Positions 1 to 64,000 of a DNA stretch of 64,000 nt are shown one piece after another. The translations under genes and the position numbers were made by a program. Under the pieces are notes generated by a model. That model did not search any database. It saw only the letters and a program-made list of their open reading frames with translations, and was not told the DNA's origin. Within the stretch, counting starts at the first letter, position 1, and the number at the start of each line of letters is the position of its first letter. Source of the stretch: a virus (lineage: Duplodnaviria > Caudoviricetes); the IMG/VR virus record IMGVR_UViG_3300028888_000069, positions 1 to 64,000 of that record; one strand, written 5' to 3'.

Positions 1-460
1 TCTCATAATCGTGTAGAGACTGAACGGGTGATACCTAAGTTGAAATTATAAAGAATCAAGGTACGGAAAACCTTATTAAAACCAATGTTATTCATGATTC
101 TTTATTACCTGCAGGAATTTCAATATGGTAAAGAGACTGAACGGGTGATACCTAAGTTGAAATTATACAAAGATAACACAGATAGGATTCGTAGTCCTAT
201 TGTTGGTACGAGAGTATGCAAATCACGTAAATTGTTTGTTATCTGAGTATTACTTGCAAGAATTTCAATATGGTAAAGAGACAGTCCAGACCACAACAAA
301 CAATTATACATAATAAGGTCGCAAGACGTGGTTGTACCCATTAAAAGGTAAGAAATGCTAAGTTGTTGCAACCTGGGGAAGCCCACATACGTATATGTGA
401 ACTTGAAGTAAATTCAACTTATTATTGAAATTGTTTGGCTATGGTAACATAGAGTGGTAA
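1..460 (+). ncRNA. Group I intron-like catalytic RNA, 3' portion (5' part lies upstream of the window)
   Basis: R-like GTAGAGACTG (13-22) and S-like AAAGAGACAGTCC (275-287) can form P7 (GACTG/CAGTC). P8-like stem GTTGAAATT..AATTTCAA. P9-like long-range pairs ACCAC(290-294)/GTGGT(454-458) and AAACAATT/AATTGTTT. Several nested hairpins. The terminal G cannot be fixed. Confidence 0.6.
15..282 (+). repeat. Tandem duplication inside the intron-like RNA
   Basis: 36-bp identical repeat at 15-50 and 132-167; 35-bp repeat with 2 mismatches at 103-137 and 248-282; the inner segments are unrelated. Confidence 0.9.
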
Positions 461-522
461 AAATTTGGTAAATTGTGAGTTCAGCCCTCTCTAAACCCAT
501 ATATTATTTTATTTTTATTAAC

Positions 523-1737
523 ATGTATTTACCAAAACGAGAAAATTATTTTTAGGTATCTGATAAATATTTATTAAATATATTTGATGTAATTTCTAAA
601 TATCCTATAAAAAATATATTAGATTTAGGAAGTGGAAGAACATCAGTATTTTTTAATAAATATTGTTCATATGCAAATATTTACAGTATAGAAAATGATG
701 ATGCGTATATAAGCAAAGATTATAATATTTATAAAGTTGATGCAATAATAAATGAAGATGAGTCATATTATAATAATGATCAATTATTTAATATTATTGG
801 TGATACAAAATTTGATCTTATAAGTATTGACGGTCCGATTGGATATGAAGTAAATCATCCAAGACAGAATATACTACAAATAATTGACAATAAATTGTTA
901 AATGATGATTATTTTATATTTTTACATGATACTAAAAGGCCAGGTGAACAATGGCTTATTGATCAAATTTTTAAGTGTCTTGAAAATAATAACTATAATT
1001 TTAGATATAAGAATTTGAAAGTTGATCATGGTGCAATTTTAATATATAATGTAAATCATCAAAAAACAATATTATGTCCATGTTGTAACCATTCAATTTT
1101 AAAAGATAATTTATTATATACAGGTAATAATTCATCAATTTTAGATAAATATTATTTGATCGGTGCGGGTCCAAGAAAAACTAGTTGTCCGCATTGTGAA
1201 TCAAATGATAGGTCAAGACTAATATATTTATATTTGAGATCTCTTGACTTTACTAATAAGAATGTTTTGTATGTTTCTCCAGAAAAGGAAATAGATATAT
1301 CATTTGATAAAGCAAACTTATATGAACGTATATGTAATTTTTCTGAGTTATATGATAGTTATCGTAATAATGTAAAAAATGTAGATATATGTGATATGAG
1401 TTGTTATGATGACAATACTTTTGATTTTATTATATGTAATCATGTATTAGAACATATTATAGATGAAAATAAAGCATTGTCTGAATTACATAGGGTTTTA
1501 AAGAAAAATGGTATATTAATTATGCAAGTACCTTTGGCAATCGGATTAGAAGATACACTTCATAGAACTGATGAGATAAAGTTAGATAATCCTTCTCATA
1601 AAAGATTGTATGGAGATAATTACCAAATACATATAGAAAAATATGGATTCACATCTGAAAAAGTTTATTTAGCTGATAAGTTTAAAAACTATGGATTGAA
1701 TCCATTAGAATATATAAATATATTTAAACCAATCTAA
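523..1737 (+). CDS. Two-domain SAM-dependent methyltransferase (404 aa if TAG at 553-555 is read through)
   Basis: ATG at 523 is in frame with ORF 895-1737, and the only interruption is TAG at codon 11. N-domain has ILDLGSG, YSIE and SIDGP..HD motifs; C-domain has CPCC/CPHC and FDFIICNHVLEH (Methyltransf_11-like). Confidence 0.8.
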
Positions 1738-1804
1738 AGAGCAGGTGTCAAACTCCTGCGCCGGTAAAACGGATAGCATAGTAGAATGCGTTAGATTGGT
1801 TTTT

Positions 1805-2134
1805 GGGGCTTATTTGGTTTTGATTGTATATTAAAGTAATAAAATCATGCAGGAGAGTTGAATCCTTAAATTTGACAAACATATAATTGGCGAAACTACT
1901 TATCGCATGGCAGCGTAATCTTGTGTAAGACCGATTTTTATATCCTTGGCGCAGCCCGAGTAGAAAGCATATCTCGGGAACAGAAAGCTTTCAAAACTTT
2001 TTCTTACATGAATTCTTAAGTTAAAAAGAAACAATGATCCCAAAGTTGTTGCCAGACCTGAAAACTGGATAAGCATGTTAAATAGTTTTATTATGGATGT
2101 ATATAAGACACGGGTTCGAATCCCGTAAGCTCCA
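1805..2134 (+). ncRNA. ssrA: tmRNA (transfer-messenger RNA)
   Basis: 5' GGGGCTT pairs with 3' AAGCTCC-A, giving the G3-U70 Ala identity pair; T-arm ACGGGTTCGAATCCCGT; tag ORF 1889-1918 GETTYRMAA-TAA resembles Bacteroidota tags (GETNYALAA type). Confidence 0.95.
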
Positions 2135-2140
2135 CTAAAT

Positions 2141-2225
2141 GGCTCGATGATGGAATTGGTATACATGAAGCACTTAAACTGCTTTGGACATTATGTCCAT
2201 GTGGGTTCAAGTCCCACTCGAGCTA
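2141..2225 (+). tRNA. tRNA-Leu (anticodon UAA)
   Basis: Acceptor GGCTCGA/TCGAGCT-A; D-loop GGAATTGGTA; anticodon stem AAGCA/TGCTT with loop CT-TAA-AC; long variable arm TGGACA-TTA-TGTCCA; T-arm GTGGG-TTCAAGT-CCCAC; CCA not encoded. Confidence 0.93.
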
Positions 2226-2345
2226 CTAACTTATATAACACGTTGTTCTAACTACATTCGGCACAAAATTAGTTAGTGACTTTTTCAATTTGTTTTTCAA
2301 CACGAAGAAATAAATAACAAAGGCATGTATAATGCACAAGTATTA

Positions 2346-2375
2346 GGAAGAGTGACTACCGCTCTTCCATTTTTT
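2346..2375 (+). terminator. Rho-independent terminator after the tmRNA/tRNA unit
   Basis: GGAAGAGTG-actac-CGCTCTTCC followed by a T-run. Confidence 0.75.
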
Positions 2376-2403
2376 GTATAAATACATCATTATAGTTGTT
2401 AAA

Positions 2404-2438
2404 TTTGTAAGGAATTAAAATTTTGAATATATTTATAT
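2404..2438 (+). promoter_or_regulatory. Candidate promoter TTTG-N20-TATATTTATAT
   Basis: Same bipartite motif recurs in intergenic DNA at 22614, 35047 and 38532; spacing matches the Bacteroidota -33/-7 promoter. Confidence 0.55.
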
Positions 2439-2578
2439 TCAACGCTTAAATATTTTATATTTTGACGAAATTCCACCTCTTAGATAAATTTATAAACCCA
2501 AAAAATTTGTAAAGTTATGACAAAGAGAGAAACAAATTTTAGAAGGTATTTTAAAATCACAGAAATACCTAATCTATA

Positions 2579-2707
2579 ATGAATAGATTGAAAAAAGTTC
2601 TAATATCAATGATTGTTTATGCTGTCTGTCTCTCACCATCTGTCCAGCAGGATGATCGTTCGATATTTTCAAATTTTGTTATATCCAATACGGATAAGAT
2701 TGTTTAA
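2579..2707 (+). CDS. Small hypothetical protein with hydrophobic N-terminus (42 aa)
   Basis: MNRLKKVLISMIVYAVCLSPS...; below the ORF-track cutoff. Confidence 0.35.
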   Translation: MNRLKKVLISMIVYAVCLSPSVQQDDRSIFSNFVISNTDKIV

Positions 2708-2722
2708 TTTTTTAAATTTTAA

Positions 2723-2896
2723 ATGAAAATGAGAAAATTGTTTTTTGCAATGGCTGCTATCGCAGCTTTAACAGTAATTAGCTGTAACAAATCAAAAACT
2801 CAACCGGCTGACGTTGAGAACGACACTACAGTAGTTGATTCTACAACCGTTGATTCTACAGTAGTTGATTCAGCAGTTGTTGCAGAAGTTGAATAA
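2723..2896 (+). CDS. Small lipoprotein with D-S/T repeats (57 aa)
   Basis: MKMRKLFFAMAAIAALTVIS-C lipobox followed by NDTTVVDSTTVDSTVVDSAV; missed by the ORF track. Confidence 0.8.
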   Translation: MKMRKLFFAMAAIAALTVISCNKSKTQPADVENDTTVVDSTTVDSTVVDSAVVAEVE

Positions 2897-2941
2897 TAAT
2901 AACAACTTTTGAAAAAGTCTATTAGTACTATAACTAATGGT

Positions 2942-3005
2942 TAGTCCATCGTTTAATCGGATAAGACTTGGCTCAAAAGAGGAGTTCGACTCTCCTCTGG
3001 ACTAC
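2942..3005 (+). ncRNA. tRNA-like element lacking a proper anticodon arm
   Basis: Acceptor TAGTCCA/TGGACTA; D-arm GTTT-AATCGGATA-AGAC; T-arm GAGGAG-TTCGACT-CTCCTC; only TTGGCTCAAAA lies between the D and T arms. Confidence 0.65.
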
Positions 3006-3028
3006 TAATTTTTTATTTAAATGTTATT

Positions 3029-3286
3029 ATGAGTAGAAGTATCAAAAAGTTTGCTATTATCAAGGATAAAGGCAATGAGTTCTATAACAGAACTATTAGA
3101 AGAAAGAATAAAGAGAAAATTAAAAAAGATACTAAACACATAAAAGATGTAGAAGAAATAGATTTATTAAATCCCAGAAAAATCATAAATGATTATGATA
3201 TTATGGATTATAAATATATTGCTAATAATTCTCCTTTAAATAGAAAATGGAAAAACAAGAATGTACAAAAAGAATATAGGAAATGA
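3029..3286 (+). CDS. Basic hypothetical protein
   Basis: 85-aa Lys/Arg-rich ORF (MSRSIKK...) with attATG start. Confidence 0.7.
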   Translation: MSRSIKKFAIIKDKGNEFYNRTIRRKNKEKIKKDTKHIKDVEEIDLLNPRKIINDYDIMDYKYIANNSPLNRKWKNKNVQKEYRK

Positions 3287-3468
3287 CTTTGAAAAAGTAC
3301 GTTAAACCAATGTGTACTGAAGAAAACAGTACATTAGATTGTGTAATGAAGCAAGGTAGTTCAAGACCTGGAAATGGATATGGAGATGATAATCATGAAC
3401 ATCATGGGCCACATCCTGTAAAAGAAAGGAATCCCTTTGAACCCATTGATTCATTAAATATTTGGTAA
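3283..3468 (+). CDS. Small peptide with KKYxKP leader-like N-terminus
   Basis: MTLKKYVKPMC...QGSSRPGNGYGDDNHEHHGP; ATGA overlap with the previous gene. Confidence 0.6.
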   Translation: MTLKKYVKPMCTEENSTLDCVMKQGSSRPGNGYGDDNHEHHGPHPVKERNPFEPIDSLNIW

Positions 3469-3497
3469 GATTTATTTAACTTTAATTTTTTTTTATT

Positions 3498-3569
3498 ATG
3501 GAGTATTTAATGGCAGGTTACGCAGCCTTAATGGTCATAGTAAGCGTAACATCGTTCTTAAAGGACTAA
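3498..3569 (+). CDS. 23-aa hydrophobic peptide
   Basis: MEYLMAGYAALMVIVSVTSFLKD, attATG start, followed by hairpin CAAGACTC-aatacg-GAGTCTTG. Confidence 0.45.
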   Translation: MEYLMAGYAALMVIVSVTSFLKD

Positions 3570-3614
3570 TTTTAAAAAAAAGAAAAGGCAAGACTCAATA
3601 CGGAGTCTTGTTAT

Positions 3615-3660
3615 TTGGTAGGCAGGAGATTTTATTGTGGTTCGATTCCACAACTATCAA
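3615..3660 (+). ncRNA. Minimal tRNA-like minihelix (acceptor stem plus T-arm)
   Basis: TTGGTAG/CTATCAA closing stem, TTGTGG-TTCGATT-CCACAA T-arm, 13-nt linker in place of the D and anticodon arms. Confidence 0.55.
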
Positions 3661-3665
3661 CTATA

Positions 3666-3697
3666 AGCAGCAGGCATTTTTGTCTGCTGTTTTTTTT
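3666..3697 (+). terminator. Rho-independent terminator
   Basis: GCAGCAGGCA-tttt-TGTCTGCTGT followed by a T-run. Confidence 0.8.
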
Positions 3698-3727
3698 ATT
3701 TTATAACTCTCTAAAAATTATATAATT

Positions 3728-4384
3728 ATGTTAGATCAAAAAGAAATATTTAATAGAGCATACAATGAATGTATGACAGAAATGTATGCCAAAGCTCAAC
3801 CTTCCGCTGATTGGAATCAAATATTAAAAGATTTCAAGGAAGGAAAGTATGACAAGAATACCAGAATATATGAAAGGTATTATCTCTCTCAAGAAGAATT
3901 TGCTTACATTCTAAATAAATATATAGTGGCTTATAATTTTAAAGAAAGATGGACAGATTATGTAGATACTGTAACATCTTGGTTTGAAAAAGGTGGATAT
4001 AAGCCTAACTATAATAAAAATGTAGCAAGGTATAAAGAAATGAGTCCTGCAAAAGATATTATAGATAGACTTTGTAAAGACAAAGATTTATCTTATAAAA
4101 TCTGGAATGTAATAATGTTCTATTTAGAATCCTGTAAGAATTTCTATAGATTTGATAGAACAGAAAGTGATTTTAGAATAGCTATATTCTTAGGTGCTTC
4201 TCCTTCTTCTAATAAAGAAGCTGTTAAAAAATGGTGGAAAGATAATAAAGGTATAGATATTGAAATAGAAGACAGGAATCCTTCATTACTTTGGGATAAA
4301 GATTATTATGGAGATGAATTTGAAGAAGTAATGAAAGAAGAATATGGAGAAAACTGGAGAGAAGAATGGAATAAAACTAAATGA
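3728..4384 (+). CDS. Hypothetical protein
   Basis: 218-aa ORF, first gene after the terminator. Confidence 0.8.
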   Translation: MLDQKEIFNRAYNECMTEMYAKAQPSADWNQILKDFKEGKYDKNTRIYERYYLSQEEFAYILNKYIVAYNFKERWTDYVDTVTSWFEKGGYKPNYNKNVARYKEMSPAKDIIDRLCKDKDLSYKIWNVIMFYLESCKNFYRFDRTESDFRIAIFLGASPSSNKEAVKKWWKDNKGIDIEIEDRNPSLLWDKDYYGDEFEEVMKEEYGENWREEWNKTK

Positions 4385-4743
4385 TTATGAAAAGAAAAAT
4401 ACAGCCTATACAATACGGTGCTTCTTGGGATTTAGGACAAGTTATAGGAATTGATAAAATAAGTATTACTTATACTCAATCTCCTGATACTAATTCCGAT
4501 AGAGATGAAGATCAATATCTTACTATAGAAACTCAAATAGGAGGAAGTTTAGCTACATTAGAAGATGCCTCTAAAAAAGACTGTTTTTATTATAATATTT
4601 CTACTAAAAAATGGAGTATTGAAAAACCAGAAGAACTTAAAAATATTATAGAAGATTTTGAAAAGAGAATCTATATAAATCAAGAGGATCTTCCAGACCT
4701 TATAGAAAAAGAAAAAGAAAACGAAAAACATTGTCCTGTATGA
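4381..4743 (+). CDS. Hypothetical protein
   Basis: 120-aa ORF, coupled ATGA overlap. Confidence 0.75.
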   Translation: MIMKRKIQPIQYGASWDLGQVIGIDKISITYTQSPDTNSDRDEDQYLTIETQIGGSLATLEDASKKDCFYYNISTKKWSIEKPEELKNIIEDFEKRIYINQEDLPDLIEKEKENEKHCPV

Positions 4744-4862
4744 AATTTTTAATGTTATATATTACTTTAGTTTTATATTTTATAAATTTATTTAGTAAAA
4801 ATAAATACATATCTTATTTAATAATAGTCTTACTTATTTTAAATTTATTATTATGGATGTAA
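4740..4862 (+). CDS. Small two-TM membrane protein (40 aa)
   Basis: MKFLMLYITLVLYFINLFSKNKYISYLIIVLLILNLLLWM; fills the gap between ORFs with overlaps. Confidence 0.5.
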   Translation: MKFLMLYITLVLYFINLFSKNKYISYLIIVLLILNLLLWM

Positions 4863-5185
4863 AAGAATTTAAAGATTTAATTTTTCATTCTAGAAAAAGA
4901 GATTATATTAACTGTTTATTTGGTTTACACCCAGATATATCTCAATGTGTTGTATTATTTCCTAATAATTATGGTATTAGTATAATAACTGGAGGATATG
5001 GAAATGAAGAAAATCCCTATGAATGTGCAGAAGTTAAACATAATCTTGATTTAAAGGAACCAGAAGATGGTTATGGTAAGGGATTTAAATTAACTTATGA
5101 AAATTATTCTGATGTAATAGGGTATTGTGATGAGAAAAAAGTAATGGAAATCTTAGAAGAAATAAGAAATAGAAATGGAAAATAG
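4853..5185 (+). CDS. Phage hypothetical protein (ends in TAG)
   Basis: FPNNYGISII..GYG..PYE..V pattern common in phage proteins; TAG stop with TGA 14 codons later. Confidence 0.75.
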   Translation: MDVKEFKDLIFHSRKRDYINCLFGLHPDISQCVVLFPNNYGISIITGGYGNEENPYECAEVKHNLDLKEPEDGYGKGFKLTYENYSDVIGYCDEKKVMEILEEIRNRNGK

Positions 5186-5543
5186 AATAGGGAATTTAGA
5201 ATTTAGAAAGGCTACTTATTTATGTGAGGAGCCTGAACACCCCTCTTATCATATAGACTATTGGTATCCTAATGCAGATTATGGAACTGAAAAAGAATAT
5301 AATATAGATGAAACAGGAGAATGGTATTATAAAGAGGACTTCTCTTGTAGAAAACATAAATCTTGTTTTAAATATCCAGAATCCTGTTTCGCTATAGCAT
5401 CATTCGATTATGATAAGCATGAAGATTTCTATGAATTGCATTTTATAGGAGATAGACCTAAATGTCTCAGTGAAAAAGAAAAAGAAATATTTTGGGAATT
5501 GTTTTTATATGGTAATGAAGCATTAAATAATTCATATGAATAA
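5175..5543 (+). CDS. Hypothetical protein
   Basis: 122-aa ORF with overlapping coupling. Confidence 0.75.
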   Translation: MENRIGNLEFRKATYLCEEPEHPSYHIDYWYPNADYGTEKEYNIDETGEWYYKEDFSCRKHKSCFKYPESCFAIASFDYDKHEDFYELHFIGDRPKCLSEKEKEIFWELFLYGNEALNNSYE

Positions 5544-6255
5544 AGAACCAGATTTTGAAGAACAGTTTGAATCAATGGATTCTTACAATAACTGGATAAT
5601 ATGTCCAAAGGGCAATTATCCTTGGAACAAATATATGGGAGGAACGCCTGATTTGCATTGGGGTGTTCCTAATAATGGTGATAAGAATACTTCATTCATA
5701 AGACTAGACTGTGTACATCATCCAGAGGATGGTTATGTTACTTCAGGTATAAAATCCAAACAGACATTTGGTGATGGTAAAATAGAAATAAGAGCTAGAT
5801 TTAAAGGCGGTAATTCTTCTTGGCCTGCTATATGGCTAAAGAACTATAAATCTGATAAGTACTATGAGATAGATTTATGCGAATACTTTGAAAGAAGACC
5901 TTGGTGTAAGACAGGTATATTTATGCCTAAACACCTTAAAAAGGGATTAAAAAGATTATTTAGACCAAAAGCACACCCTTTTATAAAACGAAATGATTGG
6001 AATACTTTTACTTGTGAGTGGGATGAAAATGTCATATTTATCTATGTAAATGACAAATTAGTATTGGACTATTGGAATACAGAAGTAAATTCTGATAGAT
6101 ACCCACAAACTCCTGAAGACAGACAGTTTAGTCTTATACTATCTATGCAATATGATCATTCTTGGTGTTTGCCAAAATGCAAAAAACAACTTCCTCTTTA
6201 TATGGATATTGATTATGTTAAATATTGGAAAAAAGACATTAACAGTGTATTGTAA
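5536..6255 (+). CDS. Glycoside hydrolase family 16-like protein
   Basis: TSG.I.S..TF..G.IEIRARF, WPAIWL, catalytic EIDLCE, W....I..YVND and MDIDYVKYW motifs. Confidence 0.85.
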   Translation: MNKEPDFEEQFESMDSYNNWIICPKGNYPWNKYMGGTPDLHWGVPNNGDKNTSFIRLDCVHHPEDGYVTSGIKSKQTFGDGKIEIRARFKGGNSSWPAIWLKNYKSDKYYEIDLCEYFERRPWCKTGIFMPKHLKKGLKRLFRPKAHPFIKRNDWNTFTCEWDENVIFIYVNDKLVLDYWNTEVNSDRYPQTPEDRQFSLILSMQYDHSWCLPKCKKQLPLYMDIDYVKYWKKDINSVL

Positions 6256-6400
6256 CCAATAGGAACTCTACACTATTTAGAAAAGTCAATATAAGGGAAA
6301 AAGGGTTTATAGTACCAATCTTCAAACCAGAAACCCTGAGGCATTTAAGCCAACAGACCATTGGGTAATTCCATAGGAGTGCTGTTAGGGAGATTATTGA
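6215..6400 (+). CDS. Possible TAG-recoded small ORF (61 aa, 4 in-frame TAG)
   Basis: attATG start at 6215, four TAG and no TAA before TGA at 6398; fills an otherwise ORF-less gap. Confidence 0.35.
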
Positions 6401-6441
6401 CTTTAATCATTTTGATAAATAATTATTTAATAATATTAATT

Positions 6442-6693
6442 ATGGAAAGGCAAGAACAAATTGAACAAGAAGAGCCCTACACTAAAATCCCGATGCCTGA
6501 ACCATACTTGGAAAATATGTATAAGTCATTGACTGAATATCCTAAAAAACGTCTTGTTGATATTGATAAAGTTTGTGAATGGCTTGAAGAGCATCTATAT
6601 GACTATTGGAGCCAGAAGATTACTGACCCTACAGAGTTTATTAACGAATTAAAAAATGAATTATGGAACAGTACATTAACAAGGCCAAAGTAA
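6442..6693 (+). CDS. Array protein, IDKVCEWL family
   Basis: Start moved to ATG 6442; C-terminal IDKVCEWL..FINELK shared with 6972, 14735 and 19374. Confidence 0.7.
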   Translation: MERQEQIEQEEPYTKIPMPEPYLENMYKSLTEYPKKRLVDIDKVCEWLEEHLYDYWSQKITDPTEFINELKNELWNSTLTRPK

Positions 6694-6727
6694 TAGCAGA
6701 GATAGAGAGAATTAAAAGGGAAGAGAA

Positions 6728-6970
6728 ATGAAAGTAGGAAGAGATTATTCGTGGTGGGTAAGTTATTCATGGATTTATGAATGGCTTGAAGAAGAGAGTG
6801 GCGAATGGATTTCAGATAGAGATTTTGAAGCAGAGCGGTTTTACTGCAACAAAAAGGACATAAAGAGAGAAGTAGAGAAAAAAGCGGTTGAATCAATGAA
6901 TGGCTTAAAATATCGTAACCTTATAGTGACTATCAACGATTGTTATAAAACTACAATAGCAGAAATTTAA
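6728..6970 (+). CDS. Hypothetical protein
   Basis: 80-aa ORF in the array. Confidence 0.7.
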   Translation: MKVGRDYSWWVSYSWIYEWLEEESGEWISDRDFEAERFYCNKKDIKREVEKKAVESMNGLKYRNLIVTINDCYKTTIAEI

Positions 6971-6971
6971 C

Positions 6972-7226
6972 ATGAAAACAAACGAAGCACCAGAAAAGAT
7001 TTATTTATATCCAAGTGATAGAACAGGTGGAGGATATGAGGATGAATGGGGTGATATACCTTGGGGTGATAGTGTTGAATATGTTCGCACTGATGCCTTT
7101 ATTGAAAAGGTTTGTGAATTTTTGAAATCTTATCGTCAAGATACCATTGATGGAACTGGTTATATTGCAGGTATTGTTAACGATAAAACTATTGAAGATT
7201 TAAAAAACTATATGAAAGGAGAATAA
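6972..7226 (+). CDS. Array protein (APEKIY...EYVRTDAFIEKVCEFL)
   Basis: Shares its C-terminal module with 6442. Confidence 0.75.
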   Translation: MKTNEAPEKIYLYPSDRTGGGYEDEWGDIPWGDSVEYVRTDAFIEKVCEFLKSYRQDTIDGTGYIAGIVNDKTIEDLKNYMKGE

Positions 7227-7229
7227 GCT

Positions 7230-7673
7230 ATGACACAAGAAGAAAGACAAAAAGAAAAGGAACTATTATTAAATGTACTTAATGATGGATTACCTTACGG
7301 ACTACAATTAAAAATTACAGATATCGATGATTTCACCTTTAACGGAGAGTTACGTGTATTATCTAAGAATTGGTGTAGGGTAAATATCGCTGACCCAGTT
7401 AAAAGAGCAAAAGTGAAAAATTTAACGATACCATTAAACTATATTTATATTAAACCATACCTCCGCCCACTGTCAAGTATGACAGAGGAAGAAATTGCAG
7501 AGCTTAAATGGTTAAATGAAAAATGTGATGCTATGCCAACCTTTGAGTATGTGCCTGTTGAAAATTACAGAATATATGATTGGATGAATAGACATCATTT
7601 AGACTATCGTGGTTTGATTGAAAAAGGACTTGCGATTAAGGTAACAGTAGAAAACAGTCCATATAAAAATTAA
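7230..7673 (+). CDS. Array protein, MTQEE...KPYLRPLSSMTEEE...DYRGLI family
   Basis: Paralog of 11022. Confidence 0.8.
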   Translation: MTQEERQKEKELLLNVLNDGLPYGLQLKITDIDDFTFNGELRVLSKNWCRVNIADPVKRAKVKNLTIPLNYIYIKPYLRPLSSMTEEEIAELKWLNEKCDAMPTFEYVPVENYRIYDWMNRHHLDYRGLIEKGLAIKVTVENSPYKN

Positions 7674-7677
7674 AATC

Positions 7678-8022
7678 ATGAATAAGACTTGTACAAATAT
7701 TAAACAGAGTAAGAAGTTGACAGAGATACTGCCACTTTCAAGTGCTGATATGTTTTGGTACAGAGATGCGGTAACAACAGAGGCGAATCCCCGAATAATG
7801 AATTATATGCAAATACCAGAACTACAAAGTATGTACTATTCTCCTTGTTGGAGTCTTGCAGCATTGCTCAGAGAATTGCCTGATACAATGCTTGGCAAAG
7901 ATAAAGATGGGTATGTTGTGATGGTGGAAACAATGGGGAGCGGGCTAACAACATTTGCATCGAACCCTATAGATGCTTGTTATGAGATGATTGTTAAATT
8001 ACATGAACAAAAAAATGAATAA
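7678..8022 (+). CDS. Array protein, EQSKKL/PCWSL/DACYEM family
   Basis: Paralog of 11793, 12953 and 16960. Confidence 0.8.
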   Translation: MNKTCTNIKQSKKLTEILPLSSADMFWYRDAVTTEANPRIMNYMQIPELQSMYYSPCWSLAALLRELPDTMLGKDKDGYVVMVETMGSGLTTFASNPIDACYEMIVKLHEQKNE

Positions 8023-8024
8023 TT

Positions 8025-8279
8025 ATGGAAAGAAATTTATTTTTAGATGTACGTTATGATGAAAATTGCCCGCATTGCAATAAAGATGTCTTTAAGCATA
8101 TATGGAAAGCCGATAATATTCTATCTATTTCCGATATATTTGAAGAATTTGATGTAGATGGTTTCGCCACTTGTAGATATGCATTTTATAAATGTCCTTA
8201 TTGCAATCGAGATTTTTTTATAAAAGTGCGAAATACAGATACTATTGTAAAAGAGTATAAACGATTGAAAACTGATTAA
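8025..8279 (+). CDS. Zn-ribbon protein
   Basis: CPHC...CPYC. Confidence 0.7.
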   Translation: MERNLFLDVRYDENCPHCNKDVFKHIWKADNILSISDIFEEFDVDGFATCRYAFYKCPYCNRDFFIKVRNTDTIVKEYKRLKTD

Positions 8280-8313
8280 ATTATTGTCAAACTTAAAATA
8301 ATAAATAATAATT

Positions 8314-8388
8314 ATGACACAGGAAGAAAAAGAACTATTGTTCAAAGACCTATGTGGAAGAACTAAAAAAGTTAGAAAAGTAAATTGA
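8314..8388 (+). pseudogene. Truncated MTQEEKELL-family remnant
   Basis: MTQEEKELLFKDLCGR then abrupt end after 24 aa. Confidence 0.6.
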
Positions 8389-8516
8389 ATAATATTGAAT
8401 TTCTTACATTTTTCTATAATGAAATTTTAAAATATTTTGTTTCAAGTTTTTCAATAAAAAATTGAAATATTTCATAATATTTCTATATTATATTTGTAAT
8501 TAAAAAATAAACAAAT

Positions 8517-8723
8517 ATGAATTGTGTAGTAATTATTGATGAACGAACAAGTCTGCCTACTTGTATTATAAAAGGTAGAAAATCACTCTCTGATGAGACA
8601 TTAAAAAATTGTGCAAAGCAATGGATGAATGAACATGATAATTGTTATTGGTCTAATTATCGTTATTTAATAATGAATGTGGATGATGCACCAAAATTAA
8701 AAAATGTGTATATAATTAAATAA
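8517..8723 (+). CDS. Hypothetical protein
   Basis: 68-aa ORF after an AT-rich intergenic region containing TATATTTG. Confidence 0.6.
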   Translation: MNCVVIIDERTSLPTCIIKGRKSLSDETLKNCAKQWMNEHDNCYWSNYRYLIMNVDDAPKLKNVYIIK

Positions 8724-8757
8724 TATGGTGATTTCAAATATTATTTGTAACTTTGCA
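8724..8757 (+). promoter_or_regulatory. Host-type Bacteroidota promoter
   Basis: TATG-N20-TAACTTTGCA, matching the TTTG-N19-21-TAnnTTTG consensus with one mismatch. Confidence 0.6.
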
Positions 8758-8786
8758 TTGTCAAATTAAAAAAACAGATTTATATT

Positions 8787-9155
8787 ATGAATAAAATTTG
8801 TACATCAAAAGAACAATCTAAGAAACTCATAGAGTTAGGTATAGAACAGCCTAAGAAACTCATAGAGTTAGGGATTGATGACAATACTATGGATTTAAAA
8901 TATGACATAGCAGATTGTGCAGCCTATATATGGCAATTGGAGAATGATATTATATGTACAGACAACAAGTCACTTAAGCCATTCTGTGCTGATATGGCAA
9001 TGAAGAGAATCTTTCTGTATGACCTTTGTCCGTTTGGGTTCGGTAAAGATTATAGAGAACGCACATTACAAGAACTTGAAGAACATATCAACAACGGAAG
9101 ATGTACAGAGTTTTCCAAAGTAAATTATGAAAAACTGAAAAAGAAGAAATTATGA
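8787..9155 (+). CDS. Chimeric array protein with duplicated EQxKKLIELGI
   Basis: 33-bp-period tandem duplication at 8811-8873. Confidence 0.65.
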   Translation: MNKICTSKEQSKKLIELGIEQPKKLIELGIDDNTMDLKYDIADCAAYIWQLENDIICTDNKSLKPFCADMAMKRIFLYDLCPFGFGKDYRERTLQELEEHINNGRCTEFSKVNYEKLKKKKL

Positions 9156-9504
9156 CTTATTCAAGGAACTTGATGATAAAAGATATGGTGGCTTCACAAC
9201 TGCACTTGACAAAGGAGGTTATCTTACACTGATAAAAGAAGGATACAAGGACTTTTCAATCTTCATACATGAGTTATTTCATGTAGCCAATCTCATCTTG
9301 TTTGATAGGGAGGTAGAGTATAGCAGAACTTTTGAACCACTTGCTTATTTATTGGGGTGGATAGCACAGCAGTATGCTGATTATGTTCTTTGGAAGCCAA
9401 ATAAAGACCAATTGATAGCATTACAAGCAGCAAATAGTGGATGCAGTTATGATACTTCTATACTTACATCGTTATTGGATGACCTTAAAGCTATAACCAT
9501 ATGA
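9139..9504 (+). pseudogene. Startless or frameshifted zincin-like (HELFH...E) coding segment
   Basis: The frame of ORF 9298 is open from 9139: DLFKELDDKRYGGFTT...IFIHELFHVANLIL...FEPLAYLLGW, with no ATG upstream of the motif. Confidence 0.55.
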
Positions 9505-9770
9505 TATTTTATCACGGAACAACAAAAACTAATTGGTATAAAATACAAAAGGAGGGCATGCTGTTTGGAAGAGATAGGTATATGCCAGAAAGAAGACTAA
9601 CATACTTAGCTATTGATTATAAAGAGGCTTTTTGTTATGGTGATATAGTATTGCAAGTAGAATATGACCCAACTACTCATCCTAATATGAACAACTATGT
9701 AGATGGTTGTTGGCAATTTAGGGTGTATGAACCAATACCAATCGAAAACATAAAAATAATGGAGGAATGA
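9501..9770 (+). CDS. Small ADP-ribosyltransferase/KptA-fold-like protein
   Basis: FYHGTT..W.KIQKEG, TYLA.....A..YG..VLQV and ..IPIENIK motifs. Confidence 0.6.
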   Translation: MIFYHGTTKTNWYKIQKEGMLFGRDRYMPERRLTYLAIDYKEAFCYGDIVLQVEYDPTTHPNMNNYVDGCWQFRVYEPIPIENIKIMEE

Positions 9771-9773
9771 ATT

Positions 9774-10283
9774 ATGAAAGATTACGAAAAACTTTACAAA
9801 GAAGCTCTTGATAGAGCAAGAGCCTTAAATGAAGGCAGAACCACTGGTGCATTTGGTGAAACAGTATGTGAATTTATTTTCCCTGAACTCAAAAAATCAG
9901 AAGATGAAAAGATAAAAAATGAAATTAAAGCGGTTCTTGCAAATACTGATTTATCACAATTTGTATTAAATTATACTTTTCATGATATGGTTGAATGGCT
10001 TAATAAGCAAGGAGAATACGCTAATTTTAGAAATAAAATACAAATAGACGATGAAGTTACAAGAAATAAAGACGGTGCTCTTGTTAATTTGTCTCAACTG
10101 AAAAGAACTGCCAAGAAAGATGAGCAGAAGCCCACTTGGAACGAGGAAGATGAAAGAAATCTTGATGGGATAATAGCTGAGATTAAGGCAAATAAAAATA
10201 ATGCCCCAGATTATGATCTTGCGACTTATGATAGCTTTCTTTCTTGGCTCAAATCTCTCAAAAACAAAGTAATGGAGAAATAA
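9774..10283 (+). CDS. Array protein, YE..YK.AL.RA/FPELK family
   Basis: Paralog of 12194, 13342, 15708 and 17932. Confidence 0.8.
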   Translation: MKDYEKLYKEALDRARALNEGRTTGAFGETVCEFIFPELKKSEDEKIKNEIKAVLANTDLSQFVLNYTFHDMVEWLNKQGEYANFRNKIQIDDEVTRNKDGALVNLSQLKRTAKKDEQKPTWNEEDERNLDGIIAEIKANKNNAPDYDLATYDSFLSWLKSLKNKVMEK

Positions 10284-10434
10284 TTATGGAATTATACATT
10301 TGGTTTTTACATATATTATTAGCAGCCATTTCAGTTATAGCAGCATTGCATGGGAAGTATGATGATGCAACCTATTTGCTGGTGTTGTCCGTATGGATAC
10401 ATCAATATCTTAAAGATAATTAAAGGGATAAGTT

Positions 10435-10818
10435 ATGATTGAAGAAAGATACTGCTCTCGTGAGTTAAGCAAACTATTAAAAGAAAAAGGTTTTGATGAA
10501 CCTTGTCTATGTGCTTGGCTGCTGGGTGATGATATGACTTATAGATTTCAAAGTTCTATTTATCATAATTGTTTAGAAGATAATGAATATCTTTGTCCTA
10601 CTCATCAAATGGCTTGTGACTGGTTAAGGGATAAAGGCTATCATATTGAGATATTTACCAATGCAAGTGGCTATAGGTTTATCATAAGTAAGATACCGCC
10701 CAATGGCACAGACTTGGTATGTGATGATATTGAAGGCAATAATGATGGCGGTGCTTGGGATAATTATGGTGAATGTATAGAAGATGCTATTAAGTATTGT
10801 TTAATGAAAATAATTTGA
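10435..10818 (+). CDS. Phage hypothetical protein (ELSKLLKEKGFDEPC...PTHQMA..WLR)
   Basis: 127-aa ORF. Confidence 0.8.
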   Translation: MIEERYCSRELSKLLKEKGFDEPCLCAWLLGDDMTYRFQSSIYHNCLEDNEYLCPTHQMACDWLRDKGYHIEIFTNASGYRFIISKIPPNGTDLVCDDIEGNNDGGAWDNYGECIEDAIKYCLMKII

Positions 10819-10820
10819 TT

Positions 10821-11018
10821 ATGAATACTGAATACGAAAACATTATCAAACAAGTAGTTAGTGCTACTTTTTGTAATAGACTTACTGAAGAAGAAGCTTG
10901 TGAAATACTTTGTAGTCTGTATAGAATTGCATCTTCGCAGAATGTATGTATATATCCAAATACTCCTCAACTTCTCCAACAATATTATACTAATACATTT
11001 AAACATAAAAATGATTGA
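10821..11018 (+). CDS. Hypothetical protein
   Basis: Start moved to attATG 10821. Confidence 0.55.
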   Translation: MNTEYENIIKQVVSATFCNRLTEEEACEILCSLYRIASSQNVCIYPNTPQLLQQYYTNTFKHKND

Positions 11019-11021
11019 ATT

Positions 11022-11561
11022 ATGACACCAGAAGAGAAAGAATTATTGAAAGATCTCAGTGCAAGGCAAATTTATAGGGTAAAAATACTATGTGAAGGAT
11101 GGGATAGTGACCATGGCTGTGAATTTAATACTGTTGAAGAACTTGTTGGAATAGATGATAGATTTATCTACACTTTATGGAGAGGTGAAAGAGATAAGCA
11201 TAGTATTCAAGAACCTTGTAGTATTATAGATTATAAACCTTATCTCCGTTCAATGTCTTCAATGACAGAAGAAGAAATTGATGAATTTACACAATTTGAT
11301 GTATATGCTGATGGTGAATATGTAATACCTAATTATAAGGCAATTGATTGGCTTAACAAGAATATGTTTGATTATCGAGGACTTATTCCTAAAGGTCTTG
11401 CAATTGAAGTTAATGAGAGTAATAATCCTTATAAAATTAAAGTTATGAAAGGTTACACAGATATAGAACAATCTAAAAAGTTGGCAAGGCCTGTTTATAC
11501 TTGTGATATTTGTCCACATAAAGGCAATCTTATGTGTTGTCATAATTGCCCTAATTACTAA
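11022..11561 (+). CDS. Fused array protein (MTPEEKELL module + EQSKKL start + Cys-rich tail)
   Basis: PYKIKVMKGYTDIEQSKKLA junction lacks the stop seen at the equivalent position of 7230. Confidence 0.75.
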   Translation: MTPEEKELLKDLSARQIYRVKILCEGWDSDHGCEFNTVEELVGIDDRFIYTLWRGERDKHSIQEPCSIIDYKPYLRSMSSMTEEEIDEFTQFDVYADGEYVIPNYKAIDWLNKNMFDYRGLIPKGLAIEVNESNNPYKIKVMKGYTDIEQSKKLARPVYTCDICPHKGNLMCCHNCPNY

Positions 11562-11574
11562 AAACATTAAAATT

Positions 11575-11796
11575 ATGAGGCAAAAAGATAAAAAATCAAA
11601 ACATTTATTCAAAATATCATGGTGTTTTCATAACTATATTCCTGAGAAAAAGATATATAAGAATTATACAATAAGCAATGATGACTTTGGATAAATTATG
11701 ACAAGTCAATTTACTATATTTAAATGTACTAAATGTGGAAAAATTAAGAAAAAATTAACAAAGGTATTTAAAAGTTCAGAAAAGAATTTGTTATGA
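11575..11796 (+). pseudogene. Small Zn-binding protein split by an in-frame TAA
   Basis: WCFHNY...DDFG*IMTSQFTIFKCTKCGK in the same frame across TAA 11692-11694. Confidence 0.5.
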
Positions 11797-12191
11797 ATAA
11801 GATTTGTACAAATGTAGAACAATCCAAGAAACTAATGGAACTTGGATTAAATACATATACCGCGGATATGTGTTGGCTTCGTTATAAGGTTAATGATAAA
11901 TGGAAAGAAGAATGCACAGTGATTGACGGAACTCTTGATGAAGATGATGTATATGCATGGAGTCTTTCCGCTTTGCTTGAGTTAATGCCCCCGTATTTAT
12001 TTAAATTTGAAAGAGGAATTGATTTAAATATTTATCCTGACCTTAATGGTAAAGGATGGCATTGTAGTTATATGGCAAATTGTATTGAGAATATGAAAAC
12101 AGATAAGTTTAAATTGGTAACAAGTGGAGATAGTCTTGTTGATGCTTGCTATGAAATGATTATTAAACTAAAAAAAGTAAACTTATTATAA
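11793..12191 (+). CDS. Array protein, EQSKKL family
   Basis: MNKICTNVEQSKKL...WSLSALL...DACYEMIIKL. Confidence 0.8.
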   Translation: MNKICTNVEQSKKLMELGLNTYTADMCWLRYKVNDKWKEECTVIDGTLDEDDVYAWSLSALLELMPPYLFKFERGIDLNIYPDLNGKGWHCSYMANCIENMKTDKFKLVTSGDSLVDACYEMIIKLKKVNLL

Positions 12192-12193
12192 TT

Positions 12194-12949
12194 ATGGACT
12201 ACGAACAACTTTACAAAGATGCTCTTAAAAGAGCAAGAAAATATAAAGAGAAGGGATATATGATGATTAATGCTGTTCTTGATAATATATTTCCAGAACT
12301 CAAAGAACCAGAGGATGAATTAACGTGGTTAACAAAGTATATTGAAGAAGAAGCGTATAACCTTTCTATTGATATTCGTGATGATGAAGACCGTATAAAA
12401 CTCAAGAAATTGCAAAAGGCATTTGTTTGGCTTGAAAAACAAGCATCAAAAACAAAGTGGAGTGAGGAAGATGATTATAATGTTCAATGTTATATTGCCA
12501 AGGCTGAAAGAGATATTGCAAATGGTTGTCATGGAAGAAACAAAGAACTAATTGAATGGCTCAAATCCCTCAAAGACAGAGTACAACTACAGTCACATCC
12601 TACTGAATGGAATGAAGATGATGAGAGGATAAGGAAAGGACTTATTGAAAATTTTAAATGGTTTTGTGGCGATTTTTATGAAACAACTAAATGGGGTAAA
12701 GATGATGATATGCTTGTTAGAGATATAATCACTTGGCTTGAAAAGCAAGGTAAACGTATTGCTGATTGTCCTCAAAATCATCAAGACAGTAGTAGACCAA
12801 ATGGAGCCATTGTGTTAGAAGATTTTAATGGTGGAGAAGGTCATTATAAAGTTCACCTTGATTATCTTAATAAGGAGCAAGTAGAAGAAATTGAGAATAT
12901 TGTTGATGGATGGAATAAGATTGAACCAAGGTTCAAGGTTGGTGATTGA
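12194..12949 (+). CDS. Array protein, multi-module FPELK family
   Basis: Contains FPELKEPED, WLEKQ x2, WSEED, WLKSLK; ends EPRFKVGD-TGA. Confidence 0.8.
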   Translation: MDYEQLYKDALKRARKYKEKGYMMINAVLDNIFPELKEPEDELTWLTKYIEEEAYNLSIDIRDDEDRIKLKKLQKAFVWLEKQASKTKWSEEDDYNVQCYIAKAERDIANGCHGRNKELIEWLKSLKDRVQLQSHPTEWNEDDERIRKGLIENFKWFCGDFYETTKWGKDDDMLVRDIITWLEKQGKRIADCPQNHQDSSRPNGAIVLEDFNGGEGHYKVHLDYLNKEQVEEIENIVDGWNKIEPRFKVGD

Positions 12950-12952
12950 ATT

Positions 12953-13339
12953 ATGAAAAGTTATACAGATATAGAACAATCCCAAAAGTTGGCAGAGATA
13001 CTGCCAATTGAAAGTGCTGATATGTATTATTATAATAGAACTGATATTAAGTATCAAGGTGCTTTACCTATTGAATATAAGCATGGAAATCCTTTGCTGT
13101 CACAAGAAATTCCTTGTTGGAGTCTTGCGGTATTGCTTGATATATTACCAAATAATGACCACATTAGTACAACTATATCAAGAGGTGGATGGACAATAGG
13201 GCCTACAAAATATGTTAATACATGGTGGTGCGAATATGAGGATGAAGAAAATGATAAAGTAATTACAACATCAGCAGACAATCCAATTGATGCTTGCTAT
13301 GAAATGATTGTTAAACTTAAAGAACTAAAACTATTGTAA
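12953..13339 (+). CDS. Array protein, EQSKKL family
   Basis: MKSYTDIEQSQKLAEILPIESADM...PCWSL...DACYEMIVKL. Confidence 0.8.
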   Translation: MKSYTDIEQSQKLAEILPIESADMYYYNRTDIKYQGALPIEYKHGNPLLSQEIPCWSLAVLLDILPNNDHISTTISRGGWTIGPTKYVNTWWCEYEDEENDKVITTSADNPIDACYEMIVKLKELKLL

Positions 13340-13341
13340 TT

Positions 13342-13722
13342 ATGGACTACGAAGAACAATATAGAGAAGCTCTTGATAGAGCAAAGAGATTGTATGAGAA
13401 AGGTACAATCACTGAAAGTATTGGTTATATCTTTCCAGAACTTAAAGAATCGGAAGATGAGAAATTCAGGAACAACTGTATTCATTTTCTTGAATTACAG
13501 AAATCACATCATGCAAGTACGATTGAAATTGACAAGTGTATTAATTGGCTTGAAACTCTTAATGAAAATCGATTTGTATATGTTGTTACCCGTTGTGAGG
13601 AACATTCCGATTATGTGGAAGCGGTTTTTCTTAATAAAGAAAAGGCCGAGGCTTATTGTGAGCAATTTAATAAAAATGAAGAATGTTATCGTCGCCATAT
13701 AACTAAAGCAAAAATTGATTAA
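13342..13722 (+). CDS. Array protein, FPELK family
   Basis: MDYEEQYREALDRA...IFPELKESEDE. Confidence 0.8.
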   Translation: MDYEEQYREALDRAKRLYEKGTITESIGYIFPELKESEDEKFRNNCIHFLELQKSHHASTIEIDKCINWLETLNENRFVYVVTRCEEHSDYVEAVFLNKEKAEAYCEQFNKNEECYRRHITKAKID

Positions 13723-13739
13723 CAAAAATTATTGTAATT

Positions 13740-14003
13740 ATGGAAATAATTGGAATTATATTACTTATTGCAATAAATATTATATTGACTTATATTTTCA
13801 AATTTATTACTGGCAGTTGGGCTTCTGCACTTTTTAGTTCAGCAATGATACTAATAGTTGTAATGTTATCAATGGCATCACTTGCAAAAAATAAATATTA
13901 TAAAGAAGGAGTTAAAGAATATCTTCAACATCCTGAAAGATATAGTATTAAAGTTATATATGAAGATAGTATTCCTGTAGATACTATTGTTGAACTTAAA
14001 TAA
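13740..14003 (+). CDS. Two-TM membrane protein
   Basis: Two hydrophobic helices; C-terminal EDSIPVDTI. Confidence 0.7.
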   Translation: MEIIGIILLIAINIILTYIFKFITGSWASALFSSAMILIVVMLSMASLAKNKYYKEGVKEYLQHPERYSIKVIYEDSIPVDTIVELK

Positions 14004-14013
14004 CTAAATAATT

Positions 14014-14505
14014 ATGGAACAAAAACAAGTAAAAATTGTGCCACCTGAAGGCTATGAGGTGGATAAAGAAAATAGCACTTTTGAGTGCATTAAATTTAAG
14101 CCTATTACCTCTAAAAGGTGGAGAGATGGCAATCCTGTTGTAAAAGGATGGTATGCTGCAGGTAATATAGTAAAGTCTTTTAATCTGAGTGGGACAAACC
14201 CATTAAAATGGAAAGATGATAATTTTGATGTGTTTGCCACTGAAAAACAAGCCAAATCATCACTTGCTATGGCTCAAATTAGTCAGATAATGACTAATGA
14301 CGAGAGATTTGGCGGTGCTATTACTGATGAAGAGTGGGATAATACAGACATTATGAAGTATGGAATACAACGAGTAAATAATAGAATAGATTACTCTTAT
14401 TTTAATCAGACTTACTATTTTCTTTCTTTTCATACACAAGAACAAAGAGAGTTGTTTCTTAAAGAAAATGAAGATTTGGTAAAAGCTTATTTAATGCTTG
14501 ATTAA
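14014..14505 (+). CDS. Phage hypothetical protein (PEGYEVDKENSTFECIKFKP)
   Basis: 163-aa ORF. Confidence 0.8.
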   Translation: MEQKQVKIVPPEGYEVDKENSTFECIKFKPITSKRWRDGNPVVKGWYAAGNIVKSFNLSGTNPLKWKDDNFDVFATEKQAKSSLAMAQISQIMTNDERFGGAITDEEWDNTDIMKYGIQRVNNRIDYSYFNQTYYFLSFHTQEQRELFLKENEDLVKAYLMLD

Positions 14506-14507
14506 TT

Positions 14508-14750
14508 ATGACAAAAGAAGATTATATGTATCTGCCTAAAGAAAGATTGGCAGAATTATTAGCAGCAAGGGATGAAATAGAAGAAGGGAACATACGTTTA
14601 ATCCCTACAAGTCAAGTTACACTCCCTTGTTATGCTCCTGATGGTATTTGTACTAATCCTCAAAGGGATTGTATAAATTGTCCAAAGACTTTTTTTGGTA
14701 ATGGGAATACAACTACTACAACAACTATTAATTCATGTACGAAAAATTAA
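14508..14750 (+). CDS. Small Cys-rich protein
   Basis: PCYAPDGICTNPQRDCINCP. Confidence 0.7.
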   Translation: MTKEDYMYLPKERLAELLAARDEIEEGNIRLIPTSQVTLPCYAPDGICTNPQRDCINCPKTFFGNGNTTTTTTINSCTKN

Positions 14751-15040
14751 GAACTAATAAAGATGGCGTTCCAAAGGATTTTCGTAAATCTTTTGAAAAG
14801 GCTCTTGCAGAGGCTTGGAAAGATTATAATAACAGTGGAGCATGGTTGGTTGACGCCTTCGAGGATAATGAAATGGAACTTGCTTTTGCTAAGGGATTTT
14901 TAGAGGGTTGTATTAATACTGAAAAGAAAGTCATTGACAAAGTATGTAAATTTACTAAAGCCAATGTAAGAGAATATCATAAAAGTGGTGTTTTTCATGT
15001 TGGTGAGTTTATAACAGATTTAAAAAGTAAGATATTATGA
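14735..15040 (+). CDS. Array protein, IDKVC family
   Basis: VIDKVCKF..FITDLK. Confidence 0.7.
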   Translation: MYEKLRTNKDGVPKDFRKSFEKALAEAWKDYNNSGAWLVDAFEDNEMELAFAKGFLEGCINTEKKVIDKVCKFTKANVREYHKSGVFHVGEFITDLKSKIL

Positions 15041-15711
15041 GCTATGAACAAAAATATGAACTTATAGAAAGTGATTTACCGAATCTGTATCGCATAAAAG
15101 CATTAAAAAATTTCAATGATGTAAGAAAAGGTAATATAGGCGGTTATGTGGAAAACGAAAACAACCTTGCACAAGAGGGTAATTGTTGGATTTATGATAA
15201 TGCACAAGTTCGTGATGATGCAAGAGTTTATGGCAATGCACAAGTTTATGATAATGCACGAGTTTGTAATAATGCAGAAATTTATGATAATGCAGAAGTT
15301 TATGGCGATGCGTGGGTTTATGAAAAGGCACAAATTTATGGAAACGCATGGGTTTTTGAAAAGGCACAAGTTTGTACTAATGCACGAATCTATGATAATG
15401 CATTAGTTCATGGTAATACAATAGTTTTAGGCAGTGCACGAGTTTATGGCGAGGTAGAAATTTTTGGTAACGCATGGATTTGTAATGATGCAGAAGTTAA
15501 AACTGACGAAGATTATATTGTTTTCAAAAATTGGTGGAGTAGTGGCAGGTATTTTACATGGACAAGAAGTAATGATAAATGGATAGTTGGATGTTTCTTT
15601 GGAAGTGGTCAAGAATTAATCAAAAAAGCTTATGCCGATTCTGAAAAAAGTGGCCGAGAATATGAGAGAATAGTTAGATATGTTGAAGAGATTAAAAATA
15701 GTGAATTATGA
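15037..15711 (+). CDS. Hexapeptide-repeat (left-handed beta-helix-like) protein
   Basis: LYRIKALKNF.DV.KG.IGGYVE.E.NL followed by about 17 imperfect xxYxNA hexapeptides (18-bp period). Confidence 0.9.
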   Translation: MSYEQKYELIESDLPNLYRIKALKNFNDVRKGNIGGYVENENNLAQEGNCWIYDNAQVRDDARVYGNAQVYDNARVCNNAEIYDNAEVYGDAWVYEKAQIYGNAWVFEKAQVCTNARIYDNALVHGNTIVLGSARVYGEVEIFGNAWICNDAEVKTDEDYIVFKNWWSSGRYFTWTRSNDKWIVGCFFGSGQELIKKAYADSEKSGREYERIVRYVEEIKNSEL

Positions 15712-16586
15712 ATTACGAAGAAAAATACAAAACGGCTCTTGAAAGAGCAAAGAAAGAATTGCTATCATGTGGTTCTACTGATTGTGATGCAGCAAAACAA
15801 ATCTATAGATTTTTCCCAGAATTAAAAGAATCAGATGATGGGAGGATAAGGAATCAAATTATTGACTTTATTGAAAAATATGGAAATCCTACTTATTATG
15901 AATGGCAAAAAGATTGGATTGCATGGCTTGAAAAGCAAGTTATATCACAAGAGAGAACTGGTATTGAATGGCTAAATGCAATAGATGATGCTTGCGATAA
16001 ACGGTATTCAGAAGAATATGCCGAAGGTGAATACTGTCATGAACAATCCTTCAAATGGGGATTTCAAGAGGGTGTAGAATGGCTTGAAAGACAAGGTGAA
16101 CAAAAGCCTAAATTTAGAATTGGTGATGTAATCAAGGAAAAAAGTACAGGTGATATTGTTACTATTAGCGAGGTAGACTTAAAGAATAGGGAATATAGGT
16201 TAAGTAATACAGGTTTTATTCCGTTCAAATATGAGTATTTATGGGAATTAGCAGAGCAAAATACTGTTGATAAGCCTGAGCAAAATTTCCATAAAGGTGA
16301 GGGTGAGAGGATAAGGAAAGGTATTATTCGCAACCTTGAATATTTAATGGATAAATCAGAAGGGTTTGTTAAAGATGAACTCAGTGAAAGAATTGCTTGG
16401 CTTGAAAGACAAGGTGAGCAAAAGTCTGCTAAGAACATTGTTGAAACATGGAAAGATATGCGTTTAGAGGTATATCAGCAGGCAAGTGGTAACAGACATG
16501 AGCCTAATTATTCTGATGATACTACAAAAATGTTTTCTCTTAATGATATTGATGAAATAATTGAAAAACTAATAATGAATAAATGA
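15708..16586 (+). CDS. Array protein, multi-module FPELK family
   Basis: WLE(K/R)Q x3, with near-identical DNA at 16080 and 16398. Confidence 0.8.
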   Translation: MNYEEKYKTALERAKKELLSCGSTDCDAAKQIYRFFPELKESDDGRIRNQIIDFIEKYGNPTYYEWQKDWIAWLEKQVISQERTGIEWLNAIDDACDKRYSEEYAEGEYCHEQSFKWGFQEGVEWLERQGEQKPKFRIGDVIKEKSTGDIVTISEVDLKNREYRLSNTGFIPFKYEYLWELAEQNTVDKPEQNFHKGEGERIRKGIIRNLEYLMDKSEGFVKDELSERIAWLERQGEQKSAKNIVETWKDMRLEVYQQASGNRHEPNYSDDTTKMFSLNDIDEIIEKLIMNK

Positions 16587-16759
16587 AAAAGTTTATTATA
16601 TTAATATTACCATTTATTATTCTATTACTCATCCTCTTATTAATAACTTCTGGAATAGAGGGATTGATAGTATTTTTATCACTCATTGCATTTTTTGCCT
16701 TAGTTGGTTTCCTATTTTCTTGGTGGATTAAATTTGTAGATAAACATATAAAAGATTGA
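16583..16759 (+). CDS. Small two-TM membrane protein (58 aa)
   Basis: MKKFIILILPFIILLLILLLITSGIEGLIVFLSLIAFF...; missed by the ORF track. Confidence 0.6.
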   Translation: MKKFIILILPFIILLLILLLITSGIEGLIVFLSLIAFFALVGFLFSWWIKFVDKHIKD

Positions 16760-16762
16760 ATT

Positions 16763-16963
16763 ATGAAACTGATAGACAAATCTGAAGTAGTTACGAGAAT
16801 AAAAAGATTAAGAGAAAGAGCATTTGACCTATATGGTTATTCTCAATTTGATACGGCATATTATAATGTTCTTAAAATAATTGATTCTCTTGAAATGAAA
16901 GAGATAGACTTGGAGGAAGAATTTGGTAGGAAATATTCACACAAGAAAGGAGGTGAGGGATGA
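16763..16963 (+). CDS. Array protein (MKLIDKSEVV)
   Basis: Related short remnant at 6663-6731. Confidence 0.65.
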   Translation: MKLIDKSEVVTRIKRLRERAFDLYGYSQFDTAYYNVLKIIDSLEMKEIDLEEEFGRKYSHKKGGEG

Positions 16964-17346
16964 AAAGTTATACTGATATAGAGCAATCCAAAGAGTTAGC
17001 AAAGATACTGCCTATTGAAACTGCGGATATGGGATGGAATGTCTTTGTTGACAACTCGACAAGATGCTTACCTATTTACGATTGGGACTTGACTAAAAAT
17101 GGTGAAGGAAGTGTTGAGTTTATTCCTTGTTGGAGTCTTGCAGCATTGCTTGAATTATTGCCTAAATATATTGAAAAAGATGGACAACTAACTTTTCTTG
17201 ACATATATGCAACACATAATTATGGTTGGGTTATTGAATATTCAAATAATATAGAAGATTTTGTTGAATATAGTTTTAATGGTCACATTCTGATAGATGT
17301 ATGTTACGAAATGATTGTTAACCTTAAAGAACAAAAACTATTGTAA
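16960..17346 (+). CDS. Array protein, EQSKKL family
   Basis: MKSYTDIEQSKELAKILPIETADM...PCWSLAALL...CYEMIVNL. Confidence 0.8.
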   Translation: MKSYTDIEQSKELAKILPIETADMGWNVFVDNSTRCLPIYDWDLTKNGEGSVEFIPCWSLAALLELLPKYIEKDGQLTFLDIYATHNYGWVIEYSNNIEDFVEYSFNGHILIDVCYEMIVNLKEQKLL

Positions 17347-17348
17347 TT

Positions 17349-17546
17349 ATGTGGGTTAAAGTAGATTATTCAATAGAAGCCAAGAAAAATTCTCGTCCTA
17401 ACATGGCAGGAATGTGGGCTATTTATACAAAGGCACATTGGTGGGATAAGTGGGTTGAAAGACAAACTTATGCTGATGTAAATTGGGCAACAAAGGATGC
17501 TCAGAAATTGGTGGAATATCCAAAGTATTATTATAAATGGAAATAA
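17349..17546 (+). CDS. Small Trp-rich protein
   Basis: 65-aa ORF; WWDKWV motif resembles the next gene. Confidence 0.65.
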   Translation: MWVKVDYSIEAKKNSRPNMAGMWAIYTKAHWWDKWVERQTYADVNWATKDAQKLVEYPKYYYKWK

Positions 17547-17548
17547 TT

Positions 17549-17731
17549 ATGGCAAAGTATAGAATAGTTCACAAATATCCATGTTATGCAAATAGTGGCT
17601 GTATTCCTCATGACGGCTACTTTGTTCAGAAACTTGAAAAAGGGTTCTTTACTGACAAATGGGTTGACATTAAAGGATTTGGAGACAAGGAAAGAGCAGA
17701 AGAATTATTGAAAATATTAAAAGGGAAGTAA
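17549..17731 (+). CDS. Small hypothetical protein
   Basis: MAKYRIV...FFTDKWVD. Confidence 0.65.
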   Translation: MAKYRIVHKYPCYANSGCIPHDGYFVQKLEKGFFTDKWVDIKGFGDKERAEELLKILKGK

Positions 17732-17743
17732 TAACAACATAAG

Positions 17744-17920
17744 ATGGTAACAAGTATTGAAGAAAATCTCCCGCATAAAGTTTCTGAGGTTATATGTATT
17801 GACTGTAAGTATCGTTGGGTTGCAGTAAGACCTACTGCCACTCTACTCAAAGAACTTGAATGTCCTCAATGTAGACAACAAGGATATGTAATTGAAACTG
17901 GTGAAATTATAAATGATTAA
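17744..17920 (+). CDS. Zn-ribbon protein (58 aa)
   Basis: CIDC...CPQC; missed by the ORF track. Confidence 0.65.
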   Translation: MVTSIEENLPHKVSEVICIDCKYRWVAVRPTATLLKELECPQCRQQGYVIETGEIIND

Positions 17921-17931
17921 GTTAAAATATT

Positions 17932-19347
17932 ATGGAATCATACGAGAAGAAATACAAAAATGCTCTTGAATGGGCAAGACAAGTAATGAGCGGAAAAATA
18001 GGATTTATACGGAAAGATGTAGAAGAGGTATTCCCCGAACTTAAAGAGTCAGATGATGAAAAGATAAGGAAAGAAATCATTTCCGCACTTAAGTTTGCTA
18101 ATCATAAAGGTGTATATGATAAACATATTGCTTGGCTTGAAAAGCAAGGTGAAACTTTTACCAAAAGTGATGTTGCTGCTGCTTATTTTAAAGGTATAAG
18201 TAACGCTAAAAAAGAAATGGAAAAGCAATATGAAGCAAACTATCAAATAAGAAAAGATATTGCAACTTTCATTTTTAACTATAGGGGTGATATTAAAGAT
18301 AGGGCTAAATGGATGGACTATCTTGGTATTACGCTTTCCCTTGTTGAAAAGCAAGGTGAGAAGCCACAGTGTAAATCTGCACTTGAGACAATACAAGAGA
18401 AAGAAGTTGACAATAGTAATAAGGTTGAACCAAAGTTTAAGGTTAAATATGCTGGTAATGAGTATAATGTGATTGAGGAAAAAGACATTGATGGTGTAAC
18501 ATTCTATGGAATAGAAGATGAGCCAAATCACATTGACTATGTCAAAGCAGATAGTTGTGAAATAATTAATGCTGAACCAAAATTTAAGGTTGGTGATTGG
18601 ATTACTCTTTATGGTGGTAAGCCATTTAAAATAGTAAAAATTGAGCCAGAAAGATATGGAGTTTTAGATTATCTTTTATTAGATCAAAATGGACATGATT
18701 CTTACTATAATAAGAAATATATTGATAAAAATGCAAGATTGTGTACTCAAGAGGATTTTGCATCAAAGGTTGAACCAAAGTTTCATGAAGGAGATTGGAT
18801 TGTTGGAGCAAATAATATATGTAAAATAATTTCATTAAATGATGATTTAAATTGTTACATAGCGCTTACTATTAACAATGAAGAAATAAAAATACCTTAT
18901 TATTTTGACGATGAACAAGGTCATATGTGTTCTTATCACCTTTGGTCAATAAATGACGCAAAGGATGGCGATGTGCTTGTAACCGCTCATGACAAACCAT
19001 TTATTTATAATGGAATTCATAACCGTTTTTATATAGGTTCTTATTGTGGCATATCAGCAGGATATAGGTTTAATGTTGCAAGTGGTTGGGTAGTAAACGT
19101 AAATATTCATCCTGCCACTAAAGAACAGCGTGATACTTTGATGAAAGCAATGGCTGATGCTGGATATACCTTTGGCTTTGAAAAGAAAGAACTAAAGAAG
19201 ATTAAGCATAATCCTGCATGGAGTGAAGAGAATGAATGTTATATGACAGAGTGTATAAATGCTATTGCTACAAAGAATAGTTGGTCATTTGAAGAGAAAA
19301 GAAAAACAAAGCATTGGCTAAAGTCTCTAAAAGAAAGAATTATTTAA
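17932..19347 (+). CDS. Largest multi-module array protein
   Basis: FPELKESDDE, WLEKQGE, EPKF x3, WSINDAKDGDVL, HPATKEQRD, WSEEN and WLKSLK modules. Confidence 0.85.
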   Translation: MESYEKKYKNALEWARQVMSGKIGFIRKDVEEVFPELKESDDEKIRKEIISALKFANHKGVYDKHIAWLEKQGETFTKSDVAAAYFKGISNAKKEMEKQYEANYQIRKDIATFIFNYRGDIKDRAKWMDYLGITLSLVEKQGEKPQCKSALETIQEKEVDNSNKVEPKFKVKYAGNEYNVIEEKDIDGVTFYGIEDEPNHIDYVKADSCEIINAEPKFKVGDWITLYGGKPFKIVKIEPERYGVLDYLLLDQNGHDSYYNKKYIDKNARLCTQEDFASKVEPKFHEGDWIVGANNICKIISLNDDLNCYIALTINNEEIKIPYYFDDEQGHMCSYHLWSINDAKDGDVLVTAHDKPFIYNGIHNRFYIGSYCGISAGYRFNVASGWVVNVNIHPATKEQRDTLMKAMADAGYTFGFEKKELKKIKHNPAWSEENECYMTECINAIATKNSWSFEEKRKTKHWLKSLKERII

Positions 19348-19373
19348 AATTATCTAATTGAAATTTTCCTATT

Positions 19374-19619
19374 ATGACTAAAGCAGAATTAAATGCACAT
19401 TGGACATTACCTGATGAAACTCTTGAAGATGGTTATGCTATATCTCATAAAAGAGAACGAGAAGCCTTCATAAAAGGTTGGCATAAAGCATTTGAAACAT
19501 ATTGTGAATGGTTGAAAGATAATATGTACAATGATGAAGTATGGGGCGTTGTTGTGAGTAACAAATATCATAGTGTTGAAGAATTTATTGATGACTTTAG
19601 AAAAAGCGATGAAGAATGA
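19374..19619 (+). CDS. Array protein (CEWLK...FIDDFRK)
   Basis: C-terminal module shared with 6442 and 6972. Confidence 0.7.
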   Translation: MTKAELNAHWTLPDETLEDGYAISHKREREAFIKGWHKAFETYCEWLKDNMYNDEVWGVVVSNKYHSVEEFIDDFRKSDEE

Positions 19620-19630
19620 TTAAATATAAA

Positions 19631-19716
19631 GACCGCCGCAAGTTCGAATCTTGCAAGAACCAGTCTACGTGTTAGAAAACAGGCTCTTTCCCACGACGGA
19701 GGTAGGCGGTCCTTTT
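19631..19716 (+). ncRNA. GC-rich structured element containing a tRNA T-arm/3' end
   Basis: GACCGCC(19631-37)/GGCGGTC(19705-11) closing stem; inside is GCAAG-TTCGAAT-CTTGC-AAGAACCA; followed by CTTTT. Confidence 0.5.
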
Positions 19717-19729
19717 AATTTTGTATAGT

Positions 19730-19879
19730 ATGAAAAAGTATATAGTTAGATTTACCACAAAGAGTGGTGATTATGATAAAGAATGGTGCTATGCCAATTC
19801 AGAGAAAGAGGCAGAAGAAAACATTAAAAGAGAGCACTGGAATATTAAGTCTATAGACATGGTAATAGAAAGTAAATAA
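19730..19879 (+). CDS. Small hypothetical protein (49 aa)
   Basis: MKKYIVRFTTKSGDYDKEWCYANSEKEAEE... Confidence 0.6.
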   Translation: MKKYIVRFTTKSGDYDKEWCYANSEKEAEENIKREHWNIKSIDMVIESK

Positions 19880-19880
19880 A

Positions 19881-20705
19881 ATGAAAATAATAAGTAAATA
19901 TAAGGATTTTTATGATTATATTGTACAAGATCATGATGCGGATATAACTTATATTCGTAATATGAATATTGTAGATATATCAATAAATAATTATTTAAAA
20001 GACGTTCCGGGATTTAATAAATATAATAGTTCAATATATTTTAGAAGTAATTATTATAGAACTGGTAGAGTTGATGTTGCTAATTATATATTCGGTATAT
20101 ATCCTTATATTTATTCTCAACCGGTTATACGAATTTTAAAAGATGATTATGATTTTGAATATATAATACTTGATAAAGAAATAGTTGATAATTTATTGAG
20201 TGATGATAAAAATATATCAAAACATACATTACAAGATATTAAAACTAAATGTCAATATATTGTAGATCGAAATAATATTAATAAAAATCCAATTTTTTAT
20301 GTAAATAAATATGAATCATTTGAAAAGGATTTAAAAAATGATATAAAAAAGAATATATTTAAAATAGAAAATAAAGATATATTCACTAAATTAAATTCGC
20401 CTGTATTTGTATATTATCATTCTGAGTTATTTGATGATTCAGTTTATGCAGAACAAATAAATCATAAAAGTTATAAAAATGGAGTATCTAATCCTGTTTA
20501 TTGTATAACTGATATATCATTTCAAAAATTAAAAATGAATATATTAAAATACTGGTGGACTGAATTAAATGATTTAAATACCTATATTAATATTGAGAAT
20601 TTTTTGTGGTCAATAAAACAAGAGCCAGAAAGTGTTCCAGATAATAAAACAAAGATAATATCACATGGTTTTGACTTAAAAGAATCATTTAGAAATATTA
20701 AATAA
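19881..20705 (+). CDS. Phage hypothetical protein (MKIISKYKDFYDY...KIISHGFDLKESFR)
   Basis: 274-aa ORF with termini typical of a widespread phage family; very AT-rich. Confidence 0.8.
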   Translation: MKIISKYKDFYDYIVQDHDADITYIRNMNIVDISINNYLKDVPGFNKYNSSIYFRSNYYRTGRVDVANYIFGIYPYIYSQPVIRILKDDYDFEYIILDKEIVDNLLSDDKNISKHTLQDIKTKCQYIVDRNNINKNPIFYVNKYESFEKDLKNDIKKNIFKIENKDIFTKLNSPVFVYYHSELFDDSVYAEQINHKSYKNGVSNPVYCITDISFQKLKMNILKYWWTELNDLNTYINIENFLWSIKQEPESVPDNKTKIISHGFDLKESFRNIK

Positions 20706-20709
20706 TTAA

Positions 20710-20892
20710 TTGCGTATGACTGAAAAAGAGTATTTAGAAGTAAATCCTAACGTTAAGTTTTTGGGAGTTATAAAAATTGGAAAAGGCCCAAACGAGTTCT
20801 ATACTGATAAAGAAAAATATGAAGAAAGAAGACATAAAGCATGGGACTCTGGACATGATTTATATTGTAACATACTTAAAGATAATCAATAA
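20710..20892 (+). CDS. Hypothetical protein
   Basis: 60-aa ORF. Confidence 0.55.
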   Translation: MRMTEKEYLEVNPNVKFLGVIKIGKGPNEFYTDKEKYEERRHKAWDSGHDLYCNILKDNQ

Positions 20893-20894
20893 TT

Positions 20895-21287
20895 ATGGGA
20901 TGGGAAACTAATGTACCTACAATGTTAAGTTTTTATAAGGAAACTTATGATAAACAATACAAAGTAGAGGATGCTATAGATTATAATAAAGATTATACTA
21001 ATAAGTTAAAAAGAGAATTATTTGCTATGTGCATAGGTAATCTAAAAGATTTTATAAGTGAAGATTATCCTGATATTAATTCTCTCTTAGAAAGAATAGA
21101 TGAAATATTATCCGAATTAGAAGCTAATTTTATAGAAATGTATAAGCTTCATAAATTAAAAGATAATTTTAACTGTGTTAGTGGAGATTATGTTAAAAAT
21201 CCAAATTATAAAAGTAATATAAAAGAATGGGCAAAAGAAAACATTCTTCCTATTATAGAATACAATGAAGAAAATGAAAATACTTAA
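20895..21287 (+). CDS. Hypothetical protein
   Basis: 130-aa ORF. Confidence 0.75.
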   Translation: MGWETNVPTMLSFYKETYDKQYKVEDAIDYNKDYTNKLKRELFAMCIGNLKDFISEDYPDINSLLERIDEILSELEANFIEMYKLHKLKDNFNCVSGDYVKNPNYKSNIKEWAKENILPIIEYNEENENT

Positions 21288-21528
21288 ATTTTTACTATCG
21301 ATTCCTCAAGATAAATTGCTTCATTTTTTAGGAGGTTTATTAATATTTGACATAGCAAGCATTTTTGTTCATTGGGGAATTGCAATGATTATTGTATTTC
21401 TTTTATCTGTTATAAAGGAATTTTATGATAAGATAAAAGGAGGTAAAACAGACATATTTGATATTATAGCAGGAATGCTTGGAGCTGTAACTATGTTTAT
21501 AATAAACTTATTAGAAACTTTATGCTAG
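21265..21528 (+). CDS. VanZ-like small membrane protein (ends TAG-AAA-TAA)
   Basis: DKLLHF...KEFYD...DIIA..LG pattern with 3 TM segments. Confidence 0.7.
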   Translation: MKKMKILKFLLSIPQDKLLHFLGGLLIFDIASIFVHWGIAMIIVFLLSVIKEFYDKIKGGKTDIFDIIAGMLGAVTMFIINLLETLC

Positions 21529-21794
21529 AAATAAAATTATTTAATAGGGATGGAGCCAAATTAAAACTATCAGAAGTAGAAGAAAATACATGGAAATTTA
21601 CAGTAGATAAAGAACATAAATATGTATTAGAAAATATAAGAGTTATTTCTGATAAAGAAGGAGAAATAATTGCAGTAGATCCTTCTGGAGGTCCTTATTT
21701 ATCTAGAGGGCAAAGAATAAGTTCTGAATATGTTATTAATAATATTATAAACGATAATGAAATATTAATTAAAACAAGAAAAGAAAGATTATGA
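21522..21794 (+). CDS. Hypothetical protein (VDPSGGPY)
   Basis: 90-aa ORF. Confidence 0.7.
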   Translation: MLEIKLFNRDGAKLKLSEVEENTWKFTVDKEHKYVLENIRVISDKEGEIIAVDPSGGPYLSRGQRISSEYVINNIINDNEILIKTRKERL

Positions 21795-22000
21795 AAGCTC
21801 ATTTATCTGATTTAGAAAGGGAGTTATGGTTAAGGCTCCGTGACTCTAATCAAATAGTATGGACAACTAAACAAGGGAAAGAAATCTCCATAAAAGAAAT
21901 GGAAACTTCTCATTTAATTAACTGTATTAATATGATTAATAACTATGAGGATGCAATGGACCATATAGGGGATTTTGATCCTTTAGAACTTTATGATTAA
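21791..22000 (+). CDS. Hypothetical protein (WTTKQG..I.IKEM.TSHL.NCI)
   Basis: 69-aa ORF. Confidence 0.7.
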   Translation: MKAHLSDLERELWLRLRDSNQIVWTTKQGKEISIKEMETSHLINCINMINNYEDAMDHIGDFDPLELYD

Positions 22001-22002
22001 AT

Positions 22003-22182
22003 ATGAAAGAAGCAGATTCATATAGAAGAGATTTAAATAAAATTATAGGATATATGGATTTATCCAGAAAAGCAATAATAAGGATATTATCAGAAGAAGA
22101 AATTTATAATGAGGATAAATACAAATTAGATAGTGTTCTTATCAATATAGTTACCGCAATTTCAGATTTAAAAAGTATATAA
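22003..22182 (+). CDS. Hypothetical protein (59 aa)
   Basis: MKEADSYRRDLNKII...; fills the gap exactly. Confidence 0.55.
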   Translation: MKEADSYRRDLNKIIGYMDLSRKAIIRILSEEEIYNEDKYKLDSVLINIVTAISDLKSI

Positions 22183-22186
22183 TAAT

Positions 22187-22597
22187 ATGAAATGGGTAGC
22201 TTATACGGATGGAAGTTGTAGAACATCAACTAAAGAAGGAGGATTAGGAGTAGTAATTTTGAAAGATGAAGAAATAGTTAAAATGTATGCAAAACAGTAT
22301 AAAGATGTTACTAATCAAAAGATGGAATTAGGAGCTATTATTATTGCATTATCTATTATATCAAATTTGGCAAAAGAAGATGATGAAATAGAAATAGTTA
22401 GCGATAGTGCTTATGCTTTAGGTTGTGCTCAACATCCAGAATGGAAAGTAAATAAAAATCATTTATTAAGATATAGATTAAATGATACTATATCCTCCAT
22501 TAAAATCCCTATTAAGTTTACTTGGGTAAAAGGCCATAATGGAAATAAATATAATGAAATGGCTGATGGATTGGCTTGTGGAAACATTATAGTTTAA
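22187..22597 (+). CDS. rnhA: Ribonuclease HI
   Basis: YTDGS, TNQKMEL.A, SDSAY, WVKGH.G..YNE.AD.LA. Confidence 0.93.
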   Translation: MKWVAYTDGSCRTSTKEGGLGVVILKDEEIVKMYAKQYKDVTNQKMELGAIIIALSIISNLAKEDDEIEIVSDSAYALGCAQHPEWKVNKNHLLRYRLNDTISSIKIPIKFTWVKGHNGNKYNEMADGLACGNIIV

Positions 22598-22613
22598 TTA
22601 ATTTATATTAAAT

Positions 22614-22645
22614 TTTGGTTTTTTAGTAATTAATAATATAATTAT
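22614..22645 (+). promoter_or_regulatory. Candidate promoter TTTG-N19-TATAATTAT
   Basis: One mismatch to the motif at 2404, 35047 and 38532; sits upstream of the replication gene run. Confidence 0.45.
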
Positions 22646-22657
22646 TGTATAAAAGTT

Positions 22658-23026
22658 ATGAAAATATTTGACACTAATAAAACAGAAATAAAAACCATTT
22701 ATAATGGAAATGTAATTATAAAAATAATAAAAGAACCTATACATTATCTACATTTCAAATTTGATGATGTGTATTATAAATTCGATCATTTCTTATATGC
22801 TAAAGGAATTGCTAAATGTGATCCTAATGATGAGTATGACCTGGAAAAGGGAGAAAGAATCGCTTTAAAAAGAGCTTATATTAAAATAGAAGAAAAGAGA
22901 TTGAAAATCCTAAATAAAATAAAAGAAGCTATAGAAAATAAATATAGCAAATGTTACGATTATATAAATAAAAGTAAAAATTCTATTTATAATAATGGCA
23001 AACAATTAGAAGAACTTACTAAATGA
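22658..23026 (+). CDS. Phage hypothetical protein (GIAKCDPNDEYD...G.RIA..RA)
   Basis: Motif common in phage proteins. Confidence 0.75.
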   Translation: MKIFDTNKTEIKTIYNGNVIIKIIKEPIHYLHFKFDDVYYKFDHFLYAKGIAKCDPNDEYDLEKGERIALKRAYIKIEEKRLKILNKIKEAIENKYSKCYDYINKSKNSIYNNGKQLEELTK

Positions 23027-23238
23027 ATAAAAAAGAATGTATTGGATTATTAAACTCGGGAAATGTAGAAAATATAGTAAATGCTTATGGGCAAGAAATA
23101 AATAAATCTATACCCCCACAGTTTCTAAGTAATTTATTTGGAGAAGCTGTGGGGTATTTTGTCCATAAATACCATATTGACAGGATTATAAACAAACACG
23201 GTCAATTAGTTAGATTTTTTGATAACTCTGAAAATTAA
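23023..23238 (+). CDS. Hypothetical protein
   Basis: 71-aa ORF. Confidence 0.65.
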   Translation: MNKKECIGLLNSGNVENIVNAYGQEINKSIPPQFLSNLFGEAVGYFVHKYHIDRIINKHGQLVRFFDNSEN

Positions 23239-23244
23239 AATATT

Positions 23245-23532
23245 ATGTTGATAAAGGAAGAAGAATTTCAAATAAAACCATGTGAAGGTGATCCAACAAG
23301 ATATGATTTGGCATTTGTTAAAATTGTGAAACCTCGAGATGGCAGTGAGCCTCGAAAGGAATTAGGTACTCCGTTGTATGGCTTATCTTTTGTTTCTTGT
23401 TTAAAGAACATTATAAGTCATAGAATGTCTCTTAGGAAAAATACTTATACTCTTGCTCAATTTATTAAAGAGTATAAGAAATGTAATCAGGATTTAATTA
23501 ATTTTATTAAAGAACAAATTTCAGCAAAATGA
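23245..23532 (+). CDS. Hypothetical protein
   Basis: 95-aa ORF. Confidence 0.7.
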   Translation: MLIKEEEFQIKPCEGDPTRYDLAFVKIVKPRDGSEPRKELGTPLYGLSFVSCLKNIISHRMSLRKNTYTLAQFIKEYKKCNQDLINFIKEQISAK

Positions 23533-23669
23533 AAAGTATTATTGAAATTAAGTGCCCTAGATGTGGCAAAGTGACTAAACATTTTCTTTCTAAAAACAAA
23601 AAAACTGGAGAAGGTGTTTATAGATGTGGCATTTGTTGTGCAGGTAATAAGACAATCAAATTAAAGTGA
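23529..23669 (+). CDS. Zn-ribbon protein (46 aa)
   Basis: CPRC...CGIC; missed by the ORF track. Confidence 0.6.
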   Translation: MKSIIEIKCPRCGKVTKHFLSKNKKTGEGVYRCGICCAGNKTIKLK

Positions 23670-24001
23670 TGGATATAAAGAAATTAGTTATTGCAACTGT
23701 TCTAATAATAATTGTATTATTAGGAACTGTCTTTTGCATAAAGAAATGTAAACCTTCTATATCTATTATAACAGAAGATGATCCTGTTCAGCATACTATA
23801 GATTCTCTTATGGAAAAGAAGGACAGTTTATTAGATGAAATACAGGATATTAATCAAAATTTAATAGAAGTAAATGAAGAATTTATTAGCAATCGTGATA
23901 GTATTCTTAGTCAGTCTATTGAAGCCGACTACAAGTACTTCACAGAATATCTTAACAGACACTTTAATAACAATAACCCCGACACAATTAAAGGAAATTA
24001 A
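23666..24001 (+). CDS. Spanin-like inner-membrane coiled-coil protein
   Basis: N-terminal TM plus coiled coil; overlaps the next gene out of frame. Confidence 0.55.
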   Translation: MMDIKKLVIATVLIIIVLLGTVFCIKKCKPSISIITEDDPVQHTIDSLMEKKDSLLDEIQDINQNLIEVNEEFISNRDSILSQSIEADYKYFTEYLNRHFNNNNPDTIKGN

Positions 24002-24275
24002 TCTTATCTTTAATGAACATGAAGCTCTTACAAAAGAAAACTTTCTTTTAAAAAGAGAAAATCTTATTCAAAAAGAATTAATTGGTAATTTTGAAATGAC
24101 TGACTCTTTACGTTTAAAACAATTAAATGATTGTAGAATTAAATCTGAAGAGTATAAAGTTCAAACAGATCAATTAAATAAATCTTTAAAGAGTGTAAAG
24201 AAAAAGCTTAATATCTATAAATTTGTTGCTGGAGGTAGTATATTAACTTCTATATTACTTATATGTCTGCAATAA
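23874..24275 (+). CDS. Spanin-like partner (signal peptide, coiled coil, C-terminal hydrophobic segment)
   Basis: 128-bp overlap with the preceding gene. Confidence 0.55.
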   Translation: MKNLLAIVIVFLVSLLKPTTSTSQNILTDTLITITPTQLKEINLIFNEHEALTKENFLLKRENLIQKELIGNFEMTDSLRLKQLNDCRIKSEEYKVQTDQLNKSLKSVKKKLNIYKFVAGGSILTSILLICLQ

Positions 24276-24436
24276 AAGCTGTACGAGACGATGATGGAAT
24301 TATTTTAAAATTCCCAAAGAGAACGTGTTTAGAATGCAAAAATTATCCTTGTTTCATTGGGATAGAAACAATGGAATGTGATTTTGCTAAATATGGTTGT
24401 GTAAAATTTAATAAAGTAAAAAGAAATGCAATTTAA
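24263..24436 (+). CDS. Small Cys-rich protein (57 aa)
   Basis: TCLECKNYPCF...CDFAKYGC. Confidence 0.6.
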   Translation: MSAIKAVRDDDGIILKFPKRTCLECKNYPCFIGIETMECDFAKYGCVKFNKVKRNAI

Positions 24437-24731
24437 TATTTATTATGGATTCACAGGAATTTTTAATCCTGTAAAATATAGATACAGTGATCATTATAAA
24501 ACTGAAAAGGAAGCTGTTGATGATGCTAAGACTCAAGTTACTAAATTATTTATGGAAAACTGTGGAACTAATGGCATTCCATCATTCCTTGATATTCAAA
24601 AAGAATCAAAAGAATTGAAAGTTCCTTTAAAAGCTTTATTAGATGATTATATATGGGATAGGACTAGGTTTTATGTTATTCCCACTTCTCTTGATACTAT
24701 TTCAAGTAAGGGAATACGAAAGAGAATATGA
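24426..24731 (+). CDS. Hypothetical protein
   Basis: 101-aa ORF. Confidence 0.7.
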   Translation: MQFNIYYGFTGIFNPVKYRYSDHYKTEKEAVDDAKTQVTKLFMENCGTNGIPSFLDIQKESKELKVPLKALLDDYIWDRTRFYVIPTSLDTISSKGIRKRI

Positions 24732-25033
24732 TAACTTATGCAAAATTATTAGAATCTAAACAAGATATATGTGGATATACGACTTATGTATTTAAATCCT
24801 TAGAAGAAAATCCTCCATTTGGAAAGAAGTATATAATGTGTACAAGATTTCCTAATTGGCAAGATAAGGAAGTAAATATAGGTGATGTAGGATATTTAAA
24901 TACTAAAGAAGTAATAGCAGGTGTAGATAAATGGTTTGATGGTGAAACTTTTCATCCTTATAATTATTCTAATATTATATATGAAAAATTCGTCAAAGAA
25001 TCTAATGTAAAAGATAATGAACTTATATTATAA
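24728..25033 (+). CDS. Hypothetical protein (YIMCTRFPNW)
   Basis: 101-aa ORF, beta-rich. Confidence 0.75.
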   Translation: MITYAKLLESKQDICGYTTYVFKSLEENPPFGKKYIMCTRFPNWQDKEVNIGDVGYLNTKEVIAGVDKWFDGETFHPYNYSNIIYEKFVKESNVKDNELIL

Positions 25034-25045
25034 AATGTTTAAACA

Positions 25046-25918
25046 ATGGGTATCATAGGAGATAAACTTGCCGAAGCTCGTCAAGCTAAGAAAAATGACA
25101 CTAAATCCTTTATATGGAAAGGTCCAAAAAGAATTGTTAATAAGAAATATGAACAAGATTCTATAAGACTTGTTGATGCTTCTGAAGAACAACTTAACAA
25201 ATTTTATAATCATTGTAAGAAGATGTTGTATAACAACAATAGGGAAAATCCTGGTCGTTATGTACTTCTTGATATGATACAAGAACAAAGAACAAATTGT
25301 AATATTGAATTATGTCTGCGATATATAGAAAATACTAGTTATAAAGCAGACCCTGTTAGAAGAGGGATTGAAAGACATGAATTTTATGGCTTGATGTTGG
25401 GTAAGATGATGGAACAAGGTATTGATCAAAAAGAATGGGGAACTATTAAAATGTCTCAAATAATGAGTGCTCCTCCAGAATTTGATTCACTTACTTTGGA
25501 TAAGATTATGAATGGTTGTCTTGATTTACTTGGTTCCTTTAATAGAAACCACCTTACTTTAACTTTCTTAACTAGTCTTGGACTATGGTTCACAGAACAA
25601 GAAAAGAAAGAATTAAACGATGTTAAGAATAAGAATATAGACAAACTTGATATAGTCCGTCAAAGACTAAATATTCCGTCTAATATTCAACTACGTTTAA
25701 ATGATACAGGTTTGAGTTTCCATGAGTTAAGAGCAATGCTCACTTTAAAGAATAAAAAGTATAGTGATTTAACAACAGAACAATTAGTTACTTTAAGAAA
25801 TAAAGTATTATATAGATATGATTCTGTAGTTAGACAACATATTTATCAATGGAACGAGAAAATAAGACAAATCGAATTAGTAGCAGAAGAAAAAGGATTT
25901 GTTTTAAAGGATGATTAA
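25046..25918 (+). CDS. Conserved-looking hypothetical protein
   Basis: 290-aa ORF directly before the helicase. Confidence 0.85.
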   Translation: MGIIGDKLAEARQAKKNDTKSFIWKGPKRIVNKKYEQDSIRLVDASEEQLNKFYNHCKKMLYNNNRENPGRYVLLDMIQEQRTNCNIELCLRYIENTSYKADPVRRGIERHEFYGLMLGKMMEQGIDQKEWGTIKMSQIMSAPPEFDSLTLDKIMNGCLDLLGSFNRNHLTLTFLTSLGLWFTEQEKKELNDVKNKNIDKLDIVRQRLNIPSNIQLRLNDTGLSFHELRAMLTLKNKKYSDLTTEQLVTLRNKVLYRYDSVVRQHIYQWNEKIRQIELVAEEKGFVLKDD

Positions 25919-27191
25919 TATTGATTATTCTTCTTCTAGAACGATAAGACAGCTTGACTGTGTCAAATCTTGGATTAAAAACAAAGGAAAAGGAACAATA
26001 ATTGCACCTACAGGCACTGGTAAAACAGTAATAGCTTTATTGGGTTTACAGAAGGTGCTATCCAAATATCCTTCTTTACAAACATTAATAGTTGTTCCAA
26101 CTACTACATTAAAAGACCAGTGGATTAAAGAATTAGATGCTTGGGGATTTAGTTTAAATACCAAAGTAGAAGTCATTAATACAGTTATTAAAGGTCAATA
26201 TAAGTACGACATATTAATAATCGATGAAGCACATAGAGTAGCAGCTAGCACTTTTAAAACGGTGTTTGATTGTGTTAACTATAAGTTAATATTATGCTTA
26301 ACAGCTACCTTAGAAAGATTAGATGGAAAGCATGAAATAATAAAAGAAAAGTGCCCTGTTGTAGACGAAATTTCTCAATTAGAAACGGTAGTAAATGGAT
26401 GGGTTTCTCCATATAGAGAATATGAAGTACTTATTGATGTTGATGATATTGATGACTATAAAGACATGAATAAAGAATTTCAACGTCACTTTGAATTTTT
26501 TAACTTTGATTTTAATTTAGCTATTTCTTGCTGTGGAAAAGACGGCTGGAAAAATAAATTAAGATATAGAGATGAATTATACAAAGGAAGCGATGAAAAT
26601 AAAAAGAAAGAAGTCTTACAAGCTATTTCTTATCATGCAGCTGGATTAATGCGAACAATGCAACAAAGAAAATCATTTATTAATAATCATCCAAAGAAAA
26701 TAGAACTTGCTAGAAAAATAATAGAAGCACGAGAAGGTAAAAAGATTATTACTTTTTCCAATAGTGTTAAAATGGCAGAGTCTATAGGAATAGGGGCGGT
26801 ATATACTGGAAGAGATTCAAAAAAGAAAGGAAGAATGACTTTGGAAGAATTTAGTAATTCCGATAATATAAATGTTCTTAATTCTTGTAATAAATTGGAT
26901 GAAGGGTTAAATGTTCCTGGAATAAGTGTTGGTATTATAATAGGAACAAACTCTAGTGAAATTAAAGCAAGGCAAAGGAGAGGCAGAACTATTAGGGCAC
27001 AAGATGGTAAACTTGCTGAAATTTTCTATATAATAATAAATGATACTGTTGAATGTCAATGGTTTAAGAAAAGCCATTCAAGAGATAGTAATTATATAAT
27101 TGTTGACGAAGAAGGATTGGATAAGGTACTGGAAGGTAAAACCCCAAATAAAGCTAAAAATAAACCTGCAGAATTTATGTTTCAATTTTAA
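25911..27191 (+). CDS. Superfamily 2 DExH helicase
   Basis: APTGTGKT, DEAH, LTAT, LDEGLNVP, QRRGRTIR. Confidence 0.93.
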   Translation: MINIDYSSSRTIRQLDCVKSWIKNKGKGTIIAPTGTGKTVIALLGLQKVLSKYPSLQTLIVVPTTTLKDQWIKELDAWGFSLNTKVEVINTVIKGQYKYDILIIDEAHRVAASTFKTVFDCVNYKLILCLTATLERLDGKHEIIKEKCPVVDEISQLETVVNGWVSPYREYEVLIDVDDIDDYKDMNKEFQRHFEFFNFDFNLAISCCGKDGWKNKLRYRDELYKGSDENKKKEVLQAISYHAAGLMRTMQQRKSFINNHPKKIELARKIIEAREGKKIITFSNSVKMAESIGIGAVYTGRDSKKKGRMTLEEFSNSDNINVLNSCNKLDEGLNVPGISVGIIIGTNSSEIKARQRRGRTIRAQDGKLAEIFYIIINDTVECQWFKKSHSRDSNYIIVDEEGLDKVLEGKTPNKAKNKPAEFMFQF

Positions 27192-27195
27192 TAAA

Positions 27196-27366
27196 ATGGA
27201 TAGCTTTGAAATTATTATAAAATACTCCAGTGCTGGTTGGTATTGGCTCTTAGAAAAAGGCAAACATAAATCAGTATGGAGTGGTAAATATTTTAAACAT
27301 TTTGATGAACTGTTAAATTCATTAAAAGAAGATACTGCTAAAATACAACAATTAATTCCGCTCTGA
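27196..27366 (+). CDS. Small hypothetical protein
   Basis: Start moved to ATG 27196 (MDSFEIII...). Confidence 0.55.
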   Translation: MDSFEIIIKYSSAGWYWLLEKGKHKSVWSGKYFKHFDELLNSLKEDTAKIQQLIPL

Positions 27367-27423
27367 AAAGAGAATAAAATAATTAGTGTAGCTAAATAAT
27401 TTTAATATTATGAAACTACATAC

Positions 27424-28041
27424 TTGGAACGTTTTGAATTGAGCATTGATAATGAGCTTGCTGTTATGGAGAAATATAACATTTCTCCTAATGAATTGTT
27501 TCTATTAAAAACTATTTTATTAGCTTTAGAAGAAGGTGAAAAGAAATATTTAGGAGAATTTCTTAAAATTACTAAAAATTTAAAGGAATCTTTTAGAAAT
27601 ATTTTAGTATCTTTACAAGAGAAAGGAATTATATTGAAATCTTATAAAATACCAAAAGAAGGCGAACAATTAAAAATAGAAGACATCGAATTAAATAAGA
27701 ACGTTGTTAAAACAATGTTTAAAGCATCCTTTGATATGGGTAAAGAATTATTCGATTCTTATCCAACAACTACAGTTGTTAATGGCTGTGTATATAAATT
27801 AAGGAGAGTCTCTAAAAAATATGATAGCCTTGAAGATGCTTTTAAAGCATATGGTAAATATATTAGATGGAATCAAGAAACTCATAAACAAGTTATAGAA
27901 CTTATAAAATGGGGAATTGAAAATGGTTATAGTTTTACTACTCTTGATTCTTTTATTGTAGATATGGATTGGTTAAATATAGCAGCAATCAAGAACGGTG
28001 AGTTAAGTAATGTCAATGTAGAAACAACAAGGATGATATGA
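27424..28041 (+). CDS. Hypothetical protein, possibly a winged-helix replication protein
   Basis: 205 aa, TTG start, LVSLQEKGII helix-wing-like pattern, coupled to the DnaB-like gene. Confidence 0.7.
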   Translation: MERFELSIDNELAVMEKYNISPNELFLLKTILLALEEGEKKYLGEFLKITKNLKESFRNILVSLQEKGIILKSYKIPKEGEQLKIEDIELNKNVVKTMFKASFDMGKELFDSYPTTTVVNGCVYKLRRVSKKYDSLEDAFKAYGKYIRWNQETHKQVIELIKWGIENGYSFTTLDSFIVDMDWLNIAAIKNGELSNVNVETTRMI

Positions 28042-29126
28042 TAACTGAGTCCTTATTGTCTCAAATTAAATCTGGTAGAGAAGGTAAAAATCAAGGTTTT
28101 GGTATGGGATTGAAGAAACTTGAATCTGTAATAGACGGAGTGTGTAAACAAACCTATACTTTAATATTTAGTAATAGTGGTACTGGAAAGACTAATTTTG
28201 CTTTATATGCCTATGTATATAGACCTTTAATGGAACATTTAGATGATAATAATTATAGAATTTGGTTTGCTTCATTAGAGATGAATAGTGATATGATTTT
28301 CGGAAAACTTTTAAGTATGTATATTTTTGATAAATTTAAAAAAGTAATATCTTTAAAAGAATTGCTTTCTAGAAAGAAAGGATATACATTAAGCGACGAA
28401 GACTATGAATTAGTAATGAGTTGTTCTGAATGGCTAAAAAAAGTAGAAAGCAAAATCACTATTTATGATAAAGCTCTAAATGCTGAAAACCTATATGCTA
28501 TGTTAAATAAAGAACTTGAAAAATTAGGAACCTTTACTGAAACAGAGCATAGAAAAATCTATACTCCAAATAATCCAGATTTAATATTTTCTGTTGTTAT
28601 AGACCATATTGGTTTATGTAGACCTAACAAGGGTAGAACATTGAAACAAGAAATCGATACAGTGTCTCAATATCTACTTACTCTTAGAAATATATGTGGC
28701 ATTAGTCCAGTAGTAATTCAACAAGCAAACAGAGATCAAGGTAGTACTGAACGTTTTAAACAATCAAGACAAGGATTTACGTTAAATGATACCAAGGATT
28801 CTGGTGGGCCGGTTCAGGACAGCGAAATAGTTATATCTATATATAATCCTTTTCGAGATAAACTTAATACTTATCGAGGATATGATGTTAAGACTCTTGG
28901 ACAAGCTTTTAGAATTATTTCTGTATTAAAATCCAGATATGGAGATAGTGATATAGAAATAGGATGTAATTTCTTTGGCGCTTGTAATTGGTGGGCAGAA
29001 TTGCCTTTACCTGAAGCTATCTATGATTACGAAAAATATACCACTATAGATTATTTAATGACAGATGGTGAAGAAGAACAGATTCCTGTTCAACAAATGA
29101 ATAATGATTTTAATTTTACGTTATAA
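28038..29126 (+). CDS. DnaB-like replicative helicase
   Basis: SNSGTGKT, SLEM, VIDHIGL, QQANR, DSGGPVQDS, KSRYG. Confidence 0.9.
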   Translation: MITESLLSQIKSGREGKNQGFGMGLKKLESVIDGVCKQTYTLIFSNSGTGKTNFALYAYVYRPLMEHLDDNNYRIWFASLEMNSDMIFGKLLSMYIFDKFKKVISLKELLSRKKGYTLSDEDYELVMSCSEWLKKVESKITIYDKALNAENLYAMLNKELEKLGTFTETEHRKIYTPNNPDLIFSVVIDHIGLCRPNKGRTLKQEIDTVSQYLLTLRNICGISPVVIQQANRDQGSTERFKQSRQGFTLNDTKDSGGPVQDSEIVISIYNPFRDKLNTYRGYDVKTLGQAFRIISVLKSRYGDSDIEIGCNFFGACNWWAELPLPEAIYDYEKYTTIDYLMTDGEEEQIPVQQMNNDFNFTL

Positions 29127-29825
29127 ATGAGTTCAATAATAGGATTAGGTGGCTTTTCTAATTCTGGAAAATCTACCTCACTAAAATATTTAAACCCAAA
29201 AGAAACATTCATTATTTCTTGTACCAATAAACAATTACAAATTCCGGGCTTTAGAAAGAAATATCCTAAAGTAGAAATAAAAGAAGGAAAGTTACTTGGT
29301 AATTGGTATGTAAGTAATTCTTATACTTCGATAGAGAAAATAATGGATGCCGTTTCTAGAACAAGACCTGAAATAAAAGTTATAGTAGTAGATGATGCTA
29401 ATTATTTATTAAGTAATGAAACTTTCCAAACTGCTCTTCAAAAAGGCTATGAAAAGTTTTCAGTAATGGCTAAGAACTATTATGATTTAATTGAGTCTTG
29501 TCTTAATTATAGAGATGATTTATCTATTGTATTTATTTCTCATTTGGAAAATTGGGGAACAGACATTGACCCTAAATATAGGCTTTGGACTACAGGTAAA
29601 ATGTTAACTACTCAAGTCAATCTTGATGGATTGTTCTCTTATTTGCTTTATGCAGAAAAATATGAAGACGAAGAATCTGGAGACATCAAATTTAGATTTA
29701 GAACGAAGCCTGGATTGGAAGATACTTGTAGAACCGTATCTGGGTGTTTCGAAGATAAATATATTGAACCAAATATGAAATTGGTTATAGATACTATTAA
29801 TAAATTTGAAAATGGTGATGAATGA
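29127..29825 (+). CDS. AAA_24/Sak4-like P-loop ATPase
   Basis: GFSNSGKSTS, VIVVDD, ISH. Confidence 0.85.
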   Translation: MSSIIGLGGFSNSGKSTSLKYLNPKETFIISCTNKQLQIPGFRKKYPKVEIKEGKLLGNWYVSNSYTSIEKIMDAVSRTRPEIKVIVVDDANYLLSNETFQTALQKGYEKFSVMAKNYYDLIESCLNYRDDLSIVFISHLENWGTDIDPKYRLWTTGKMLTTQVNLDGLFSYLLYAEKYEDEESGDIKFRFRTKPGLEDTCRTVSGCFEDKYIEPNMKLVIDTINKFENGDE

Positions 29826-30397
29826 TGCAAATCCAATCAGCTAAAGTACTTGTAACTGTTGTAGATGAAGAAACTGGAGAAATCATTAATAAAGAATTTG
29901 ATGTAGCAGAATTAATAGCAGCTGCTGCAGTAAAGAAACCTCGCAGTTCTTCAAGTAAAGTAAAAATTGATGATTCTAATCCTATTCCAACTTTAACTTT
30001 GTATGATAATAAGTATCAATTAAACAAAGCGGCAGTTGATTTGATGGGAATAGAACCTGATATGAAACTCGATATTAAATATGAAAAGAGAGGAAGAGTT
30101 CTTATTCCAGTAATTGGAAGAGAAGAAGCCCTAGCCTCCAAGAAAGGGAATAGAGTTACTAAATCTTTCACTGTTAGTTATAGGGGAAAGAATAACGATA
30201 CTCTTGCTACTTATGGAAGTGTGTTTGAAATAACTCCTCATGATAAATATGGAAACCAATTTATTCTAAAGAGCGAGTCTATGGAAGAACCAGAACCTGA
30301 AGTAGATTTGACCGTAGAAGTTCCTTCAATAGATGAAGATTTAACAGATATAGATGATTCCGAAGACGTATTAGCAGGATTTGATTTAAACCTTTAA
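29822..30397 (+). CDS. Hypothetical protein with acidic tail
   Basis: 191 aa; acidic C-terminus. Confidence 0.8.
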   Translation: MMQIQSAKVLVTVVDEETGEIINKEFDVAELIAAAAVKKPRSSSSKVKIDDSNPIPTLTLYDNKYQLNKAAVDLMGIEPDMKLDIKYEKRGRVLIPVIGREEALASKKGNRVTKSFTVSYRGKNNDTLATYGSVFEITPHDKYGNQFILKSESMEEPEPEVDLTVEVPSIDEDLTDIDDSEDVLAGFDLNL

Positions 30398-30411
30398 AAA
30401 ATTTCTAACTT

Positions 30412-31110
30412 ATGTTTAATTTTGATGATGTAAAAACCACAAGTGCAGTTAATTCTAGTGTTGCTTCTCTTAAACCTTATGGTATTTATAAGGTTAAGTT
30501 TGATGGTTTGGAGCAAACAACTCTTCAAGGAAAGAAAGACCCTACAGCTTCTTATTCAGTAATGAATATGAAATTTGTAAGTGACGAAGGTAATTTTACA
30601 AAGAATTTATTTATCCCATCTTCTGAAGATGATGGAGTACGTCCAGAATATACAAGAGATGATGGCACATCTTATTTCAGACCTTCAAGATTTGAGAATT
30701 ATAAATGGACTCTTCTTCAATTAGTTCAGGTTATTAATCCAGAAGGATATAAAAAGATCCAAGCTAACTCTGGAAAAATTAAGTCTATGGATGAGTTTAA
30801 TAAATTTATCGTAGCTATTGCAGAACAAAAGAAGGGAGCTGAAGTATATCTCAAACTTATAGGTCGTAACGTAAACAATGCCGATGGTACTACCAGTACA
30901 TATGCTGAAATTCCAAATGTTTGTGGATTAAGTCATAAGAACGAATTATTCATTGTAAATTTCGTTAGCAATAATCCTAATACTTTGAAATTTTCTGCTT
31001 ATGAAGCAGGACAGAAGGAACGTTATGAAAAGGCTGTTCCTACTGCAATGCCTACAACAACTTCTCCTGATACAGAAGAAGAAGGTTTGGATTTGAGCAG
31101 CTTATTATAA
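30412..31110 (+). CDS. Probable single-stranded DNA-binding protein
   Basis: LKPYGIYKVKF beta-rich N-terminus, acidic tail, position between ATPase and primase (inference). Confidence 0.55.
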   Translation: MFNFDDVKTTSAVNSSVASLKPYGIYKVKFDGLEQTTLQGKKDPTASYSVMNMKFVSDEGNFTKNLFIPSSEDDGVRPEYTRDDGTSYFRPSRFENYKWTLLQLVQVINPEGYKKIQANSGKIKSMDEFNKFIVAIAEQKKGAEVYLKLIGRNVNNADGTTSTYAEIPNVCGLSHKNELFIVNFVSNNPNTLKFSAYEAGQKERYEKAVPTAMPTTTSPDTEEEGLDLSSLL

Positions 31111-31135
31111 TAAATCATAGGGATAAGTTTTTAGT

Positions 31136-32155
31136 ATGGAATTTAATTTTGAAATTACTCCTAAAATAACTAAAGAATTTATCCTATCTAATGTAAATCA
31201 AGAAACGATCATAAATTATTATACGGGTCTTGATCCAACAAGTAAAAAGTTATTCAAGAGTGTTCTCAGAAGTGATAACCATGTTACTTGTTCATTTTAT
31301 AAATCTAAGTCTGGTATTGTATATATGCATGATTTTGCTACTGGTCAACATTTAACTTGCTTTAATATTGTAATGGAATTATTTAACTGTGGTTATTATG
31401 ATGCCTTGAATATTATTGCAAAGGATTTTCATTTAGTAAAATCTGATAATGTACCAACTAAGAAAATCAAAGTTATACAATCTATGCCAAAGAAGACTTC
31501 TTCACTTATTCAAGTTCAAATACAGGACTTCAGTCCTGCTGAACTTGAATGGTGGGAAAGTTTTGGAGTAACAAAAAAGCTATTAAAGAAATATCATGTA
31601 TTTTCTTGTAAACACGTTTTTATAAATGGAAATTTAGTATATTCTAATTCATCTAATGGAATGATATTTGGTTATTATTTCGGTAAAGATAAAGATGGAA
31701 TAGAGTTATGGAAGATTTATTTTCCTTTAAGAACTGATGCTAGATTTTTAAATAATGTGGGTACTTCAAAAATACAAGGGTATAAACAACTTCCGAAAGA
31801 AGGCAAATTATTAGTCATAACTAAATCTTTAAAAGATGTAATGTGTTTAAATAGCATGGGCATTCCAGCCATTGCTCCTAATTCAGAAACAGTTTTTGTA
31901 AGTGATAAAAAATTAGAAGCATTAAAAAATAGATTTGAACATATTGTAGTATTTTATGATAATGATAGGCCTGGAAAGTATAATATGGCTAAAATAAGGC
32001 ATAGTCATCCAGAATTAGATTTTTTTATGATTCCAAATAAATTTGGTGCAAAAGATGTTAGTGATTTATGTAAAATGATTGGTAGAGATAAAACTTTAGA
32101 GTTAGCAAAAAATCAATTAATACATTATAATAAATGGCTAAAAAGTACTAGCTGA
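31136..32155 (+). CDS. DNA primase (TOPRIM)
   Basis: ITKSLKDVM, APNSE, FYDNDRPG, KDVSD. Confidence 0.9.
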   Translation: MEFNFEITPKITKEFILSNVNQETIINYYTGLDPTSKKLFKSVLRSDNHVTCSFYKSKSGIVYMHDFATGQHLTCFNIVMELFNCGYYDALNIIAKDFHLVKSDNVPTKKIKVIQSMPKKTSSLIQVQIQDFSPAELEWWESFGVTKKLLKKYHVFSCKHVFINGNLVYSNSSNGMIFGYYFGKDKDGIELWKIYFPLRTDARFLNNVGTSKIQGYKQLPKEGKLLVITKSLKDVMCLNSMGIPAIAPNSETVFVSDKKLEALKNRFEHIVVFYDNDRPGKYNMAKIRHSHPELDFFMIPNKFGAKDVSDLCKMIGRDKTLELAKNQLIHYNKWLKSTS

Positions 32156-32685
32156 ATACTGCCGTAGAAGCTACTTTTAAGAACGGAAATAAAGAAACTT
32201 ACGATAGTATAGAAGAAGCTTCTGAGAAAACTGGATTAAGTATTCAAGCAATTAAAATGCGTGCTAATAAGCATGGGAATGGAGGAAAAGATAAGACACA
32301 ATTTAGATGGCTAGATGATGCTACAGTAAGACATTATCGTGCCAAAAATAGCAAACATAAGGGATCTAAATTAGAATTAGATGTCATTCATAAATTAAAT
32401 GAATTGGGATTTAATTGTGTAAGTAGTAGGTCTCAAAGTAAATCACTTGATAATGCTAAAGTTGATATATATGATATGGAAGGGAATCTTCCTACTTATA
32501 TTCAATGTAAAGCTACTCAACAAACCCCTTCATATTTTAAAATAAAAGATGAATGTCCTTTAAAAGACAAACCTTTTACAATAATATGGAAAAAACAGAC
32601 AAGTGATAATACTAATAGTCCAGGAACTGTTGCTATTATTGATGTTGATTTCTTTTATTCTTTATTAAAAAATAATTTAAAATAA
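32134..32685 (+). CDS. NUMOD1-like HTH plus Hjc-type PD-(D/E)xK resolvase (183 aa if TAG at 32149-51 is read through)
   Basis: ATG 32134 is in frame with ORF 32257: MAKKY*LNTAVEATFKNGNKETYDSIEEASEKTGLSIQAIKMRA. Nuclease motifs KG..LE, SSRSQSK.LD..KVDI, IQCK. Confidence 0.75.
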
Positions 32686-33216
32686 ATGAATAAATTAAAA
32701 ATTGGATTAGATATTGACGAAGTTCTAGCTGACTGGTGGAATCCTTATATAAAGAGATTTGGATTGCCAAAAACAGATAGCGAAATAACAAAAAATTGTC
32801 AACAAGTTCTTAGATATGATAGAAAATTTTGGTTATCATTGCCTGTAATAAGAAGGCCAGAAAAATTCGAACCAATATTATATTGTACTAAAAGAAGCTG
32901 TGTTAAAGATTATTCTAAAACATGGCTTGATAACAACGACTTTCCACATAAACCTGTTTATCAACAAATATGTCAATGTGCTTCTAAAGCACCTATGATA
33001 AAGGGAAGAATTGATGTTTTTATAGATGACAGTATAAAAAACTGGATTGATCTAAATATGTCTGGCATTCCTTGTTTATTAATGGATGCACCAAATAATA
33101 GAAATACAGGTCCTATATTGCGTATACACTCTTTAGATTACGATGAAATCGAAGAAGTGTTTGAAATGGCAAGAGAATTTGGTATTTTTAATAATTTTAA
33201 ACATTATTTTCTATAA
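32686..33216 (+). CDS. HAD-family 5'(3')-deoxyribonucleotidase-like
   Basis: GLDIDEVLAD, CTKR, FIDDS. Confidence 0.85.
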   Translation: MNKLKIGLDIDEVLADWWNPYIKRFGLPKTDSEITKNCQQVLRYDRKFWLSLPVIRRPEKFEPILYCTKRSCVKDYSKTWLDNNDFPHKPVYQQICQCASKAPMIKGRIDVFIDDSIKNWIDLNMSGIPCLLMDAPNNRNTGPILRIHSLDYDEIEEVFEMAREFGIFNNFKHYFL

Positions 33217-33240
33217 ATTATAATCAAGCATTAGAAGAAT

Positions 33241-33642
33241 ATGAAAAAATTAGAAGTTAAAATAATTAGAGAATACATTGACGTAGATATTAAAGAAGTG
33301 GCGGAAGAAATTCTAGACTATTTTAGTGAAGTTCAAGTAGATCCTCCTACCAGGATAGATATTGAAAAATACTTGAATGAAAATGATTTTCAGGTTACTA
33401 AGGATGATATAACAAGGATATACGACGAAATTCAATTTAAAAGGAATGAATTAAAAAATAAATTCTTTGAATTCGTTAAAGACAGTATAAAAGACCATGT
33501 AAATGATACTTTAGATAATTTGATGGATATAATAGAACTAGAATATGCTATAGATATAAATGATATTCCTTTTGACGAAAAAGAAGTAAAAGAACTTATT
33601 AAAACTTATATAAAAGAATATTTAAATGAAAATAGAGTATGA
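33241..33642 (+). CDS. Acidic hypothetical protein
   Basis: 133-aa ORF. Confidence 0.7.
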   Translation: MKKLEVKIIREYIDVDIKEVAEEILDYFSEVQVDPPTRIDIEKYLNENDFQVTKDDITRIYDEIQFKRNELKNKFFEFVKDSIKDHVNDTLDNLMDIIELEYAIDINDIPFDEKEVKELIKTYIKEYLNENRV

Positions 33643-34675
33643 TTTTAGCAAAATTAAAATAACTCCACTTTTAGAAACTTTAAAGTTAGAAAGTATAGAT
33701 GACTCTGTCTATTTCAGTGAAAAATATTCTAATTATATTTCTAATTCTAGACTTGGTTTGTTATTGAAATATGGTGCCAAAGAGTTCTTTGAAGGGCTTG
33801 GAGCAAATAAGGAATTTAGTTCTAGTCTTTCTTTAGGAAGCGCTCTCCATCAATTAGTTCTTCAGCCAGATTCCTATCATTTGGTAGAATCTGTAAACAG
33901 ACCAACAGCTAAGGCTGGATTAATGGCAGATTATCTTTATAATCCTTCTGGAATTACTCCTTCTGATGAACAAATAATCGAAGCAAGTGATGCAGTAGGA
34001 TATTATAAAGGAAAGATGTCAGAAAAGAAAATAAAAGATCTTAGGGAGAAATGTAATGAATATTGGAGAAGTAGGGCAATATACGAAAAAGGTAAAGAAC
34101 CTTCTGAAAAAGAAGATATTTTCATAGATGAGAAATCTAAAAATACTATAAGGTTATGTCTAGAAGAAATAAATAATAATAAAAATTTCCAAACTTTATT
34201 ACATCCAGAAGGGTTATTAGAAAAACCTATTTCTGAGAATGAAAAAGCAATTCTTTTGGATATAATGGTAACAATGCCTGAAAGTAAAGAACCTATAATC
34301 TATAAATTAAAAAGCAAATTAGATAACTTTACAATAGATAAAGAGTCTAATGTTATTACTGTTAATGATTTAAAAACTACTTCAAAAATCCTTCCAGAAT
34401 TTCCTGGAGTTATTGATTTCTTTCATTATGACAGAGAAATAGCTATGTATTCATATCTATTAAAATTATGTGCTGAAAAATTCTATGGATTAAAAGACTG
34501 CACTACAAAAGGCAATTTCTTAGTTGTAGAAACAATACCAAAATATTATACACAGGTATTTCCTATGACAAAAGAGTTATATAAAAGAGGTTTACACGAA
34601 TTTCTATATCTTTTAAAATGTGTAGCATATTTTAATGTTATAGAAGGTTTTAAATTTGCAGACACAAATGTATAA
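33626..34675 (+). CDS. PD-(D/E)xK exonuclease (RecE/ExoVIII-like)
   Basis: ISNSRL, GSALHQLVL, KSKLD, VNDLKTT, HYDREIAMY. Confidence 0.85.
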   Translation: MKIEYDFSKIKITPLLETLKLESIDDSVYFSEKYSNYISNSRLGLLLKYGAKEFFEGLGANKEFSSSLSLGSALHQLVLQPDSYHLVESVNRPTAKAGLMADYLYNPSGITPSDEQIIEASDAVGYYKGKMSEKKIKDLREKCNEYWRSRAIYEKGKEPSEKEDIFIDEKSKNTIRLCLEEINNNKNFQTLLHPEGLLEKPISENEKAILLDIMVTMPESKEPIIYKLKSKLDNFTIDKESNVITVNDLKTTSKILPEFPGVIDFFHYDREIAMYSYLLKLCAEKFYGLKDCTTKGNFLVVETIPKYYTQVFPMTKELYKRGLHEFLYLLKCVAYFNVIEGFKFADTNV

Positions 34676-35015
34676 TGATGATGGTTCTCTAAGTTATGTA
34701 GCTTTAAAAAATATGTATGAACAATTCTTTTCTCTTGGCTATATAACTAGAAAAATTGATGAAAAATTTGCCATGATTAGTTTGATATGTTATATAACTA
34801 AAAAGGCAAAAGAGAAAAATCCCGACACCACATACTACCAAATTATTGATAAGGTAGACGAAAACCACAGTCTACCTGATAATATGAAAAAAGTACTTGC
34901 TGTAGTATGTGAAGACTTTGGATATGGGTGTAAAGAATTTCCTTTATTCGGCTTAAAAGGCAAGGATATTATAAAGACCTTGCAAAATATTTTTGGATGT
35001 TATACACCCTTTTAA
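34668..35015 (+). CDS. Hypothetical protein
   Basis: ATG start within ORF 34656. Confidence 0.7.
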   Translation: MYNDDGSLSYVALKNMYEQFFSLGYITRKIDEKFAMISLICYITKKAKEKNPDTTYYQIIDKVDENHSLPDNMKKVLAVVCEDFGYGCKEFPLFGLKGKDIIKTLQNIFGCYTPF

Positions 35016-35043
35016 TTAACTGTTAACATTTTTTAACACTTTT

Positions 35044-35081
35044 ATACTTGCAGCTTATATAGGTTGCAAGTATATTTATAT
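35044..35081 (+). promoter_or_regulatory. Candidate promoter CTTG-N20-TATATTTATAT embedded in an inverted repeat
   Basis: ATACTTGCA(35044-52)/TGCAAGTAT(35065-73) palindrome arms overlap the motif. Confidence 0.6.
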
Positions 35082-35180
35082 TACTTTCGACAGAGAAGTA
35101 ATAAGATATAAGCCCAACAATGAGTTGGCGATTTTTAGATATACTATTTTTTAAATGAATTAATGTAATTTTATTTTAAC

Positions 35181-35735
35181 ATGGAAGCAACAAATGTAAT
35201 TTTTAAGAAACTTGAAGTAGTTGGTACAACTAAAGATGAAGCACTCGCTAAAGCTCCTTTCTATATTCAGGGGGATGCTACTACAGCTTTTAAGAAGTGG
35301 AAGGAAACTCAAAATGAGGTAACTGAAAGTGCCGTTAAGGAATTTTGCAAGAACTATCTCGCAAAGAAGAAGGCCGCTCCAGGTGTCGGATTTTCAATCA
35401 CCGTACAAACCCCTGTAGTAGATAGTCGTGAACGCCCTTATAAAGTAACCGACATTAAGAACGAAGAGGGCAAACGTAAAATGAAACGTTATCACGTTCT
35501 TAAGAATAAAGAAACTGGAGAGATTCTCGCTAAGTTCGACGGAACAAAGGCAGAAGCTAAGAATATGGCTAAAGAGCTTATCCTTAACGGTTTCCACGGA
35601 ACACTTGTTAGTGAACTTCAAGCATTCGTTGAGGGCAATAATGCTATTGAATTTGAAGCAGCTTATACCCCATCTAAAGGAACTAAGGCAGGTACTTATA
35701 TTGTATTTGGCAATATAGACGCTGAACGTATTTAA
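35181..35735 (+). CDS. Probably highly expressed monocistronic hypothetical protein
   Basis: Codon usage differs from neighbours (CGT, AAC, TTC, AAG); own candidate promoter and terminator. Confidence 0.85.
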   Translation: MEATNVIFKKLEVVGTTKDEALAKAPFYIQGDATTAFKKWKETQNEVTESAVKEFCKNYLAKKKAAPGVGFSITVQTPVVDSRERPYKVTDIKNEEGKRKMKRYHVLKNKETGEILAKFDGTKAEAKNMAKELILNGFHGTLVSELQAFVEGNNAIEFEAAYTPSKGTKAGTYIVFGNIDAERI

Positions 35736-35769
35736 TTAGTTTAAGTTTCTTAATCACTATATTTTTTTC

Positions 35770-35808
35770 GAGGCTAGATAACCCATAAAGAGTTATCTGG
35801 CCTCTTTT
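35770..35808 (+). terminator. Rho-independent terminator
   Basis: GAGGCTAGATAAC...GTTATCTGGCCTC-TTTT. Confidence 0.8.
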
Positions 35809-35832
35809 CATTTATAATTAAAACATTGAAAA

Positions 35833-37353
35833 ATGTGTAAGGTATCTAAGAAAAAAATAAAAGAATTAATAAAGGATTTAAATAATCTTTATAGTAAAAA
35901 TAAAACATTAAAAGATTCTCCAAAAGGTGCTAAGTATTTCTATCAATATAAATATATGATTTTGCACGATGAAGATTTAGATGAAGAATATAAACAGAGT
36001 TTTATGGAAGCCTATTCTAAGTTAGTAACTACTCCAGAAAAAGAAGAAATTGTTGATAATGGTGAAAGGGCTGAAACTCTTATATTAAGAGATGAAGAAG
36101 GAAAGATAAGCGGATATAAGTTTACTATTTATAGAAAATATAAAGAACCTATAACTGGCACATTTAGTAGAGATGAAATGGCTAGAATTTATAGAATGTA
36201 TTCATCTTATGGTTCAGCTTTAACTCAGAAACAAGTATCTCGTCAATTTCCTGAATATTCTTTAACTGAATTTAAAGCTATATTAAGAGCTTGGCAAATA
36301 ACAAAATCTGGTTCTGCTCCATTTCCTTTGCATTATTTTGAAGAATATACTGAACAAGAATTGTTAGACATTCAAAATAGAGAGAAGGAAAATGATTTTC
36401 TAAGAAAGGTAGAAAAGAATGAGATTGAAGATCTTCGCAAACTCAATTCTAAGTTAGCACAAAGAATAAAAGAATTAGAAGATTATTCATCTATAATTAA
36501 AGAAATAAATGAACATAAGCTAATTTCTTCTTATATTCCTGTTTCTAGTTCTTCAAAGTCTGAGAAGAAAGACTTAATTATCTGGTTAAGTGATTTACAT
36601 ATAGGTGCTTATAATGAAAAATTCGGAACTCATCATCTTCCAGAATATAATGGAGAAGAAATAAATAGACGATTAAATAAGATTATTTCTCAATTTGAAG
36701 GGCAAGAATGGGGAACTATATATGTAATAAATTTGGGAGATAATATAGATTCCTTTAAGAAGGAAACTACTAGAGGTGGACATCCGCTCCCAAGTGTAAT
36801 GAATGATAAAGAAATCTCTAAGTTGTTCATGGATTGTATGTACAGTTTCTTCTTAAATCTAAGTGATAATGTAAAGCATGATAATATTGTTTATAAATGT
36901 ATAGGAGAATCAAATCACGGTGGAGATTGGGAATGGATAAATCAAATTGCTTTATGTAAAAGTATTGAAAGTTTTGTAGATTGTTATATAAGTGATTATA
37001 GTATTGATTTCTTTACTATTAATGACAGTACTTTTATCTATACTCACGGAAAAGATAACTATCAACAATTCAAGCAATTTCCTCTTACTCTTAACGATAA
37101 GACAGAATTATATTTCACTAATTATATAAATGAAAATAATATAAATTCTCCATATTGTTATGTTGTAAAAGGGGATTTACATAGATATGCTTATACAACT
37201 GGAAATAGATTTGATTATATTTCAGTTGGTAGTATGTATGGAAGTAGTAGTTATATCACTGCAAACTTTGGTCATACTAAATGGTCTATAAATTATACAG
37301 TATTAGACCAAGATGGAAAAATGGAAATGGGCACTGTTAAGGGCCAATGTTAA
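35833..37353 (+). CDS. Calcineurin-like metallophosphoesterase with long N-terminal region
   Basis: SDLHIG, LGDNID, SNHG, THG, GDLH. Confidence 0.85.
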   Translation: MCKVSKKKIKELIKDLNNLYSKNKTLKDSPKGAKYFYQYKYMILHDEDLDEEYKQSFMEAYSKLVTTPEKEEIVDNGERAETLILRDEEGKISGYKFTIYRKYKEPITGTFSRDEMARIYRMYSSYGSALTQKQVSRQFPEYSLTEFKAILRAWQITKSGSAPFPLHYFEEYTEQELLDIQNREKENDFLRKVEKNEIEDLRKLNSKLAQRIKELEDYSSIIKEINEHKLISSYIPVSSSSKSEKKDLIIWLSDLHIGAYNEKFGTHHLPEYNGEEINRRLNKIISQFEGQEWGTIYVINLGDNIDSFKKETTRGGHPLPSVMNDKEISKLFMDCMYSFFLNLSDNVKHDNIVYKCIGESNHGGDWEWINQIALCKSIESFVDCYISDYSIDFFTINDSTFIYTHGKDNYQQFKQFPLTLNDKTELYFTNYINENNINSPYCYVVKGDLHRYAYTTGNRFDYISVGSMYGSSSYITANFGHTKWSINYTVLDQDGKMEMGTVKGQC

Positions 37354-37365
37354 AATTTATTTTAA

Positions 37366-37749
37366 ATGGAATATAGTAATTTTAAAATTGAAAGTGTATT
37401 ATCTCTTTTAGACAGATGTTTATCAGGTCAACACATAGACAAATTTTGTATTAAAACTAATGGAGAAATGGACAATTTTTATATTACATTTAGTGATATA
37501 GAAACCAAAACTCCAATTTATACTTTATGTGTTAGATACACTTCTAGCAAGGAATATGTTTTAGATGTGGAGGTTCCACATTCTAGTGGCACGATAAAAA
37601 TAAATTCATTAGAACATTCAATTCTTTTTAATAGATTTTGTGTTATAAATCAAATTAAAAGTAATCTAATTGAAAAGGATTTAAATGAAATATATCCTGT
37701 AGAAGTAGAGAAGATAAAAGCAACTGATATAAACGAATTAGACGATTAA
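37366..37749 (+). CDS. Hypothetical protein
   Basis: 127-aa ORF. Confidence 0.7.
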   Translation: MEYSNFKIESVLSLLDRCLSGQHIDKFCIKTNGEMDNFYITFSDIETKTPIYTLCVRYTSSKEYVLDVEVPHSSGTIKINSLEHSILFNRFCVINQIKSNLIEKDLNEIYPVEVEKIKATDINELDD

Positions 37750-38531
37750 TGGAAATTACATTAGATGAACTACTAAAAGGAAAAGCTACCAGAATTAAAG
37801 GTAAAGATTACTTTCCTACTGCTGGTTATGTAGAACCTTTCTTGGATAGAATATCTTCATTAACAAATGATTTAAGAATACAAGTTCAAACTCCTAATCA
37901 AATAACTTTAAATCCAAATGGAGACATTGATTTTGAAGACATTACTTATAATAGGGTATGGATTCAGGCAGTTTTGCCAGATTCTTATTCTATTATAAAT
38001 CACAAAAATGTCATAGGAATGATATATGGACTTGATGTTAGAAAGCCTGTTGTAAAGTTTTATAAAGGTGCTTTAAATATGGCTTGCACTAACTTATGTG
38101 TATTTGATCCAGAAGAATTAGATTGTGCTGCTATTGAGCCAGAGTCTGCTATTAACTTTAAGAATCTCAGCAGGTTAATAGAACAAACTGATAAAGCAGC
38201 TGCTTGGTTAAATTCGCTTTCTAGTACTGAGTTTAAGACCGATGAATATAATATAAATGAAGCATTAGGAAGATGGATTAGAAATTGTATAACTTCTTTC
38301 TATGATACAGGTTTTGGAAAAGCAAAAATAGCTTGTAGTACTCCTGTTGATGCGTATAAAGATATGTTTGAAAAAGAAGACAGCCCTTATTACATTGGAA
38401 TGAATAATCCTACTACTATGTTTACTGTTTACAATGCTTTTACTCAGCAACTTACAGATAATCTGAAAAAGGATTTAATGAATCAGGCTGAAAAAACTCT
38501 TCTTTTAAAACAAGTTTTAGATTTAGAATAA
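37749..38531 (+). CDS. DUF932-like protein
   Basis: FYKGALNMACTNLCV and T.FTVYNAFTQ patterns. Confidence 0.6.
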   Translation: MEITLDELLKGKATRIKGKDYFPTAGYVEPFLDRISSLTNDLRIQVQTPNQITLNPNGDIDFEDITYNRVWIQAVLPDSYSIINHKNVIGMIYGLDVRKPVVKFYKGALNMACTNLCVFDPEELDCAAIEPESAINFKNLSRLIEQTDKAAAWLNSLSSTEFKTDEYNINEALGRWIRNCITSFYDTGFGKAKIACSTPVDAYKDMFEKEDSPYYIGMNNPTTMFTVYNAFTQQLTDNLKKDLMNQAEKTLLLKQVLDLE

Positions 38532-38565
38532 TTTGAATTTTTTAAAATTAGTGATATATTTATAT
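38532..38565 (+). promoter_or_regulatory. Candidate promoter TTTG-N19-TATATTTATAT upstream of nrdD
   Basis: Third exact copy of the 11-mer with an upstream TTG element. Confidence 0.6.
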
Positions 38566-38592
38566 GGTATATCACTAATTTTTTATTTTTAT

Positions 38593-40707
38593 ATGAAGAT
38601 ATTAAAAAGAAACGGCACTTATGAAGAAGCTGACTTAAACAAGATTAGAAATGCTATTTGTTCAGCATTTAATTCTCTTGGTTATGGTTTAGATAAAGAA
38701 ATATATGATGAGATAGTTAATAATGTAAAATTATGGGAAGGAATATCTGTAGAAGAAATTCAAGACGAGGTCATAGAAACTCTTAGGGATTTTGATTTTA
38801 ATGAAGTAGCAGATGCTTATCTTATATATAGATATAAGCATAAACGTATTAGAGATATGGTTTTAGATAAAAAGAATTTTATAAATAAATATAAACAATC
38901 TTCTAATACAGCCAATGCTACTATCGATGATAATTCCAATGTATCGGGAAAGAATATAGGAATACTTAATGCAGAAATACATAAAGAAGACAACAAAATG
39001 ATAAGTAGGGGAATGATTACAGATAAACTAAAAGAATTATTTCCTGATTTTGATTCAAAACAATATATAAAAGATTTAGAAAATCATATTATTTATAAAC
39101 ACGATGAATCTTCTTTCGCCGGAGCAATAGCCCCTTACTGTTGTAGTATCTCAATGTATCCTTTCCTATTAAATGGAATAAAAGGATTAGGAGGATTAAG
39201 TGCAAAACCAAAGAATCTGGATTCTTATTGTGGAATGTATATAAATCTTATATTTGCTGTGGCAGGTCAATTTGCAGGAGCTGTTGCTACATCTGAATTC
39301 CTTTTATACTTTGATTACTTTGCAAAAAAAGAATGGGGAGAAGATTATTATAAATGCTCTGACAAAATTATTACTAATGAAAACGATCTTCGTACTATGT
39401 CTATTAAAAAGAAAATACATCAATATTTTCAACAAGTAGTTTATAGTATTAATCAACCTGCAGCAGCAAGAGGAATGCAAAGTGCTTTTGTAAATATCTC
39501 ATATTTTGACAAACCTTTCTTTGAAGCAATGTTTGATAATTTTGTATTTCCTGATTTTTCTAAACCTACTTGGGATAGTTTAAATTGGCTACAAAAAGAA
39601 TTTATGCAATGGTTTAATGAAGAAAGACTCAAATGTATTCTTACTTTTCCAGTAGAATCCTTTGCTTTGATTTATAAAGACGGCGAATTTTTGGATAAAG
39701 AAAATGCAGATTTTGTAGCAGAAATGTATTCAAAAGGACATAGTTTCTTTACTTATATCTCTGACACAGCTGATTCTTTATCTAGCTGTTGTAGATTAAA
39801 GAATAAAGTGACCACTAATGAATTTAGTTTTACTAATGGAAATATGGGAGTAGAAACAGGGTCTAAAAGCGTTATTACTCTTAATCTAAATAGAATAATT
39901 CAATCTAATCCTAATAAAGAAGATTTAAAAGAATACTTAGAAAGTATATTAGATAGGGTATATAAATATCATATAGCTTATAATGAACTCTTATGGGATA
40001 TGTATAATGCTAATTTATTACCTGTCTATAAACAAGGATTTATATCTTTGGATAAACAATATCTTACTATTGGATTAAATGGATTGAACCAAAGTGCTGA
40101 ATATCAAAATTTAGAATGTACTCCTAATGACTATTATAGAAATTATTGTACTTATATATTTAAAATAATAAAAGATTACAATAAGAAAAATAGTGGAAAA
40201 TATTTTGGACATAAAGTAACATTTAATTGTGAATTAGTTCCTGCTGAATCATTGGCTGCTAAGAACTATAATTGGGATAAAGCTGATGGATATAAAGTGC
40301 CAGAAGATACTAATCTATATGCTTCTTATATATTTAAACCAAATGATCCTAACACATCTATCTTAGAAAAGATAGCAATGCACGGGGCTGGATATATAGG
40401 AGAATATTTAGATGGAGGAAGTTCTGCTCACCTTAATCTTTCAGAACATTTATCAAAAGAACAGTATAAGAAATTATTAAAATTTGCAGCTGATGTAGGT
40501 TGTCAATATTTTACATTTAATGTTCCTAATTGTGAATGCGATGATTGTGGTTTTATAGCTAAACAGCCATTTGATAAATGTCCTAAATGTGGGTCTACTA
40601 ATATTAGTCTATATGATAGAATAATAGGGTATTTAAGTAAAATAGATAATTGGGCACTTCCCCGTCAAATAGAACAAAAAACTAGAGTATATGCTAAAGA
40701 TATATGA
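38593..40707 (+). CDS. nrdD: Anaerobic (class III) ribonucleotide reductase
   Basis: ATP cone MKILKRNG (true start 38593), IYKHDE, SSCCRL, ELVPAE, CDDC..CPKC, glycyl-radical RIIGYL. Confidence 0.95.
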   Translation: MKILKRNGTYEEADLNKIRNAICSAFNSLGYGLDKEIYDEIVNNVKLWEGISVEEIQDEVIETLRDFDFNEVADAYLIYRYKHKRIRDMVLDKKNFINKYKQSSNTANATIDDNSNVSGKNIGILNAEIHKEDNKMISRGMITDKLKELFPDFDSKQYIKDLENHIIYKHDESSFAGAIAPYCCSISMYPFLLNGIKGLGGLSAKPKNLDSYCGMYINLIFAVAGQFAGAVATSEFLLYFDYFAKKEWGEDYYKCSDKIITNENDLRTMSIKKKIHQYFQQVVYSINQPAAARGMQSAFVNISYFDKPFFEAMFDNFVFPDFSKPTWDSLNWLQKEFMQWFNEERLKCILTFPVESFALIYKDGEFLDKENADFVAEMYSKGHSFFTYISDTADSLSSCCRLKNKVTTNEFSFTNGNMGVETGSKSVITLNLNRIIQSNPNKEDLKEYLESILDRVYKYHIAYNELLWDMYNANLLPVYKQGFISLDKQYLTIGLNGLNQSAEYQNLECTPNDYYRNYCTYIFKIIKDYNKKNSGKYFGHKVTFNCELVPAESLAAKNYNWDKADGYKVPEDTNLYASYIFKPNDPNTSILEKIAMHGAGYIGEYLDGGSSAHLNLSEHLSKEQYKKLLKFAADVGCQYFTFNVPNCECDDCGFIAKQPFDKCPKCGSTNISLYDRIIGYLSKIDNWALPRQIEQKTRVYAKDI

Positions 40708-40963
40708 TTTTTATGCCACTTGGTGTGGCCCTTGTAAAGTACTGAAGAAGAGCCTTTCCGAAATAAAAGGAGTTGATATAGAAGAATTTGATATAGAAGA
40801 GAATGATGAATTATTGTTTAAATATGATGTAAGAAATGTGCCAACTTTGATATTTCTTGACGGCGATAAAGTTTTAGGAAAAGAAGTTGGGGCAAAAAGT
40901 GCTTCACAATTAAATGAATTAATAAATAAATACAATGAAATTATACATAGTAACGAATCTTGA
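40691..40963 (+). CDS. Thioredoxin
   Basis: FYATWCGPCK, VPTLIF. Confidence 0.92.
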   Translation: MLKIYDFYATWCGPCKVLKKSLSEIKGVDIEEFDIEENDELLFKYDVRNVPTLIFLDGDKVLGKEVGAKSASQLNELINKYNEIIHSNES

Positions 40964-41153
40964 GGATGCTGAAAATCCTTATGTTATTAATATATGTTCT
41001 AATTTAGAAACAGCAGAAAAGTTAGTAGAACAGTATAAAAATAATTACGAGTTAGGAGGCTATAGAGTTCCAGAATTTTCTATAGACGAAGCAGATACAG
41101 ATAATGATATAATATATGATGTATATGAATACCACGACTCTAATAATTCCTGA
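40935..41153 (+). CDS. Hypothetical protein
   Basis: 72-aa ORF. Confidence 0.65.
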   Translation: MKLYIVTNLEDAENPYVINICSNLETAEKLVEQYKNNYELGGYRVPEFSIDEADTDNDIIYDVYEYHDSNNS

Positions 41154-41835
41154 TATTCATGGAAGAGATTTTTGGGAAAAACCTTGTAAAGAATGGGATG
41201 GTCCTATAATATTCTTAGGTGATTATTTTGATCCTTACCCTTCTGAGGGTATTAATGTAGAAGACGCAATAGAAAATGGAAAGAATTTAATATCTTTTAT
41301 AAAAAGTAGGGATAATATAATTACTCTAGCTGGAAATCACGATTGTCATTATATTATAAATGATTTTACAGTTAGCACTAGAAAATCCTATGAATATTTA
41401 GATGAGATAAAAGATCTATTAAATCAAATTCCACTACAATTAGCCCATCAAATAGATAATTTCTTGTTTACCCATGCTGGTGTATCTAAATTTTGGGGAG
41501 ACGAAATATCATCTTTTGAAGGCAATACAGTAGAGGTGTTAAATTCTCTTTTTGAAAAAGCTCTTAATGGAAATGCTGAAGCTACCTATATATTAGGAAT
41601 GGTAGGTAGAGAAAGGGGAGGATATTATAAATCAGGTTCTTGTGTATGGGCTGATATATATGAAACTATTGCTAGTGATCCTTATAAAGGATTTACCCAA
41701 GTTGTAGGACATACTCAAGTAAAAAATGTATGTTATGCAAAAGATCTTGATCCTAATTATAATTCTATTTATTATGTGGATTGTAGAAAACCAAGTATAT
41801 TAACTGATAATAAAATAATAGAATATGAAAACTAA
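41125..41835 (+). CDS. Calcineurin-like metallophosphoesterase
   Basis: PDIHG, FLGDYFD, GNHD, THAG, VGHT. Confidence 0.9.
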   Translation: MNTTTLIIPDIHGRDFWEKPCKEWDGPIIFLGDYFDPYPSEGINVEDAIENGKNLISFIKSRDNIITLAGNHDCHYIINDFTVSTRKSYEYLDEIKDLLNQIPLQLAHQIDNFLFTHAGVSKFWGDEISSFEGNTVEVLNSLFEKALNGNAEATYILGMVGRERGGYYKSGSCVWADIYETIASDPYKGFTQVVGHTQVKNVCYAKDLDPNYNSIYYVDCRKPSILTDNKIIEYEN

Positions 41836-42193
41836 ATGTTATATACTTACAGAAGACTTAATGGAACCTCATTTTGAAAATAATTATGAGGGAGAAAGAA
41901 TCGGAATTTATTACGATAAAGAAGATGCTATAAAACAGTTGTATAAGGAACTTGAGGATTTTAAATCTGATATAAAAGAAAAAATATGGGATGTAGAAAA
42001 TCCTGAAGAAGAAAAGAATTTAGAAAGCGAATTTTCTTACCTGCGTTATGGCAATGATGAATTATATAAATTTTGGGAAATATACCCTGTTTATATATAT
42101 GGAAATGCTAACAAAGAATTATGCAAGGATCTACTTAAATTAGATGTCAATTCGGCATTAGCATTAATAGAGAAAATAGCTTATGACTCTTAA
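41825..42193 (+). CDS. Hypothetical protein
   Basis: 122-aa ORF. Confidence 0.7.
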   Translation: MKTKCYILTEDLMEPHFENNYEGERIGIYYDKEDAIKQLYKELEDFKSDIKEKIWDVENPEEEKNLESEFSYLRYGNDELYKFWEIYPVYIYGNANKELCKDLLKLDVNSALALIEKIAYDS

Positions 42194-42665
42194 ATACTTA
42201 ACTTCTGATGTAACTTTTTTAGAATTTCCTGATGAAATTTCTTTATGTATAAACATTAGCGGATGTCCAAACAAATGTGAAGGATGTCATAGTCCAGAAT
42301 TATGGGAAGACAAAGGAGCTTTATTAAATATTAATAATTTAGAATCTCTTATAGAACATAATGAAGGAATAACTTGTATAGGTCTAATGGGCGGAGACCA
42401 AGATCCCGGTGAAATAAATTCTCTTGCTGCTTATATAAAAGAAAGCCATCCTACTTTAAAGGTAGGATGGTATTCAGGAAAGGATAAATTACCAGAAGAA
42501 ATAGAACTTAAAAATTTTAATTATATTAAATTAGGTCCTTATATAAAATCTTTAGGTGGATTAACAAATCCTAAATCTAATCAGAACTTTTATGAAATAA
42601 GGGATATAGGAGTAGGTTATGTTTTACATAACGTAACTAATAAATTTATAAGAAAAAATGTATGA
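42183..42665 (+). CDS. nrdG: Anaerobic RNR activating protein (radical SAM)
   Basis: EFPDEISL, CPNKCEGCHS, MGGD, YIKLGPY, SNQ. Confidence 0.93.
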   Translation: MTLKYLTSDVTFLEFPDEISLCINISGCPNKCEGCHSPELWEDKGALLNINNLESLIEHNEGITCIGLMGGDQDPGEINSLAAYIKESHPTLKVGWYSGKDKLPEEIELKNFNYIKLGPYIKSLGGLTNPKSNQNFYEIRDIGVGYVLHNVTNKFIRKNV

Positions 42666-42927
42666 TGTAACTATAATTTATGATAATCCCCAAACTATTG
42701 AACTATTCAATATGGTCCCAAATAAAAAAGACATTTTTGTTGAATATATAGATATTAATAATCAAAAGGATCGTTCTAATGCAGTCAATTTAAAGAGAGC
42801 CTGGGGAGCAAGAAAGAATCCGTTTGTTATTGTAAAGAACAAAGATAATATAGAAAAGATTTTCTGGTCAGAAGGAAAAGATGATGCTGTTAATCAATTA
42901 ATTAAATGGATAAATGAGCTTGATTAA
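42658..42927 (+). CDS. Thioredoxin/glutaredoxin-fold-like protein lacking CxxC
   Basis: WGARKNPFVIV pattern. Confidence 0.5.
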   Translation: MYDVTIIYDNPQTIELFNMVPNKKDIFVEYIDINNQKDRSNAVNLKRAWGARKNPFVIVKNKDNIEKIFWSEGKDDAVNQLIKWINELD

Positions 42928-42940
42928 GAAATAAGAAAAA

Positions 42941-43381
42941 ATGAACGTTAAAATTAAAAAACTTAATGAAAATGCTGTAATCCCTTCTTATGCAAAACCT
43001 GGGGATGCAGGAATGGATTTAACTTCTATTAGTTACGAGTATGATGAAAATGCTGATAATCATATCTATGGTACAGGAATAGCTTTGGAAATACCAAAAG
43101 GATATGTTGGATTAATATTTCCAAGGAGTTCTAATAGAAAAACAAATAGTTATTTAACTAATCATGTTGGTGTTATAGATTCTGGTTATAGAGGTGAAAT
43201 AATGTTTACTTTTAAAAACAGGGATTCTAAGATGTTAGCTATTCCAGAAAAGCCTTATAAAGTTGGGGATAGAATAGGTCAAATTATTATTTTGCCTTAT
43301 CCAGAAATCAATTTTATAGAAACAGATGAACTTAATGATTCTGAAAGAGGAGAGAATGGACATGGAAGCACTGGAAACTAA
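42941..43381 (+). CDS. dut: dUTPase (trimeric)
   Basis: DAGMDL, PRSS, GVIDSGYRGEI, RIGQ, RG.NGHGSTG. Confidence 0.96.
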   Translation: MNVKIKKLNENAVIPSYAKPGDAGMDLTSISYEYDENADNHIYGTGIALEIPKGYVGLIFPRSSNRKTNSYLTNHVGVIDSGYRGEIMFTFKNRDSKMLAIPEKPYKVGDRIGQIIILPYPEINFIETDELNDSERGENGHGSTGN

Positions 43382-43697
43382 AAAAGATAGTTTTATTAAG
43401 CTAATTAATTCCATTAAAAATATAGAAACTTTCGTAGACAATGCCGCTTCGTGCGGCATTGATCTTATAGAGTCTTCTTTATACAATGATAGTGGGATTA
43501 TATTTGATATAGCTTTAGATGGATTGGGTTTAAAACAAGATACTAAAGACCTCATTTATTGGTGGCTATATGAAACGGTAGACAAAGTAATTTTTATAGA
43601 AACAGACGATTTATTTGGAAAACATAAGAAGGAAATAGATATAAAAGATGTTGAAGATTTATGGAAATATGTTAAGTATATAGAAAATGCAGACTGA
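43362..43697 (+). CDS. Hypothetical protein (DLIYWWLYE)
   Basis: ORF between dut and the ligase; start uncertain. Confidence 0.7.
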   Translation: MEALETKKDSFIKLINSIKNIETFVDNAASCGIDLIESSLYNDSGIIFDIALDGLGLKQDTKDLIYWWLYETVDKVIFIETDDLFGKHKKEIDIKDVEDLWKYVKYIENAD

Positions 43698-44934
43698 TTT
43701 ATTTAATACAGAACCTTTATTACAATTTCCTGCTGTTAATTATTTAGCTACCAGAGATTCTAAAGGAGCTATTAGAGTTGTAGAACTTTTTTGTGATTGG
43801 AGTGATGAAGAACATGCTTTTATTATAAGTAGAAAAACAGGTATATTTAAAATGAAGCAGACAAAGCAACCTGAAATTATAATAAGGCGAGGAAAATCTA
43901 ATAGAACTGTAACAGAACAAGCAAGATTAGAATATAAAGCTAAACTTAAAGAATATAAAGATAAAGGATATAAAGAATTAGAAAGGCCTTGGTCTCAATA
44001 TTCTGATAAAGAAATAAGTGATTTAGTAGGAGAATATAAAACAACTCAAGAAGGTCTTTTAAAACCTATGCTTGCTAAACAATATCAAGACATTGCTCGT
44101 AAAAATGTCTTTGATAAACAGTACTATGGTTCTAGAAAGATTAATGGAGTAAGATGTTTATTATATTGGGATGGAAAAAGAATAAGAGCACATTCTAGAG
44201 GTTCTATATATTATGATTTTGTTCTTAGTCATATAGTAACTCATCCTCTTTTGGTTAAACTTTTTGAAAAGAATCCTTCTTTAATAATGGATGGAGAAAT
44301 ATATAAACATGGATGGACATTAAATAAAATAAGCGGAATTTGCAGATCACAACAAACTGCTTATGATGGAGATCCATTAGAGTTTTATTGGTATGATATT
44401 GTTGATGTTACTAAATCTTTTAAAGATAGGTTTAAAATAATGAATGCTATTTCTAAAGTTATTGGTGCATCTTTTGATCCAGAAAAAGAATGGAAAGAAG
44501 AAGATTTAAAAATACAATTTGTTCCACAAGTATTAATATCTGGAATCGATAATATGAAGAAATTACATGATGAATACGTTAAAGAAGGATGGGAAGGACT
44601 TGTTGTAAGAAACGTAGAAAGTGTATATAAACCAGGAAGTCGTTCTGCTGATATGATTAAAATAAAGAAATACTTTGATGGGGAATATAAAATTATAGGT
44701 ATAAAAGAAGGATTGAGAGAAGAAGATATGTGTTTTGTAATGGAAACTTCTAATGGCCAAGAATTTAATGCCAAGCCTATAGGAGACAGAGAACAAAAGA
44801 AATGGTATAGAGAACATCTTGATGAATTAATAGGGAAAATGGGAACTCTTAAATTCTTTGAGATGTCTGGAAAAGAAGGAAGCGAAATACCACAACAACC
44901 TATATTTTTAGGAGTAAGAGATTCAGAAATGTAA
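43687..44934 (+). CDS. ATP-dependent DNA ligase
   Basis: KPMLA, RKINGVRC, MDGEIY, EGWEGLVVR, MIKIK, OB-fold C-terminus. Confidence 0.92.
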   Translation: MQTDLFNTEPLLQFPAVNYLATRDSKGAIRVVELFCDWSDEEHAFIISRKTGIFKMKQTKQPEIIIRRGKSNRTVTEQARLEYKAKLKEYKDKGYKELERPWSQYSDKEISDLVGEYKTTQEGLLKPMLAKQYQDIARKNVFDKQYYGSRKINGVRCLLYWDGKRIRAHSRGSIYYDFVLSHIVTHPLLVKLFEKNPSLIMDGEIYKHGWTLNKISGICRSQQTAYDGDPLEFYWYDIVDVTKSFKDRFKIMNAISKVIGASFDPEKEWKEEDLKIQFVPQVLISGIDNMKKLHDEYVKEGWEGLVVRNVESVYKPGSRSADMIKIKKYFDGEYKIIGIKEGLREEDMCFVMETSNGQEFNAKPIGDREQKKWYREHLDELIGKMGTLKFFEMSGKEGSEIPQQPIFLGVRDSEM

Positions 44935-45473
44935 TGGATTTAATTATTAACAGCAGTTTTTTAAGAGAACTTGATTTAAGTAAATTTCTTAGATATTTTG
45001 CATGTTATGAATTTATAAGTGATGAAATGCTAAAGGATGATTTAGCATTAGAAGATGCTATAAAAGATATATGTGATTGGGATAGAACAGGACACGATGG
45101 CCTTGCTTTATATTGTGGCCATTTTGAAAGTATAAAAAGAAACGATTTAGAATTTCTTATTAAATATATAAAGGATAACTCTGATAAACTAAAAGAAATA
45201 GTTGAAGAAAGAGGCTCCGAAAAAAGAGAACAGATATTAAGGGAAAAGTTAGATAAGGAAGCCTTAAAGATAAGAAAATTAAAAGACTATTATAATTCTG
45301 ATAACTATAAAGTGAATAAATCTTCTAAGAAAACTATTTATAAAGGAAGAGAATATGATAGTAGAAGAGAATGTATTATAAAAGAAGGAATAACTAAGGC
45401 AGAATTATATAAGTATTTAGTTGAGCAAAATCCAGAAGAGTTTGTTGAATTAAGAAAAAAATATAAATTATGA
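44934..45473 (+). CDS. Hypothetical protein with C-terminal NUMOD1/HTH-like segment
   Basis: YKGREYDSRRECIIKEGIT. Confidence 0.7.
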   Translation: MDLIINSSFLRELDLSKFLRYFACYEFISDEMLKDDLALEDAIKDICDWDRTGHDGLALYCGHFESIKRNDLEFLIKYIKDNSDKLKEIVEERGSEKREQILREKLDKEALKIRKLKDYYNSDNYKVNKSSKKTIYKGREYDSRRECIIKEGITKAELYKYLVEQNPEEFVELRKKYKL

Positions 45474-46333
45474 AAGATATAAAAATAACTAGTCGTTCTT
45501 ATATAAACCAAAAAGAGGATAATCTTAACTATTTCTTTAGAGACATATATAAATATCCTTTATTAACAGCAGAAGAAGAAAAGAAAGTATGTAAACTATT
45601 AAAATCTGAAGATACTAAAGAAGAAGCTATTGATAAACTTGTTAAATCAAATATTAGATTTGTTATAACAGTTGCTAAACAATATCAAGGGCAGGGAGTA
45701 TTATTGTCGGATTTAATTATGAGTGGGATAGAAGGGTTAATAGAAAGTGCTCATAAATTTGATCCTGATAGAGGATATAAGTTTATTACTTTTGCTGTTT
45801 GGTATATAAGAAGAGAAGTAATAAAAGCCATTTATAATACAGGTAGGACTATACGTTATCCTACTTCTTATATATGTAAATTATCTAAAGTTACAAAAGC
45901 CTATGACTCTTTTGTTAATAAGAACAATAGAGAACCTAATGAAAAAGAATTATTAGAACTTACTAATTTAAGTCAAAAACAATATCAAGATGTAGTAAAT
46001 AATCAATCATATTGTACATCTATTGATTTACCTGCTTATGATGATTCTGATTCTACTGTGGCGGATTTAGTTCCGACTTCTGATATTGATCCTGTATCTT
46101 CTACTGATAATTCAATAATTAAAGAAAAAATATATTCTTTATTATCTAGTTTCGGAAAAAGAGAAAAAGATATATTTAGACTATTCTTTGGATTAGATTG
46201 TGCAAAAATGAATCCTAGAGAAATAGGAGAATTGTTTGGATTAGTAGGAGAAAGAATAAGGCAATTAAAAAATAAAGTTGTGGAAAAGATAAAAAAGGAT
46301 AAAGAACTTAATAGAATTTATAATTCTTTATAA
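45470..46333 (+). CDS. Sigma-70 family factor, homolog of the short Bacteroidota primary sigma
   Basis: SNIRFVITVAKQYQGQG, KFDPDRGYKFITFAVWYIR, region 4 EIGELFGL..ERIRQLK; 287 aa with no region 1.1. Confidence 0.92.
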   Translation: MKDIKITSRSYINQKEDNLNYFFRDIYKYPLLTAEEEKKVCKLLKSEDTKEEAIDKLVKSNIRFVITVAKQYQGQGVLLSDLIMSGIEGLIESAHKFDPDRGYKFITFAVWYIRREVIKAIYNTGRTIRYPTSYICKLSKVTKAYDSFVNKNNREPNEKELLELTNLSQKQYQDVVNNQSYCTSIDLPAYDDSDSTVADLVPTSDIDPVSSTDNSIIKEKIYSLLSSFGKREKDIFRLFFGLDCAKMNPREIGELFGLVGERIRQLKNKVVEKIKKDKELNRIYNSL

Positions 46334-46334
46334 T

Positions 46335-46700
46335 ATGGCTAAAAAAGTAGCAGTTACAAAAAAAGTTAAAGCCAAAAGACATCTGGGGTATTATATATTA
46401 AAAATAAAATCTCCAGATGGAAAGGCTTTTGGTAAAACGGATTTAAATACAGAAAGTTGGTGTGATTTATATTTTATAAATTTAGAAAATCTATTAATGA
46501 AAAATAAAGACACATTAACTTTAGATAGTGCTGAAACTATACTTGATAAGTATAATCAAATTTATACTAAATATAAAGCCTTTTCTACCTATGTTGATAG
46601 TTGGGATAATAAATGGCATGGAAAATTAGGTATGGTTTCAGAAAAGAAAAGATTAGAATATTTAAAAGATAAAATTTCTAAAATATTGAATAATGACTGA
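46335..46700 (+). CDS. Basic hypothetical protein
   Basis: 121-aa ORF. Confidence 0.7.
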   Translation: MAKKVAVTKKVKAKRHLGYYILKIKSPDGKAFGKTDLNTESWCDLYFINLENLLMKNKDTLTLDSAETILDKYNQIYTKYKAFSTYVDSWDNKWHGKLGMVSEKKRLEYLKDKISKILNND

Positions 46701-47058
46701 ACAAGAATTTTTAAACAAACGTTATCCTTTTTGGTTAGATCCTGAAACTTTAGCAATTAGGTTTCCAACAGGTATGGATAGAGATGATAGACTGGATAAG
46801 ATATTATCAAAATATGGTGTATCTTGGTTAATTGCTTTAAGGGGTTATTATATTCCAGATGAATATATAATGTTATATACTATGGATTATGAAATTCCTA
46901 ATTGCAATGTTTCTCTTATACAATATTTGTTAAATTATTTTCCAACTATTAAATGGGTTGGATTAGGCTGTACTAAAGGAAAGCCTGGAGAATTTTGGAA
47001 ACCTCGTATGGTGTTTATGAGAGATAGTAATAATTATGAACAATTAAAAATGGAATAA
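46693..47058 (+). CDS. Hypothetical protein
   Basis: 121-aa ORF. Confidence 0.7.
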   Translation: MTEQEFLNKRYPFWLDPETLAIRFPTGMDRDDRLDKILSKYGVSWLIALRGYYIPDEYIMLYTMDYEIPNCNVSLIQYLLNYFPTIKWVGLGCTKGKPGEFWKPRMVFMRDSNNYEQLKME

Positions 47059-47059
47059 T

Positions 47060-47377
47060 ATGGCTAATTTTTGTGATAATAGATTTTATTTTAGTTGTAA
47101 AAAGAATTTTGCAAAGAACATAGAATATTTGGAAAAAGAATTAGAAGATTATAATGTAGAATTATTCAATGACGATTATAGTGAAGGAGCAACAGATGGA
47201 GTCTTTGTATCTAAATGGTCTTTTCCAACGAGAGAATTTGAAGAAATATTTTCTAAATTTAAAAAAGAAGATGGAGTATATTTCAGGTGTTTGTCTGAAG
47301 ACTTTGAAGGAGGCTATGTAGCTATGAATATATTTGAAGATAATGAATGGAGATCTGAACAGACTTTTGATTTATGA
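47060..47377 (+). CDS. Hypothetical protein (DUF1281/YubB-like MxNxCxN...FxSxWxxP)
   Basis: MANFCDN, FVSKWSFP. Confidence 0.6.
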   Translation: MANFCDNRFYFSCKKNFAKNIEYLEKELEDYNVELFNDDYSEGATDGVFVSKWSFPTREFEEIFSKFKKEDGVYFRCLSEDFEGGYVAMNIFEDNEWRSEQTFDL

Positions 47378-47643
47378 AAACCTATTATTTTGATGAACAA
47401 GTGGCTATATGGAAAAGAACAAGAGTTTCTGTTCCAGATGAGGTTACAGAGGAAGAATTTATAGAACAGTGTAAAGGAAATAAAGCCTATAAATTAGAAG
47501 AAGAGCATGAAGATTGGGAAATAAGTGAAGCTGAATACTTAGAAGATACAGAATGGCCAATAGAAGACCTAAATCCTGATGAACCTCATACAGAAATTAT
47601 TAATCCTAGTAGCGAGCTTAATTATGTAATATATAATGAATAA
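47374..47643 (+). CDS. Acidic hypothetical protein
   Basis: 89 aa, Glu-rich. Confidence 0.7.
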   Translation: MKTYYFDEQVAIWKRTRVSVPDEVTEEEFIEQCKGNKAYKLEEEHEDWEISEAEYLEDTEWPIEDLNPDEPHTEIINPSSELNYVIYNE

Positions 47644-47736
47644 TGAAATTTTTAGATAAATATCCAGAATGTAAAGGGTGCCCTGTACATAAATACTGTG
47701 GCACTATGGTAAGTTCTATAAGATTATGTAATTCCT

Positions 47737-48327
47737 ATGAAAAAAATAAAAAGAATAATTAATAATATAAAATTATGTATTAAATATCCTTTTTTATATC
47801 CAAGAAATAGATTTACTAATACTCATTATGTTAATTGGAAATTTAAAGAATGGTATAGTAAATTAAGGAAAGAATCTACACATTTTGATAAGGAAACATT
47901 TAAGTCTACCATAACAAATAGACCTAAATATATTCTATATAAAATATGTAAATGGATACATGATTACCCAATGCAATTATTTCACTGTATTCCTACTTAT
48001 ACTGAATTAGATGCAATGGATAAAGGTTGGAGAAAGGCTTTTGGAGTAAAAATGTGTGAAGAAATTAAGCAGGCTTTATTAAAATCAGGTGGAAGAAAAG
48101 ATTTATATAAATATAGAATAATGCAAATAAAAGAAAAGTGGGGAGGCTTAAGATGGTATGATGCTTGGTCTACACACGAAATAATGAAAATTATTTCTAA
48201 ATATGAAGGCATTTCTTATAGAACCTGTATAGAATGTGGAAAACCTGCTAAATGGGTATCAAAAGGATGGATATGTCCTTATTGCGATGATTGCAAAGAA
48301 AAAGATAGGGAATATGATAGAATTTAA
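47737..48327 (+). CDS. Phage hypothetical protein (QIKEKWGGLRWY, CxxC..CxxC)
   Basis: Motif common in phages. Confidence 0.8.
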   Translation: MKKIKRIINNIKLCIKYPFLYPRNRFTNTHYVNWKFKEWYSKLRKESTHFDKETFKSTITNRPKYILYKICKWIHDYPMQLFHCIPTYTELDAMDKGWRKAFGVKMCEEIKQALLKSGGRKDLYKYRIMQIKEKWGGLRWYDAWSTHEIMKIISKYEGISYRTCIECGKPAKWVSKGWICPYCDDCKEKDREYDRI

Positions 48328-48511
48328 ATTAAATTATAATGAAGAAAAAGAAGCAAATGATTTTCTAAAAGAACACAGGAATTGCGGTAATCCTACTGCT
48401 ATTGGTGGTCATATTAAATTTATATTTACACCAACTTCTGTAGGGGATTCTTGCATATTAAAATGTGTTTGCGGAAAAGAAAAAGATATAACTGATTATA
48501 ATTGTTGGTGA
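48314..48511 (+). CDS. Small hypothetical protein (AIGG..FTPTS.G)
   Basis: Start moved to ATG 48314. Confidence 0.7.
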   Translation: MIEFKLNYNEEKEANDFLKEHRNCGNPTAIGGHIKFIFTPTSVGDSCILKCVCGKEKDITDYNCW

Positions 48512-48514
48512 GAA

Positions 48515-50710
48515 ATGATTTACTTAATTAGTGGACAACAAAGTCTATTTAAATCAGATAAATATAAAGTAATTAGTGCGGAGAAGGCTCTAGAAATGTT
48601 AGAGCCTCTCCAAATTGTACAGTGTGATACTGAAACTATGGGTTTAGACCCATATACAAAACCCTTACTTACTATTCAATTAGGTAAAAAGGAAAATCAA
48701 TTTGTGTTTGATTGTACCCAAGGAATACCTAGTGGGGTAAAAGAATTTTTAGAATCCGATAGATTATTTATTTTTCATAACGCTCAATTTGATTTGATGT
48801 ATCTATATTATTATAATATTTGGCCTGAGAATATCTATGATACTATGTTAGTTGAACAATTATTGTATCTAGGATGGGAAGACGAATCTATATCATATGC
48901 TCTAAAAGAACTTGCCAAAAGATATTTAAATATAGATATTGATAAAACAGTTAGAGGAAAAATTATTACAGAAGGACTAACAGAAAGAGTCATTGTTTAT
49001 GCAGCTGGAGATGTTATGTATCTAGAAGATATAAAAGATCTTCAAGAAATTAAAGTTAAAGAAGAGAATTTAGATAAAGCAGTAGCTGTTGAAAATTCTT
49101 TTGTTAAATGTTTAGCCTATGTTAAGTATTGTGGATTTCATTTAGATGCACAACAATGGCAAGAAAAAATGAATAGAGATAATGCTAAACTTAATGAGGC
49201 TAAAGAAGAATTAAGATTATGGCTTTTAAATTATTTTGACAAGAAAGGTGGAGATAGACAAACTATGATGTTAGATGTAGAACATATAGTTGATTCTCAA
49301 TGGATTCATTCAGAAGAAGAATTAAATGAATTTGGATTTAAGATGGAAATTGCTCCTAAAGGAATAAAAGAATCTGATTTTTATATTAAAGATTCTGGTA
49401 TAGAAGAAGTTGGTAAACTTTATTGTTATAAAACTAGAGAAAAATTTCCTTATTTAGAAATAGATCTACAAGGAGATTTATGGTCTGGTTTTAATAAAGA
49501 ACCACAATGTACAGTAAATTGGGATAGTCCAAAACAATTAATTCCTTTATTTGAATCTTTAGGTTTTAATCTATATACCTTTGATAAAAAGACAAAAGAG
49601 AAAAAGAAATCTGTTGGTGCTGAAATTATAGAAAAACAAATTAATGTTTCTACTATTGCTCCTTTATATTTAAAATATAAGGAAGCAGCAAAAGTATGTT
49701 CATCTTTTGGGCAAAACTGGTTAAAAGCTATAAATAAAGTAAGTGGTAGAATACATGTTGATTTTAAACAATTAGGAACTAATACAGCACGATTAAGTAG
49801 TGGTGGAGGAGTCTATAAACTTAATGTGCAACAATTACCAAGAGGAAAAGAAACAAGAAAATGTTTTACTTCTGAAAAAGGTAATAAATGGATTAGTTGT
49901 GATTATGATAGCCAGGAAAGTCAACTAATTGCTTCTGTATGTAATGATCCAGCAATGTTGGATTTGTATAGAAATGGTTGCGGAGATATGCATGCTCTAG
50001 TTGCTTATAAAAGTTTTAAACAAATTCCTAGGGATACTAAAATAGAAGATATAAGTAAACTATATAAAGACTTAAGACAAAAAGCTAAAGGAGTAGAATT
50101 TGCTATTAATTATGGTGGTGATGATAATACTTTAGCACAACGTGGTATGTCTCCAATAGAAGCAAAAAGAGTATATAATGATTATATGAAGGGCTTTCCA
50201 GGAGTAAAAGCTTATCAAGATTATTGTAGAAAAGCTGTTATGAATGATGGCTATATTCTTATGAATCCTGTAACAGGACATAGGGCACATATTGAAGATT
50301 GGGATTTTCTAGAAGAAATAAGGGATGAAATGAAAGATCCAGATTTCTGGAGATATTATAATGATGTAAAGAGGGAAAGAGGTCCAGAATATAATAGATA
50401 TAGAAAATATTTTAGAAGAAAATCTGAATTAGAAAAAGACTCTATTAACTACAGGATACAAAATAGAGGTGCCATGTGTTTTAAATTATCTGGAATATTA
50501 TTATTTAAATATATTAAAGAACATAATCTTCTTAATAAAGTTAAATTATGCATTCCTGTTCATGATGAATGGAATGTAGAAGTTCCAGAAGATATAGCCG
50601 AAGATATGGCAAAAGTTATTGTAGATTGTATGGAAAAAGGTGCGGCACCTTTCTGTAAAAGATTGCATCTAAGTGCTACACCAGAAATATCAAATTGTTG
50701 GGTACATTAA
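48515..50710 (+). CDS. polA: DNA polymerase family A with 3'-5' exonuclease
   Basis: Exo motifs DTET, HNAQFD, YAAGD; polymerase motifs TARLSS, DYDSQE, RQKAKGVEFAINYG, IQNRGA, VHDE. Confidence 0.96.
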   Translation: MIYLISGQQSLFKSDKYKVISAEKALEMLEPLQIVQCDTETMGLDPYTKPLLTIQLGKKENQFVFDCTQGIPSGVKEFLESDRLFIFHNAQFDLMYLYYYNIWPENIYDTMLVEQLLYLGWEDESISYALKELAKRYLNIDIDKTVRGKIITEGLTERVIVYAAGDVMYLEDIKDLQEIKVKEENLDKAVAVENSFVKCLAYVKYCGFHLDAQQWQEKMNRDNAKLNEAKEELRLWLLNYFDKKGGDRQTMMLDVEHIVDSQWIHSEEELNEFGFKMEIAPKGIKESDFYIKDSGIEEVGKLYCYKTREKFPYLEIDLQGDLWSGFNKEPQCTVNWDSPKQLIPLFESLGFNLYTFDKKTKEKKKSVGAEIIEKQINVSTIAPLYLKYKEAAKVCSSFGQNWLKAINKVSGRIHVDFKQLGTNTARLSSGGGVYKLNVQQLPRGKETRKCFTSEKGNKWISCDYDSQESQLIASVCNDPAMLDLYRNGCGDMHALVAYKSFKQIPRDTKIEDISKLYKDLRQKAKGVEFAINYGGDDNTLAQRGMSPIEAKRVYNDYMKGFPGVKAYQDYCRKAVMNDGYILMNPVTGHRAHIEDWDFLEEIRDEMKDPDFWRYYNDVKRERGPEYNRYRKYFRRKSELEKDSINYRIQNRGAMCFKLSGILLFKYIKEHNLLNKVKLCIPVHDEWNVEVPEDIAEDMAKVIVDCMEKGAAPFCKRLHLSATPEISNCWVH

Positions 50711-50711
50711 T

Positions 50712-50846
50712 ATGAAAAAGGATCATTGTAAGTATTGTACATATTTTAAGATATTAAAAAGAGAGGACGGATCAGAAAGGAACTACTGTAACGATATGGA
50801 TTGTACAGTAGATCCTTCGGATCCTGCTTGTAATTATTATGATTAA
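50712..50846 (+). CDS. Small Cys-rich protein (44 aa)
   Basis: MKKDHCKYCTYF...YCNDMDC...PACNYYD. Confidence 0.5.
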   Translation: MKKDHCKYCTYFKILKREDGSERNYCNDMDCTVDPSDPACNYYD

Positions 50847-50849
50847 TTT

Positions 50850-51629
50850 ATGAAGACTTTAAAACCTAGTGTTGAATTTATTGAAAATGATAATGTTTTC
50901 AAAAAGATTGAATTAGTTGGAAGAATATCTTATAAAAGTGAAGATAAGATAACAGAAGATTCAGCTAAGAAATTTGTTAAGATGTTAGAAGAAAAAGGAC
51001 ATGGAGCACCATTAGAACATGGAATAATATATTTGGTATTAAATTTAAGTAATCCTTTTAAAAGAAAATTTGTAGAGTTTTTTGAAACAAATCCTTATAG
51101 TACTGTAGTAATAAGTGATAATCATGCTTATATTACGACTAACTATAGAGTAGTATTTGAAAACAAATTATTTGAAGTAATGGATTGGTTAAGTACTAGA
51201 ACAGAGCTTCATGTTCAAATGTTTACTTTTAAATTCATATGTAGTAGAGCTATAGCAAATGAATTTGTAAGGCATAGAAAGTTTAGTTTTATGCAAGAAA
51301 GTACAAGGTATTGTAATTATTCTAAAGACAAATTTAATAATGAAATAACTTGTATAGAACCAACTCTTTTGACTGAAGATAATTACAGAATATGGAAAGA
51401 AGCAATGAAAAATGCAGAAAAGAGTTATATGGATCTTGTTAAAAACGAAGCTCCTCAAATTGCCAGAGGTGTATTACCTTTAGATTTAAAAACAGAATTA
51501 GTAATGACAGGCTCTCTTAAAGATTGGGCAGATTTCTTAAAACTAAGAAGCACTAAAATGAATGCAAAAGGAGTTCATCCAGATGCAGCATATTTAGCAG
51601 ATAAAGTATTTGATAAAATATTTGTATAA
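50850..51629 (+). CDS. thyX: Flavin-dependent thymidylate synthase
   Basis: GHGAPLEH, RHRKFSFMQESTRY, ARGVLP. Confidence 0.95.
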   Translation: MKTLKPSVEFIENDNVFKKIELVGRISYKSEDKITEDSAKKFVKMLEEKGHGAPLEHGIIYLVLNLSNPFKRKFVEFFETNPYSTVVISDNHAYITTNYRVVFENKLFEVMDWLSTRTELHVQMFTFKFICSRAIANEFVRHRKFSFMQESTRYCNYSKDKFNNEITCIEPTLLTEDNYRIWKEAMKNAEKSYMDLVKNEAPQIARGVLPLDLKTELVMTGSLKDWADFLKLRSTKMNAKGVHPDAAYLADKVFDKIFV

Positions 51630-51814
51630 TGGAAAATAGAGGATGTACCGTTAGTTGCCAACCTTCCTTAATATTTTTTATATTTTTAATATTAAAATTA
51701 ACTAACACTATTGATTGGTCTTGGTGGTGGATAACTTGTCCATTATGGATATCGGTCATATTCTATCTTTTATTTATATTATTAGTGTTTATTTATGGAA
51801 AAGGAAAAAAGTGA
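51629..51814 (+). CDS. Small membrane protein (LKL...IDWSWWW...PLW)
   Basis: Two-TM motif common in phages. Confidence 0.75.
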   Translation: MENRGCTVSCQPSLIFFIFLILKLTNTIDWSWWWITCPLWISVIFYLLFILLVFIYGKGKK

Positions 51815-52031
51815 ATTAAAACTAACGAAAGAAGAAGAAAAAGCCTTTATGGAAGAATTAAGATTTAATTATTTAAAGATGCACACTCCATGGAAAAGGC
51901 TAGATAAAAAAGTTGGAAGAAATGAGATATGTCCTTATTGTGATTCTGGATTAAAGTATAAAAGATGTGCTTGTTATAATAGAGAAAATAATATAAAATA
52001 TACAATTAATGATAGTAGGAGCAATAAGTGA
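51795..52031 (+). CDS. SEC-C motif protein
   Basis: KVGRNEICPYCDSGLKYKRC. Confidence 0.8.
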   Translation: MEKEKSELKLTKEEEKAFMEELRFNYLKMHTPWKRLDKKVGRNEICPYCDSGLKYKRCACYNRENNIKYTINDSRSNK

Positions 52032-52692
52032 TTTACATGGACAAATTAGTAATATCCATGTAAAGAAGTGTGATATATTTTGCATATGCGGGGATATAGT
52101 TCCCCTGCGTATGCAAAATCATACTAAAGAATCTTTTAATTGGTTTGAAGAAAAATTTATTCCTTGGTGTCAAAGTATAGAATGTGATCAAGTATATTTA
52201 ATTGGAGGAAATCATGATTTCTTCATGGAAAATAATAAATCAAGAGTAAATAAATGTTTATTAGGAAGTAAAATAACGTATTTAGAAAATGAAGGAACAG
52301 AATATTTAGATTCAGAAACTGGCAAAGTATATAAAATATGGGGTTCTCCACTCTGTCATACTTTTGGCTACTGGGCTTTTATGCATAGTCCAGAATATGA
52401 AAAAGAACAGTTTGAAAAAATGCCAAATGATTTAGATATACTATTGACACATGATGCTGCTTTTGGTCATAGTGATATATGTTTAGAAAACCCTCTTCCA
52501 GGAAATATAGGAAACAGGGAATTAAAGTCTGTAATATCTAAACGTAAACCTCGTTATCATTTATTTGGACATTTACATACTGCAGATCACAATTTAATAA
52601 ATTATGATGGAACTCTTACTGCTTGTGTAAGTGCTTTAAACGAACATTATCAATGTGTATTTAAACCTTTATATATTGAAACTGAATTTTAG
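52009..52692 (+). CDS. Calcineurin-like metallophosphoesterase (ends TAG, TAA 4 codons later)
   Basis: SDLHG, CGDI, GNHD, LTH, FGHLH. Confidence 0.9.
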   Translation: MIVGAISDLHGQISNIHVKKCDIFCICGDIVPLRMQNHTKESFNWFEEKFIPWCQSIECDQVYLIGGNHDFFMENNKSRVNKCLLGSKITYLENEGTEYLDSETGKVYKIWGSPLCHTFGYWAFMHSPEYEKEQFEKMPNDLDILLTHDAAFGHSDICLENPLPGNIGNRELKSVISKRKPRYHLFGHLHTADHNLINYDGTLTACVSALNEHYQCVFKPLYIETEF

Positions 52693-52945
52693 CTGGAGAC
52701 TTAAAAAATTTTCAGATGGACATTTGTTCATATTTAAATATAAAACCTCTCCATCACTTTACTAAGGCTCTAAAAATTTAAATTTTTTTCAATTATGACT
52801 TGCAAAGATTCTCAAACAGGTGAAATATTTAAATATTCTTTTTTGAATGAAGATGTAGTAGAATTAAAAAATAAAGATAAAACCTTTAAAATTTTATATA
52901 AAGATTGGCTAAAAAGGTATTTTATTTTAAATAAATTATAATAAA

Positions 52946-53206
52946 ATGTATAGACTTGTTGAATGGGAAGGAAACAAATATAAAGTTAGGGATATAACTT
53001 TATTTGAAGGAACTGATGAAGAAGTAAAAATATCAGTTTCTTTAGAAGCTTTATATGATAAACTTAAACCTTATCTAGAAGATGTTGAAAATGAAAAATG
53101 GTATGAAGCTTCTTGTTTAGACGATGATATAGGATATTATGTTCCAGATAACGTAATTGATTCTTACGATTTAGTAAAATATGTTGAAAGAGAATATTTC
53201 GGTTAA
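52946..53206 (+). CDS. Hypothetical protein
   Basis: 86-aa ORF. Confidence 0.7.
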   Translation: MYRLVEWEGNKYKVRDITLFEGTDEEVKISVSLEALYDKLKPYLEDVENEKWYEASCLDDDIGYYVPDNVIDSYDLVKYVEREYFG

Positions 53207-53723
53207 TCATCCTCCTCACTATACATCTGATCCTTCTGGTATTGAATGTATTGATATAGTCAAATATAGGGATTTTTGTATAGGTAATGCCATTAAATAT
53301 TTATGGAGAGCAGGATTAAAAAAAGATTCTTCTATAAGTGATAAAGAAAAAGAAATAGAAGATTTAGAAAAAGCTATTTGGTATATTAATAAAAAAATAG
53401 AAATGCTGAAAAAAGAAAATGCAAGAAATGTTCTATCTGCTTTGTTAGCATATACTGATGAAAAGAATCCTATGAATGTAGATATTGTTTTAGAAACATC
53501 TGAAGATATGGGATTGTCTACATTACAAAAACCTCATGTAATTAAAGTATTCCAAGATCCTAAAGAAGGAATAATGTGGATGCTTTTTGAAGGTGCTGAT
53601 GATTATATAAAAATAGAAGAAGATGATGAAATGGAACAGATAATAAATTATATAAATAATAGTTATCCTATTTCTACAGAAACAAATAAAATAATAAATA
53701 ATTATTATACAACTTTTAACTAA
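53181..53723 (+). CDS. DUF3310 (T7 gp1.7-like nucleotide kinase family) domain with C-terminal extension
   Basis: VNHPPHY..GIECID...GNAIKYLWRAG.K..EDLEKAIWYI. Confidence 0.85.
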   Translation: MLKENISVNHPPHYTSDPSGIECIDIVKYRDFCIGNAIKYLWRAGLKKDSSISDKEKEIEDLEKAIWYINKKIEMLKKENARNVLSALLAYTDEKNPMNVDIVLETSEDMGLSTLQKPHVIKVFQDPKEGIMWMLFEGADDYIKIEEDDEMEQIINYINNSYPISTETNKIINNYYTTFN

Positions 53724-53726
53724 AAC

Positions 53727-53775
53727 AATAAAGGGGAAGGTCTCGTCAAACGAGATCTTCCCCTTATTTTTTTTT
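53727..53775. terminator. Terminator between the convergent modules, probably bidirectional
   Basis: 15-bp stem AAGGGGAAGGTCTCG/CGAGATCTTCCCCTT with an A-rich left flank and a T-run on the right. Confidence 0.88.

Positions 53776-64000: not shown

What the first reader, a model, noticed from the sequence alone, without database searches (positions are those of the whole stretch)
9774..19347. Combinatorial protein family built from fixed linkers and swappable modules
Seen: five genes (9774, 12194, 13342, 15708, 17932; 126-471 aa) follow one grammar. They start YE..Y..AL..A then FPELK.S/P.D, and continue with unrelated inserts separated by WLE(K/R)QGE, EPKF..GD, W(S/N)EE(D/N) and WLKSLK. The linkers are conserved at DNA level (e.g. 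TGGCTTGAAAGACAAGGTGARCAAAAG at 16080 and 16398). Gene 12194 stops exactly in a linker (GGTGATTGA versus GGTGATTGG). Inference: 20-30 bp in-frame homologies serve as recombination joints that shuffle small domains, a recombination-based diversity generator needing no dedicated integrase. The phage encodes a Sak4-like ATPase and RecE-like exonuclease that could drive this. Function unknown; anti-defence or host takeover is plausible.
Basis: partly seen in the sequence, partly recalled or inferred. Interest (0 to 1): 0.75.

Follow-up and report, generated by a model that had tools for sequence, protein, structure and literature searches.

The report
Shuffled modular protein family in rumen phages
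Five neighbouring genes of a sheep-rumen phage belong to a very large, unnamed family of phage proteins built from small interchangeable pieces, which have been swapped between unrelated phages at short junction sequences conserved down to codon choice; what the proteins do is still unknown.

Summary

- **The "linkers" are structural.** In an AlphaFold model they are the conserved caps of small folded units: helical hairpins and SH3/Tudor-like barrels.
- **The family is very large and unnamed.** There are 17,006 clusters at 50% identity with E<=1e-3 and no Pfam family. It occurs in rumen phages and Prevotella prophages.
- **Architectures vary.** All 233 non-identical members examined have different architectures.
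- **Junction blocks are conserved at codon level.** The same-codon fraction is 0.63-0.77 against 0.45-0.47 expected. Replication genes from the same loci sit at expectation.
- **Segments are shared between unrelated phages.** DNA segments 85-95% identical occur in phages that are otherwise 1-10% alignable, mostly at different positions. 80% of their ends lie within 6 nt of a block, against 39% by chance.

This is evolutionary, between-phage shuffling at short in-frame homologies. It is not shown to be a generator working inside this phage. The five paralogs share at most 20 exact bases, blocks are no more alike within a genome than between genomes, and the read data were inconclusive.

Function is unknown. 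First-stage notes of this scan describe similar fields in another genome.

The parts
9774..10283 (+). Family member 1 (169 aa): N-terminal four-helix domain, a short beta module, and a C-terminal WSEED...WLKSLK helical hairpin.
   Evidence: ORF; alignment; junction blocks mapped. Positions 10136-10274 are 86% identical in DNA to a segment of a gene in unrelated locus L069.
12194..12949 (+). Family member 2 (251 aa): N domain, three helical hairpins and one further module. It ends in a truncated EPKF..GD junction, with TGA at 12947-12949 in place of the Trp codon.
   Evidence: (family D17). The next gene (second family) starts at 12953, so this is a rearrangement joint lying exactly in a block.
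13342..13722 (+). Family member 3 (126 aa): N domain plus a small alpha/beta module, with a weak match to DUF7336.
15708..16586 (+). Family member 4 (292 aa): N domain, a helical module, an SH3-like module, a second ERIRK...WLERQGEQ hairpin and a C-terminal module. It contains the 30-nt internal repeat at 16080-16109 and 16398-16427.
   Evidence: (family D18). Positions 16441-16568 are 85% identical in DNA to L013.
17932..19347 (+). Family member 5 (471 aa). The units by residue are: N domain 1-74; helical hairpin 78-130; disordered linker 135-163; beta modules 169-205 and 215-271; two-barrel domain with helix and hairpin 281-425; WSEE...WLKSLK hairpin 432-470.
   Evidence: AlphaFold2 model, mean pLDDT 76.7. 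Foldseek matches tandem KOW, Tudor and SH3-like domains. Positions 18766-18979 are 86% identical in DNA to unrelated locus L008.
18031..18081 (+). Junction block A (FPELKES.DEKIRKEII). It covers the loop and the start of helix 3 of the N domain and is the most widely shared DNA island.
   Evidence: 30 or more other phage loci have short DNA matches here. Codon-level conservation is shown.
18127..18153 (+). Junction block B (IAWLEKQGE), the C-terminal end of the last helix of the N domain. Further copies lie at 12428-12442, 12731-12754, 15915-15938, 16080-16100, 16392-16430 and 18346-18363.
   Evidence: (families D9, D15). The same-codon fraction is 0.77 against 0.45 expected.
18766..18804 (+). 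EPKF..GDW junction, which is the N-cap and first strand of an SH3-like barrel. Further copies lie at 12917-12946, 16092-16115, 18418-18444 and 18574-18603.
   Evidence: (families D17, D19).
18934..18981 (+). HLW..DAKDGDVL junction between barrel 1 and barrel 2, inside the large beta domain.
   Evidence: Many of the shared segments start or stop here.
19105..19230 (+). PATKEQ, AGY, KELKKI and WSEE junctions, covering the helix, the hairpin and the start of the C-terminal helical unit.
19315..19338 (+). WLKSLK junction, the end of the C-terminal hairpin. Further copies lie at 10245-10262 and 12557-12586.
   Evidence: (family D13).
11793..13339 (+). A tandem two-gene cassette. A second-family gene at 11793-12191 is followed by member 2, and another at 12953-13339 by member 3. 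Further second-family copies lie at 7678-8022, 8787-9155 and 16960-17346.
   Evidence: Families D2 and D7. An HMM finds 89 second-family genes in 50 of 80 loci, all on the same strand as the family-1 gene (where the locus has one), mostly upstream of it and often separated by 3 nt.
9298..9504 (+). Stand-alone ORF that carries only the WKP...DLK module, which forms the C-terminal module of many family members.
   Evidence: Translation compared with columns 1700-1875 of alignment A3.
29127..29825 (+). Sak4-like single-strand annealing ATPase. This is a candidate recombination enzyme; no link to the family has been shown.
   Evidence: phrog_2872, E 1.4e-41. The Pfam AAA_24 match is only E 4.4e-4.
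33626..34675 (+). Exonuclease VIII (RecE)-like protein. This is a candidate recombination enzyme; no link to the family has been shown.
   Evidence: phrog_412, E 2.5e-16.

Best explanation
**What the genes are.** The five genes are members of a very large, unnamed family of non-structural phage proteins. The family lies in the early, replication-side region of rumen phages that probably infect Prevotella. Each protein has a conserved N-terminal four-helix domain. This is followed by a variable string of small structural units: helix-loop-helix hairpins, SH3/Tudor-like barrels, and a helix-plus-hairpin unit.

**How the units are built.** The two ends of every unit are conserved sequence blocks of about 15-50 nt. 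The middles are highly diverse.

**How the diversity arose (inferred).** Recombination between family genes of different phages and prophages in the same hosts, with crossovers in or next to the blocks, has repeatedly exchanged, inserted and deleted units in frame. The result is a common pool of modules spread over many phage lineages. The blocks stay alike at synonymous sites because they are shared by all members and keep being exchanged or converted. The unit interiors persist as old, distinct variants under purifying selection.

**What is shown.**
- The modular anatomy.
- The codon-level conservation of the blocks.
- Similar DNA segments in otherwise unrelated phages.
- Discrete segment ends that coincide with the blocks.
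- Family genes whose base composition does not follow that of the resident genome.

**What is inferred.**
- That homology in the blocks guides the crossovers, rather than selection merely filtering the products.
- That phage annealing and exonuclease enzymes take part.

**Function.** It is unknown. My best guess, at about 35-40%, is that these are early-expressed binding proteins used in host takeover or counter-defence.
For: **Anatomy**
- AlphaFold2 places WLEKQ at the end of helix 63-72.
- FPELK sits in a loop before helix 41-55.
- EPKF lies just before the first strand of each barrel.
- DAKDGDVL lies between the barrels, and PATKEQ at the start of helix 397-409.
- WSEE and WLKSLK are the start and end of hairpin 432-470.
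- The only disordered stretch is 135-163.
- The fold matches tandem KOW, Tudor and SH3-like domains.

**Size and range**
- More than 4,731 hits among 8,000 scored candidates.
- 17,006 clusters at 50% identity with E<=1e-3, and 11,633 with E<=1e-10, for the N domain alone. In nearly all of the 150 best hits the domain sits at the N-terminus.
- 205 relatives in IMG/VR contigs of 9-673 kb.
- Rumen MAGs and the isolate Prevotella sp. tc2-28 carry members.

**Mosaicism**
- 233 architectures among 233 proteins, and 1,750 inter-block segments in 942 sequence families.

**DNA-level block conservation**
- WLEKQ is written TGG CTT GAA AAG CAA, with Leu CTT in 89% against 39% background and Lys AAG in 79% against 37%.
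- Leu CTC is used in 84-90% of FPELK and WLKSLK copies, against 11% background.
- The effect is confined to two blocks of the N domain. A Tyr that is 97% conserved shows none.
- The same-codon fraction at identical residues is 0.63 and 0.77 in the two blocks, against 0.47 and 0.45 expected. Other columns give 0.53 against 0.48.
- Conserved columns of the SF2 helicase, the DnaB-like helicase and two other gene families from the same loci sit at expectation.

**Exchange between phages**
- 320 directional DNA matches of at least 100 nt and 85% identity join genes of different loci. Of these, 69% lie more than 60 nt apart in the two genes.
- Most of the locus pairs checked align over only 1-10% of their 20 kb.
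- 80% of the match ends lie within 6 nt of a conserved 4-residue block, against 39% for random placement.
- 83% coincide with the same kind of end in a match to another locus, against 14%.
- L072 and L053 have flanks 91-96% identical, yet their family genes differ by module gains and replacements at the blocks.

**Selection and composition**
- Shared segments have dN/dS of 0.15 and dS of 0.48.
- GC3 of family genes stays at about 0.19-0.27 outside blocks and 0.31-0.39 in blocks. GC3 of resident ORFs ranges from 0.18 to 0.59.

**Context**
- Neighbouring genes encode helicases, methylases, RecT, the sliding clamp and nucleotide-metabolism enzymes.
- The five genes have no in-frame TAG, whereas the - strand late genes have 16-30 each.
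Against: - **No recombination event was observed directly.** Only assembled contigs of the runs were available. The many "joints" have sides under 30-40 nt and most likely come from other family members in the sample.
- **A first breakpoint test was weak.** With blocks defined by the depth of short DNA matches, enrichment was 32% against 25%. The strong result depends on blocks defined from residue 4-mers taken from the same gene set.
- **BLAST extension bias.** Extension through a conserved block biases match ends toward block edges by an amount I did not simulate.
- **The abutting-segments test was uninformative** (6.5% against 43%). In this small sample most genes have only one segment with a close relative.
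- **The exchanges are not very recent.** Shared segments have dS of about 0.5.
- **The homology on offer is short.** Exact identity is at most 20 nt within this phage and has a median of 17 nt between phages. From my own knowledge, this is at or below the minimal efficient homology known for bacterial and lambda Red recombination.
- **Homology guidance cannot be separated from selection here.** Selection that keeps only in-frame joints at unit boundaries would give the same pattern.
- **Function has no direct evidence.** There are no Pfam, PHROG, PADLOC or PDB sequence matches.
Confidence: 0.7

Rival explanations
1. This is an active generator inside the phage. During each infection the Sak4-like and exonuclease VIII-like enzymes recombine the five paralogs at their 20-30 bp joints at an appreciable rate. 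A phage population would then carry many rearranged variants, which is the reader's diversity generator in the strict sense.
For: - Both recombination genes are present.
- No site-specific recombinase or reverse transcriptase was found, so none is needed.
- One gene ends exactly in a joint.
- A tandem two-gene cassette is present.
- One 30-nt joint is repeated within gene 15708.
Against: - The paralogs of this phage share at most 20 exact bases.
- Blocks of paralogs in one genome are no more alike than blocks from different genomes (same-codon 0.643 against 0.673). There is therefore no sign of conversion within a genome.
- All joints are direct repeats, so recombination between them would delete the genes in between.
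- Contig-level data show no variant that can be assigned to this phage.
Confidence: 0.1
2. Selection acts as the only filter. Crossovers are mechanistically random (illegitimate recombination or template switching), but only in-frame products joined at the boundaries of structural units fold and survive. The codon similarity of the blocks reflects recent spread of the family rather than any role of homology.
For: - The blocks coincide with the ends of secondary-structure units.
- Segments are under purifying selection (dN/dS 0.15).
- Family genes are not adapted to the base composition of the genome they sit in, which is consistent with recent arrival.
- The exact homology available is short.
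Against: - Synonymous sites are conserved specifically in the blocks. They are not conserved at an equally conserved Tyr, nor at identical residues elsewhere in the same domain.
- Recent spread alone would raise codon identity everywhere.
- The shared segments already have dS of about 0.5, while the blocks remain alike.
Confidence: 0.15
3. These are ordinary repeat-domain paralogs. Tandem duplication and divergence produced proteins with a fixed domain order, and the motifs are conserved only because the protein needs them.
For: - The motifs are structural caps.
- Tandem gene duplication is visible in the window.
Against: - Every one of 233 proteins has a different architecture.
- The same segment lies at different positions in different genes.
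- DNA islands 85-95% identical occur in otherwise unrelated phages.
- Codon-level conservation is absent from the control genes.
Confidence: 0.04
4. The mosaic is an assembly artefact. Metagenome assemblers jump between family members at the repeated blocks and so create false mosaics.
For: The unitigs of the public runs break at the blocks, for example at 12562-12584 and 18123-18152. The blocks therefore do confuse assembly graphs.
Against: - Shared segments are 85-95% identical rather than 100%, with a coherent dN/dS of 0.15.
- They join contigs from different samples.
- Exact repeats of 30 nt or more occur in only 3% of gene pairs.
- An isolate genome carries a member next to a second-family gene.
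Confidence: 0.03

Closest known systems
gp38 adhesins of T-even phages, in which conserved glycine-rich motifs alternate with hypervariable segments (Trojet et al. 2011, PMC3157838, citing Tetart et al. 1996 and 1998)
   Same: Conserved motifs alternate with hypervariable segments. [quoted passage not shown] The motifs also form the structural core.
   Different: gp38 is a single-copy tail-fibre tip protein with four segments in a fixed order. Here the proteins are multi-copy and non-structural, and lie in the early region. Whole small folded units vary in number and order, and exchange crosses phage lineages that differ in GC content and size. There is no sequence or fold relation to gp38.
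Domain mosaicism of phage proteins in general (Smug et al. 2023, PMC10684548)
   Same: Fragments are shared between otherwise unrelated phage proteins. That study describes ongoing shuffling, which it interprets as an arms-race signature.
   Different: [quoted passage not shown] It does not describe this family, sub-domain units, or junctions conserved at codon level.
Polymorphic toxin, CDI and Rhs systems (Zhang et al. 2012, PMC3482391)
   Same: A conserved N-terminal part is followed by highly diverse C-terminal cassettes. These are exchanged by recombination with stand-alone cassettes at a conserved junction motif (abstract, plus my own knowledge).
   Different: No toxin or immunity domain is recognisable here. 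There are many junctions per protein rather than one. The genes are phage early genes, and the partner (second-family) gene lies upstream.
Botstein's modular theory of phage evolution, and mobile regulatory cassettes in T4-type hyperplastic regions (Arbiol et al. 2010, listed in PMC3157838)
   Same: Short conserved sequences at module borders act as recombination joints in hyperplastic regions of early genes (own knowledge; the reference was seen).
   Different: Those joints lie between genes and are regulatory. Here they are in frame, inside genes, and encode structural caps.
Diversity-generating retroelements and shufflons
   Same: Both produce protein diversity in phage or plasmid genes.
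   Different: No reverse transcriptase, tyrosine recombinase or serine recombinase was found in the held 69% of the genome. The variation here includes insertions, deletions and non-homologous segments. All blocks are direct repeats, not inverted ones.

Membership tests
Mosaic gene family diversified by recombination at conserved motifs (T-even gp38 type) | Conserved motifs alternate with hypervariable segments. | tested here: met
   Block map; DNA-island profile; 942 segment families between conserved blocks.
Mosaic gene family diversified by recombination at conserved motifs (T-even gp38 type) | Exchange end points lie in or near the conserved motifs. | tested here: met
   80% against 39% within 6 nt, and 83% against 14% for coinciding ends. 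An earlier block definition gave only 32% against 25%.
Mosaic gene family diversified by recombination at conserved motifs (T-even gp38 type) | Recombinants arise in crosses or co-infections (experimentally observed exchange). | not testable with these tools
   Only assembled contigs of the public runs were available.
T-even gp38 adhesin family itself | Receptor-binding protein at the tail-fibre tip, homologous to gp38. | tested here: not met
   There is no Pfam or PHROG match. The genes lie in the early, replication-side region. The fold is helical hairpins plus SH3-like barrels.
Diversity-generating retroelement target | A reverse transcriptase and a template repeat lie nearby, and variation is limited to adenine-templated substitutions. 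| tested here: not met
   RVT_1 is absent from the held record, which is 69% complete. The variable parts differ by insertions, deletions and unrelated sequence.
Shufflon or invertible-segment system | A site-specific recombinase together with inverted repeat sites. | tested here: not met
   Phage_integrase and Resolvase are absent from the held record. All block copies are on the + strand in direct orientation.
Polymorphic toxin system | A C-terminal toxin domain with a cognate immunity gene downstream. | tested here: inconclusive
   No known toxin or immunity family matched. Unknown domains cannot be excluded.
SH3 / Tudor / KOW-like beta-barrel fold (modules 169-425 of gene 17932) | Small five-stranded barrels arranged in tandem. 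| tested here: met
   Foldseek matches Spt5 KOW repeats, the SETDB1 tandem Tudor domain and the KIN17 tandem SH3-like domain, with E from 2e-7 to 1e-3. TM-scores are low because the query has many domains. This is a fold resemblance only; no function follows from it.
Any curated protein family (Pfam, PHROGs, PADLOC) | A match above the curated threshold. | tested here: not met
   Some relatives carry an extra WDGH (PF25311) or DUF4250 module.

The most novel reading that the evidence does not exclude
The junction blocks are kept alike at DNA level because they work as in-frame recombination joints. On this reading the family is an evolved combinatorial library, shared by many rumen phages, of small binding modules on a constant N-terminal domain. 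Phage annealing and exonuclease enzymes reshuffle it during co-infection at measurable rates, and it serves to keep pace with host defences.
Probability: 0.15. Interest if true: 0.85.

Novelty: new variant of a known kind. Interest (0 to 1): 0.62.

Why it matters
If the reading holds, this is one of the largest and cleanest natural examples of protein evolution by exchange of sub-domain units. Its junctions can be recognised from DNA alone, and its module pool is shared by phages of very different size and base composition.

It offers a concrete system for testing three things:
- Whether short in-frame homologies guide recombination in phages.
- How much homology phage annealing proteins need.
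- Whether such gene fields are counter-defence arsenals.

It also flags a family of more than 10,000 sequence clusters that no database names. Finally, it warns that its repeated blocks break metagenome assemblies.

Tried and rejected
- **Family libraries.** Pfam, PHROGs and PADLOC scans of the five proteins and their neighbours gave no family.
- **PDB sequence search.** A profile search against PDB sequences found nothing below E 0.1.
- **ESM Atlas.** A look-up of the N domain returned only unnamed viral clusters.
- **Close relatives.** Megablast of the region against 50,697 phage records gave no match. A single-protein search of IMG/VR found no close relative.
- **First breakpoint test.** Blocks defined by the depth of short DNA matches gave weak enrichment (26% against 19% exactly in a block, 32% against 25% within 6 nt). 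That definition misses most blocks; for example, none was called in the second half of gene 9774.
- **Coincident-ends test.** One version excluded HSPs with the same interval and so was mis-specified. It was replaced.
- **Abutting-segments test.** It was uninformative.
- **Concerted evolution within a genome.** Tested and not found.
- **Read-level search for rearranged variants.** Only Logan contigs were served. The 103 joints and several hundred loose ends have short sides at the blocks, so I read them as other family members in the same sheep samples. Presence in two metatranscriptome runs does not prove transcription.
- **Second-family protein.** The model is good (pLDDT 88.6), but the only fold matches are weak dsRBD-like ones (Foldseek E about 0.1; VIA Z 5-7, which is within the noise stated by the tool).
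- **BFVD.** The search returned only uncharacterised phage proteins with tandem barrels.

Full report
**Setting**

The window is the first 64 kb of a 125,412-bp IMG/VR virus record. CheckV estimates it as 69% complete. GC is about 29%.

The DNA is found in sheep gut metagenome runs. Long - strand genes at 53.8-63.6 kb need TAG read as a residue 16-30 times each. The + strand genes, including the five studied here, need it not at all or once.

Downstream of the finding lies a replication and recombination block:
- SF2 helicase
- DnaB-like helicase
- Sak4-like annealing protein
- primase
- exonuclease VIII-like protein
- NrdD
- ligase
- family A polymerase

**The observation**

The five ORFs exist as described. 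They share an N-terminal region with invariant Y, E, Y, A, L, A, then FPELK..D, then WL. In a six-frame scan of the whole record, FPELK, the EPKF..GD motif, WLKSLK and the N-terminal start motif occur only in these genes. The looser WLEKQ-like and WSEED-like patterns also gave a handful of matches elsewhere.

The quoted DNA repeat (16080 and 16398) and the stop codon inside a junction (12947) are both real (families D18 and D17). No Pfam, PHROG or PADLOC family matches.

**Anatomy**

An AlphaFold2 model of the 471-aa member was built on 30 homologues, with mean pLDDT 76.7. It shows the following units:

| Residues | Unit |
|---|---|
| 2-72 | four-helix N domain |
| 78-130 | helical hairpin |
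| 135-163 | the only disordered stretch |
| 169-205, 215-271 | two small beta modules |
| 281-425 | two barrels, then a helix and a beta hairpin |
| 432-470 | helical hairpin |

- FPELK lies in the loop before helix 3.
- WLEKQ is the end of helix 4.
- EPKF lies just before the first strand of each barrel.
- WSEE is the first turn, and WLKSLK the last turn, of the C-terminal hairpin.

These are HLW..DAKDGDVL and PATKEQ.

The S.DE..IR...WLEKQ half of the N domain and the WSEED...WLKSLK unit are versions of one helix-loop-helix unit, with conserved ends and a variable middle.

Foldseek matches tandem KOW, Tudor and SH3-like domains. This says nothing about function.

**Family size and range**

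- The 471-aa protein has more than 4,731 significant relatives among the 8,000 candidates scored. They are 281-800 aa long and cover 13-100% of the query.
- A profile of the N domain alone finds 17,006 clusters at 50% identity with E<=1e-3, and 11,633 with E<=1e-10. In nearly all of the 150 best hits the domain is at the N-terminus.
- IMG/VR holds 205 relatives. I fetched 79 loci from contigs of 9-673 kb.
- Among species-representative genomes, the family appears in 14 loci. All that name a source are rumen or ruminant MAGs, mostly Prevotella, Prevotellaceae or Bacteroidales. One is the isolate Prevotella sp. tc2-28.
- Up to seven members lie within 20 kb.

**Combinatorial architecture**

I cut 233 non-identical members at conserved 4-residue words. 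This gave 1,750 inter-block segments in 942 sequence families. No two proteins have the same architecture. Recurrent segments have almost as many different neighbours as they have copies.

**DNA-level conservation of the junctions**

Across 120 family genes from 75 loci, the blocks keep particular codons. These are often codons that are rare in the same genes:

| Motif and residue | Codon | Observed | Background |
|---|---|---|---|
| WLEKQ, Leu | CTT | 89% | 39% |
| WLEKQ, Lys | AAG | 79% | 37% |
| FPELK, Leu | CTC | 90% | 11% |
| WLKSLK, first Leu | CTC | 84% | 11% |
| PATKEQ, Thr | ACC | 79% | 15% |

The choice is specific to the position, with GAA at one Glu and GAG at the next. It is therefore not a general preference for optimal codons.

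Within the N domain the effect is confined to two blocks. A Tyr that is 97% conserved shows none.

The table gives same-codon fractions for pairs of genes from different loci with the same residue:

| Columns | Observed | Expected |
|---|---|---|
| Block A | 0.63 | 0.47 |
| Block B | 0.77 | 0.45 |
| Other columns | 0.53 | 0.48 |

Conserved columns of the SF2 helicase, the DnaB-like helicase and two other families from the same loci sit at expectation. Several small neighbouring families show the effect too.

**Exchange between phages**

An all-against-all BLASTN of the 120 genes gave 27,950 local matches, with a median of 43 nt at 86% identity. These are islands centred on the blocks.

There are 320 directional matches of at least 100 nt and 85% identity between genes of different loci. 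Of these, 69% lie more than 60 nt apart in the two genes.

Most of the locus pairs checked align over only 1-10% of their 20 kb. The shared segments are therefore islands in unrelated DNA.

The listed ends fall at these motifs:
- FPELKES.DEKIR
- WLEKQGE
- EPKF
- DAKDGDVL
- PATKEQ
- KELKKI
- WSEED
- WLKSLK
- WKPS

The breakpoint statistics are:
- With blocks defined from the data (4-residue words present in at least 12 of 75 loci, covering 25% of positions), 80% of internal ends lie within 6 nt of a block, against 39% for random placement. Within 12 nt the figures are 90% against 47%.
- 83% of ends coincide with the same kind of end in a match to another locus, against 14%.
- A first test with a cruder block definition gave only 32% against 25%.
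- I did not simulate the bias from BLAST extension.

One pair of close relatives, L072 and L053, has flanks 91-96% identical over kilobases. Their family genes differ by module insertions and replacements whose edges are the blocks.

**Selection and composition**

Shared segments have dN/dS of 0.15 and dS of 0.48. The modules are therefore functional, and the exchanges are not very recent.

GC3 of family genes is nearly constant, at 0.19-0.27 outside blocks and 0.31-0.39 inside. GC3 of other long ORFs in the same loci runs from 0.18 to 0.59. The genes do not take on the composition of the genome they sit in, as expected for a pool that moves between phages.

**What is not supported**

- Blocks of paralogs in one genome are no more alike than blocks from different genomes.
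- The five paralogs of this phage share at most 20 exact bases.
- Public runs are served only as contigs. These break at the blocks and show many short-sided "joints" that most likely belong to other family members.
- I found no reverse transcriptase, tyrosine recombinase or serine recombinase in the held part of the genome.

The evidence therefore supports shuffling over evolutionary time between phages. It does not support a generator working inside this phage.

**Surroundings**

A second small family (128 aa) accompanies the first in 50 of 80 loci. It is always on the same strand as the family-1 gene, mostly upstream of it, and often separated by 3 nt.

ORF clustering shows at least five small families that travel together. 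Neighbouring larger genes are replication, recombination, methylation and nucleotide-metabolism genes, not virion genes. First-stage notes of this scan describe similar "mix-and-match" fields in another genome. I did not examine those.

**Comparison with what is known**

[quoted passage not shown] It also fits the general domain mosaicism of phage proteins (PMC10684548).

The following appear not to have been described. Three literature searches found nothing on this family:
- the family itself
- units smaller than a domain
- variable number and order of units
- multi-copy genes in the early region
- codon-level conservation of the junctions
- spread over phages of very different composition

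**Verdict**

An active generator is not shown, and the function is unknown.

Noticed in passing
window 7678-8022, 8787-9155, 11793-12191, 12953-13339, 16960-17346: A second paralog family of about 128 aa has conserved ends and variable middles. It accompanies the first family in 50 of 80 phage loci, always on the same strand as the family-1 gene and mostly just upstream of it. The AlphaFold model is good (pLDDT 88.6). Its C-terminal half resembles a dsRBD-like alpha-beta3-alpha arrangement only weakly (Z 5-7).
   Followed up: partly
window 11445-11516 (inside ORF 11022-11561): The conserved first block of the second family sits in frame inside the C-terminal part of a gene of a third family. 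It looks like another fusion joint at a conserved gene end.
   Followed up: no
window 6972-7226, 10435-10818, 11022-11561; loci L005-L083: At least five small gene families travel together as an accessory field in diverse rumen phages: 124, 84, 74, 44 and 41 copies in 80 sources, namely 79 fetched loci plus this genome. Two of them, here called fam5 and fam6, also show codon-level conservation in their conserved columns (0.71 against 0.48, and 0.70 against 0.53).
   Followed up: partly
loci L005-L083: Family genes keep an AT-rich third-codon composition (GC3 about 0.25) even in phages whose other genes have GC3 near 0.59. There they stand out as AT-rich islands.
   Followed up: partly
window 15037-15711: This gene encodes a beta-solenoid protein (YdcK-type and hexapeptide repeats) and is built from 15 in-register copies with an 18-nt period (repeat family D1).
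   Followed up: no
window 5536-6255: A glycoside hydrolase family 16 domain is encoded in the early region of the phage.
   Followed up: no
window 12562-12584 and 18123-18152: Unitigs of the public sheep runs end or overlap exactly at junction blocks. These shared blocks therefore fragment assembly graphs and could seed chimeric contigs.
   Followed up: no
L086 (ONIZ01000001.1, 410,106 bp), L089/L094 (CADBGE010000001.1, 400,076 bp): Single-contig "MAGs" labelled Firmicutes or Erysipelotrichaceae carry several family members at about 29% GC. One has the same length as an IMG/VR virus record (410,106 bp). They are probably large phage genomes filed as bacterial bins.
   Followed up: no
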